Source: Pecten maximus (Eukaryota). From it: a stretch of 64,000 nucleotides of DNA. Position numbers and translations under genes: made by a program. The notes beneath the pieces were generated by a model. It ran no database searches. It was not told the DNA's origin and was given only the letters and a program-made list of their open reading frames with translations. The stretch lies in assembly GCF_902652985.1 (NCBI RefSeq), contig NC_047018.1, forward strand, positions 48,236,001 to 48,300,000, written 5' to 3'. Of the stretch, positions 1-64,000 are shown piece by piece; position 1 is the stretch's first letter; every line of letters starts with the position of its first letter.

Positions 1-573
1 TTCTTCATTTGATTTTCTACAATAACAATTAATAACAGGCCTATGGGCCTAAACTGTCACATGGCCAGTTAGAAATCATGGCAATACAGTCAAACCTGTC
101 TACCTCCCAAGGGGAGTCAGAAAAACGGTTACTATAGACAGGTTGCCTTTATAGACACATTATTATCACACCATCCAGTTTAAGTGAAACTGCCATAAAT
201 AACTTATCATTGAACAAGACATTTAGTAGATATTACTATATTACTAAATAATTATTTAATTATGTTTGTGTTGTAACTAATTATTTTGTGACATAAACTA
301 ACTTCTTAAAACCAAAAGATTTTTTTTCTGACCCAAATTGAAATCTGGATATTTGTGGCAGTTTACGACTTTTTATTAGTATTGACTGATTAAAGATGGT
401 GGCAGTACAAACGCTAGTACCGACAGCTACGATTAAGAAAGGCTTTCATGTGATAGATATGACCAGTGTTTATTATTGAAGTGTTACTGTTACGGTCAAT
501 TTTCTTTAAATATATGCTTACGATGCAGTGTGAAAGTTATCAAGTTCAATCGCAGTGTCATCGGTCATCTTAC

Positions 574-3500
574 CTGTAATTTTGTGAAATGTTTCTCAAT
601 TTCTTTTGTCAAGGGGTTCTTGTCCGTTGCTACATATATTTGATGAATACCAGAGATTTTAACAACTTTTTCCAACAACCTGAAAAATATACAATTTAAT
701 GAGAATCAAATTATATCATCAATTGTTATCATAACATATGGCTATACCTTCTCTTAGCTAATATACATGTACTTGTAATATTGTGGATTTCTCTTATTGT
801 AATATTCAGCTTTCCAGAGGAAAATAATCAGGATATTATAATGTTTGTTTGTTTGTGTTGGTTTAACATCCTATCAAGTTTGGTTTGGTTTGTTTGTTTT
901 TGCTTAACGTCCTATTAACAGCCAGGGTCATTTAAGGACGTGCCAGGATTTGGAGGTGGAGGAAAGCCGGAGTACCAGGAGAAAAACCATCGGCCTACAG
1001 TCAGTACCTGACAACTGCCCCACGTAGGTTTCGAACTCGCAACCCATAGGTGGAGGGCTAGTGTTAAAGTGTCGGGACACCTAAACCACTCAGCCACCGT
1101 GGCCCCCCTATAATTACCGAGCAAGCAATTATTATACCTCTTGAACCTGAAGTTGGGCCTATTAAGATCATAGGACTAATAAGTGAAGAAAGAGATTAAA
1201 AACACGGAAATACAATTATACAAAAAATATGAAACAACTGCTATAAAAAAAATATCGAATTAATTCATCATTAATTGATATAAATGTTGATTCATTTGTA
1301 TTACATCGTCAAAATCACGGCATGATGTCTATTACTCACACTGTAGATCTCTGTCAGAAATTATCTTAAACTGGAGTCGGAGAATTATTCAGTTGAATTG
1401 ATCAATATTGAATTTAAATAATAAATCATTTATCAAGATTTGTGAAATTTCCGATCAAAACGTTAATTTTATTACCTTCTTGTTTCATATATTGTCATTC
1501 AATAAAACAGATATGTCACACATACAATGAACATTTGTTTTTTTATTTGCAGGGTTTTTAACACCAGGTAAACATCCACTGGGGGTCGATTTGAGTCCCT
1601 TTGTTGCATACCATCCAGAGTAATTAGGGTAAAGTGTCTTGCCAAAGGACACAACACAACTACGACATTACAGACTGGCCCGTTTCTCAGCTTTCCGAGA
1701 AACTCAAACCGACATGGGTAGGAAGCTTCGAACCACACAGACCTTCACCCGAGGTTACATGGCTGGCACTCTTATCGACTGAGCTACCAGGACCCCTTTT
1801 AGAACGGCTGGAACCTTTTGATTACAGACATTATCGTACACATAATTTATAATGTTTCGATATTTCATAAAACCTTTTGATTACAGATATTATCGTACAT
1901 AATTTATAATGTTTCGATATTTTGTATACAATATAATATTTTTACCATGTATACATGTATCTTTCATGTTTAGTTGTATAGGATGTTAAGTTTTAAAAAT
2001 GATTCCAACAAACAAACAGATGAATACAAGAGCCATTATCTGCTAGGGTCTTTATTCCTTACCAGGGCTCAAAGTGGATATTTTTACCAGGTTGCCTATT
2101 TGGCTACCAAGTCATACAATCTAGGCGCCAATTGGAAAAGTTAGTCGCCCGGCCAAGTTGTCTTACAATTAAAAAAAATGTTTTAATTCTTTAGTTCAGA
2201 ATTAACATCTCTGTAACTTTTTCCGATTGTGAACATCATTTTAACATTGACTGCAACCTTTGAAAGATTAACCAAATTGCAAATGTACATGTACACGATT
2301 TTTTAGTGGCCATGCAGGTGCCTTATAGGTTAATAACTGGTCACAAATGGTGAATTTAAGGCGCCATGGCCAATAAATAGGCACCACTTTGAGCCCTGCT
2401 TACTCGTTTGTCATAAGACTTTCTTGTCTCATTTAATTTTTGGAAGGCAATAATATCTGATAGGTCATCTTTGCTAGCCAAGAGTTATGATCTGCCTCTT
2501 CAGTACACGGATCAGAACCCTTGACAAGCGAAGATGGTGGTAGGTGGGTTGGTAGAGAAATGTTCTGGCTAAACAACAAAAATCTTGTTTTAGTACAAAT
2601 TTTTAAATCACTTTAATTAGTAATATGGGCCATTATTAGCTGGGAAAGCCTAAAGAAGAAAATACTGTATTTGCTCTCCTACTTATTTTGTTTGGGATAT
2701 CAAAAGGCAAATCATTATCTCCAATACTTACCTGAATATTTCAGAATCAGAAGGAAAGCACATCTCCGCAGAAATCTTGTTTTTCCCTTCATAGCCGAGA
2801 CACTGAGGTGACGCCATGAACTTACTTTCACCCTCTACGTTCTTGCAAGCATTTTTCTGAAAAAGAAACAAATTAAAGATTATGGATTAACTTAAATAAT
2901 TCTTTAAGATACAGCATTATAAATCAAAAGTAAATTATGAACAAAAATGGTTTTCGTTTTCAAAAAGAGAAATTATTTTGATGACTCTATAGTTACATTG
3001 TGGAACAAATTTCCTGTTGCAAATCATACCCAGTCTACACCATTGCGAAGATGAATCCCGATAAATCGTTCTTGTTCAAACATCTTTGCGATGTGACTTT
3101 GGACCTCGTCCTCTATTGTAGACGACCACCTGAGGTATTTCTGAAGAGGGACTGTGTCCTCTGCCATGGGATAAGGGGCTGGAGCTCCTTTAAGGGCCAC
3201 AACAGGTTCCTCATCAGCCGGAAACCTAAAGAAAGTTAACAGTATTCAAATTAACATGATTTTCTAGTGGCATGATGTCAGAAACTCTTCAATAAGGGAC
3301 ATTCCTCACAATTACTTGAAATCATACCTGACAATTCTCCATTGAATTTTGCTTGTTCCAATAAATCTAATATCAAATCAAAAAATTGTTTTTGACTCAT
3401 CTAATGTTATCATTATAGCGACATTCCTTCATTCAGACATCAGAAACATGCACAATTGTTATTGATGAAATCTATATCCGAACGATGATTATATGAGTGT

Positions 3501-6500
3501 TTGTGCCTACAAGTAATGAAATAATGCTGAAATGTACAGGGTAAAGGCGTATCGTATTCAAATACCTAATTATGTATTTGCCATAATTAGTAATACTTCA
3601 GGTCGAATTAAGAATTTTTAGGTTTATCTTGAGAGTAAAACTGCCTTATTACCTAATGTAAAGATTATAACTTTTCCTATTTGGAAAAATGATAATTTTC
3701 CAGTAAGTTTAATTTTGGCGACCTAAACTTTATTCAAACAAAGGAATGCCCCTTTCATACTGAGTTGATTACAGTACGTGAGGCTATGATAAGTCTACAT
3801 AAAAAAATGACTAAATTAAGGTAACATATTTCCCGGCTGTGTGAGGTACCACCGGGTATACTGATCGACAATTTGTAGTTTTGCCCGAATGACAGATGTG
3901 TAAATCTGTCAATATATCTAACCAAAATTTGTTTCAACACTATAAGAATGTTTCTTTTTCAAGAGGTTTTACACCTGGTAATCTATATGCTGAATTAGAA
4001 TTGTTGCAAAAGCTGTCTTTCATAATTCGAAGTGATTTACATTGTATTGTTTAGCAGAATCAATCGACATCCAATATCATCAATCAACTAGCAGTCTATA
4101 TAATATGAAGGTTTCTGTTTTATTGGCCAAAAATGATTTGGCTGTGACCTTGAAATTGGGCCAAGGTTATTTCTTCTTACAAATTAATTGTATAACATCC
4201 CAGGAACCTTCCAACCAAACGTTTTGATTCTGAGACTTTTGGTTAATCAAAAGTAGGTGTTTTAAAATTTTACTTTGGCTGACACAGTGTAGATCTATAC
4301 ATGTTGTATGCAGTAATGACATTATTAAATAAACATTTACCGTTTCCTCCAGCCGATATGGTCAGTATACATTACATGGTAGGAGACACTGCGGTCAAAA
4401 TATACTCCAAGGCCATCCCAGAACGGCCCGAATGGATTCCCTGTTACAGTAAAACAATAATATAAGTCAGTTTACATGTAAAAACATTCAATATTTTTCT
4501 GTAATGCGGTAGAAATATATATTTCTAATTTGTATACATCTGTTGTGTAAATTAGTCTATTCTGTAAATCACTGTAAACTTGCAAACTTACTACTGTGGA
4601 AACTACAGAAGTTATTAGAAAAAGAAAGTTTATCAACTGTTCTGTAATTTTCTGTGTATTGCCTGCTTCCTTAGATTGCTGCACAAGCCAAAATAATGGC
4701 TTTATAATTCAAAGCGCTCCAGGCTATTGTCCGTGGGTTGTTTGCTACATAAAAGAGTACAAGTTCTCACCATCAGGGGAATCCCTAGCTGTATAACATA
4801 TTTACCTCTCACAGATAAGACCTGTATTGCCTTGGCATATGCAAAGTGTTAATAAACGTATTCCTACTGTAGATCTACATGTTGGTTTTACTTGATATCG
4901 CCACACACAGGTAAATGTACCTTTCATATTTCGGACGTAAACATCAATGTCAGCACCTGGTAGTACACCAGGGAAATACAGAAAGTTAAATTGGATTTGA
5001 CAAGTATCGTATAGCCATCAGTTTTTATGGGTTTTTTTTTTTTTTTAATATTTTGTCAGATAGCAGGCTTCATCAGATAGCCCACAGAAGGCATTTTTTA
5101 ATGTTTTAAATTGTACAGCCTCTGCGCATTACACGAGAAATGACAGTCATGCTCCATTATACTCCTATCAGAATATCTCCACTAACTTTATACAAATCCT
5201 TTCAAAACAAGCATTCTGAGAGTCTTGCTAAAGTAATTACATGTCCCCTACCGTCTAAAAATAGTAACCTTGACCTTGACCCAAATACACTGAAACTCGA
5301 TTTTTGATCTGTAGCTACTCATACTGAAGTTACATATCAACTTTCACCAACATACCCAGGGCTCAAAGTGGCGCCTATTTTAGTGGCCATGGCGCCTTAA
5401 ATTCACCATTGGCGACCAGTTATTGACCTATAAGGCGCCTGCATGGCCACCAAAAAAATTGTGTAAATTTGCGATTTGGTTAATCTGTCAAAGGTTGTAA
5501 TCAATGCTTAAATGATGTTCTCAATTGAAAAAGTTACAGAGAGATATTACATGTACACTGAACAAAAGAATTAAAAGACTTTTTTATAAGATGTAAGACA
5601 ACTTGGCCGGGACTAACTTTTCCAATTAGCGCCTAGATTGTACGATTTGGTAGCCAAATAGGCCACCTTGTAAAAATATCCACTCTGAACCCTGATACCT
5701 TGAAGCATGACTGAGAAAAGTGTGGAAAACTGAGTATAGACGGACTGACAGATGGATGGATGGAGAGGAAACCTATCATCCCCCCCTCCGACCCCGGTAG
5801 GGGACTAATAACAAAATAATAATTATAATAATTAGGAATTCATTTTTACACCTATTCAGTTCCCCTCCTGTTTGTGAACGTACCTTCTTTCATCTTACAG
5901 GGGACACTGGACCCTTGGTAACCAAAGCAGTACCCCGTTCTGTTCCCTTGGGGCCAGTACTTAGGGGCCAGCTTCTCCATAAAGTCCTCGGCTGTGATCA
6001 CTCTGTGATACTCTCCGACAGAAGTCACATCAAACCATTCATTAAAGGGCACATTTTTCTAAACGGAAAAGAGTTCAATAATTGCTTAATATGTGTTTCG
6101 ATAACAATGATGAGCATCAAATGAATATATTTGGGGAATCACGTTTCTTTTTCTAACTGTTTTGGTTTATTTTGTTTAATTATAACCTCCTATTAACAGC
6201 CAGGGTCATTTAAGGACGTGCCAGGTTATGGAGGTGGAGGAAAGCCAGAGTACCCGGAGAAAACCACCAGCCTATGGTCAGTACCAGGCAACTGCCCCAT
6301 GTAGGTTTCGAACTCGCGACCCAGAGGTGGAGGGCTAGTGATAAAGTGTTGGGACACCTTAACCACTCGGCCACCGCAGCCCCTTTCTTTTTATGAACAC
6401 AGTACAGTAAATACTGACATTTATATAGATTCATTGGTTACAAGTGGGTCTTATCCATTACAATAGAAAGACAAACGTATCTACAGTGTACGTATAATAC

Positions 6501-9500
6501 TTCGAATCATACTGCAAGGGGCAGATGCATATATGAGAGTCAGGATTCCTTCTTATGCAAAATTTCTCCGACCTGAACTGGGGCCGCAGGTCTGAGAATG
6601 CTTTTCAGTTTTCAATACTCCGAAAAGCAAGTGAAATAATTACGCAATATAACAACAAAATTACCGAACAAAACTGAAATAAGCAAATTAAATATCAAGT
6701 TTGTGAAGCTTTTACAACTGGAAATCGAGTTTCTACCCCTTGAAAGACTGCAGTCATTAATTGGTACTACAGCAGGAAACTACTGTACTCTATATTTTAA
6801 CAGCAAAAAAGTCCTGCTCATATATAAGCCCCCACCATTTCATCTTTACAGAATCATCGATCCCCTCCCCAAACTTTAATAATAAACTTTTACACTAGGC
6901 GAGGGGGGAGGGGTATTGAGGATTAATACAATTCTACACTTTTCCACTAGGGGAGGGGGCTTATTTGATGACAAATACAGTACTAAACTTTTACAGTAGG
7001 GGAGAGGGGCTTATTTGAGGATAAATATGGTACTAAACTTTTACACTAGGGGAGGGGCTTATTTGAGGACAAATACAGTACACTAGGGGAGGGGGGCTTA
7101 TTTGAGGACAAATACTGTACTAAACTTGTACACTAGGGAAGGGGGGGGGCTTATTTCAGGATGATAACAGTGCTTACCCTGTTATTGCTGGATATATACA
7201 TGTCCTTATAAGATAGTATTTACAGGACTGATGCATTTACTTACATATGTCCGCCATGGAGGAAGAATTAAGGTCCGGTCCACAGCTTTAGCGAATGCCA
7301 GACCACCTAAAAAATGTTCTGCTTGGTTCCCAAACCGACCTTTTGAAGATGTCAAACAATTTATATATAAACATATACAAATAGGAAATCAACAGACATT
7401 CACAGAGCTAAAGACCCTGAATAATAATAAGCTGTACTTGATACATTAGCTTATCATTCAAAGCATGGTAGTTAACCTTAACATATCCCAAGTGAGACAG
7501 TTAACCTTACACAGAACATAGTCATATCCCAAGTGAGACAGTTAACCTTACACAGAACATATCCCCAGTGAGACAGTTAACCTTACACAGAACATATATC
7601 CCCAGTGAGACAGTTAACCTTACACAGAACATATCCCCAGTGAGACAGTTAACCTTACACAGAACATATCCCCAGTGAGACAGTTAACCTTACACAGAAC
7701 ATATATCCCCAGTGAGACAGTTAACCTTACACAGAACATATCCCCAGTGAGACAGTTAACCTTACACAGAACATATCCCCAGTGAGACACTTACACAGAA
7801 CATATCCCCAGTGAGACAGTTAACCTTACAAAGAACATATGAGACAGTTAACCTTACACAGAACATATCCCCAGTGAGACAGTTACACAGAACATATCCC
7901 CAGTGAGACAGTAACACAGAAAATATCCCTAGTGAGACAGTTAACCTGACACAGAACATATCCCCAGTGAGACAGTTAACCTTACACAGAACATATCCCC
8001 AGTGAGACACTTACACAGAACATATCCCCAGTGAGACACTTACACAGAACATATCCCCAGTGAGACATTACACAGAACATATCCCCAGTGAGACACTTAC
8101 ACAGAACATATCCCCAGTGAGACAGTTAACCTTACAAAGAACATATCCCCAGTGAGACATTACACAGAACATTTCTCCAGTGAGACACTTACAAAGAACA
8201 TATCCCCAGTGAGACAGTTAACCTTACACAGAACATATCCCCAGTGAGACTGTTAACCTTACACAGAACATATTCCCAGTGAGACACTTACACAGAACAT
8301 ATCCCCAGCGAGACAGTTAACCTTACACAGAACATATCCCCAGTGAGACATTACACAGAACATATCCCCAGTGAGACAGTTAACCTTACAAAGAACATAT
8401 CCCCAGTGAGACAGTTAACCTTACACAGAACATATCCCCAGTGAGACAGTTAACCTTACACAAAACATATCCCCAGTGAGACAGTTAACCTTACACAGAA
8501 CATATCCCCAGTGAGACACTTACACAGAACATATCCCCAGTGAGACACTTACACAGAACATATCCCCAGTGAGACATTACACAGAACATATCCCCAGTGA
8601 GACAGTTAACCTTACACAGGACATATCCCCAGTGAGACAGTTAACCTTACACAGGACATATCCCCAGTGAGACACTTACACAGGACATATCCCCAGTGAG
8701 ACATTACACAAAACATATCCCCAGTGAGACATTACACAGAACATATCACCAGTGAGACACTTACACAGAACATTTCCCCAGTGAGACAGTTAACCTTACA
8801 CAAAACATATCCCCAGTGAGACATTACACAGAACATATCCCCAGTGAGACAGTAACACAGAAAATATCCCTAGTGAGACAGTTAACCTTACACAGAACAT
8901 ATCCCCAGTGAGACAGTTAACCTTACACAGAACATATCCCCAGTGAGACAGTTAACCTTACACAGAACATATTCCCAGTGAGACAGTTACACAGAACATA
9001 TCCCCAGTGAGACAGTTAACCTTACACAGAACATATCCCCAGTGAGACAGTTAACCTTACATAGAACATATTCCCAGTGAGACAGTTACACAGAACATAT
9101 CCCCAGTGAGACAGTTAACCTTACACAGAACATATATCCCCAGTGAGACAGTTAACCTTACACAGAACATATCCCCAGTGAGACAGTTAACCTTACACAG
9201 AACATATATCCCCAGTGAGACAGTTAACCTTACACAGAACATATCCCCAGTGAGACAGTTAACCTTACACAGAACATATCCCCAGTGAGACACTTACACA
9301 GAACATATCCCCAGTGAGACAGTTAACCTTACAAAGAACATATGAGACAGTTAACCTTACACAGAACATATCCCCAGTGAGACAGTTACACAGAACATAT
9401 CCCCAGTGAGACAGTAACACAGAAAATATCCCTAGTGAGACAGTTAACCTGACACAGAACATATCCCCAGTGAGACAGTTAACCTTACACAGAACATATC

Positions 9501-10925
9501 CCCAGTGAGACACTTACACAGAACATATCCCCAGTGAGACACTTACACAGAACATATCCCCAGTGAGACATTACACAGAACATATCCCCAGTGAGACACT
9601 TACACAGAACATATCCCCAGTGAGACAGTTAACCTTACAAAGAACATATCCCCAGTGAGACATTACACAGAACATTTCTCCAGTGAGACACTTACAAAGA
9701 ACATATCCCCAGTGAGACAGTTAACCTTACACAGAACATATCCCCAGTGAGACTGTTAACCTTACACAGAACATATTCCCAGTGAGACACTTACACAGAA
9801 CATATCCCCAGCGAGACAGTTAACCTTACACAGAACATATCCCCAGTGAGACATTACACAGAACATATCCCCAGTGAGACAGTTAACCTTACAAAGAACA
9901 TATCCCCAGTGAGACAGTTAACCTTACACAGAACATATCCCCAGTGAGACAGTTAACCTTACACAAAACATATCCCCAGTGAGACAGTTAACCTTACACA
10001 GAACATATCCCCAGTGAGACACTTACACAGAACATATCCCCAGTGAGACACTTACACAGAACATATCCCCAGTGAGACATTACACAGAACATATCCCCAG
10101 TGAGACAGTTAACCTTACACAGGACATATCCCCAGTGAGACAGTTAACCTTACACAGGACATATCCCCAGTGAGACACTTACACAGGACATATCCCCAGT
10201 GAGACATTACACAAAACATATCCCCAGTGAGACATTACACAGAACATATCCCCAGTGAGACACTTACACAGAACATTTCCCCAGTGAGACAGTTAACCTT
10301 ACACAAAACATATCCCCAGTGAGACATTACACAGAACATATCCCCAGTGAGACAGTAACACAGAAAATATCCCTAGTGAGACAGTTAACCTTACACAGAA
10401 CATATCCCCAGTGAGACAGTTAACCTTACACAGAACATATCCCCAGTGAGACAGTTAACCTTACACAGAACATATTCCCAGTGAGACAGTTACACAGAAC
10501 ATATCCCCAGTGAGACAGTTAACCTTACACAGAACATATCCCCAGTGAGACAGTTAACCTTACACAGAACATATTCCCAGTGAGACAGTTACACAGAACA
10601 TATCCCCAGTGAGACAGTTAACCTTACATAGAACATATCCCCAGTGAGACAGTTAACCATGATATAACAATTTTATTCAAGCAGCAATGCCCTATTATAG
10701 TACATTTTGACATATTCAACAAGTGCAATTCATCATCATTATTATATATACATTTTTGTACTTACCCATACACAGACAAAACAGAATGTAGCCTCTTTCA
10801 TCCCATTCAAGGTCATGAGGTGCTACCCTTGACCCATCAGGTGAAAGGTCATCAGTTGACCCCACTACAGTGAGCAATGCAAGCAACTGGACTAAAATAA
10901 CGCTGATACAGAGAAAACAAACCAT
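574..10925 (-). CDS. POFUT1: GDP-fucose protein O-fucosyltransferase 1, 7 coding exons (10925-10766, 7339-7245, 6058-5884, 4440-4341, 3225-3030, 2856-2732, 679-574); 3' exon(s) lie left of the window
   Basis: Manual splicing with GT-AG junctions and matching phases gives a signal peptide followed by [89 protein letters not shown] and IYVATD, all characteristic POFUT1 (GT65) motifs. Confidence 0.95.
843..1107 (-). mobile_element. tRNA-derived SINE with V-domain-like core, copy 1
   Basis: Minus strand shows an A box (GGTGGCTGAGTGG), a B box (GAGTTCGAAACC), the core GGTACTCCGGCTTTCCTCC and an (AAAC)n tail; second copy at 6160-6383. Confidence 0.85.
1534..1796 (-). mobile_element. tRNA-derived SINE with CORE-like domain
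   Basis: Minus strand shows the head GGGGTCCTGGTAGCTCAGTCG, GGTTCGAAGC, CORE-like GTGTCCTTTGGCAAGACACTT and an A-rich tail. Confidence 0.7.
2063..2398. mobile_element. MITE with TIR CAGGGCTCAAAGTGG and 5-bp TSD CTTAC
   Basis: 15-bp TIRs; CTTAC on both flanks; inverted sister copy at 5357-5694. Confidence 0.88.
5207..5812. mobile_element. pearl/HINE-like non-autonomous (Helentron-type) element, interrupted by the MITE
   Basis: ACAAG start, ACCTTGACCTTGACC core, GACG/GATG microsatellite and short terminal hairpin followed by TAATAA. Confidence 0.6.
5357..5694. mobile_element. MITE, same family as 2063-2398 in opposite orientation, 5-bp TSD ATACC
   Basis: CAGGGCTCAAAGTGG...CCACTCTGAACCCTG, flanked by ATACC on both sides. 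Confidence 0.88.
6160..6383 (-). mobile_element. tRNA-derived SINE with V-domain-like core, copy 2
   Basis: Closely similar to 843-1107 over about 200 bp. Confidence 0.85.
6884..7172. repeat. Minisatellite of about 45-bp units (TACTAAACTTTTACACTAGGGGAGGGGCTTATTTGAGGACAAATACAG)
   Basis: About 6 degenerate tandem units visible. Confidence 0.8.
7470..10658. repeat. Intronic minisatellite with a 35-bp unit (ACACAGAACATATCCCCAGTGAGACAGTTAACCTT), 28/29-bp variants and a 1503-bp higher-order duplication
   Basis: Direct tandem array; identical spurious ORFs at 7762 and 9265 and rare unit variants recur at an offset of 1503. Confidence 0.97.
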
Positions 10926-12733
10926 GTCTCCAATGGATGATTATCTACAAGTAAACAAAGAAATCAATCAGAGATACAGGAAAATATGTGGAAATGAGAA
11001 ACAAACTTTGAAGCTTTTTTCTTTTGATTTTATGGCAACATACTTCCGAAAAAATTCCTTACCTGTATCATACTAATACAAAAAACTGGTAGACCAAACA
11101 TGCTCATATTTAGACCCGACTTTGACAAATTAAAGCTGCTCTTTTTGTGAAATTATTGATGTTTTCTTGTTTTTTTGTTATTATTAACCATACAGATGAT
11201 TAATTACTTATTTTTTTTGGGGTGTGGATTTGGGGCCGAATACAGGCCCCTTCCCCTAAAGAAAATTTGCTGTATTTTCCCAATTTTTAGCTCATATTTT
11301 CCCTTGTTTGTTAATAAATATGAAGAAATATTGATCATATAACATTTAACATAATATTTTCACAAGCCAATGCTATAGTTGATTGATTATAGCTATATTA
11401 TGCTTATTCAAAATGATATTTAACCATTGACTTGATGATTATTTTTGAGCTTGAAAGAAAGTACATTTTTGCTGAAATTAAAAAGATATGGCTATATTTT
11501 CCCAATGGAAAAGGTACAGCCCCCTGTATAATTAGGTTAAGAAAATCACTGAGTTATGTCTAAATTTTTGGTCCAAGATTTGGAGAATTGCATTGCTCTA
11601 TAGATACTGAAATTAACACCTGAAATCAATATCAGGCCTTATAATTGAGCATATAAATGAACATATAGAAAAACATGCAGTAAACCTTCCATTGCAGCAG
11701 AAAATCTTGTAATAATCTTGTAATAAACATATATATGCATCGCGGACATTATGAAATACAAACCTAGAACAGCTTGATAGCTGATACTCTATACCAGGCA
11801 AGTGGACAATTTGTGATGAAAAGAAATTGCACAGGGCACTTCAACCACTACAGTATCGTAAAGCGTTTTTTTGATAAAAATTTTACGGTTGATGAAGTGT
11901 TTCCCTCTGGCTCTTCGTGCCTCAGTGTTTATTTAGACGAATAAATGTTTAATGCTCTTTAATTTCAATTACTGACATATTACTTTATATATATGTATAT
12001 ATACATATAAAAAATGAACAATTTATTATAAAAAATTAACAATTTATTATAAAAAAATTAATAATTTATTATAAAAAATAAACAATTATAACAAAAAAAT
12101 TATTATGTATTATCATGTCTTCTGACTACAAAAAAATAACATGTGATCAAAAGATTAAAAACTCTGACAGATCTATTAGGTCTACTTTCAGGTATAAAGG
12201 TGATGCAAACTATTTCATTTTTGTAATTTTTGTTGATTTATAAAATTTATAATCAATCTTAACTATTTTACAATATTAATGCACTTTATTTTAAATTCTT
12301 AAAATCTTAAAACAAAAACAAGCATAATAATCAACAGCTATTGATCAGTTACAAAAGTTCCGTATATTAATGTCAAATGTCAACCATGACTAGTAGAAGA
12401 TAGTATATATTTGACTGAGTCATGGACCTTTGCTTTGATGTTTTAAGGTCGTCAGGAAAATCTAGGGTTTCAAGCTAAGGTGCAGTGGAGAGGAAATAAA
12501 AACTTTTTTTCATCTAACTTAATTTTGTTTAGACTGATATCATGAGTCCCTAAGGGTGATAGAGCCACATGTAGGCCTATTAATATACATATATATACTT
12601 GTATGATGTCACCATGCCAACCACTTAGAGGGGACACAAGCACATGCATGCATGACTCATAAGTGTCATTTCCTACACAAAGGGCCTGGATTTTTATAAA
12701 GCACTTTTCGTTTTTGAAGTTTGATAAACATAG

Positions 12734-12749
12734 ATGATGCTGATGATGC

Positions 12750-12788
<39 letters not shown>

Positions 12789-12808
12789 CGATGATGATGA
12801 TGATGATG
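12734..12808. repeat. (GAT)n microsatellite
   Basis: About 25 near-perfect GAT units. Confidence 0.95.
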
Positions 12809-12899
12809 AAACATACACACCACCAAGTACTCACAGCACAGGGATGTCTAGTCTTATAGTATCAAAACAAGTCTAAGATACATGTACAATATATATGCA

Positions 12900-13290
12900 T
12901 ATATCATTTTTTTCGGCATAGCCATATAATATTATTCTTTTGGCCCCAGATATGACGTGACAGGTGGCGTTACTGGTCAAGATGAAGTACATGTATAGGC
13001 AAGATGAAGTACATGTATGTGATAGGTCAAGTGTAGCAGTAAATGCAAAATACAGAGATGCAGTTAGAAACGAAACAAAATTAAGATTCAATTCAAGGTG
13101 AATAAACGATGTATCTTTTCAAATGACATATTAATAGAATTATGTTCCTGATTCAAATGCACTGTGCAGTCTTAATTATTATCACCAAAAATGATTCAAA
13201 CTGATATAATTTTGTTATCCGTGCTGAAATGCATCATTTCGTTAATTTATTTCACCAGCAGTTTTACATTATAACCACCAGCATTAATAC
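12900..13290. repeat. Dispersed repeat; inverted homologue at about 44700-45955
   Basis: Shared blocks such as GGCATAGCC...GACAGGTGGCGTTACTG and ATTATCACCAAAAATGATTCAAACTGAT. Confidence 0.75.
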
Positions 13291-13446
13291 TTACTCCAAT
13301 AATATTTAGAGGTTTACACGACAGGAAACTTTTGACAGGCTGTCATGTAACAATATCCACCAATGTAATCAGGTGGAATAAGACCTCATATACATATAGG
13401 AGTACATTAATACTATGCTATTTCTTGTTATAATAAAAGATTACAT

Positions 13447-13525
13447 TAGCCCGAGTTTCCTCTGGCCATGAAATCATGTCTGGTGTAGACATGCATGGTG
13501 TCAGGGCCAGAGGAAACTCGGGCTA
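13447..13525. mobile_element. 79-bp fold-back MITE with 21-bp TIRs (TAGCCCGAGTTTCCTCTGGCC)
   Basis: Perfect inverted repeat; TAG...CTA termini as in Academ-type elements (superfamily is an inference); no clear TSD. Confidence 0.6.
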
Positions 13526-14089
13526 ACTAGACATATATGTCTCCGTGATCTGATCACAGGGACTTGAAAAAAATAAGACCTCATATACGTATAGGAGTAT
13601 AAGGAGTCACTGTAGGTTATGAGTCTGAGGGTATAAGCAGGCATATCAAGTTTGAACGATATAAGTGACGTGGTCCTATGTCTGAATCGATTATTTTCTT
13701 CATCCAATAACTGTATGCTAATCATCACCGAAATATAAACTTTATTTCATCTAATCCTAACGTAATTACATTTATACGAGGGGGTAGGCCTACCAGTGTT
13801 GTACATGGCGACTCATTTAGGGCCCATCAGGTCCGAACCCTTTTGTATTTTTCCGTTCAGTATTAATAATTCGTCAGCGCCTCTGTCTTCCATCACATAC
13901 CTTATATCAACACCATATACTTCAATCGTCTACCGACAGTCCGACATATTATTGAGCTCGTAGGCCCCTGTGTTGTTGTTGTTTCACACCAGCAACTTTC
14001 TCTTTCATCTTTGGCGCCGGGGCGTCTGCACGTCAGAGTTATTTCCCTTAGACCACAAAATATGAATGAATACACGACCGGTACGATGA

Positions 14090-14460
14090 TTTACCCAAAA
14101 ACACCCAAAACTACCCAAAAACACCCCAAAACCACCTTAAACCTACCAAAAAACATCCTTAAATGTTGAGATAAACGCATTATCATATTACAAATGGGTT
14201 TCAAAAAGTTTTTTGCCGACTTGATAAACTACGATTTTGATTTTTGATTTCTTGTTCGGTATTTCAAGACACAAAACTAACCCAAAAACGCACAACAACT
14301 ACCCCCAAAACACTCCAAAACACCATAAACCTACCCAAAAACACCCTTAAATGTCGAGATAAATGCATTATCATGTTAAAAATGGCTTTGAAAAAGTTCT
14401 TGGTCGACTTGATAAACGACGATTTGGGTTTTGTTGTTTTGACTCGTATTTCTTTTAAAT
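14090..14460. repeat. Two tandem units of about 185 bp rich in ACCCAAAA
   Basis: The block CCTTAAATGT.GAGATAAA.GCATTATCAT...GACTTGATAAAC occurs twice. Confidence 0.65.
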
Positions 14461-15820
14461 TTATACAATTTCGAAGCGCCCTATTCGAAGGGGCATAACT
14501 CTAGCCTGTACTCTTACAACACGGCCACGTGGTTAGTTCTTGTGTCATAAGCCGACCTTTATTTTTTGAACAAATAAACAAGTTCTTGTTCTTGATTCTG
14601 ATATTGCTTTAATATTTGTAAATGAATTGAAGTAAATCTGTTTTAATTTTTTTATTTTTACTAGATCTACTTACTTGTTTTTCATATTTCCATAGTAATT
14701 TTATTTTATTTTTTATTAACGCTTGGCATCTATATCAAAACTCTGTATATGGTACGCTCCATATAGGAAATATATAGAAAGTATTGGAAACAAACGTGAA
14801 CACGTGCCTGCAATTAATGCGAATTAGATAACAATTATGTAAGGGACTGAATAAACTTTTTGAGTTATATTTGTGAATTAGTTATAACAAGTGCTACCAG
14901 GGACATTATGTTCTGTTAAAACTGGCCATATATAACATGTAACATCTTACTAATTTTCTATTATAACGAGCCGTATACAACTTGTAACATCTTACTATTT
15001 TCTATTATAACGGGTCATATATAACATGTAAAATCTTAATAAGTTTCCATTTTATCGGGTTGTTGTAACATGCAAAGCATTTGAATAACGGGCCGTTTAT
15101 AACATGTAACGACTTACGTCATATAGCCTTTATTGTTATGAGGACAGTCTACTGAGGGCATGGTTTGTTGCATACCAATTTTTATTTCGGTTATAATACT
15201 TCTCTGCTTCTAGTAATATAAGTTTAAAATGCAATTCATACATGATGTGAAATAAATTCTGAAAATTTAGAATTTTTACTAGCCAAAACAGCAATGATCA
15301 TTGCGAGTTTAATAAGTTTTAGTATTAATTATGATTAGTCACGATGAACTAAATTGTATGTTTTTTATCATAAAATAAAATTCAAAAAATGATTCAAAGC
15401 AGTGAATTATACTGTCATGCATTTTCAACACATCTTTCAAATTTTCAATGACATGTTCCAGATCACAAAATATTACATAGTCAGTATACATATCCACTCA
15501 CAGTAAAATCCATACTTAGAATTATCCAATATCAATAATACTAATAGCGAATCTAAATATAATATCAAAGCATTGTAGCCAAATGATCTCAATAGAACAG
15601 AAACTAAGAGATGGCCTGACTGGACTGGTTTGTGTTTCTTGCGCATGCACCAATTTAGCTTATTATAACAGTGCTTTGCAGGATCTTTCATTTGACCAAT
15701 AAAGATCATTTAATGGTGTGTGCAAAGATCTCGCACTCGGATAGTTTAGTTATTCAAGAAGCCACTGAAGCAAAAAGTATTGAACATAAACACTGCAATT
15801 TTGTTAATGAGTAGTTTTAT

Positions 15821-16692
15821 TTTTAGCTCACCTGGCTGAAGGGCAAGTGAGCTTATGTCGTGGTGTGGCGTCCGTCCGTCCGGCGTCAATTTTTCATTTA
15901 AACAACTTCTGCTAATAACCAAGAGGCCCAGGGACTAGATATTGCACCTGTAGCATGCTGGGGTGAAGGGCTACCAAGTTTGTTCAAAGAAATGGCCTTG
16001 ACTTTCATTCAAGATCACATGGGTCAAAAAGGCTATAATCTTCCAACGACTTCTTCTCAATAAGCAAGAGGCCCAGGGACCTGATATTGGACCTGTAGCA
16101 TGCCGGGGTGAAGGGCTACCAAGTTTGTTCAAATAAATTACCTTCACCTTCATTCAAGGTCACAGAGGTGAAATAGGCTATAATCTTCCAACTACTTCTT
16201 CGCAATAAGCATGGGGCCCAGGGACTTAATATTGGGCCTGTAGCATGCTGACGTGAAGGGCTATGTTTGTTCAAATAAATGACATTGAACTTCATTCAAG
16301 GTGACATGGGAACTTCATTCAAGGTCACATGGGTCAAATAGGCTATAATCTTCAAACAGCTTCTTCTCAATAACAAAGAGCTCAGGGACGTGATATTGGG
16401 CCTGTAGCATGCTGGGTCGTAGGGCTACCAAATTTGCTAAAATAAATGACCTTGACCTTCATTCATGGTCACAGGGGTGAAATAGGCTTAAATCTGTACA
16501 CAATAATTTTGCGATAGCCAAAAGTCTCTGAAGCCTGACATTAGGCAAATAATATGCTGGAAGGAAGGACTAGAAAATTCTTCGATATGAAAAAACAGGT
16601 AATCAGCATAGTACGTGTAGAAATTACCTCAATCAACGTTAAAGTTGGTGTAGAGCCAGGTGAGCGATACAGGCCCATTGGGCCTCTTGTTT
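15821..16692. mobile_element. pearl/HINE-like element with an internal tandem array of about 120-bp units
   Basis: TTTTTAGCTCACCTG subterminal IR, GTCC microsatellite, about 5 internal units, CAGGTGAGCGA, hairpin AGGCCCATTGGGCCT and CTTGTT end. Confidence 0.85.
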
Positions 16693-18108
16693 GAGAGGTA
16701 CAGTTTCTATGATGTCAACAAAATTGAGATATCTTCTTATTCTCTCATGCATGTAAAGACACATATATATATATAGAAAGGATTTATTTTTTTGGAAATT
16801 AGAAATATGTCTGCAAGACATGGAAGTCCTTCCTCCTCCTGGGGATTTCAGTTTGTCGAATTTGATTTTGTGATGGGACATTTAATCTCGATGTGTCCCT
16901 GCATTCCGTTGTGCTATATTCGGCGAAGTCCTAATGCCTATATGACTGATCTGTTACTTTGCCTATGAGTTAAAAATGTTCTTGGCATTTTTAGCAATTA
17001 CTTGTTGCAAACAAAGAAATTAAAAACAAATTACCCGTTTCCGGCAGATATGTGTGGAATGTTGGAATTTGTAGCATAAACCATCTACTACTTGCACTAT
17101 CAATATATTATTTTGGTATTAGTGTACCATGGTATTGCCTAACAACAAATTCAGTAGGTTAATTCACCAGTACACTGTGTGGATACATATATTACATAAT
17201 CATTATATTTATTATATATATATGATAGCAAAGATGTAATCAACACAACAAGTATTGTTTGCTTATGAGTGTATATATTGAAACAAATTTGTGCAAACCT
17301 TACAATCCATTTAGTATGGAGTTACTTCCCCTTTAAATATGCTAGAGGTGTAAATGCCATTTCTAGTTTTCAATATAAGCCAGTTACCATTTTATCATAT
17401 TAAAAAAACATTTTGAATCCATACAATAATACAATTATTTTCATTATCATAGTCACGAAAATAGTATTTGGGTGAAGTAGAGTACTCGACTTTTCAAATT
17501 ACATTACTACATCTTACAACACCCAGAATAAGCTAAGCTTTGTTTGTTTGGGGTTTTTTTAAGTGAGAGAGTTTTTGCATCTTTTGTGCGTTTATCTTTC
17601 ACGTCTGATCACATGACTTAGGAATCTTTGCAGTAGATAAGCCTGATCTTTTTTCACTTGTACTGACTCGACGTCCCCATGGCCGTATAATGCACCATGT
17701 ATCAAACTTTCTTGTAGATTTGATTTGTCGATTCGGAATTATTATTTTTCCTCGGTCATCAATACGTGCACGTAAACCTATTCCTTATAATGTCATGTCT
17801 AATATTTGTTGCGGTTCTTCAAAGTCATTCAGTTCGGGTGCTGGTATTATGTGTTTTCACTGCATAGGAAGCCAGCCAGTGTATACAGGTTCATATTAAC
17901 TTGTTGTGTTGTTGTCATTGTCAGTGATTTTTTTGCCTTTTTTCACAGCAGCCTGTACCTTTTAAATTGGGAAAATTTCGCGGCATTTTCAGGAAATTGG
18001 GAAAATACAAGATAACTTATTAATGACAAAAACAAAGTAAAGTTTTACAGTTGGCTGTGTTTTTATTAGATGTTTAAGGATTAATGCCTAAATTACAGTT
18101 CCACACTT

Positions 18109-21100
18109 TTACAGGTAAAGTTTCCTAGTTTTGAAATGTTTATAAAGATCCTCAAGTTCTTCTTTTTCTTGGTCAGTTAGGCCTTCATCTACATGGCAGA
18201 TCCTCATCACTGCATCCAAGTTTCCTTGGCTGAGTCGGTTTCTCCTCTTAGTCAGAATGTTTGCCAACAATGAAACTCCTTTCCACCACAGCAGTTGAAG
18301 AGGGAATGATCATACAGAAGTACACTAATCTGTATACTAGAGGAAAACACTCCCTCAACACCCCATCTCTACTAAATTCTGTCTACAAGTCACCCACAGT
18401 ATGAGCACCATTTCTCCTGTAATGATAAATCAATTTACCAATTATTTCACAGTCAAGAAACACCAAACATCAATAATCTAGATTATTATGTTACTTAGTA
18501 TGACCATACAGACAGTTATAAAATAAATACATTTCAAAACAGATTAAGCTATTAATATTAAAATATGATGGTCACAGGTGTTAATTAAATTCTACAGTTA
18601 TCGTTTAACAGTACATGTAAGTATGAAATTAACATTTTCAAGATTTACGATAGAATGAATGTGGATAGCCACTTCAATCAAAAATAATACTCTTTTTATA
18701 AATTTATTTATTTATTAAGCAATATACATTGTATATTTCCTCAATCTGCCAATACTAGCTTGTGAACATCCATGTGAAGAGACAGTAGCAAGGTTGCAGT
18801 AAATGAGTTAACTTAAGGGAACTCAATCACTGAAAGAAAATAAAACACTTGTTAACCCTAAGAAGAAAAAGAAACAACAACAAAAAAACAAAAAGAAACC
18901 AAAGTTGAAACAAACAAACAAAAATTAAATAAATCGATGAAATAACTGGCTGGACTTCTTTTTTGATAGTTATTCTCAAATCTTAGTCTTCAACTACCAT
19001 GAGGTGTCCTTTCTTTATATTATAATTTCTGATTCTTTATTGAAACAGCCCCATGTGATGGCGAAATTTTGTTAAAAACTTGAAGGTAGTCCCTCTACCC
19101 ATGAAGTCTCCACCAGAACAGAAAAAGTTTAAACAATAGAAAAGAGTGATCACAATTCAGAGTCTTTTAAGTTCACACCTTAGCATGAAAAGATGGGTTT
19201 TGAAACTTTCCAACTCTGTTTTCAGCAGAAGAGGGTCCATAAGGGCTGGCATCTGGATTGTGTGGCCCATAAATGTGTCCTCTTTCCTTGACCCATAAAA
19301 GTCAACCAGCGTCTGGATGTGATTCTAATTGAAAACAAATTGATAAATGTTCATCTCACTGACTCACATACTGCTCCATAACAAACCAAATTACAAAGAT
19401 CTTTAAAATGTTAATAGTTATTTTTTCAATGAAAATTTGTCAAGTCAAGATATTTATTCTACAGGTTATTTTGTTTACTTTAGCTTACCAGTATATTAAA
19501 ATTTTGAATTAAATCATCATATGGACCATTGGTACACATTTACTGATATTTACATTTCCATATTCTTTTAACTCCCCAACAGTGTCTGGAAGATTGTCTG
19601 GATTCAGTATGGCAAATGCTGATAGGACAGGTGCCCCTATGCAAAAGGCATCCTCAATCTCCTGGATTAGATCATAGATGAGAGGAATTCCTGCAAATAA
19701 CTCACAATGATCAATAATTAAATGAAATAACAGGATCCTCAGATGGATGTTCTTTTTAATACAAATTCATGCAAACAGCAGTAACTGTGTATACAGACTA
19801 CCTACATAGATGTAAAAGGTCTTATATGATTAATATTCTGTTTGAATGTTTCAACTTTTTTCAGCAATCTCAAAATCAAAATTTGATCAAAAACAAAAAT
19901 TAATTAGAAATTATTAATATGTCAATATATTTTATATGAAACTTTCAAAGCAACTAGCAATAATGATAAGATTTGACAATAATTTATTCACTGGCACTGG
20001 GAATAATTACCTGTCTCCTGGAGAAATGTTCTGGGGTCGAGTGCCTGCTGGTCACCCCTCATTTGTCTTCCAAGATCTGTGCGATCATCAATTTCTTGGA
20101 AGATTTGTTCCGACTTGGCAAACTCCACATCATCCCAGTCATTGCCTTCATATTTCTGTATAACTGCATGCAGTGAGTCTGTTGTAATTTTTACATGTTT
20201 TGGTAGGGACGTAAAATTCACATGTTCCTCTTGCAAGTATAGTGACAACATGTTGACTGGTTTAAGGATATCACATAGTAGTAAAATGGTTGCCACCACT
20301 TTCTTGTTTGTGCAGTTCAGTCGGAGGCCGTATACTTCTGGTTCTCTTCGTTTGTTCATAAAGAGCATCAAGGGTGTCCAAGATACATACAAACCTAAAA
20401 TTAAAATTAATGACGACTGCATTTTTTTCAAGTTACATACGGTTATGAATAATGTTTCTCAATTGATGTAATATTTAATGCATAATCTTCTTTCTCCCTT
20501 TTTAACATTGCATAGATTTTCAGTTTCACATCTATTATGAAATCTAAATTTTATCACGTCATGAAAATAATATTTTACCCAGTCCTGGTAGTAAATTACC
20601 AACTTAACTTTGAATTACTCGCATTCCAAACATATTTAGTACCAATAAAGAAGTTTGTAAGTGTTGATACTGTTACGCTGGTTACATACCTTCCAATGAA
20701 TCTGGCTGCAGCCTTAAGGTGTGACAGCCACCGAGTAGTCGCTGCCCTGGTTATGGTTAAAGGCTCTTTTCCATAGACAGCCTGGATATGTTTGAAAACT
20801 TCCATTCTTTGTGCAGAAAACTCAAACAACTTCCACAAAGAAAGGCGTGTGGCGTCCACATCTTGAAGTATGGGGAATCGCTTTATCAAGTGGACCAAGC
20901 AAACTGCAAGGCGATGATTACGACAGTTTATATATGCAGAGAATGGACTGATGTGTCGGATTCGTCTCTGGAGACCCAATTTACTAATTATAGAAAACAA
21001 AATTTTATAATAAATTGTCTTGTTTTTTGTTTTTGTTTTTTTAAAGTAGTAGGATGAAACAACTATAAATTGCTTACTAGTATAATCATTAGAATTGATT

Positions 21101-21361
21101 TTGCATCTATATGTACATGTTTGTTATTTTATACAGATGTAATCTGCAGTGCTGCAGGAAATCTAGAATATCTTACTTGATTTTAATTAGTTACCTTTTT
21201 GGACACCACTCATAGTATTACATCCGTCCAATGCAATAAATCTGATGTTTTCCTTGTCAATGTTTTTTGCAACCATGAAATTCTCCAGAGCAGCCATGAT
21301 GTATTCTGCTGTCCCCTTTTCCAGTTTGCAAAATCCGAGGAAATGTGTTGCAACGGGTGTG
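18109..21361 (-). pseudogene. Decayed multi-exon hAT-superfamily transposase (ZNF862/C17orf113-like), cut at the 5' side by an insertion
   Basis: Exon peptides THFLGFCKL...FIALDGCNTMSGVQKG, YINCRNHRLA (CxxH), TTRWLS, NMLSLYLQ and C-terminal dimerisation-like IIPSSTAVVE..NILTKRRNRL; contains a stop, frameshifts and a damaged splice acceptor. Confidence 0.85.
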
Positions 21362-22090
21362 CCTAATGAGTGTCCTGTGAGGAATGAGTGTCCTGTGTGA
21401 GTTTTTTTCACGCCCCGCAATTCGTTAAGTGATATTTTTAAATATTTTTTTCGGTATTATACAGACGAACATCGAACCCATTAACATGCCAAATTTGACT
21501 TTGATTGGACGTGCGCATATTATGCATTTTTAACGACATAGTTACGGTGCAGTGCAAATGCGAGTGTCCTGTGAGGTTTTCGCACGCCCCGCAATTCATT
21601 AAACGATATTTTAAAATTATTTTTTCTGTATCATACAGATGAATATTAAACCTAATAACATGCAAAATTTGACCTTGATTGGACAGATGCATAAAATGCA
21701 AATGTAACGGCGAAGACGAAGTAACGGTGCCATAAAACTGCGAGTGTCCTGCGAGGAATGTGACCTGTGAGGAATGAGTGTCCTGCGAGTGTTTTTGCAC
21801 GCCCCGCAATTCATTAAATGATATTTTAGAATTATTTTTTCTGTATCATACAGATGAATATCTAACCTATTAACATGTAAAATTTGACCTTGATATAACG
21901 AGTGCATATTATATAAATGTACCGTCAAAGTTACATTGCAGGGTGTCCCGCGAGGTGTTCGCACGCCCCGTGATTTTGTTTACCTTTCGAATACAGTGTG
22001 TACTATAGGCTAACTAGTGAGTGTCCTGTGGCGCCGTGCCAACCTCGGGTACCTTGCCGCAGGCATGGTCACTAGTGATTGAACTGCTCA
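21362..22090 (+). mobile_element. Left arm of a TIR element with subterminal tandem repeats of about 190 bp (terminus CCTAATGAGTGTCCTGTGAG)
   Basis: Abruptly interrupts the hAT exon; about 4 units containing CACGCCCCGCAATTC; inverted homologues at 43330-44090, 44395-44660 and 63230-63315. Confidence 0.7.
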
Positions 22091-22374
22091 AACTTTAAAA
22101 CTATGTCCGTTATATAAGAATTACACAAGAAATAACATTATTACCCCTGAAATATACGTATTTTCTCCCAAAGTACGTATATAATAATTATACAATTAAT
22201 AACTTTATTACGCGTGAAATATACGTATTTTCTCCCAAAGTACGTATATAATAATTATACAATAAATAACTTTATTGCGACTGAAATATACGTATTTTCT
22301 CCCCAAGTCCGTTTATGATAATTATACAAAAATTAACTTTATCATGATCGAAATATATGTATTTTAATATATAG

Positions 22375-23123
22375 TGTAGCGAAAATAGCCGGGGAACTAT
22401 AATCAAAGTCCCGCAGCCCTCGGTAGGTGTCCTCGAGGTAGCGTCAGACACCCGCCACAATACCCGAGTTTAGAATTAAATAGTGTATTCAGCAACATCA
22501 GCATACGTAGCAACATCCAGCAAAGTAACACCTAGGCACTCCAACTCGATCTCTCCCTCGAACTGCAACTGACTCCCTGCACTCCACGAACTCAACTGCA
22601 CGAACGCCCTCTCTGAACTGAACTCCCTCTCTGACATGAACTTTCACCCCTTTTATACCAAAACCTAACGGAGCGCTACCGGAGCGCCGGAGCCCTGCAG
22701 GAGCGGTGCCGGAGCGGTGCACACATGTACCGGAGCCTTCCGGTGACTTAAATGTGTAAATAACAATGTACATAACACTTAGAAAAACAATTAGCCGCGA
22801 GTAAATGTTGACCATGTGTAATATAGATGGGGCAACGCTGGAGCTCGCAGACGGGTCCAGCCATTTGTAGTGGGTAATAGGGATGAGAGGCGATTAATAC
22901 CTCTCTGACAGGGGCAATAAACATGAACGGGAGCCGGGCAGACGATTACTGCCACGGGCGTGGTGAATTGATTACTTCACGGGATATCATCCCGACGTGT
23001 CCCTCCCCATCTAATTACCAACGGTCAACAGATTGACGGGCTATTAAAATTCCTAAAGCAAAGATGGTATAACAGAAAGTAGAAACATAGAAAAATACTA
23101 CACTAATATAGAAAAATACTACA
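22375..23123 (-). repeat. 3' LTR of element A (749 bp)
   Basis: Matches 30982-31379 plus 39778-40175; preceded on the minus strand by the polypurine tract AAGGAGGGGGAAG. Confidence 0.93.
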
Positions 23124-23799
23124 CTTCCCCCTCCTTAGAAACACTGAACTTCCACTGTTCAGCTAACCACATTCTCTCTCGTTCTCACTAAATAAGATAA
23201 TAAGCAAACCAGACATATGTACAGGATATACATGTATATGTTGTCTACATAACGCATATAAAAACTCTTCTAGATAACTATCATACAAATAGATGGTCAG
23301 ACTAATTGATCTGAATAAACAACCACTAAATAAAACTACAGCTACATTAAAACACATCGCATAGGCGTGGTCTACCCGTCGATGATAACTATAATACTAA
23401 ACTACATAATTCAGAAAAAAATGTTTATCTAACGATTCTCATATCTCGATATCTATACACGCCATTCCAGAACATATTATCAATATCAGGAAAATGTATT
23501 TCTCAGTTCATGAATCTACACACGGCTTTCGTAACATACTATTCAAGAACTTACACAAAATTGCAAAGGTAAACATCCCGAAGGAATAGTTCAGGAGGTA
23601 AATGTTTTTTACTGTTACTGTTAATAATCCAAAGAATGTCGCAGTCTTATTTGATAATAATCCAAATGAATGTCACAGCTTAATTTTGGTAATAATCCAA
23701 GTAATGTCACAGCTTAATCTAAATAATCCAGAGTCACAGTTTTCAACATTAATCCAAAAGAAAGTCACAGGAATGTCATAATTATTAATCATTCCGCAT

Positions 23800-25299
23800 T
23801 TAGAAGGCAGATCTTAAAGGTAACTTTGTGTGAGTGAATTGTTGTTTATTCCGTCTCCTCCTCCTCCATTTAACACCTCCCGGTGATTCATATCCACTTT
23901 CGGATTCTGTTTCTGACTCTTCATTAAACTTGTGTCGTTGGATACGATTTGATATATCCTTTATTAGCCCTCCGCATCCCGGTTCACTAGAAATGGTAGT
24001 CTCCATAGACACATTTAGTTTCTCCTTCTCGATTTTGGGCAATTTTTGGTACTGGTTCCGTTCATCGACAGTGTTTGACCCGTCATTGGCTTCGAGCGTT
24101 TCACGGTTTTGTTGGTTATGGAGTGTTCGGTCATACCTATTGTACCTGATGTTTTTCTCCGTTTCCCGACGAGGGGATCGGATGTTTTCTCTGGTACAGT
24201 TGGTTATCCGACTATCCCCTCTCCACTTAATCGTGTGTGCCCGGGGATTACCTTGCATGGGTCGTTTAACTGCTTCAGTATTGTACCCGTCACTGGTCAC
24301 GAGCGTTTCACGGTTTTGTGGGTTATGGAGTGTTCGGTCATACCTATTGTACCTGATGTTTTTCTCCGTTTCCCGACAAGGGGATCGGATGTTTTCTCTG
24401 GTACAGTTGGTTATCCGACTATCCCCTTTCCACTTACCCGTGTTTGCCCGGCGATTACCTTGTATGGGTCGTTTAACTGATTCGATCGGACCTAGACCCT
24501 CATGCCCGACCGGATGATTGTCCAAACTATAGTTAAACATGTCTCGCCGTGCACAACCATCACGTGCATGGTTCCTCTTCGGCCTTTTCTTCGTATTCCA
24601 CCTATTTCTGGGGAAACGTGGACTGTGGGCTCTCCGTTCCGCGTCCGAATCAACGGACATAACAGGTCTTATAGGAGACTTGTTATATCTCCGTAGTTCT
24701 CTCTCATGAATACGTATGCATTCCTCGTGCGTAGCGTTGGTAACCGCCTCGGTTATACTTCTAGGTTTGGTTCTCCTAACCGCTAAGCGAAACTCTACAG
24801 ACTCACTACATTTATCTAGAAAAGCCTGGAGTGTATGTTCTTCCACTAGATCAGGTTTCCCCCGATAGGCTCGCCGGTATAAATCTTCCAGGGCTTGGCC
24901 AAAATCTCGAAGTGATCCTCCCTTATTCCGGCGTCGTAGTTTGGCTTCAGTCATATGCTTTTCTTTCATGGCTTTAAATCCAAATCTGTCATCCATTTTT
25001 TCCAACAAACGGTTATAGGTACGTTTGCATGACGGTTGGAGACCGTATACATATGAGACAGCCTGGCCACGTAATGTGCTCAATAACACACGCCTTTTCC
25101 GTTCCTCATTCCACATATTCAGTTCGACAAGATTTTCAAAATATTCAAGGAATTCTGGCCATATATCTGTACTTTTTCCAGTAAAAGTTCTCCGTATTGG
25201 GTAATCATGATGCCAAGCTCTCTGGAACGGAAAGTTACTGCATTGCGGGCATAGTTTTGCCTCGCGACCATCAGCGTAAGACACATCATCAAGCCACTT
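23800..25299 (-). CDS. gag: Gypsy-type Gag (capsid) with an Arg-rich C-terminus containing a 69-aa tandem duplication
   Basis: Gag-like pattern WPEFLEYFE...W...LRGQA...Y..L...MDDRFG...SLRDFGQALEDLYRRAY...KPRSITEAV; no CCHC knuckle, and no protease, RT or integrase downstream. Confidence 0.85.
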   Translation of the reverse strand, partial: KWLDDVSYADGREAKLCPQCSNFPFQRAWHHDYPIRRTFTGKSTDIWPEFLEYFENLVELNMWNEERKRRVLLSTLRGQAVSYVYGLQPSCKRTYNRLLEKMDDRFGFKAMKEKHMTEAKLRRRNKGGSLRDFGQALEDLYRRAYRGKPDLVEEHTLQAFLDKCSESVEFRLAVRRTKPRSITEAVTNATHEECIRIHERELRRYNKSPIRPVMSVDSDAERRAHSPRFPRNRWNTKKRPKRNHARDGCARRDMFNYSLDNHPVGHEGLGPIESVKRPIQGNRRANTGKWKGDSRITNCTRENIRSPCRETEKNIRYNRYDRTLHNPQNRETLVTSDGYNTEAVKRPMQGNPRAHTIKWRGDSRITNCTRENIRSPRRETEKNIRYNRYDRTLHNQQNRETLEANDGSNTVDERNQYQKLPKIEKEKLNVSMETTISSEPGCGGLIKDISNRIQRHKFNEESETESESGYESPGGVKWRRRRRNKQQFTHTKLPLRSAF

Positions 25300-25560
25300 C
25301 TAGTCTTCTGAATGATGACTGTCGTTATTAAACTCATTGTTTTTCCTTGACAGTCCTCTAATTCTGACAATTAGCACGGCTATGATACATAACACCAGAC
25401 ATAAAAGCCCAATCTGTCCTGCTTGCCTAGTACGTCGCTGCAGGGTGTCGAGATTGAACACGATGATACTGGATACATAATCGTAGCTCCAATACACCAA
25501 ATACACAGCTAGTCCAGATAGTAATACTATTAGGGACAGTGTGCACATCACGAGCGAACA
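25300..25560 (-). CDS. C-terminal part of a two-transmembrane-helix ORF, in frame with gag and ending in TAG
   Basis: Hydrophobic stretches SLVMCTLSLIVLLSGLAVYLVYW and IGLLCLVLCIIAVLIV followed by basic RIRGLSRK. Confidence 0.65.
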   Translation of the reverse strand, partial: CSLVMCTLSLIVLLSGLAVYLVYWSYDYVSSIIVFNLDTLQRRTRQAGQIGLLCLVLCIIAVLIVRIRGLSRKNNEFNNDSHHSED

Positions 25561-25751
25561 AATAGATTTATCATAGTTATGTAAATGAGTGTATGGGTAA
25601 GTCCGGGTCAGAGTTCAGCACGTGCCGCATTATTGGCACGTGCGATAGGTAGTCTTAGGACAGTGATGACACGTACAGGTGTCTGTGTTTGCCTAGCCAT
25701 TGTACTATACGGACGTGTTTTCTCTATTCCCTTATCACTTGGGTTCACATT

Positions 25752-26522
25752 GACATGTCTGAGAAGGAAAGTTTAGAGGAAATCATTTATTCTCATCCTG
25801 CTCCTCCAGCAAAGGAACCAGCCAGCAATGACGCTTTCCAGGCATTAGGCTTATTCACTACTTACCTGGATGAAAGACTAAAACGTCTCCGTGAAGATAT
25901 ACGAGATGAGCAGGTCATATCTGCTAATTCTTTCAAACGGTTGAAAAAGGAAAGAGAGGTCAAGTTCAAGTTTAATGGTAACCAGAAGCAATTTGAGTTT
26001 AACACAGAAGTGCTTGACGAACTTGAACTAGCAGAGAAAGCTGTTCATAAAAGTGACGCAAACTCTACTTTGTTAAGCCTGTCGAAAATCAAGACTCTTA
26101 TTCATAAAAGAAACAAACTCATTCGTATTGCTGACAAATCTTCTTGTGGTTGGGATACCGTGAAGGAGTATGAAAGTGACGAGCTCGCAAGTGATTCCGA
26201 AGATGAAAAGAAAATCCGTCAGGCGGAATTTCGGGCACAACGCAAAAAACGAGTCCAAAAGAAATCTACTCCAGCAGCCGCGACTGGTGGACCCCCCGGG
26301 AAACTGTATGGCTCTCATAGTATTGACGGTAATCATTCTGGTGCTTTTCGTGGCTCCCCTCAGTTTCACCAGCATTCCAGGTTTCATCGCGGAGGGACCT
26401 GGCCTCAGTTCGGCGGTAGGGGGCGTGGCAGCCCCGCCCCCACAGACTTGTGCCATGCCTGTGGAGGAGTTGGACATTGGAGAGCAAATTGCCCAAAGAT
26501 CACGGATTCAGCCGGAAAATGA
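25752..26522 (+). CDS. gag: DIRS/Ngaro Gag-like ORF1 with CCHC zinc knuckle
   Basis: GNQKQFEFN, KRNKLIRIADKS..GW.TV.EY..DELASDSEDEKKI and CHACGGVGHWRANC. Confidence 0.9.
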   Translation, partial: DMSEKESLEEIIYSHPAPPAKEPASNDAFQALGLFTTYLDERLKRLREDIRDEQVISANSFKRLKKEREVKFKFNGNQKQFEFNTEVLDELELAEKAVHKSDANSTLLSLSKIKTLIHKRNKLIRIADKSSCGWDTVKEYESDELASDSEDEKKIRQAEFRAQRKKRVQKKSTPAAATGGPPGKLYGSHSIDGNHSGAFRGSPQFHQHSRFHRGGTWPQFGGRGRGSPAPTDLCHACGGVGHWRANCPKITDSAGK

Positions 26523-28541
26523 AGACAATTCAGTTAAGTACCGTACTCGAGATTTGTTTGATTGTCAGCTTAATGACGAGAATTATGAAATTTCAGAAAA
26601 CCAGATTTCACGTGATTCAAAGCCAATCTCCAGTGTTAAAGGTCGTTTGAAAAATTCGTTAGACTATTGGAAAAACTGTGTAGAAGCAAACGATTATATT
26701 TTGAGCGTTTTATCTGATGGTTATTTAATACCTTTTGTATCCACTCCATACAAGAAATGTAATAATAACAATAAATCAGCTATGAACCATTCAGAATTTG
26801 TAACGGAGGCTATCTTAGAATTGTTACAAGCAGGGAGTGTAGTTGAAAAGTTTGAAATTCCACATGTTGTAAACCCGTTGTCCGTTTCGGTTAATGCCAG
26901 CGGCAAAAAAGTCTGATTTTAGATCTGCGTGAAGTAAACTTTCATGTTTGGAAAGAGAAAATTAAATTTGAAGACTGGAAAACAGCTATGGATTACATCG
27001 TACCGAACGGGTACATGTTTAAGTTTGATTTGAAATCGGGTTATCACCACGTGGACGTTCATTCTTCTCATCAAAAATATTTAGGTTTTTCATGGGTCAT
27101 TGACGGGAGAATTAGGTATTTTTGTTTTACTGTTCTTCCTTTCGGTCTTTCTTCAGCCCCGTACATTTTTACAAAAGTGCTCCGACCCCTCGTTAAATTC
27201 TGGAGGAAAAATGGAATTTGTATTGTTGTGTATCTTGATGACGGATGGGGTATACGTTTAGATTTTGACACCTGTAAAGGTCATTCAGATTTCGTCAGAC
27301 AGAGTCTTGTTTTTGCTGGTTTTGTAGCTAATGATGGAAAGTCTATTTGGCAACCCACGCAAAGATTAGAATGGTTAGGGATTAATTGCGATTTGGTTAT
27401 CAACGCTACATCAATTCCTATAAGGAGGCTAGATAGTCTTACTCAAGTTCTTAGGAAGATCTGTACCCCCGGGTGTGTGGTGACAGCACGTCAAGTAGCT
27501 AGTGTCACGGGCAAAATCATATCCATGTCCCCTGTCTTGGGTAATATAACTCGATTGATGTCTAGGTATTTATACAGGTTGGTCGTGAAAAGGTCGTCTT
27601 GGGATTCCGCTTTCGTGATAGACAAAGATAACGAATGTTGGAGTGAAATGATGTTCTGGCTTTCTAAGGTTAACTCTCTCAATTTGAAGTATATAAGCAA
27701 TCGTATCCAAAAAAGTAAATGTGTCGTATACTCTGATGCGAGTAGTCATTCTTGTGGAGCTTATGTAGTGGAAGTTGACAATGCAGTATTTCATCAAACT
27801 TGGTCGTATGAAGAGTCTCTCAAAAGCTCAACTTGGAGGGAGCTCTATGCTATTCAGTTAGCAATGTCAGAATTTCGAGATATATTGAGAGGTCAAATAA
27901 TCACATGGTATACTGATAATCAAAATTGCGTCAGAATTATTGAGAGCGGAAGTTCGGTGTTAGAGCTTCAAGTTTTAGCCTTGAAAGTTTTCCAGTTAGG
28001 TATCTCTCTTAATTTGTCGCTTACAGTTGAATGGATCCCTCGGTCTGACAATGAGAAAGCTGATTACATCAGTAAGATCATATACTATGATGATTGGGGT
28101 ATATCAAAAGATTTTTTCGAGTTTTTGAATGATATGTGGGGCCCACATACTGTGGACCGATTTGCTAATCATTTCAATTCTAAAACATTGAGATACAATT
28201 CAAGGTTCTGGTACGCTGATTCTGAAGCAGTTGATGCGTTTTCCCAAGATTGGTCGAATGACAATAATTGGCTTGTTCCTCCTGTATATTTAGCTCCTAG
28301 GGTGATAAAATACATGATAGATTCACGATCTTCTGGTACGTTAGTGCTTCCCAAGTGGATTTCGGCCCCCTTTTGGCCCTTACTTTTCGGTGATCACCTA
28401 GAAACCCAAACCTGTATAAGCGACATTCTTGTTTTCACTGAAAGTGACCGCATTTTCGTACCGGGATCACACAAATCGCTGTTTAATTCAGTTGATTTTA
28501 AGGGGCACGTGCTTGTAGTACGTTTTGATTATCAACAATAA
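26521..28541 (+). CDS. pol: DIRS/Ngaro pol: reverse transcriptase, RNase H and N6-adenine methyltransferase-like domain, with one frameshift near 26910 (5' boundary approximate)
   Basis: VNPLSVS..SGKK/LILDLR, FDLKSGYHH, LPFGLSSAP, YLDD, YSDAS, TDNQN, WIPRSDNEKADYISK and VDRFA..DAFSQDW..WLVPP. Confidence 0.92.
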
Positions 28542-28677
28542 GTTGTAGCCAGGTGATTGGTTAGTGGTGATTGTGAGTGCGTGATCAGCTAGAAGGACTG
28601 TGATTGGCTGACACGACACACCCACTTACTATCATCGTATGTAGTTGTAGTTTTGTGCACTCATGTGGAACCGACAA

Positions 28678-28907
28678 GGCCACTTGCATTGACTCGAGAT
28701 GTATATATTGTTGTGCGGCCACTTGGACATTGACATGAAGCATGTATTGTTACAATTGATGCCACTTGGCTTTTGACTGAAAATTACTTTGAGGCCACTT
28801 GGCTGTTGAAATGAATAATTAGCTTTTTTGTTTGCTTATGTCATGAAAATATCATGAGGCCACTTGGCATTTGATATGAATATACGAGGAGGCCACTTGG
28901 CTTTTGA
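28678..28907 (+). repeat. Six interspaced copies of GGCCACTTGGCWKTTGA between pol and the recombinase gene
   Basis: Copies start at 28678, 28717, 28760, 28793, 28858 and 28891. Confidence 0.85.
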
Positions 28908-29048
28908 TAATAGTGTACATGTACACTTTTTAGATAATTGATGTTTAGAGTATATTTATTGGATTTACTCAGCTTGTGGACACATGAAGGTTAATTTGTT
29001 GTTGTTGTTTTTTTTTATAATTTTTTAGTGGTGATCATAATGAAATAA

Positions 29049-30095
29049 ATGTTGTTGATTAGAGTTTGTTTACACGTTACAGATATTTTCTCGAATGGTA
29101 TTTGGAAGGAGCGTTCCTTAATAAAAGACGCTAGTCTACGTAGTCTGGCTTCTGACCTACACGACTTCGTGCTAAAATCAAGGGCATATTCTACCAGTAA
29201 AGTTTACCAAAGGCGATTTAAAAAGTGGGTTGAATGGTGCAGCCTTTACCCAGAGATCACCCCTATTCCAGCCAAGGAATTCCATGTTGCGTTGTATTTA
29301 AAACAGATCGCAGAGTCTTCAAAAAGTTCTACTGCGATTGATCAAGTATTTTATGCTATCGGTTGGGCCCACGATTTGGCAGGATTGCATAACCCTTGTA
29401 AATCAGCGTTCGTCAATCACGTGAGAGAAGCTGCCCGCAGGCAATTAAAGACATCCGTTATTAAAAAAGAACCGCTTACTCCAGAACATTTGAAAAGCTT
29501 AGTCTCGAATTTTGCGGGTCATAGAGCTAATTTGAGTGATTTAAGGCTTGTAACATTGTGCCTGTTAGGATATTCTGCATTTTTACGTTTTTCGGAAATT
29601 TGTAATATTAGAAGATCAGACTTAATGTTTTTCGAGTCGCACATGAATATAAACATACCAAAGAGTAAAAAGGACATTTACAGAGAGGGTAACACAGTTT
29701 CAATAGCTAAGCTAGATTCCCAATGTTGTCCTGTTTCTATGACACTTAGGTATTTGCAGCTTGCTGAAATTCCTCACGATTCTTCCGAATTTATATTCAG
29801 ATCTTTGTCATTTTGTCCAAAATCGAACTCCTATAAATTAAGAGGTACTTCACCGTTATCATACACTAGGGCCAGGGAGGTGTTACTTGAAAAACTGTCA
29901 AGCATAGGACTTGACCCTTCAAAATTTTGTCTACATAGTTTGAGGTCTGGCGGTGCGTCGGCTGCGGCTAATTGTGGGGTATCTGACAGATTATTCAAAG
30001 CGCATGGTCGATGGAGGTCAGAAACTGCCAAAGATGGCTATGTGAAAGACAAGCTTGAGTCAAAATTATTTGTATCAAAGAATTTGGGTTTGTAA
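29049..30095 (+). CDS. Tyrosine recombinase of the DIRS/Ngaro element
   Basis: Catalytic motifs FLRFSE, KSKKD, HSLRSGGAS and HGRWRS...GY; open 348-aa frame; possible splice acceptor (TTACAG) near 29082. Confidence 0.93.
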   Translation: MLLIRVCLHVTDIFSNGIWKERSLIKDASLRSLASDLHDFVLKSRAYSTSKVYQRRFKKWVEWCSLYPEITPIPAKEFHVALYLKQIAESSKSSTAIDQVFYAIGWAHDLAGLHNPCKSAFVNHVREAARRQLKTSVIKKEPLTPEHLKSLVSNFAGHRANLSDLRLVTLCLLGYSAFLRFSEICNIRRSDLMFFESHMNINIPKSKKDIYREGNTVSIAKLDSQCCPVSMTLRYLQLAEIPHDSSEFIFRSLSFCPKSNSYKLRGTSPLSYTRAREVLLEKLSSIGLDPSKFCLHSLRSGGASAAANCGVSDRLFKAHGRWRSETAKDGYVKDKLESKLFVSKNLGL

Positions 30096-30730
30096 CTTGA
30101 TGTTAGTTCTTACAAAGTTCTATGTACATTTTAAGGGATTACATGGTAATAAACATGTTAACAGTGTATCCCGTTCTTTGTTGTCTGTACGTCCTCATAT
30201 AGCTAGGCGGACTAACTCCCAGTAATGAGTTTGAGTTTATATGATAAATAATTTATGTTCGTTTGAGAGAAACGAATTAGAATATAAATAGATTTATCAT
30301 AGTTATGTAAATGAGTGTATGGGTAAGTCCGGGTCAGAGTTCAGCACGTGCCGCATTATTGGCACGTGCGATAGGTAGTCTTAGGACAGTGATGACACGT
30401 ACAGGTGTCTGTGTTTGTCTAGCCATTGTACTATACGGACTTCCCACCCACCCACCCCTTTTTGAATCGTCTGTGTCTACTTTTGTTTTCGTTCTGTGAT
30501 TGTAGAACCTTTATTGGACGGACACAACATGGATGTTTGTAACACTCCGAAGTCGGATTGAAGCGAAGACACAATGAGAAAGTGATGGACTCTGTGCTTG
30601 TGATTTATTGTTATATCTAAAGTGAATAAAGTACGTCCTCATATAGCTAGGCGGACTAACTCCCAGTAATGAGTTTGAGTTTATATGATAAATAATTTAT
30701 GTTCGTTTGAGAGAAACGAATTAGAATATA

Positions 30731-30928
30731 ACAATCGTTTGTTGAGCGATCTCGACCGGACGTGGTAACTTCTTTCAGTCCTTTATCATGACGGCTCCTA
30801 TTCAGGGGAGTTCTAGCCGCCCGATACCTTCCAACTCTAGGTGTGCTGGTGTCACGTGGATAAAATGGCAATCCATCGAATCCTGAATCCGCCAAACGTT
30901 CGTTGATGAACGTCTTGACCTGCTCCAT
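30731..30928 (-). CDS. N-terminal part (MEQVKTFINE...) of the two-TM ORF of element A, separated from the rest by the DIRS insertion
   Basis: ATG about 30 nt after the PBS; joins 25560 in frame (...STNDC|CSLVMCT...) when the DIRS element is removed. Confidence 0.65.
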
Positions 30929-30958
30929 AGTAAATACTGGTGTGAAATGTCTCAACTG

Positions 30959-30979
30959 AATCCCTAACCGCTGCCACCA
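30959..30979 (-). promoter_or_regulatory. Primer-binding site of element A, complementary to the tRNA-Leu 3' end
   Basis: TGGTGGCAGCGGT 2 nt after the 5' LTR end. Confidence 0.85.
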
Positions 30980-33571
30980 ATTGTAGAGAAAATAGCCGGG
31001 GAACTATAATCAAAGTCCCGCAGCCCTCGGTAGGTGTCCTCGAGGTAGCGTCAGACACCCGCCACAATACCCGAGTTTAGAATTAAATAGTGTGGGTCGT
31101 CGAGAATAACAATTCAACACCGTCGGAAAGTTTCAGTCTATGTATTCAGCAACATCAGCATACGTAGCAACATCCAGCAAAGTAACACCTAGGCACTCCA
31201 ACTCGATCTCTCCCTCGAACTGCAACTAACTCCCTGCACTCCACGAACTCAACTGCACGAACGCCCTCTCTGAACTGAACTCCCTCTCTGACATGAACTT
31301 TCAACCCTTTTATACCAAAACCTAACGGAGCGCTACCGGAGCCCTGCCGGAGCGGTGTCGGAGCGGTGCACACCTGTACCACAGGCGCTTGCCTAGAAAA
31401 TATCACTTTCGATTTTTTTTTTATATGACAGCGGTATGTGTAATGTGTAAGAGGGAAGGTTGGCAACTACGCCACGAGCGAAACGGCACCCCATCTCACT
31501 TCAATCGACTAAAAAACACATGTATTCAAACTGACATGGCGCATACTATATGCGACCGTCATCAGAAAACATTCATCTTTAACCTACCGTGCCACTCAAT
31601 ACGAATTGTTACATCCAAAACACAATAATCCGTGAAAACATCGCCGAATTCCTCGCTCAGAACGCCATTTCTCAAACTGCTCCCTGAGCCTGTCCAGATT
31701 CTTCATTTACATACGAAGTTGAAACGTCATGTGATTGTATAATCGGCTGCCGCCAGGTGCACTTTCGGGGGTCATCTCCGCATACTTTTTCGAGATTTCA
31801 TCGAATGAAATTGACAACTGTTGGAACTGTCGAGGCTTCAAGCAAGATAAGTTCATCGTGAAGACAACTCTAATTACTCCAGAAATGGATCCCAAGGCAC
31901 ACAGTTTTGATATGTTGTTTTGGTATATTTTCATCCTTTCAGAAACATGATTTTCGGTGTTATTCAGGTTATAGGAAGTCTTCCATGTGTTTACAAAATT
32001 ACCAGTAGGCTTACAGTAGCCCATAGAATAGTTCATATTACTAGGCATGTTAGGCTTAGATACTGTGGGTAAACGGCTTTAAAAGTTTAACCACGTGTTT
32101 ACAAAATTACCAGTACAGATTAATCCATTTAACTATATCTGTAGGCGCCTAGATACATGTACTTTGGGCGAAGGGCTTGACGTTACTGTCGGTTTTCTGC
32201 CCCCGAAACGTACGATGCGAAGTCGACACTTTTCAGCTTCGTATTCTATGTCAACATCCCATAATAAATCATTCTGCCAATGTATATCAACTCGAGTTGA
32301 TCTTAAACTATCGTGTAAGGCAGTCCTATATTATGGTCATGTGGACGCATTAACCTATGCAGTCACATTGGTTTTATTTTATTGGGTTTTTTTAATGTTT
32401 TTAGATCTAGGGTCCATTTGAAAGGGACGGTAGATCTATCTAACTAAGTGCAGGTTAGGCCTAGATTCTTAATATTGTGTTGGCTGTTTGCCCAAGGAAT
32501 TGGACATGTCAGTATTTAGGTGTATCTCACCCGCTGTGTATGTTACGTATGCGTATGCGTACTGTGCGTACACGGAATGTGTATATATTCGTGTGTATGG
32601 GGCCAGGTTTTGTGTACAAAACCTAGTTTTAAGACTATTTGACACCTTTGATTTTTTATTTGATGGGTGTTTTGTGTAGTTAGGTTTATTGTATGATTTA
32701 GAAGAAGTAGGCGTTTAGCATAAATGACACAATTTGTAAATATCATATACATATCATACATACTTGCATATAGACGTATGTTATTGTTAGATACAGTGAT
32801 AATTGTAGTATCCTAATGATAGAATCTGTATATTGTAGCTTTCCAACTATGGTCAAGCGCTGTAATGACAGGAGACCATAATACAGATGGTCCCGGGGAG
32901 TACAACGTTTTGTCAGTGTCCATTTGAAATTAACCAGTATGTTAAAGGAAGTGACTGGTCTATGTGACCCATACCTGGATACGTACCTTATGTATGGTCT
33001 GTGTGACCTACATGCTACCTGCTTTTGCTGGTCTGTGTGACCTACATGCTACCTGCTGTTGCTGGTCTGTGTGACTTACACACTACTCACTGTTTAAGTT
33101 CTGTGCGACTCACATCTTACATGTTGATCTGTGTGACCTACATGCAACTGATTGTGACTGGTCTGTGTGACCTACATATACCCATATTGATCCATGTATT
33201 GGATGTCGTCAGAGGAGTAACTATTGGATACAGACCCGTTGGAAAGACTGTATTTACTATTATATTTTGATAACCGTAAAGTACTTCATAGGTAATTGAG
33301 CTATAGAGAGAGGGAGAGAGAACTAGTTGAATGTGAGAGCGTTCATTTACTGTGTAATTATTGTTGTAAATAAATTGTATATATTGAATCTCAGTATTTG
33401 ACCTTATGTATTAGGGAAGTGAGCAATCCCGTTCAGTTCCCGTTACACATACCAATTGATATATTTTAAGTATTTGTTGACAAACATTTGTGAGACATGT
33501 TATGCTGTTCTCCAACAGCTCTTGTTGCAATTTTGCAAAAGCATTCCCTGGGATCAACCAAGTTTAGCTAA

Positions 33572-36500
33572 TTTAGGTCATCTGACCCGAATGGTCAGGA
33601 TAACCTATAGTCATCATGCATCGTCAGTCATTATCTGCCGTCCCTAAACTTTTAATTCAAACAACTTCTTCTTGATAACCAGAAGGGTGAGGGATACACA
33701 TATTTTGCATGTAGCTTCCTTGGATAAAGCTCTACCAAGTTTGTTCAAGTGGATGACCTTGACCTACTTTCAAGGTCACAGGTGTCAGTCTTAATTCTTC
33801 AAACAACTTCTCAATAACCAAGTGGCCCAGGGACTTGAGCCTGTAGCATGCTCAGGTGAAGAGCTACCAAGTTTGTTCAAATGAATGATCTTGACCTACA
33901 TTAAAGATCACAGGGTTCAAATAGGCTTATATCTTTAAACAATGAGTTTTTGATAGCAAGGAGCTCTGTTATGTGATATCAGGCCAATAGTTTGCTGGAA
34001 TGAAGGAATAGAAAATGTATTGACCTGAATAAACCTAGCCTACAATGATATTTGAATAAAGTGGTAATCTGCAAAGTATTTGCAGAAATGACCTAGATAT
34101 ACTTACAGGTAGAGTCATGTGGGCAATTCAGGCCCATTTGACCTCTTGTTGCATCTTTCTGATCTCGAACCTAGAAATGCCCCTTTAATTACTTGTTATA
34201 GTAGTATGATGTACTCAAAGTAAAAAGTCAGATGACCGTTAAGGCCCATCGGGCCTCTTGTTTTGTCCCTTACCCCAGGGGCTTGAGGATTGGAGTGAAA
34301 GAGGGTAAAATTTGCTGAAATTCCATGACTCAGATATGGTAGAATCAAATAATCTTCATAAATATGTATATATATATATTCTTGACCTGGGGGTCTCGCA
34401 TTCCCCCTGGGAAAAATAGATTTAATTTTGAAAACCTCAAGAAATTTCTACATATTAATGTATATAGGGATTGAACGGTGTTTATTGGGTCACCTGAGAC
34501 AAAGTCTCAGTTGACCTACTGCGATCACCTTTTGTCTGGCCGCCTGTGTCGTTAGGCATCTGTCGTAAACAATTTACATTTTCAACTTCTTCTCAATTAT
34601 CAACAGAACAACAGACCTGATATTGGGGCTGTAGAATGCAGAGTTGAAAGGCTACCAATTTCATTCAAGGTCACAAAGGTCAAATAGACTAAATTCTTTA
34701 AACAATGATTTCTTGATAGCAAAGAGACCTGGATGTCAGGCTAGTTGTGTACTGGAATGAAGGGCTAGAAAATTTATTGACATGAATAAACCAAGCCTCA
34801 CTGATATTTGAATAAAGTGGTTATCAGCATACTAGTATCTGCAGAAATAACCTAAATCAACTTCAAAGTTGCTGTAGAGCCATGTGAGCAATACAGGCCC
34901 ATTGGGCCTCTTGTTTTTGTTAAATTCACATATTCTATGCAAGGGCCTGTGATCTAGGGCCAGAGGTGTGGGGCCCAATAGAGAAAATAGATGCATTAAG
35001 TCATTAAGAAGCTAAGAACATAATATATTTTGACAAAGTTTGATCTAAAGCATCCTTTACAGAATGGGAACCAAGCTTTTATAAACTGGGCTCAATAGAG
35101 GAAATATAGCAAATTCTTAAACATGTTTTTTTTTGTATAAGAAAAAAACTGAGTGAAGGAGAACCAATTTTGTACAAACATACAAATTAAAGTAAATCTT
35201 TTAAATTGTTACTTAGTTCATTTAGTCTTGAACAACAGTTGAATGGATATTGATGAAATTTTTGTCTGGAACATTATTGACCTACAGAGAGAGATCTAAT
35301 AGTTTGTAATTTTCCCTTTCTTTTTTTCATTCTTACTAATCTGGTAACATTAACATATATGGAACCTACATATAAAGTTTGAGAAACACTCTTCCAGTAC
35401 TTTTCAAGAAATTACAATAACAAACATCAATGGTCATAATCAAAGATTGCCACCTGTCTAACTATAGTTTATGGATGGTGATATGGACAAGATCAACTTG
35501 TGGGGCAAGTGATTTGTCTGTGTATTTGTGGGATGCAAGCCACAAGTTTGAATTCGATACAGACATCACATTTCATTTTCGTTCATTCCGTCACAAAAAA
35601 AGCACAATCGAATTGAGTTTAATGATAAATTGTAGGAAAAAAAACCCAAATTTACATTAAATTTCATCTCCTATAGGTGACAAAAAAATTGCACCGAATG
35701 AATTTTGCCATACTGTGGCATCCATTGTCCGTCCACCAACAAGCAATTTCTTCTTCATAACCGCGATCGGAATTGAAGAAAAATTGACTGGTAGCATCAT
35801 TATGGGTGGGGATTAGAAATTGTACAAATGGTGGGGCTGAGGGGCCGGGCAAAACAGGGGTCAAATTGGTTTAATTGATATAAACGACTTCTTCTATGCA
35901 ACTCAGCAATCAGTATCCCTCATATTTGACTGGTAGCTAAGCTCCTTATCGGGTAGGGTTTCAAAATTGTACAAATGGTTGGGTTGACCCCTTTGGGGGC
36001 CTTGAGGGGCAAGGCCAAAAGGGGGCTCATTTGGCAATATTGATATCAATGACTTCTTCTCTGGGACTAGGCCATGTATGATATTGATATTTCAGTGGTA
36101 ACATCCCTGGGAGGTTTGGATTTAAATTTATACAAATAATGAGGCTGACACCCTCTCCCACCAACCCCCAACCCAAAGGGTTTGGGGTCTTTCTCCACCC
36201 TTGAAGACTTCTTTCTTTACTTTTAATTTTGAAACCATTCAGAGATCCCCACCCTACAATCATATATAGCTTCCCTCACTCGTTGGATCAAGAGATGAAC
36301 CTAATTCTGATGTAAAAGTAGGCCCAGGGTTCTTTCCCAACCCCAAGGCACTTATTGTTTCTTTAAATACAATCATGTTGAATCTTGCCTTCATTTCTGG
36401 GTTATATCTTTGAAGCATCTGAGATCCCCACAACTTAAGTATACATCAACAAATAAAGCTATTTTCAAATGGAACATACACATTATTTTGATGTTTGCTT

Positions 36501-37290
36501 AAAAAAATTAGGTGAGTGATACAGGTCCTCTGGGCCTCTTGTTATTGTATACAGATGGAAAGAAAAAAAGTAGAGAAAGGATGAATTTTTTTTTAAAATG
36601 GTAAAATGGTAGGTTCCAATATCATTTTTCTCGAGTGAATTATTGTGATCACCTTAAAGCTTTTATCCATGCATTGTTGTGCATCATCCACCTTTAGTTG
36701 TTAAGCAATTTTCGACTTCTTCTGAAAAACAAATCATGTCGAATGCAAAAAGACTAGCACAGGGTCATATGATATTGAGTTATTAGCATGCTGGGATGAA
36801 GGGCTATCAAATCTATTCTAGATATGAGGTCACTAAGGTCAGATGTGTTTAATTTAATTATTAATCATCATTATTATTAATCATAGAACTACTGTATTTT
36901 AAGATAAACTGCTTCTGTACAAGAAATCTCAAACACCCTTTTATTATATCACCTGAGACAAAGTCTCATTTCAACCTATCGCTATCACCTTTTGTCTGTG
37001 GTGTCATGTGTTGTCCAGTATGTGACATAAACAATTTACATTTTTGACAAATTCTTGTCAATAACAAGGAGGCCCAGACTCATGATATAGTATGCTGTGA
37101 TGAAGGGCTTACAAAGTTGATTTAAATTATTAAATCTAGCCTACTATTACATTGAATCAACTGGTGATCAGCATAGCAATGACCTAGATCAACTTCATAT
37201 TTGCATTAAAATATAATATCCAAGAAATGGATCTTCACTGCCTGGTTTCCATTCAGCATATGAGCAATTCAGGCCCTTTGGGCTTTTGGT
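33572..37290. mobile_element. Cluster of several pearl/HINE-like elements (about 33572-34150, 34485-34915, 35700-36543 and 36945-37290)
   Basis: Repeated TCACCTGA starts, TGACCT/AAGGTCA cores and AGGCCC..GGGCCTCTTGTT hairpin ends; same family as 15821-16692. Confidence 0.7.
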
Positions 37291-37815
37291 TTCATTGTTA
37301 ACATGGATTAAAAGGGGTATTAACCTCAGCATACATAGGGTTCTGTCCCCGAGACATACCAGTCTATAAGCTTAGCATATAAGAATTATATTTGTTATTT
37401 ACTACTTGAAAATGCTCATCATTTTGGAAGTGGGATGACTAGTTTTCCTTTTTAATCATTATAATGACTATAATTATAAAGTCAACTCCCAATTCCTGCT
37501 ATAACAAGGAGACAAACATTAAACTTACTTCATCCTCCCAAAACACATATTCATTCACTATATCCATGCATTTTACACAAAAGATATTGATCTACTTTAC
37601 ATGTATATGACCAAACTGTAGATTGAATGTTATAAATTACAAAACATGCAAATCAGTGAACAATGCAGGCCCATCAGGCCTCTTCTACATTGATACAATA
37701 TGATTGAACCTTTTATAAGCACCTAACAATAGTAAAAAACATTTTGACACATGACTTTTTTGTATTTGTAATGTTTGACATAGTGAACTGGAGTATATGA
37801 ATAGATATCTGGAAG

Positions 37816-38618
37816 TTAGAATTGAAAAAAGTGATTACATGTATTATATAACAATAGTTTTGAAACTTCATCTTCATCTACACAAAGCTGCAGAACATCA
37901 GATTGGGGAGTGTTGTCTTTGATGATGCTGTGGTGAAACCTGGTCATCCATACCTTGCTAAGTAAAGGACAAGGATGGACACCATCAGAAAGCAAACCCA
38001 TTTGGTATGACTTTCTGGTGCTGCCTTTTCCTGACCTATACCTATATCTAAAGAAAATTTCATGCAAAAATTACAATTTAGATAATTGATTTTGTAGTTG
38101 AGCAGAGTTACCTGTCGATCCAGTTCTCGGTCTTGGTCAGCAAATTCACTGGAGTTTGGGTGACCTCTATTCCCATTCCACAACACCACAGAAATTGGTG
38201 GAATCTCCACGAAAACTACCTTTGTGTTGTGAAGGCTTGACATGAACTGTTTTCCCCTATTGTACTCTGATATTATGTGGTTTTCACTTTCGTCATTATA
38301 ATTACGGACTTTAATGCACTTCCCCTCTTTTTTAGTGAGGTCGCAAGTACCCAACCATAAATAGACAATAACATCAGTAAATTGAGTTTCGTTCTTTTTC
38401 AGATGATCAGTCAGTCGATTGACACCTTCTGTTGTGGTACAGCCTGGTTTACAAACAAAATGAATTTGTGGAGATCTTAAATTGTTCACTCTTTCGACAT
38501 GCAAACCTTTACTATCTGAAACAATCACAGGTTGTGTTGAGAGATAACCTGGCATAGTAAACCTACAAGTATCATAGTTCACACCTCTGCTTACATATTT
38601 TTCAAGTTTACAAGCCAT
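37816..38618 (-). pseudogene. SGNH/GDSL-hydrolase-like ORF with one frameshift near 38045
   Basis: Block I VIVSDSKG, block II KPG, block III LWLGTCDL and block V LSDGVHP (in the second frame). Confidence 0.75.
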
Positions 38619-40279
38619 ATTGACAACAGTTGGAGTGAATTTACAAATGTATTTACAATGTCAGTATATTGTGAATTACATGTATATGTTTTCAAAACTT
38701 AATTTGAACCAATTAAACTTAAATAGATTCTACATCATTCAGGACATCAATTTATATATAACATATACAGTACTGAAAAAAGTCTTATTGCAATCAAGAT
38801 AATCTTCAGATTGCAGACATATTATAGATATATTGGTCAATGGAAAAGAGGAGAGTAAATTTATGACAAGGTGGAGAGAAATATTAATTAGTATTGATAC
38901 TTCTAACTTAAATGAAAAAGCTAATATATTACACTCTTTGGAAATCCAGTCAAATTAGCAACCCATACAATATATAGGCCTGGGCCTAATGACCATGCAC
39001 AATTTCCTAGTCCTACAGGAACTTATTTTTATTGAATATTACAATGATAAGGTGGAGAAAAAGATACGATTGAAAAATGAGAAGAAATTAACGACTGAGA
39101 TTGCACTGCAAACTATCTGGGAATGACTGTCGTCTGCTAATTTAAACAATGCAGGTTAATATTTAGATTAGGTCTTGATTAATCTGTTGTTTTTTACGAT
39201 TATATAAAGGACCTCATGTAATTACCTGACAACATATATATCTACAATATTAACATAAGTATAAAAACAGTCAGCATGTAGACATGTAGCATCGAAAGGT
39301 GTTCCAAACCTACCTAAAAACGATAGTGAAGTACATGATGTACTTGCTGTATGCGTAAAAGGTATGCGGAGATGACCCCCGAAAGTGCACCTGGCGGCAG
39401 CCGATTATACAATCACATGACCTTTCAACTTCGTATGTAAATGAAGAATCTGACAGGCTCAGGGAGCAGTTTGAGAAATGGCGTTCTGAGCGAGGAATTC
39501 GGCGATGTTTTCACGGATTATTGTGTTTTGGATGTAACAATTCGTATTGAGTGGCACGGTAGGTTAAAGATGAATGTTTTCTTATGACGGTCGCATATAG
39601 TGTGCGCCGTGTCAGTTTGAATAAATGTGTTTTTTAGTCGATTGAAGTGAGATGGGGTGCCGTTTCGCTCGTGGCGTAGTTGCCAACCTTCCCTCTTACA
39701 CATTACACATACCGCTGTCATATCAAAAAAAAAAAATCGAAAGTGATATTTTCTATGCAAGCGCCTGTGACCTGTACCGGAGCCTTCCGCTCCGGTGACT
39801 TAAATGTGTAAATAACAATGTACATAACACTTAGAAAAACAATTAGCCGCGAGTAAATGTTGACCATGTGTAATATAGATGGGGCAACGCTGGAGCTCCC
39901 AGACGGGTCCAGCCATTTGTAGTGGATAATAGGGATGAGAGGCGATTAATACCTCTCTGACAGGAGCAATAAACATGAACGGGAGCCGGGCAGACGATTA
40001 CTGCCACGGGCGTGGTGAATTGATTACTTCACGGGATATCATCCCGACGTGTCCCTCCCCATCTAATTACAAACGGTCAACAGATCGACGGGCTATTAAA
40101 ATTCCTAAAGCAAAGATGGTATAACAGAAAATAGAAACATAGAACAATACTACACTAATACAGAAAAATACTACAATAGGATATCTGTGATACTTATTAA
40201 AGTGTATATATACACCTCTTTTATTTAATCACTCGAAAATACGCATCACATCAAATAAAAAGCAAACAGAAAATTAACA

Positions 40280-42320
40280 ATTTATTTATTTTTCAATTTA
40301 TTTCAATTTATTTCACTCAGGCGCACTTTATATTGTGCGCGACAAGAGGTCGATAAGAAATGCAATAATACAATGATATGATTGACAGTAAAGTACACAT
40401 ATTCATCTTCTACACTCCTCAACTCCTCGTACAACGATAGATTCGACATTTCACTATTCATAGCCAATAATTCGTACACTAGCATATACAACATACCATT
40501 TACTACCACAATATTACAATTCCATCTTAGTGCGATCATATATTTTAACATACAAATTCAACTAACATGCAGATACCTTCAATCATGATATAACAATCAA
40601 ACCATCATATACACTACAATAATGTTATATTTAGCAAAAATGATCAATAGTATATGCAGAAAAAAGTTTACAATTTGATGTGTAAATTCATATATTATTT
40701 TTTAAATGCCTTTCTAGAGTTGTATAAACAGGGACATATTTGATAATATTTTGACATTGCATACGGATATCAATCCTTTCATTTTGTGAACCGATGGGTT
40801 TGAGGTATAATAAATAGGTATATATTTTCTAAGAATTTGACTGACATAAGTATTTAAACATGTAAACAGATACTGATATTCGTTTCCAATTCCATTTAAA
40901 CATAGCGGACAGATTCTGTTTTCACGTGGTATTCTAGTCCATCGCCCAGTCTCTATGGGCAGAATATATTACTGGTTCTTAGTTTACATATAGTTACTCT
41001 ATCTTTAGGTTTGAGCCTAATCAAGTATTTTTCAAACTGAAATTGATGTTTAAATATAATATATGTTTGCCCCTTAGAGGAACTTTCAATGTCGTTATAC
41101 CATTGTTGTATAAACTGGTCATGCAAAATAGCTTTAAAGTTTACTCTAAGGTAATTTTTATTCACAGTGCAAGTTTTTTGCTGTAACCATACATAACTTA
41201 GTCCCGTGCAATTGAGTAGATTCTTGATATAGGAAATCCATTTAAAATCAACAAAATCGTTTTCGTGTAAATTAAGCATAAGCTTGTACATTAAACTAGA
41301 CAATTTATTTTCACTTGTAATCAGTTTATACCAAAACATTAGCATCCTTGATTTAATTTCAATATTTAGAGGATACCTGCCTGTTTCCCCATAAATCATC
41401 ATATTTGGTGTAGATCTACGTATGTTTAAAACTTTTTTACAAAACTGTACATGTAATTTCTCAATCATATTGGTATTTTCAAATCCCCATATTTCAGAGG
41501 AGTACAAAAGGATAGGGGATATTAATACATCAAACAATTTTAATTGAAGGTCAATTGGTAAAATGATATTTGTAATTTTCTTATATAATGCATACATTGC
41601 TTTTTGAGCCTGTTCAACGAGTTTTTTTCTTGCTTTACAGAAGCTGCCGTCATAATGAAATAACAATCCTAGAAAAGAGTAACTATCCTGTGTATCAAGC
41701 TCTTCACCAAAAAGAGTAAAACGAATATTTTGTGCTTTACTTTTTCTTTTTTCAAAGATAACCACTTTGGTTTTATTGAGATTAACTTTAAGTTTCCAAA
41801 TAGTACAGTAAGTTTCAAATTCACGGAAAGCATTCTTTAGACCTTCAGCTGTTTCTGACATAACAACCGTGTCATCTGCATAGAGTAAGATAAACAATTT
41901 AACAAATACACCCATGCGCTCTTGAAATAAATTATCAATATGATTGAGTTGGTCAACATTATTTTGCATGAAAAATTCTTCTAAATCATTTAAATATATT
42001 GAAAACAAAAATGGGGAGAGATTTTCGCCTTGTTTTACCCCGACATGACACGTGAAAAAATTGATCATACCATTTCTAGTTTTTACGCAAGATTTAGTAT
42101 TTGCATATAAATTAATTATAACTTTAAATATTTTTCCTGTAATATTATTCTTTAGTAATTTCTTCCATAAACCTACCCTCCAAACAGTATCAAACGCCTT
42201 CCTAAAATCAATAAATGAACAAAACAGTTTTTTATTCTTTGAAAAGTATATAGATATCAAGGCATGCAGGATAAATATATTTTCAGTTGTAGAGTAGCCT
42301 TTCCTAAATCCAGCTTCAAC
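40280..42320 (-). mobile_element. 5'-truncated non-LTR retrotransposon (RTE-X-like LINE): RT domain, C-terminal Cys/His motif and (GAAATAAATT)n tail
   Basis: AGFRKG, FIDFRKAFD, GVKQGENLSP, LYADD and GETGRYPL; after a frameshift IETGRW..RENRICPLC..GNEYQYLF.C; clade assignment is an inference. Confidence 0.85.
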
Positions 42321-43329
42321 AAAAGTTATAATTATAACTGCCTTTTGTTGCGATAATAATGTCCATGACCCGTACATTGACATCAACACAACATGAGGCT
42401 GAATTGAATAGTCGCGTGTCATTAATTATTACATAATATGGTGGTCGATATACGGTACGATACCCGGAGAAAATTCATCACCTCACATAATTTGGGCAAA
42501 AATTTACAGTGAGTTAGTTGGCATCACTAATCAATTAATATACTGTTAATTACCTTTTGAAAAAGGAACGATGTATACAAATAATTATGGTTAAAAAATA
42601 TAATGAAAAGTAAAATCCTCCAATATTTAACTAACGCTCACGATCAACATGTACACCAAGAAAATGCACAGTCTTAACTTTTAATGTAGTTTCTAATTAC
42701 AAGTATTTATTAAAAGTGAAAATACACTGTCTACATAGTTAACCCACTTATAAAGTTTAAATACATTTCAATGTATAATTGACGGCAGTACTGCTTTTCG
42801 TACATTACCGATAACAGTTGTTTTTAACGTTTAAAATTTATGGCCTTTATTTCGTAGAGTAGCGCAAAAATCTTAACCTATTTACCCTTTACTCAGTGAT
42901 GACTTCAAAATAATAAGATAATAAAATAATAATAGTTAATATTCATATCTATTACACGCCTATCAATTCAACAAAACGTGCAAAAAACTGACATGACACT
43001 CACCTTAAACTTACTGTAAATTCGTCGTAGCATTTATTTTATCCAAACATATTTTATTGACAAAAAGTACAAAGGGATTTGGCACAAGTTTTTGCAACTT
43101 ATCAACGCCCTTTCCCAAAACAAATACAAAATTACAATATTTGACAAAATAAAGACTAAAGGTCACCAATTCAATATTTTTGTAATATCTTTGTAACATT
43201 GCTCTCCGATTTGTCAAAAGGTAGGAAGTACAGAACAAACAAATATCATGCATTTTAAAATCTATTACTTGTGTTTCGTAGCATTTGCTAAAATGTACTT
43301 GTTGATAGTAATAGACATCGCGTATATGT

Positions 43330-44090
43330 ACGAATTGTGGGGTGTGCAAAAACCGCACTGGACACTGCACACAAAATGAATAAATTATTATGCTTTCTTG
43401 CATGTTAAATGATTCGATGTTCATCTGTATGGTACAGAAGGAGTTAACAAAAAGTACTACTTATCGAATTGTGGGGCGTACAAAAACTCTCGCATGACAC
43501 TCATTCCTCACAGGACGCTCACGTGTGCACTGCACCGTAAATTTGTCGTAAAAAATGCATCATATGCACACGTCCAATCCATGTCAAATTTGGCAGATTA
43601 ATTGGTTAGATGTTCATCTGTATGATACAGAAAAAAATATTTAAAAATGTCATTTAACGAATTGCGGGGCGTGCAAAAACTCTCACATGACACTCATTCC
43701 TCACAGGACGCTCACGTGTGCACTGCACCGTAAATTTGTCTTAAAAATGCATCATATGCACACGTCCAATCCATGTCAAATTTGGCAGATTAATTGGTTA
43801 GATGTTCATCCGTATGATACTGAAAAACATATTTAAAAATGTCATTTAACGAATTGCATGGCGTGCAAAAGCTCTCACAGGACACTCATTCCTCACAGGA
43901 CGCTCACATGTGTAATGCATCGTAGCTTTGCCAGTACATTAGCCTAATAATCACTCGTCCAATCAAAGTCAAATTTAGCAGATTAATTGATTAGATGTCC
44001 ATCTTTATTATACAGCAAACATAATTTTAAAACATCAGATAATGAATTGCGGGGCGTGAAAAAAAACCCGCTCAAGACATGCATTCACTT
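43330..44090 (-). repeat. Tandem array of about 192-bp units, inverse of the 21362 arm repeats
   Basis: GAATTGCGGGGCGTGCAAAAA...ACTCATTCCTCACAGGAC recurs about every 192 bp. Confidence 0.85.
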
Positions 44091-44394
44091 TAACAAATTT
44101 TATTAACATGACAATATCACCTGTCAACCTGTTTTTGTTTGTACATGACAAGTTTTCAGACTAAGATTAACAAATTCTATGTATTTATAACAGTTAACCA
44201 TTACATTAGGTTATATATTATGTATAAGTTATATTAATCAATTCTATATCAATACATCTAACTCGAGTATCTTATAACTATGCATTAATTTATCATAGGT
44301 GCGTAAATTACATGTAAAAGGAGCAGCACAAACCGGCCCGCACAAACAAGGCTCCTTTCCGGGTCAAACATTTAAGAAAAAAAGGTTTCAGCAG

Positions 44395-44660
44395 TTTAAT
44401 TACCAGTGATCCATGCCTGCGGCAAGGATCTGTAACTAACACGTCAAGGTACCCGAGGTTGGCACGGCGCCACAGGACACTCAATGGGTGGTACATGTGT
44501 ATTACCATCGGTAAATGGGGCGTGCGAACATCTCGGGAGGGGAAATCGATCAGCACCGTAACTTTGTCGTAAAAAATGCATCATATGCACACGTCCAATC
44601 GAAGTCAAATTTGGCATGGTAAGGGGTGAGATGTTCATCTGTATGAAACAGAAAATAATA
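44395..44660 (-). repeat. Inverted homologue of the inner part of the 21362-22090 arm
   Basis: CAAGGTACCCGAGGTTGGCACGGCGCCACAGGACACTCA is the exact reverse complement of about 22018-22056. Confidence 0.85.
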
Positions 44661-44893
44661 TTGAACAAGAAATATCTTTAAAAAAAAGATAAACGGCATA
44701 GTTTTAATGCTGGTGGTTATACTGTAAAACTACTGGTGAAATAAGTTAACGAACTACATTGTAATTAATAAATGCGCAGTTTCAGCACGGATTACAAAAT
44801 TGTATCAGTTTGAATCATTTTTGGTGATAATAAGACTGCAAATGTGTCATTTGAATAGATGCATCCACTTATTCAGCTTGCATTCAATTTAAA

Positions 44894-45801
44894 AGGGACA
44901 TCATGGTAAAAACGTTGCAATTTTCACTGAATGTACGCGTTTTGTTCCTTTCCAGTTAGTTTCTGTGCTGTCCCAATGTTCACAGTCAATCCCTATGTCC
45001 AGCTTGACCACTCGATTTAGTTGGGAATCCCACTCAAAATTTAGCGCGGAAATTATCTTTAAATCATTACGTGACTGTTTTGAAATCGTGGCAGCACAAA
45101 CACACGATAGTTTACAAGGCGATATATATATTCCATCTGGGTTAGTTGGATAATGATATTATACAGTGCTTTAAATGTTAAATAACACGTTCTGTATATA
45201 TTACGGCACACATATTTATGTGTAAATAAGTGTAAACATTGCTCATATAGTATAGTGACAGTAGCGATGTACTGGGTACAGACTGTATAAATATTACCGA
45301 GTTTGTGGAACTATTACAGAGTTTGTGTAAATCTTATCGAGTTTGTGGAAATATTACCGAGATTGCCATGACCTACTATCAAACAATCAGGCAGAATACG
45401 AGCGGCGTCCGTATTACTGCTGTTTTCATGTTTGAACTGTTACAGTCTATTGTACTGCTTCCCAAGTTTAATTCTAGGATTGTGTTTGACCCATTTTCCT
45501 ATTATTCTCTTCAGTGCGGAAGCTGTTATCGTTTTCAACCGCAGTCGATTCACATTGGAAGCCATTTTTGTTTCCATGTGTTTTAGTTTGTTGTGCGCAT
45601 GCGTTTATCGTATATGTCACAAATTTTTTTCATATTCAGATTGTTTGATAACCTTTTAATAATTGATAATTGATGTTTTTTTGTACATAGGCATCATCGA
45701 ATTCGAATGGTTATTGTTCAGAAGGTTATTTTTTTTTAAAAGATATACCCAATAATATGATCAAATATACAAAATAAATATTGGTTTACCGTGAGGTCCC
45801 T
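44894..45801. mobile_element. Kolobok-like non-autonomous element inserted at TTAA
   Basis: TIRs AGGGACATCATGGTAAA / TTTACCGTGAGGTCCCT flanked by TTAA; the homologous repeat near 13080 has a single TTAA (empty site). Confidence 0.7.
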
Positions 45802-47464
45802 TTAACTTTGTTTCATTTTTAACTGTATATCTGCATTTTGCATTAACTGCTACATTGACCAATCACATACTTCATCTTGATCAGTAACGCCACCTGTCGC
45901 GTCACATCCGGGGCCAAAACAAAATTGGACGGCTATGCCGAAAAAATGCATACTATAGTCTAATTGGTATATTGCTATAACTGGCTTCCTATTTGTTAAC
46001 AAAAATGTGTTTGAGATTAGAAATTTCCAGATTTTTTTAGAAAAAACAAACAAACTTGCAGACAAGGTAAAATAGCATTATATCCTAATGAGGAACATAA
46101 TTGTCAACACAACATTTATTTTGTCATTGGGATAGGGATGTTAATTTCAATAGGTATTTGAAATTGAGTAGGAAATTGTATCATTCTGGGCCAAAATCAT
46201 GATATTTTGCATTTAATTTAAGGTTTTTTTATGTGGTTGTCATGGTTTTCACAGGTCTAAAAATATCTAAATCAAGTTTCCTTATCCTTCACCAGGCCTA
46301 CTGTGTTGTAAAGAATACAAATATATTTCTTTTTTTAAAGGTAATATGCAGGGTGAACTGGCTATGTTTACATATTTAAAACATGAGCCTTATTTTCCCA
46401 AACTGGGCAATTTTACATTACACTGCTACCACAACATTCAAACACTTAAATCCCACAATACTGTTCCAACATGCTATATACATTGTCTAAAAGGAATTGA
46501 GACTGCTTCTTGCGATGTGGCCATTGCATAGATGTTGGATAAGCTGCACATGGACGGATAATCTGCCTTACTGGATCTTCAATATGATTTCTTGTGGTGG
46601 TTAACTTATGACACTGGATCAACAAGGAGCGTAAAAAACATTATTAATTAATTAATGAAACACAAAAATATTACAAAAAAAAAAAAAAAAGAAGAGTTCA
46701 TATCATCTGAGGGGCAATTATCAGTTAGCATACATGAATTACCATTCTCGTAACCAATCATCAATCAAGCACACATTGTCAAAGATATTTCTTTATTAAA
46801 GACTTTAGTAAACTTGTGAATATTTTTCAAGTTTCAAGCTTCAAAAGCAGACTGTTTTCAAAGCATATAAGTTTCGCAGTGAGATATTTTAGCTATATAT
46901 TCATTTCATAAAACTGAATGTTATGACTTATGTACAAACTCGGGGAAAAATTTCAATGCCGACATTGTTGGCCGATATCCATGGAAATTCTACCTATTTA
47001 TTCGACTGTTAAATAGCCTACTGGGCCTCTCAAAATTATTTTAAAGTAGTGATGCAGTAGACTAGTCTAGGTAAGTTGTTATTTGGGATACTAAATATAT
47101 TCTAATTCACTAGTAGCAGTATAAATAAAGGGTGGGTGTTTTTCGTTAACCAACCGTACCAATAACGAAGCTACTCTCAACAAAGTTAGACAATATAATT
47201 ATGACGGGCGCTGTCGGTTGGTGCGGATAAGTTCGAGGAAATAATATTCTTACACTGTTCTTTGTGTGACATTCAACAGGGTCTTGCTGCTATACATACC
47301 TAGAAAACCGAACACAGATTTGAATTAGTTTTATGCAAGGTGCGCTCCCCATCTTCTTTCGATATATTTACATGCAGCAACGTGGTTTCCCACACTGAAG
47401 AGCTCCGATAAATTACCGTAAATACGCGAATCAGTGCGCGCGTTGCCATAACAGTGACATTATT

Positions 47465-47606
47465 TTGACTTAAGTTTAGACTCAGCTAAGATTATGCTTA
47501 GCACGTTTCATGATCCACTTAAGATTTCGGTCTTAGCTAAGTAAAATCTTAAGACTTAAGTCCAAGTGTAGTCTTAGACTTAAGTCTGCTTCATGATCCC
47601 GGGGCC
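47465..47606. mobile_element. Terminus of a Harbinger-like non-autonomous element (CTTAAG-rich) that truncates Gypsy B
   Basis: Repeated ACTTAAG/CTAAG motifs ending TTCATGATCCCGGGGCC directly against Gypsy RNase H sequence. Confidence 0.45.
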
Positions 47607-47609
47607 AGG

Positions 47610-49544
47610 TCACTGAATTTGTCACAGGCCCAGGTTGTCGCGAGGGCTTCTTTTTCCACTTACGCGACCGCTCTCCAGGTTCCACTATTGACAGACTTTT
47701 GAAGTAGTGCAGCGCCTAAGCCGTATGACGAAGCATCTGCTGATAGCTTTGTTTCCACAGCAGGGTCATATAGCGCTAGTGTAGGAGCGGAGCTAAGTTC
47801 ATGTTTCACAGCTAACATTGCTGCTTTCTGGTCTTCACCCCAGTACCAATCATTGTTGAGATTAAGTAGATCTCTCAGGGGTTTTGTCAACTCTGCCAAC
47901 TTTGCCGAAAACTTTCCAAGCTGATTCACCATTCCTAGGAATCGACGAAGCTCAGTTATATTGGCTGGAGTCGGCATGTCCTCCAGTGCCTTGATTCTTC
48001 TTGGATCCGGTCTCAATCCGTTTTCATCAATCACATGTCCTAGGAAAGTAACAGTAGACTGAGAGAATTGGCATTTCTCTTTCTTAAGTGTCAACCCGTT
48101 TTGTTCAATCCTTGAAAGTACTGTTTTGAGTCTGCCATCATGTTCTTCCTGTGTGGACCCAAATACTAGTGTATCGTCCATCTGACGTATCACACCTTCA
48201 AGTCCTTCCAATAGTTCCATCATCTTACGTTGAAAGATTTCTGGGGCGGACTTTATTCCGAACGGTAGACGGTGATATCGGTACCTACCGTATGGAGTGA
48301 TAAAGGTTGTGAGCAGTGATGATTCCTCACTAAGCGGAATCTGCCAAAAACCCGAGTTGGCAGCTAGTTTTGTGAAGAACTTGGCACCACTAAGCTGACA
48401 TAATGTCTGGTCAACGGCTGGCATTTGATGAAATTCTCGTTTTACAGCTTCGTTCAACTTGGTATAGTCCGTACAAATGCGTATTTTGCCATTTGGTTTG
48501 GGGACAACAACCATCCCAGCACACCAATCTGCTGGTTGTTCTACCTGTGAAATCACGCCGAGATTGACCATGCGTTTTAACTCATCTTTCACTCGACCCA
48601 GGTATGGCATAGGTATTCGCCTCGGGGCGCTAACTGCGTGTGGCGTACCATCAGGTTTTAGAGTGATTTTATATGTCCCATCCAGTTTTCCCATGCCACA
48701 AAACAACTGTGATTTTACAGCTACTGATCCGACAATTTTGATCAAATCCAATGCTCTTATCGCTGGACTTCCTAGTAAAGGGAATTGAAGGTTTTCTACA
48801 ACGTACACATCTTGTATCGTCTCTGTTTTCCCTTTAATCTTACCATGAAACTTCCCTAACACTTCTAGTCGCTGTTTCCCTGGACCTACAAGTACTTTAG
48901 TTGATTTCTCTAATAGGACTTTGATGTACTTGTAAAGTGTCTTTGGTATAACCGTGACATCGGCACCAGCGTCTATTTTAAAGGTGACCTTTCTGTTTTC
49001 CAGATAAAGGTTTATAGACCAGTTCATTGAACTCTTATCTGTAGATACCGATCCTAGAAATGCGTCATCATAGTCGTATTCGTCGGAATCCTGCGGTGAC
49101 CTCGTGATTTTTTTTCTTTTCTCGGGACCCGTACTGTAATGGTCTCTTACCTGTGTGTTTACTTCTACAAAATTTTCTGAAGTGTCCCATTCCTCCACAG
49201 CTGTAACATTTTGCATCTTTAGCAGCTGGACACTGTGCTAAAGCATGTCGTGTCCTAAAGCCACAACGACCACAGTGATCTTGATTATCACTCATGTCTA
49301 CATTAGGTTTTTGCTTTGTAGGAAATCGTTGTCTCCGGTGTTTATCTTGTTTACTAAGTCTATCAACATTCACAGGTATCTGACTTGGTTCAACGTTACG
49401 GACAACCGACTGTTGTTTCTTAACTGCCTCACTCTGACGAGCCCGAGTTACAGCTTTCTCTAATGCGAGATTCGCGTCTAATTGTAATTTTTCAGACAAT
49501 CGTATGTTCTTCAACCTGACCACTAACCTGTCTCTGATCATCTC
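47610..49544 (-). pseudogene. pol: Gypsy B gag C-terminus, protease, RT and partial RNase H
   Basis: Double CCHC knuckle, FKIDAGADVT, RICTDYTKLN, LPFGIKSAPE, QMDD, ADASSYGLGA and VEKEALA; frameshift and deletion present, integrase missing. Confidence 0.9.
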
Positions 49545-49714
49545 TGTAGTTTTCTTGTATACATCATTGTCCAGTTATAAGATTAGAGTAGTGGAGCCTA
49601 AATTGTATGACGTAACATGGGGTCTACTTGTTTGTGGCAGATTTTCCGGATCAGGCGCACGCCGGTTTTGAGTTAAGAAACAAGCGTCCCGGCGACAGGA
49701 TATAAAAATCCATC

Positions 49715-51351
49715 ATGGCTGACACAGGATTCAGCAGAGAAGACCTCTCCATGTTTATGTACATATTTGAGGAATTGTTTGATAATACTGAGGAAGAAAG
49801 ATTTAAAAGAGACATAATTTGCTTTCTGGCATATGCTGATGAAAAGTGAGTAATTATTTAAGCTTAGTTATGTGTGTTGTTGCTGCTAGCAGCTTTTGAG
49901 TCGTCAAGAGATATGTACATGTAGTACTATTCTGTCTGTTGCAGTTGTCATGTAGCTTACATATATACATACACTACTGATGTACACACAATGCTTGTTG
50001 TAAATTGTTATTCACGCATTATATTATATAATTATTTAGTGTTCTGGAACGTTGAATGTTGTCGCAATGTTGCTTTTAAAGGTCGTATCCTTGTACTATA
50101 TTTCAATTAACTATTCTTAGAATCCGGCGTGTACTTTTATCACATACAGTTACACGTACATGTACACGAGTGTTTAGTCTACTTTAAGAAACTTTTATGC
50201 TACCAACAATATTATGATAAATATAAATATAATTTTATACTTCTATATTTATAATATGACATATATATTACCTGTAGCAAACAACTGAATAACAGGTTAC
50301 TAATATGCAATTTCTTCACAGGACTCGTCGAATAAGAAGAAAGACCCAGGGATTTTTTGAAACAACTGTTCCTGAATTTTTCCCGGATACATTTCAGAGG
50401 TTCTTTCGTATGACAAGAGGAACAGTTGAACTGTTGTGCCAATCTCTTGCAAGATGCCGGGAACTAAGAAAAAGAAGTTACAGAGGGGGTAGAGATGAGG
50501 TGCCTGTTCAGAAAAAAGTGCTAATGACCTTGCGATATCTAGCTTCTCAAGAAAACTTAATGGAACTAAGCGATAGATTCGGTGTTACAGAGTACAGCTT
50601 TTTAAAACATCACAACCAAGTGATTGATGCAATCAACAATAACTTAATGCACAAATTTATCAGGTGGCCAAGTAACGAGGAAATGGACAACATAGCCATG
50701 AAATTTAATGACATGGGTACTTATGAATTTTCAGGCATTATAGGAGCAGTAGACGGAACACATGTCAGGATCGAACCACCCTCAGAAAACCCACAAGCCT
50801 ACTTCAATCGCAAAAAATTCCATTCCCTAATCTTGCAGGGTGTATGTACAAGTGATATGAAATTAATTCATGTAAACATAGGGTGGCCTGGGAGAGTCCA
50901 CGATGCAAAGGTCTTAAGAAATTCTGATCTTTGGAATACAGGTTTTGAAAAATGTCGGTATGGTCGTTTCCATATTCTAGGTGATGGTGCCTACCCAATC
51001 AAAGTATGGTTACTAACTCCCTACAGAGATACAGGACATCTCACAAGAAATCAAACCAAGTTCAACAAGAGTCTTTCGTCAAAGCGTCAAGTGATAGAAA
51101 GAGCCTTTGGCTTGCTTAAAGGTCGCTTTAGACGTCTAAAATATATTAACAAGAGATCAATTGTAAACATGTGCACAGTTATTCAGTCAGCATGTATTCT
51201 TCACAATATGTGCATTTGTAACGGAGAAGATCTGGCAGAATTTCTTGAAACAGACGTCAATGATGATGATGATGATGTCCATGTTGTCCAATTTGGCGAG
51301 AATGATGCAGAAGGAACCCTTAAAAGGATCAACATGACAAACAGACTATAG
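49715..51351 (+). CDS. Harbinger DDE transposase (HARBI1-like), exons 49715-49845 and 50322-51351
   Basis: GAVDGTHV, YFNRKKFHS, GWPGRVHDAKV, LGDGAYP and RQVIERAFGLLKGRFRRL; GT-AG intron in phase. Confidence 0.93.
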
Positions 51352-52000
51352 TTCATGTTTTCGAAAAAAAATGGAAATGTTTCTTTTGATTGAACATAGA
51401 AAACAAAGATGAATGTAAAACATGAACAATTTAATGAACACAAAAGAATAGCAAATCACAACTTGTATTTGCCAACACAATATTCAATGACGATATTAAA
51501 ATAAAAAAATAAAAAAAGACATCATCATTTCAAGTTTTTAGTCATTACAGTTGAAAATTCTATTTTCTAGTGAAATAAATGGTCAGCAATGTATAACCTT
51601 TGTAGTTATAATCTTTCAAAAATTGGGATAATCATACTTTAGTATAAGTACTACATCAAAATTTCAAAATGCAAATCAACAACATACCACCAGGTAATAT
51701 TTCTATCTGTCATTTTTCATGTGATTCTGGACATTTGATGTCCAACATGACGATCAAAACATTATTATCCATCTAAATAACTTTGCACGTTCTCCAGAAA
51801 CTAGAGTGCACTTATTAGTGTGTTGGGAAGAGTAATACAATCTCACCGATCACACAATATCACAGCTACTTTACCATTACAAAAATATCACAGCTACTTT
51901 GCCATTACAAAAGTAAAAAAAAATAAGGAAAAAATATTGCAGCTTCTTTGTCCCATACAAAATAATACGTATAGAGAATACATCAATAAGTTTCTCTGAA

Positions 52001-54426
52001 TCATTTTTTCCCTACAATGTCCAGGAATTGCTTGAACACAGTAAGCTTTTCTCTATGCCGCCGCTCTGCATCATCATTTGATTGTTTCAGTAAATCCATC
52101 AGTTCGGACTTCAGTTCTGCCTGCTTCTGACCTTCAATGTAAAATAAAAACATATTAAAATTTCATATAGCAGCATTCAATACGGGGATTTTGAGATACC
52201 GAATTGATGTGGCAGATGTATGATTTGCTGTTGATTAGTCCCACCTTATTTTATGATGCCACATTTTGATACGATTTTTGTGACGTCACCATCACCGGAA
52301 GGTGGGACTAATCCACAGTAAATCATACTTTACCAATGTCATTTTGGTATCTCAAAACCCACGTGTTGAACAACCTCAATCTGACATGTTGCTTTAAAAG
52401 TATCATCAAAATAGTAATTGTTTTCATAGATGAAAAATATTTACCATTTCAACAACCATCTTTACAGCCTGGATGAAACTTTATTTCCTTCAATGTGCCA
52501 TGTTGCATAGCGATGTACCTAGGCTTTGTCTTTGGAAAAACTATCAGATATGAAATCTTGTTGAAGGTCCATGGATTATTAAGGAGCATCCCCTTTTCTC
52601 GCTCTGCGACCAATTTCAACAGGCCTTGTGTGCAAGATTTTGATCCCAGGCAATGGTGAACCCCCCCCCCCCCCCCCCCCCCCCCCCTTGCCACTCATAA
52701 ACACTTGTCCTTTTAGGCAGAGGATTTTGGCATGTATCTACAAATGCAATTATATTAATAACTTTACTTATTCCTAGAATAGTTCAAAAACTCGACAATT
52801 GGTAATTTAGCTAAACTTTATAGATCATACACACCTGTTCTGGGTCTCTTGTGTGTCTTCTTAACATCTTCACTAGTACCTATAGAATAAAAAGACTCAT
52901 CAATACTTATGGAAAATATTTTATTTGATGTTGTTTTAAATGAGTACCATACTTTTTGAGGAACATTGACAATTATAAGAGGAAATACATCAAACCCCTT
53001 CATAACTGTTGCAAAATAATTAAAAATCAATCAATCATGAAAATCATGAAAAACAAGGGATTTAGTTATACCTTACACTTGTACACTTCATTCTAACAAC
53101 TAGTCGAAAAATAATTGCACAAATTAGTATAACAACAGTTTTAACTATAATTTTTTAAGATTAATAATTCATAAAAATTACCAGATTCAATTATGCATGA
53201 TGGATTAACATCTGGCATGTTTTGGAAAACTTCATCCAACTTGTCCTCCATACTGTCTGTTGGTGGACTCTCCCCAGACTTTCCTCGTTTTCTCTGTATC
53301 CTAGCATGTCTTTCCTTAAGTGTTTTTACTTTTAACCTGCATTTTTCAGCAGAGAAAAAGAATCCCTCATCTTCTAGTGATTTGCTTATATGTTTCCACT
53401 TAGATTTCATTAGTTGTTTGCTGTTACTTAGCTTTTGAAACGTTTCTAAGAGTAAACTTTCACTCTCATTACTCCAGCTGCATGTGGCCGTGCTGTCACT
53501 CGAAGAGTGAGGAGGAGAAGGAGAAGACCTTGTAGCAGACATTGATGAGTCTTCTTCGATGTCAGGCAACTCATCTGCCAGCCCTACAAATATTTATCAT
53601 AATCTTGTGATGTCCGTTCCCTCAAATTCGATATATACTATCTATCGTAAACTAGATAGTACAATTAAGAAATTTCAATATTAATCTTTTACATATGCAT
53701 TTTAATATTACTATAATATTATATACTGTAGTAGGATGATTATAATAAACAATACGAACCTTCTGACTGTTCGGTGCTAGTATGATCTTCTTCGTCTGTA
53801 TCATTTGCCAACTGTTCCCTTGCCAACTTCATGACTAGTTCAATAACAGATGGATCTAAAAATGGAAAAGGAAGTGAGATTCCATACAAAATAATGGAAA
53901 GTCATTTTTAAGAGAACATGTGAAAAAGAACATTTTTTTTTATCATTATGCATTATTACGGACACCTAAATACTTCATGATTTCAATATCATATATAACG
54001 TGTAACATATTGAATATAATATGTGTATGGTTTCACTTAAAAAAATTGGCCTAGTTTTTACCTTTCCTTCTCAAACAGTTTATCGTGTCAGCGTCGACAC
54101 GTATAGTCACATCCTTCCCATCAATGTTAACCTTTACGTCCATTAAATCTGGTGTAGTGCTGAAACAAGCAAAACCATGTGTCATGAGCCCATTTCACAC
54201 GAAAAAAACATCGCAATTGGCGATTTGCTAGTGCCTGACTGCACAGAATATTGTCACTTATTTTTAAAAATATCTGTAACTTGTCATTGCATTTCTAAGG
54301 AATATATAGACTAAAAATGTAAAAAATAACATATTTCTGCACTCGGTATCAAACGGAAATATTTTAAATGTATGCAATTATCAATTAACCAGTGTTATGA
54401 GCACATGTTTACCTTTTAGCCGCCAT
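52001..54426 (-). CDS. Harbinger Myb/SANT-like (trihelix) DNA-binding protein, 6 exons (54426-54413, 54159-54062, 53855-53760, 53583-53182, 52879-52835, 52131-52001), 261 aa
   Basis: WSNESESLLL...KWKHISKSL...FSAEKCRLKVKTLK motif and C-terminal coiled coil; all junctions are GT-AG with matching phases. Confidence 0.85.
52170..52378. mobile_element. Palindromic MITE-like insert in the last intron of the Myb/SANT gene
   Basis: Imperfect inverted arms of about 80 bp (TTTTGAGATACC / GGTATCTCAAAA and ATTAGTCCCACCTT / AAGGTGGGACTAAT). Confidence 0.65.
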
Positions 54427-54767
54427 TTTGAAAGCCGGGTCGCCGCTGAACATTTTCCGGCGCAGACCGGCGTGTACCGAAGATGCGCACGCATAACCAG
54501 CTCAGAAACAAGTAGAAAATCCGCATCGCCGATTACGCCGGCGGCTTAGAAACAAGTAGACCCATGATTCATTAACCTGGGGCACGAGAGCGCGTGTTCG
54601 ACAGGGAATCGGGCGGCCATGTTGGCTAATAAATGGTTGATTCAATTCGACGTTTGTGGTTAAATCCGGAACACGACGTAACATCTTGCGACGAGGAAAA
54701 TCAAAATTATGAGAACGGACAAGACGAATCAGAGAATGATCAAGTCGAGGTACCTGTAAAAAGAACG

Positions 54768-57700
54768 ATGGCGAATTTAATTGAGCTAAACGGACTGAGC
54801 AAATTTGAAACGCGCACCGATCAGTGTCGTATGCACCAGACATGGGAGCGCTGGATGAGAAGTTTTGATTTATTTTCTATCGGGAAAGGAATTACTGATT
54901 TGGACCAGAAACAGGCTTTGTTATTATATTGTGCGGGCCAAGAGGTTCAGGACATATATTTCACATTACCAGCGGACGAAGGTGAGTCGAATTATGAAAA
55001 ACTCTAGATGCATTAAACAAACATTTCAAAGGAAAAGTCAACGTTCCATATGAACGATACAGTTTCAGAAATATGTTTCAGAATAGCGACAATATTGAAC
55101 AGTTTATTACGAGATTAAGACAACAAGCCCAGTTGTGCGAGTTCACCAATGTCGATGAACAAATTCGAGACCAGGTCATAGAAAAGTGTACGTCTCATAA
55201 GTTGAGAACACGTCTACTCGAACGAGGTCATGAACTTCCATTAGAACAGTTGAAAAGAATAGCACAGTCATTAGAAATGTCAGAAGCGCATGCTAAGAAA
55301 ATGGAAAATACGGCGTCCGGTGTAAACAACTCAGTTCACGCAGTGGTAGCTAACAGCCCATCACGTACAGCTTCGGGTCCTGTATGTTTTAAATGTGGAT
55401 ATACTGGTCACATAGGTAGAGACTTGAAATGTCCTGCAAGGGGTCAGAAGTGTAAATTATGTGGTGGCGTTGGACATTTTGCTGCGAGGTGCAAAACGAA
55501 ACCGAAACCTAGCTCTGTTAACCAGACGAAGGGAAGTAACTCTAATGAAAAACGTGGACAAAAGTACGGAAAATCTGGAGGAAGGAAGGGATATGGGAAA
55601 GTACATGCAGTTGGACCTATACCACAGGCACATGAAGATGACGGTGATGAATACACATTCCAAGTAAGTGACATGAAGTCAACAGAGGTGGTTAAAATCA
55701 AACTAGATGAACAAGTTGTTGATTTTATAGTAGACAGTGGAGCTTCTGTAAATATTATTGAAAAAAATCAATGGAATGAACTTAAAAGAAACAAAATAAA
55801 ATGCACGTCTGAGAAGACACAGAAGAAGTTGTACTCGTACGGAGCTAAGAAACCATTATCACTCCTGGGAAAGTTCACGACAACTGTCATCTCGCAGGGC
55901 GGAGTGAAATTACCTGCAATAGAGATATTCGTGTTAGACGGTGAAGGACCAGCATTATTAGGGAGAGAGACAGCAAGGGAATTAGGATTGCTGAAACTCG
56001 ATACAGGAGTACATGCGTCTGACAATGTTTTTGAGAACTATCCTGAATGCTTTGATGGTATTGGAAAACTGAAGGATTTCCAGCTGAAATTACATGTGGA
56101 CAATGATTTTCAGCCTGTAGCTCAAAGAATGTACAGAATGAGTTAGAGAACATGGACATAATAGAGAAAGTGGCCACACCCACTGAATGGGTAAGTACTG
56201 TTATTGTTGTACCCAAACCAGATGGGGATATCAGACTGTGTGTCGACATGCGTCGAGCAAATGAGGCAATCGTGCGCGAGAGACACCCTATTCCTACGGT
56301 GGACGAGATTTTGTATGACCTCAATGGCTGCAAAGTTTTCAGCAAGTTAGACCTGAAGTATGGGTATCATCAAATTGAGCTTGAGGAGGATTCGCGCAAC
56401 ATAACTACATTTGTGACACACAAGGGACTCTACCGATACAAGCGGTTAATGTTTGGTACCAATTCTGCACCAGAGCAGTATCAGCATGTCATTTCGCGTG
56501 TATTTCATGACATTGAGGGTGTACAGAACATTTCTGATGATATTGTAGTCTATGGTCACACCAAACAGGAACACAACGAGCGACTAGAGAAGGTACTCGC
56601 GAGGCTTCGAGAAAAGGGCCTGACATTGAACAAACGGAAATGTCAAATTGGACTTAGTGAAATTGAGTTTATGGGTCACGTGATCTCAGGTCAAGGTATT
56701 GGACCTACAAAGGAACGAGTTCGTGCGATAGTCAACGCGACACCACCAAAGACGTCATCAGAGGTGAGAAGTTTCCTTGGGCTAGTGAACTTCAGTGGGC
56801 GTTATATACCATGCAACTTAGCAACAATTTCTGAACCGATGCGACGGCTCACTAAGAAAGGTGTTGAGTTTGTATGGGAACGCGACCAGCAAGCGAGTTT
56901 TGTAAAACTGAAGGAATGCCTCTCCAAGGCAGAGACATTAGGTCATATCTCGTTGAATGCAGACAAAACAACTGTTGTGACAGATGCCAGTAATGTTGGT
57001 ATTGCTGCGATATTGCTCCAGGAAGATCAGAACGGAAATTCTAAGGTCATTAGCTATATGAGTAGGGCATTATCCGATGTTGAACGGCGATACTCAACGA
57101 CTGAGAAAGAAGCATTGGCTGTTGTATGGGGGTGCAAGAAATTCAAAATATACCTAGTTGGACTAGACTTTGAAATTGTAACTGACCATAAACCCCTTGA
57201 AGTTTGTATGGACCAAAATCAAAACCAAACGCGAGAATTGAACGCTGGGTGATGAAACTCATGCCTTACAGATTTAAAGTGCGATACGAACCTGGTACAG
57301 GGAACATTGCAGATGCATTGTCGCGATTAGTGGGTACGCGGAATGTCGGTCAAAGTAAACTGAAAATGGAAACGGAGAATTACATTCGTTTCGTAGCAAG
57401 GGAGGCTACTCCGTCAGCTTTGATGACTCATGAGGTGGAGGAGGCCTCAAAGGAAGATGACGAACTGTCTATGGTGAGAGAATGTATGGAATCTCGTAGG
57501 TGGGACAAAACGTGCACACCATATTATCCGGTGAGAGATGAACTTAGTAGACTTGGATACCTAGTACTACGTGGAACGCGACTAGTCATTCCGAAATACT
57601 TAAGGAACAAATGTATTCAACTTGCTCACCAAGGACACTTGGGCATAGTAGGAACAAAACAACAATTAAGGACCAAGGTATGGTGGCCTCAAATGGACAG

Positions 57701-58775
57701 AGACGTTGTTAAACATGTAAAATCGTGTCATGGGTGTCAAATAATTACCGGAACGGTACACCCAGAACCGTTAAAACCTACAGAGTTGCCTAACGGACCA
57801 TTGCAAGACTTCGCCATTGACTTACTGGGACCGCTTCCAACTGGTCATTATGTGTTTGTGGTAGTAGACTACTATAGCCGTTACTACGAGATTGAAATCA
57901 TGAAAGATACCACAAGTACAAAGATCACAGAAAGTTTGGAGAACATGTTTTGTCGTCATGGGATACCAGTATCTATAACGTCGGATAATGGACCACAGTT
58001 TAAGGCTGACCATTTTAAAGACTACATGCGAGAAAATGGAATTATACACCGCCGTGTTACTCCATTGTATCCAGCTGCGAACGGCGAAGTTGAACGCCAA
58101 AATCGTTCACTGATGAAACGTATCAAGATCACGCACGCGCAGTCAAAAGACTGGAAGACAGAAATACGGACATATCTATTAGCGTATAGGACAACACCAC
58201 ACAGTACGACCGGAGTATCTCCTGCGGAGTTGATGTACGGGAGGAAATTGAGGACAAAACTGCCTCAAAAAGAACATTTAGGAAAGAGTTTGATCGATGA
58301 GGGAGTACGTGACAGAGACGCGCACATGAAATATCGTAACAAGATATATATTGACGCGAAACGTGGTGCTCAAGATTCTGACTTGAAAGTCGGAGAGTCT
58401 GTACTGGTGAAACAGAAACAAACAGACAAGTTTAGCACACCATTCTGTCCTACGCCCTACACACTAGTTGAGAAAAACGGAAATAGCTGCACTGTTGTGT
58501 CGAATGATGGCGTGTGTTACAAAAGGAACAGCACGTTCATTAAACCATTCCAAACACCAGAGGACAACCTGGACAAGCAGCTGAGTGGAAGTCCATTGGG
58601 AGTCATTGAGGACATCCTGGACAAGCAGCCGAGTGGAAGTCCATTGGGAGTCATGGAGGACAACCTGGACGACGTCGATGATGATCCGCCACAAGATATC
58701 CAGACAGAGACGTTGTCCAGGCCCAGGAGAGATGTTAAACTTTCCGTGAAGTTTAAAGACTTTGTTATGAAATAA
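54768..58775 (+). pseudogene. pol: Gypsy C gag-pol polyprotein (Gag, protease, RT, RNase H, integrase) with frameshifts near 55005 and 57205 and a deletion near 56140
   Basis: Double CCHC knuckle, VDSGASVN, RLCVDMR, ISDD, TDASNVG, TDHKPL, H-H-C-C motif, SDNGPQF and NGEVERQNR. Confidence 0.93.
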
Positions 58776-59554
58776 CGTGTATATATATAAGTGACATTAA
58801 CATTTTGTTTAGTATGACAGTGTTAGTGAATATTAGCAAATTGATACTTGTAATTTGTGATTATAGTTTATTTCGTGGACAACATGGATACTACCAAGAG
58901 ACTTGGCCAAAAGTGTTTTCATTTACGTTTTCAATGAGTTAGTTATCTTAGAAAAAGGGGAATGTAGTGTTCTTGTATACATCATTGTCGAGTTATAAGA
59001 TTAGAGTAGTGGAGCCTAAATTGTATGACGTAACATGATTCATTGACCTGGGGCACGAGCGCGTCTTCGACAGGGAATCGGGCGGCCATGTTGGCTAATA
59101 AATGGTTGATTCAATTCGACGTTTGTGGTTAAATCCGGAACACGACGTAACAATCTCTTCCCTCAATACTCCGTATCCGCAATGTTCGGACAGTGCATGA
59201 AGTCTTGTTCCACAAGACCGGAGGCTACCCGGAATCTTTGGAAGCGTTTCTCCCATTTCAGCCATTCTTCTGGCACTTTGAAGTTTAACTTCTCCGGTGG
59301 CGTGAACTGATACAAAGCCATGGTCCGCTTTATCTTGTATTCCCGTATTCTAACACCATGTTATATTAGTTATCTCTGTAAATAACAACACACACTAAGA
59401 CTGTGTTCCGCCATGACCGGTACTGTATTCAGAACGCTCCCGTGACCCTGTGGTCGACGTCATACAAATATGTGTACAGTAACTATATTGTGACAAGCAT
59501 ACTTTCACCTATCCAGCTGTTTGTTTATTTGTACATATGTTATACAGTTTATAA

Positions 59555-60072
59555 TGTTACAATACCTGTTTACTTCCGTGTTTTGATACAATCTCGGTGT
59601 CAATAATAAGCTTGTAGCATGGCGTGATTAGAGCGCGTAACATTCAAACATTTAAAAGACAAAGATATAGTATAGGAAAGTTCCGGCGGGAACATAGACG
59701 GCGCTACCTTCGGTTTTGGGAGGGTATATAAAGCCGTCTGCTAGCTTGTCAGCAGACTTCGATGACTGACCAGGCAGCAGCACTAAAAAGGTACGGTAAT
59801 ATTCCCTCAGTCTTGCTCTCTTCACATGCATCCCGTAGGTTAGAGCGGTCGTATAGTAAATATTATACGGGCCCTGCTGTAGTGAGCAGACGCTGTAACG
59901 CGGCCTGAGGCTGGCTGTGACTGTGAGCAGCGGTGCATTATAGCTGCTGCGTGTGTGTGCGCGCTGGTCGGTGTTATAGGAGTTATGTCCCTTTGAGCGG
60001 ACAGGCGTACGGCGTAGTAGTCTGGTGGGAGTACTCGGGGATCGAGTACTGGGGTCTGACATAGCCGTAACA
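59555..60072. mobile_element. Possible solo LTR
   Basis: TGTTAC...GTAACA inverted ends, GC-richer interior and TATATAAA; no matching TSD. Confidence 0.3.
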
Positions 60073-63000
60073 TTACATGCTCTCTCTTATAATTGACCTT
60101 GTATTAATAGATGATATTTAGTGTTGTTTAAGCAGTGAGCAGATATAGGTAGATACGCTTTGCCCTTTGCTCTACATATAGTTAATATCTGTAATTATTG
60201 TTAGTCAGTTCTGCTCAGTAAGGGTGTGTGTATATGTTTAAACGAACATTAATGTTCGGTTATTGCAATCAAGAACTGGACTGAGAAATATGACCATATT
60301 TGGTAACCACATTCACCAATACGCCATCTACTGTCTGTTTCAATGAAATATGGCTGCCCCCATTGCCTTACGCTTCAAATAATTTACCTGCAAAAACATC
60401 TTCGTTTTATATAGTAGTTTTACCGAAAATGTTGAAATATGTTCAGTAGATGTTTTCAAGATGCATACGATTTGAGAAATGCATAACGCTAGCGAAATGT
60501 TAAGACTAAATGAACCTGAACTTTGCGAATAACTCCAGGTCAATATATATTTATGTAAACAACTATTGCGCAGGCGCATTCGTCTCCGGATGTTTAGAAA
60601 GTTTTGCTCTTCCGTGTTCATTCCAAAACGGCTGACATTAAAGCATAGGTCTGCAAATATGTCCGCGATTTACTTAAATGTGTAATATGTATATTCTAGA
60701 ATGTTACATCATTATCAACTAGGTGTGTATTTCTATAATTTAGAGAAAGAAATATATCAATAACGGCATACGAGACGATACATTGTATCATACTATAGGT
60801 TACTGTACGTGTTAACGGTGTTTGCGAGAAAGAACTGTACATATGTATAGACTTACAATTAGGTGGCATTTGTGGTCAGGGTGACTGGTCATAGCGTTAA
60901 CGTTGTCATCGATTTCCATATACCAATTTCCTTTGACGAAAATGACCAATAAATCAAATGCAAATGATAATATCTTGTTATGTGCACGGGATTGCTTGTT
61001 GTAGGCGATACTTGGAATGTATTTACTGTTGTAAGGGAGGTAACTGCAAGATTACGGAAATCAAAAGTTAAACCAATTTGATTGGGCGATTCTTCCATGA
61101 CTATGGCAGGGGGTTTACAATCGAAGTGACAGATAACTACGGCAATGTTCAGATGATATCAACAATAACATTTTTGGATACGTGTGGTTGGCAGTTGTCA
61201 TGTTTAAAATGAACAATTATATAGCTTGTTTTTATTTCGGCAAAGACGAGAATATTTACTGAAACGGACCACACGTGAAGCGGACTTGCAAATACCGAAA
61301 TGAAGAAAAATGGGGCTTAATCATAATATAAATTGGCATTATTTTCAGAGGATTGACCAAAATATATGTTTTTCAATGCCTAATTGTATCATATGTAAAA
61401 TATTAGAGGTTTATTTGACCGAATTTTAAATTAATTATTCATTTGCGAATTGTGGCCCGATTGTCGTTATTAGAGTTGAATTACCGAAATGGCCGATAGT
61501 GGACCCAAAATCGATATTTTTACGAGAATTTATTTTTCATTTACCTGGAAGTATTTTGAAAAAAATTGCAAAATACCGAATTCACGACCAAATTTTCGAT
61601 TGTGACGAACTAATGAGACGGTGTTAAGTTCATGTTAAGTCAATCTGTTTAAAATCAGCTGTTACACGGCTACGTTTACTATGCACTACGTCTACTAGGT
61701 AAATTTTTTTAAAGACGGAAATCCGGATTATCTAAAAACAAATGCAAAAAGACTTGTGATATTCACTTAATTTGATATTCAGCCGTTAATTGTTATCTGT
61801 AGTTTTATAACTTCTTATACATTGTGATTGATACTCTATATAATATTGCTGTGGAACTTGTGTTATTTTTCAAACAAATTCATTTTAATAATTTGTTAAT
61901 TTAGAATTTTCGTCAAGTCATGATCAAGACTTGAAATTCTCACTACACCATACTTCAAACACGGAGTAATCAATGAATTGATAAACTGAAAATTGAAGTC
62001 AAGCAAATGAGTTAATATTTACCTTAAATATTTTTTCAATATACAACAAATGTTCAGATGACTATTTGTGCCATGCTGTTACAAGATTTCAGTTACAATT
62101 CTAAAATTGAATTAGTATGTATACGTCAATATATGTTATTCTGTCAATATCCACAAAGCGAGCGTAGTCTACTATATATAGATATAGATATGGAATGATT
62201 CACAAATTTGCATACAGTTATGGAATCTTATAACACCCCGAAAAATGTTCACTCCACATAAAGGATGTGATTTGTGCAATTACATTGCTGAACTGTGTGG
62301 TTCACTATGATAAGATGATCAACATAGGAAAGGGACAGTAAATAGGGAATGTGTCATCCCATCGAATAGACTGTAACCTTTTTCAGCTTTGAAGTTGAAA
62401 ATGAAGCTTGAAGTTCTCTTTTCCTGTTTGCTGAATTATTTGATGAAGATAGTCTTTATATGGTTGTTTTTCTTTATCACATTGTGTACAATACTGTAAT
62501 TCATAATACCAGAAGTATATCTTGTCATATAAAGATTTATTAACATCAAATGATTCCTGAACAAAAGGAGTCAAATTTTTTGTCTGAAGTACCATACATG
62601 CTTGAGTACAGTTTCAATAGGATACATTCCTAATCCGGGCCTTGATTAGCAGCTCTGATTTTGGTTTTCAGTACATGTAGTTCTTTATGTGTGTTTCATC
62701 ATATTAAGTTGAAATATGCTAAACTAACGATGGAACTAGCCTAAATTTAGTGCATATTAGAAGTTGGCATCAATAAGGTCACAGAGTCCTGGCTGTATTA
62801 TAACTGATGATGCCTTCCCGAAAGAATATTTTATTTTCATCCATCCAAGATAGATCAACAAACTTCCAATTTCAATTAGGACCTTACAGAAAAATGCATG
62901 TGTTCAATCATATCAGAACAGCTACAAACATTTCAAATTATTTGGAATTAATTCCTAAACCAATATCAGTAAATTTATCAACTTTAAACTTAGAAGATTA

Positions 63001-63229
63001 CTGATTTTGCATTGCACAATAATGTTCGTTTACAGTACTTCCAGTACTTTGATTTATTATTGCTACCATTCTTGAGCAAGGCATGGTCAGAATATATTTT
63101 TGTATATATCGGCACTTTTTGAGCACCCGGTAAGAGCAAATATAAGGGATCCCAAGAAGTAACTTGGGTACGGACCCCCGACACGTTACAATAGTCTGTT
63201 TCATAATACAAGTATATACAATAACATTA

Positions 63230-63315
63230 CATGTATGATACAGAAAAAAAATATTTAAAAATATCACTTAACGAATTGCGGGGCGTGAAAAAACTCTCAC
63301 AGGACACTCATTAGG
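63230..63315 (-). repeat. Inverted copy of the terminus of the 21362 arm
   Basis: CTCACAGGACACTCATTAGG is the reverse complement of 21362-21381 and is preceded by part of the 190-bp unit. Confidence 0.8.
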
Positions 63316-63573
63316 TGGACCGCAATGTTCAGTCAACCCCGTCAGCTTCCATATATAATTGTATCGCAGTTGCGTTCCGCTCGTTTATTTTTTGACTTAT
63401 TCCGGAAAATTGTAACATCCGGTTACGTAAGATACCCGTGCTGCTCATTCGGAACACCTCGGCCGATTCTCTACGGTCATCTAACCTCGGATGTATCACG
63501 GTATTTGATATGTATAAACGCCGTGCATTTGTGATGCGGTCGCCGTATCACTCATTATGGATGAGTCTCCGCT

Positions 63574-63908
63574 GTGCATATAGATCTCCAAAATGGCGTC
63601 GTTCGAACAGTGTTTAAGTATTTTCTCGATAATTGTCCTTTATTTAAAGAAAACAACATCACTTTGAAGGAGAAACAGATTGAAACGTTGCGAGCATTAT
63701 ACGATGATCATGACTGTGTATCGGTATTACCCACAGGCTACGGCAAAAGTGTGATATTTCAGCTGTTACCGTGGTTTTGTCAGCTGAAAATGGAGAAACG
63801 GAAACCAATGAGCGTGATAGTCGTGTCCCCGCTGAATTCCCTAATCCAGGACCAAGTCATTACAATGAGGAAGAAGGGATTTACTGCTTGCAGTTTGAAC
63901 TTCACTGG
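63574..63908 (+). CDS. First exon of a RecQ-like SF2 helicase, probably transposon-borne (AcademH-type); continues beyond the window
   Basis: Q motif LKEKQ, Walker A LPTGYGKS and motif Ia VVSPLNSLIQDQV; donor GTATGT at 63909. Confidence 0.75.
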
Positions 63909-64000
63909 TATGTGTCAGTTATATTGTATGCTTTATGTATTGTATGTTTGGATCCCCTCATGTCTGTTATAGATCTGGTCAAAGTATGGAAAGAAATCGT

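Follow-up and report, generated by a model that had tools for sequence, protein, structure and literature searches.

Gypsy capsids are treated as soluble and intracellular, and membrane binding is credited to the retroviral matrix or to Env. A membrane-anchored form of Gag is known from MLV, where glyco-Gag is a minor single-pass isoform with an upstream start and its Gag part outside the cell. Two Env-independent retroelements, murine IAP and yeast Ty1, bring their Gag to the ER by SRP-mediated, co-translational targeting; as far as that report describes them, Ty1 Gag has neither a signal nor a transmembrane domain, and IAP Gag arrives at the ER membrane but is not translocated (PMC3945221). 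In the env-less Gypsy elements MDG1/412 of Drosophila, a small transmembrane module, sORF2, lies 5' of the capsid and is described as a separate ORF with one transmembrane helix, an N-myristoylated ectodomain and, close to the membrane, cysteines and a polybasic stretch (10.1101/2025.03.14.642691). The domesticated Gag-protease ASPRV1, a host gene, carries a single hydrophobic stretch before its Gag-like domain, with no transmembrane segment by DeepTMHMM according to a review (PMC11402058). Among pol-less elements, wheat Sabrina, and WHAM with Wilma, are described as keeping Gag and co-evolving with an autonomous partner (PMC9744471).

Here we analysed an LTR element in a 64,000-nucleotide stretch of Pecten maximus DNA (the window), together with related copies. 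The window element is a decayed copy of a pol-less form that belongs to a Gypsy clade lacking env. The Gag of these elements carries two predicted membrane helices ahead of its capsid, and we consider it moderately probable that capsids assemble tethered to endomembranes and that the pol-less form is a helper-swapping satellite living on borrowed enzymes. The elements resemble Ty3/Gypsy (Metaviridae) in their TG..CA LTRs, PBS, PPT and 4-bp TSD, in the -1 frameshifted PR-RT-RH-IN of their pol-bearing relatives (helpers) and in a PNMA2/Arc/dArc1-type capsid, but their Gag opens with the two predicted helices, and helpers A and B add a Macro domain and a C2H2 ORF. Like glyco-Gag, their Gag is predicted to be membrane-anchored, although here the main ORF itself encodes the hairpin and the capsid would be cytosolic. 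A Gag brought to the ER would likewise recall IAP and Ty1, neither of which, as described, has a two-pass Gag or is Gypsy. The likeness to sORF2, as published, extends to the env-less Gypsy setting, the position 5' of the capsid and the cysteines and polybasic stretch near the membrane, whereas here two helices are fused to the capsid; ASPRV1, in the reviewed account, is likened by feature, not homology. As in the wheat elements so described, a gag-only form stands beside an autonomous partner, but here the host is an animal, there is no protease, and one capsid lineage is found on the ends of two helpers.

The LTR element is oriented on the minus strand, on which the gag coordinates are also read, and its features and insertions are as follows:

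22371..22374 (no strand): left copy of the 4-bp TSD ATAG; its partner is 40176-40179
22375..23123 (minus): 3' LTR, 749 bp, TG...CA, mostly 93-98% to the LTR of the autonomous helper, indel-rich parts aside
23124..23136 (minus): polypurine tract, whose motif recurs in helper B and in the pol-less copies of both A and B
23137..23799 (minus): 3' untranslated region, 86-95% to helper A, without pol or env
23800..24060 (minus): C-terminal Gag tail, acidic then basic, common to the two pol-less subfamilies only
24069..24520 (minus): pol remnant from the pre-protease start, brought into the gag frame, with a 207-bp unit duplicated as in helper A and without the TTTAAAC slip site
24660..25190 (minus): capsid domain of PNMA2/Arc-like fold, as predicted on a natural helper protein
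25300..25302 (minus): stop codon (break 2), present in the window copy only among the copies examined
25366..25422 (minus): predicted transmembrane helix 2, then a basic stretch, from hydropathy on intact sister proteins
25489..25557 (minus): predicted transmembrane helix 1, at a signal-anchor position ~67 residues from the start, from hydropathy on intact sister proteins
25560..30731 (plus): nested DIRS-order (tyrosine recombinase) retroelement (break 1), with split direct repeats A1..B1 A2..B2
30732..30928 (minus): first 65 codons of gag, ATG at 30926-30928, with DSG-phi-x-S and S/T-P motifs
~30967..30979 (minus): primer-binding site, two bases from the 5' LTR
30982..31379 (minus): inner part of the 5' LTR, 98.3% to the 3' LTR
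31380..39769 (no strand): 8.39-kb insertion inside the 5' LTR, flanked by an 8-bp TSD and ending in terminal inverted repeats of ~410 bp
39778..40175 (minus): outer part of the 5' LTR, 97.8% to the 3' LTR
40176..40179 (no strand): right copy of the TSD ATAG; its partner is 22371-22374

A preliminary description had recognised a minus-strand LTR element, and its TG..CA LTR, PPT, PBS, ATG and 4-bp TSD ATAG could all be located; its statement that the LTRs, PBS, PPT and TSD are intact fails for the LTRs, since the 5' LTR is split by the 8.39-kb element and the 3' LTR lacks ~50 bp present in the 5' LTR. The PBS presumably matches the 3' end of tRNA-Leu. The reported absence of pol was borne out, with only ~660 bp between the gag stop (23800) and the PPT, and a Pfam search of the window element itself for PR, RT and IN returned Gag-type models only. 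The 499-codon frame that had been called Gag matches DUF1759 (E 7.8e-5) and PNMA (E 1.3e-3), and the designation is right for its capsid; the rest is the in-frame pre-protease remnant of pol, 89-93% to the helper's pol start, and a short tail. The N-terminal half of the window capsid is 87-92% to the second pol-less subfamily and 70-75% to the helpers, and the capsid is preceded by a CxxC-NFPFQRAWH linker that is seen in pol-less copies only and is absent from all helpers. Also as described, the DIRS insert (domains found: RT, RNase H, Dam-like and phage integrase) sits inside the gag ORF, at a site that is empty in 3/3 other copies examined.

The frame running from the ATG to 25300 indeed comprises 153 codons including the stop, and had been read, as one possibility, as a separate small Cys-rich protein of 152 aa, followed by a stop and then by Gag. 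A sense codon occupies the stop position in 4/4 other A-type copies (L001, L002, L003, L005), and the stop is likewise missing from the intact ORFs of other subfamilies, so nothing points to a 152-aa product of its own, and the proposed layout falls. Readthrough of the stop from such a protein into Gag would fit the continuity of the window frame across this single stop, yet its absence from the sister copies renders that explanation exceedingly improbable. The 5 uninterrupted natural copies encode one Gag ORF of 410-450 residues, in which ~65 disordered residues are followed by two hydrophobic helices, a linker and the PNMA2/Arc-like capsid.

The two hydrophobic stretches, predicted from the start to be fused in frame to Gag, are again found by hydropathy in intact sister proteins, with KD-19 peaks of 2.1-2.85 and charge-free runs 27-31 and 19-20 residues long. 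Shuffled sequences contained two such peaks in 0-2 of 1000 cases, which rules out a chance hydrophobic stretch, and a signal peptide is ruled out by the position of helix 1, ~67-95 residues in. AlphaFold places helices at 63-98 and 103-142 (hairpin pLDDT 61-84), and a homodimer prediction for the hairpin, made without an alignment, gave no answer (score 0.00). The hairpin flanks are richer in basic residues than the loop is (0.19 vs 0.12 per residue), and a sequon was present in 2/84 hairpin homologues. Hydropathy, charge bias and the AlphaFold hairpin agree on a predicted two-pass topology.

Two hydropathy peaks were present in 83/95 database homologues with at least 90 residues before the capsid, and one or none in the other 12/95. 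The hairpin homologues form 26 clusters at 80% capsid identity. The family occurs in Pecten maximus and in mussels, and a search for longer fused forms yielded 2 Mytilus models. When the genome was searched with the capsid only, all three close pol-bearing, env-less families proved to carry the hairpin, while none of 15 more distant Gypsy loci of the same genome did (0/15). The hairpin bearers formed one clade both in an RT-RH tree (support 100; taxa restricted to families of their own genome) and in a quick capsid tree (SH-aLRT 99). The suggestion that a satellite contributed the membrane tether is therefore unsupported, because the helpers and the whole clade already carry it. Between families, dN/dS in the hairpin was 0.41-0.63, vs 0.06-0.27 in the capsid; the value for nA (one pol-less subfamily) against its helper, 1.7 on 6 differences, is uninformative.

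An autonomous partner had been anticipated, and was found in L005/L019, with the same LTR, PBS and PPT. The pol order of L005 is PR-RT-RH-IN, and in the helpers generally a -1 frame after gag, entered at a TTTAAAC slip site, encodes PR-RT-RH-(Macro)-IN; in helpers A and B the Macro domain separates RNase H from integrase and a third ORF encodes a C2H2 finger, and no CCHC knuckle match was found in the Gag of families A and B. Searching the three helper families for a transmembrane-containing ORF of at least 80 aa besides gag gave none, and no env, which rejects an env-bearing Gypsy (errantivirus).

The lack of env or any other transmembrane ORF in the helpers also invites the reading that the hairpin is an envelope substitute, Gag-fused and sORF2-like, that takes capsids to the plasma membrane or extracellular vesicles for cell-to-cell or host-to-host transfer. 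Its features partly echo those of sORF2 and FAST proteins, with at least one cysteine in the hairpin of 80/84 homologues and a polybasic stretch past helix 2 (mean 3.3 K/R in 15 residues, 84 homologues). Horizontal spread of env-less elements among bivalves has reportedly been described, by Metzger in 2018, and would suit this reading. However, sORF2 is encoded on its own, crosses the membrane once with its N-terminus out and has a myristoylation motif, whereas here two helices are predicted N-in/C-in, the only possible ectodomain is a loop of median 15 residues (range 5-27), and an MG start, as for N-myristoylation, occurs in 2/84 homologues. Taking an sORF2/FAST-like fusogen to be a separate ORF of 60-210 aa with a single N-out transmembrane helix, we rejected membership for this capsid-fused, two-helix hairpin, which has the polybasic stretch alone. 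We regard an envelope substitute as unlikely.

Alternatively, the hairpin module could act apart from assembly, either cleaved off by the protease or, through a phosphodegron, driving membrane-linked degradation that limits the Gag dose or serving as a Vpu-like adaptor. A DSG-phi-x(1-2)-S/T motif, which could be read as a beta-TrCP phosphodegron of Vpu-like kind, occurs in 17/84 N-termini, against a mean of 0.2 and a maximum of 2 in shuffles, and S/T-P-x?-R/K in 67/84, against a shuffle mean of 21.8, and the linker between helix 2 and capsid is long (median 59 residues) and disordered, hence accessible to cleavage. Against this, most hairpin proteins lack the DSG motif, and it is present in the N-terminus of 6/15 hairpin-less sister loci, which makes the motif independent of the hairpin; we judge such a separate role distinctly unlikely. 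In favour of a membrane-tethered capsid, no Met lies between helix 2 and capsid in helper A, nA, nB (the second pol-less subfamily) or 42/84 homologues, so leaky scanning cannot yield a soluble capsid in these, and a linker Met is present in half of the homologues and in helper B.

The capsid itself was predicted by AlphaFold with pLDDT >90 as a two-lobed helical domain of Ty3/Arc/PNMA type, whose best structural matches in the PDB were the capsids of PNMA2 and Arc (E 1e-4 to 7e-4), with dArc1 also matching. A PDB sequence search with the clade profile gave nothing below E 0.28, and ESM Atlas matches, which serve as a lead only, were confined to retrotransposon-Gag clusters (0.82-0.86).

The relation of the pol-less subfamilies to the helpers differs along the element. 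Their LTRs and gag starts are mostly >90% to two different helpers (for the LTRs, 96-100% between nB and helper B and mostly 93-98% between nA and helper A), and their capsid N-domains are 87-94% to each other and 70-78% to either helper. Between pol-less and helper capsids dS reaches 1.5-2.9 at dN/dS 0.06-0.11, compared with dN/dS 0.24-0.27 between nA and nB and 0.34, on 14 differences, within nB; judged from these ratios, the pol-less capsid N-domain is under purifying selection. Grouping of the N-domain with the respective helper was rejected for both nA (AU p 0.002) and nB (AU p 0.001). Monophyly of the pol-less capsids received a support of 99 for the whole protein and was weak per half-domain on DNA (N-domain 62/55; C-domain AU p 0.24), the half-domain AU tests leaving out L011 and L013 (both pol-less), L014 and L015.

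That the pol-less form transposed as such, as had been suggested, is upheld by several independent insertions with distinct TSDs of their own and LTR pairs up to 100% identical. Among the 9 fetched loci with PBS and PPT found, 7 have an internal length of 2.4-3.2 kb, the other two measuring 5.1 and 4.5 kb. Passive deletion derivatives whose Gag has no role, or whose divergent capsid interferes with the helper, would account for the existence of a helper that matches in LTR and hairpin, for the whole ORF being open in only 3 of ~9 independent pol-less copies, and for the weak grouping of the C-terminal half of the nA capsid with helper A (support 76/80). The preliminary description had held that pol in other copies would make this a simple deletion derivative; other copies do contain pol, but an own capsid N-domain common to both subfamilies, and rejecting the helper grouping, argues that the pol-less form is not simply derived by deletion. 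Together with the constraint on the capsid and the linker motif and tail that pol-less copies have in common and all helpers lack, this leaves the passive explanation highly improbable. An unsampled third helper may have donated the pol-less capsid.

Returning to the membrane-tethered satellite that we favour, the two predicted helices ahead of the capsid make it likely that capsids assemble tethered to a cell membrane. In the predicted topology helix 1 would serve as internal signal-anchor and helix 2 would stop transfer, leaving the N-terminus and capsid cytosolic and the short loop facing the ER lumen. Gag and Gag-Pol would then crowd on the membrane, replacing the role of matrix or myristate, and the capsid lattice would form on the cytosolic face, giving particles that are membrane-associated or wrapped, like IAP particles at the ER; the element's protease may free the capsid later. 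Pol-less RNA would be co-packaged with helper RNA and Pol, and pol-less copies could swap ends with a helper by template switching. Weighing against this reading are the 12/95 homologues lacking two peaks, the higher dN/dS of the hairpin, the linker Met in helper B and half of the homologues, the small number of pol-less copies with an open ORF, the weak half-domain monophyly, and a lack of enrichment in canonical late-domain motifs (0/84 in the N-terminus). On a bolder and rather doubtful extension, this would be an undescribed clade of retrotransposons of marine invertebrates that makes membrane-wrapped particles without matrix or Env that exit the cell, a third infectivity route beside Env and sORF2, while a capsid-only satellite persists on it through repeated exchange of LTRs and hairpin with any helper that is active.

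An env-less Gag that carries its own anchor across a whole clade offers a natural way to ask how retroelement capsids came to associate with membranes, and may bear on the movement of env-less elements between cells or aquatic hosts. Such a compact Gag can be localised and imaged directly, and is relevant to capsid-based RNA delivery (PNMA2, Arc), and the pol-less lineage stands as a clear example, in an animal, of a semi-autonomous satellite and points indirectly to co-packaging. In the papers searched for transmembrane with Gag and for Macro with Gypsy, no description of this architecture was found, and the word "transmembrane" is absent from the main texts of PMC6238403 and PMC10294476; Repbase and GyDB, like subscription journals and the supplements to PMC6238403, may qualify this.

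As a side observation, in runs that are only guessed to be RNA, single contigs extend across both hairpin and capsid of related copies (X2 record 3, which has frame-breaking gaps, and X4 record 8); we do not count them as evidence.

The window element, Ty3/Gypsy by every feature tested, is laid out as follows.

22375-23123, minus strand, 3' LTR
23124-23136, minus strand, PPT
23800-25299, minus strand, 499-codon frame
25300-25302, minus strand, stop codon
from the stop up to 25559, minus strand, hydrophobic piece of gag
about 25560-30731, nested retroelement within gag
ATG at 30928, minus strand, first 65 codons of gag
beyond the gag ATG, minus strand, PBS (which we take to be a tRNA-Leu complement), then 5' LTR
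31380-39769, 8.39-kb element with inverted ends of ~410 bp, 97% identical (CAC...GTG)

The nested insert has split direct repeats (99-100% identical) and codes for a zinc knuckle, RT, RNase H, a Dam-like domain and a tyrosine recombinase; it is therefore of the DIRS order, presumably PAT-like given those repeats and the Dam-like methyltransferase domain. Three other copies have an empty site, in agreement with the preliminary description of a DIRS insert interrupting the ORF. The start of its pol is broken near 26900, and it integrated without a clear target duplication. With the insert left out, ATG to stop spans 153 codons, previously read as a separate 152-aa product; since all four other A-type copies are open at this stop and sister copies carry one open frame, the product is an accident of the window copy. 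Hydrophobic part and capsid share a single open frame in L002, L005, L007, L010 and L016. Nor are both LTRs intact, as had been thought: the 8.39-kb element, with an 8-bp TSD, cuts the 5' LTR into parts 98.3% and 97.8% identical to the 3' LTR. The reported TSD holds, ATAG flanking both ends once the 5' LTR is followed to 40175. In the 8.39-kb element no transposase ORF was seen, the largest ORF (238 aa) having no Pfam match.

A DNA search of the 918-Mb genome gave 28 matches, from which 18 places were taken and 10 of them extended and mapped, and the copies sort into four groups. Two are pol-less: nA, the window's subfamily (L001-L003, internal length 2.4-2.8 kb, and the fragment L004), and nB (L006-L011, of which L006 and L007, with common flanks, are probably one locus, and the degenerate L013-L015). 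In helper A (L005/L019; LTRs 99.8% alike), gag is accompanied by a pol frame comprising PR, RT, RNase H, Macro and integrase and by a C2H2 ORF; helper B comprises L012, L016/L020 and L017/L021. Helper A has the PBS of nA and an LTR mostly 93-98% identical to it, supplying the autonomous partner that had been sought. Copies with pol, which were to make the window element a simple deletion derivative, do exist (L005/L019), but the capsid N-domain that nA and nB have of their own speaks against such an origin. Because L007 and L010 each have their own TSD and LTR pairs 100% identical over aligned columns, the pol-less form must have transposed very recently; transposition in this form had been proposed for the window element. 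In L003 (1751-3187), LTRs stand in tandem at the 3' end and a different integrase-containing ORF is inserted in the 5' LTR.

In sliding windows, nA and helper A agree at 94-97% across PBS, N-terminus and hairpin (the two predicted transmembrane helices and short loop ahead of capsid), 86-96% over the 3' UTR and 83-93% over a pol remnant, and nB matches helper B at 96-100% in the LTR and 89-95% at the gag start. The capsid N-domain of nA is 70-78% identical to helper A versus 87-93% to nB, and that of nB 74-77% to either helper versus 86-94% to nA. The N-terminus and hairpin tree places nA with helper A (support 100), and a pol-less clade is rejected for N-terminus and hairpin (AU p 0.002 and 2e-40). 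In capsid-domain tests leaving out L011 and L013-L015, the N-domain rejects nA with helper A (AU p 0.002) and nB with helper B (p 0.001), the pol-less clade itself being weakly supported (62/55); the C-domain tree does not settle the grouping. Capsid dS between pol-less copies and helpers is 1.5-2.9 with dN/dS 0.06-0.11, and dN/dS between nA and nB is 0.24-0.27 (pairwise Nei-Gojobori, five natural ORFs, with saturation in some values). Pol-less copies alone carry a CxxC-NFPFQRAWH linker, which no database homologue compared has. We read these patterns as an old capsid-bearing satellite core with ends taken from two helpers; the capsid donor could alternatively be an unsampled third helper. Under established retroviral genetics, a satellite core with such ends would imply co-packaging with the helpers. 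'Semi-autonomous' partners with gag only have been described from wheat (PMC9744471).

A protein search with helper A Gag (422 aa, hairpin included) returned 129 proteins, the named ones among the matches listed being mostly from Mytilus. Among the best 120, 25 were excluded for having fewer than 90 residues ahead of the capsid; of the 95 assessed, 83 had at least two Kyte-Doolittle peaks (>=1.6), eight had one and four none, with no peak in or after the capsid in any. When N-terminal regions were shuffled 1000 times, two peaks arose in 0-2 cases. A slightly different cut yields 84 paired-hairpin proteins, which fall into 51 clusters at 90% capsid identity, 26 at 80% and 7 at 70%; their loops are 5-27 residues long, and basic residues are commoner in the flanks. 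As the query had included the hairpin, we ran a capsid-only genome search as a check (148 matches, 20 taken): a third pol-bearing family, C (~53% capsid identity, no Macro), has the hairpin in 5/5 loci, and loci at ~30% identity have it in 0/15 (highest peak 0.64; one with almost no N-terminal extension). Hairpin bearers form one side of both the capsid tree (a quick tree of 77 rows, with SH-aLRT 99) and the RT-RH tree (14 rows; support 100), and a profile search, which found 154 proteins among the 7999 candidates it scored, added little to the known set. Hairpin dN/dS between families is 0.41-0.63, a weaker constraint than on capsid. In the hairpin, then, hydrophobicity is kept and sequence not. 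Together these data show the architecture and its conservation across the clade.

AlphaFold (82 sequences) predicts disorder to residue 60, then two helices (63-98, 103-142) joined by a disordered linker to a capsid modelled with confidence, for which the best Foldseek matches are PNMA2, Arc, dArc1 and a metavirus ORF1. Gag is predicted to insert into membrane. As hairpin Gag has no N-terminal signal, its first 65-95 residues would be synthesised in the cytosol; established rules would make helix 1 a signal-anchor and have helix 2 bring the chain back, leaving the capsid cytosolic. No Met lies between helix 2 and capsid in helper A, nA, nB and 42 of the 84 homologues, so their main Gag would be the anchored form; helper B has two. 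Both helpers have TTTAAAC 33 bases ahead of where gag ends, and their pol is in the -1 frame, an arrangement under which Gag-Pol would likewise be anchored. A search of three helper families yielded neither env nor any other TM ORF. In the simplest model, capsids would assemble on an endomembrane with the hairpin, whose function we infer, in place of matrix. PMC3945221 describes IAP Gag brought to the ER membrane by SRP and Ty1 Gag ER-targeted without any TM domain. An sORF2-type fusion role for the hairpin (10.1101/2025.03.14.642691) is less likely, given that two helices are fused to capsid and that the myristoylation motif is missing.

In helpers A and B (L005, L016, L017), RNase H and integrase are separated by a Macro domain (Pfam E 2.6e-28; about residues 1018-1137 of L005 pol). 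Family C lacks this domain, which could be an ADP-ribose-reversing counter-defence. Both helpers also keep, downstream of pol, a third ORF in sense orientation; it is ~260 codons long, contains a single C2H2 zinc finger and lacks a TM segment.

L019:5907-6695, minus strand, third ORF
L020:4240-5016, plus strand, third ORF
L021:5951-6727, minus strand, third ORF

DSG-phi-x(1-2)-S/T, which we take to be beta-TrCP phosphodegron-like, occurs in Gag N-termini of L005, L010, L016, L034, L036-L038, L041 and L045 and of 17/84 homologues. Together with many S/T-P sites it is much more frequent than in shuffled sequences, and this holds for Gypsy families with and without the hairpin; cell-cycle control of Gag turnover is possible.

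In the literature searched, which lay outside Repbase, GyDB and subscription papers, neither a Gag with two helices nor a Macro domain turned up as described for such elements; both are likewise missing from the accessible parts of PMC13524379, PMC6238403, PMC10294476, PMC8220671, PMC11402058, PMC7264820 and 10.1101/2021.11.30.470311. The window holds further elements.

7480-10658, 3.2-kb array of a 28-35 bp unit
21367-21975 and 43398-44086, two copies of a 174-215 bp repeat family in inverted orientation
40953-42425, minus strand, RT fragment
47660-49237, minus strand, Gypsy-type RT-RNase H
50293-51351, plus strand, Harbinger-type DDE_Tnp_4 transposase
54998-58775, plus strand, frameshifted Gypsy gag-pol

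The genome has at least 40 LTR places. A 348-base LTR-derived contig from runs X1 and X7 (guessed to be RNA), placed in the 5' LTR region of L002 (7800-8700; L002 6046-6245 joined to 2900-3030), reaches a depth of ~1400 versus ~5 for the internal region, possibly reflecting solo-LTR-driven transcripts.
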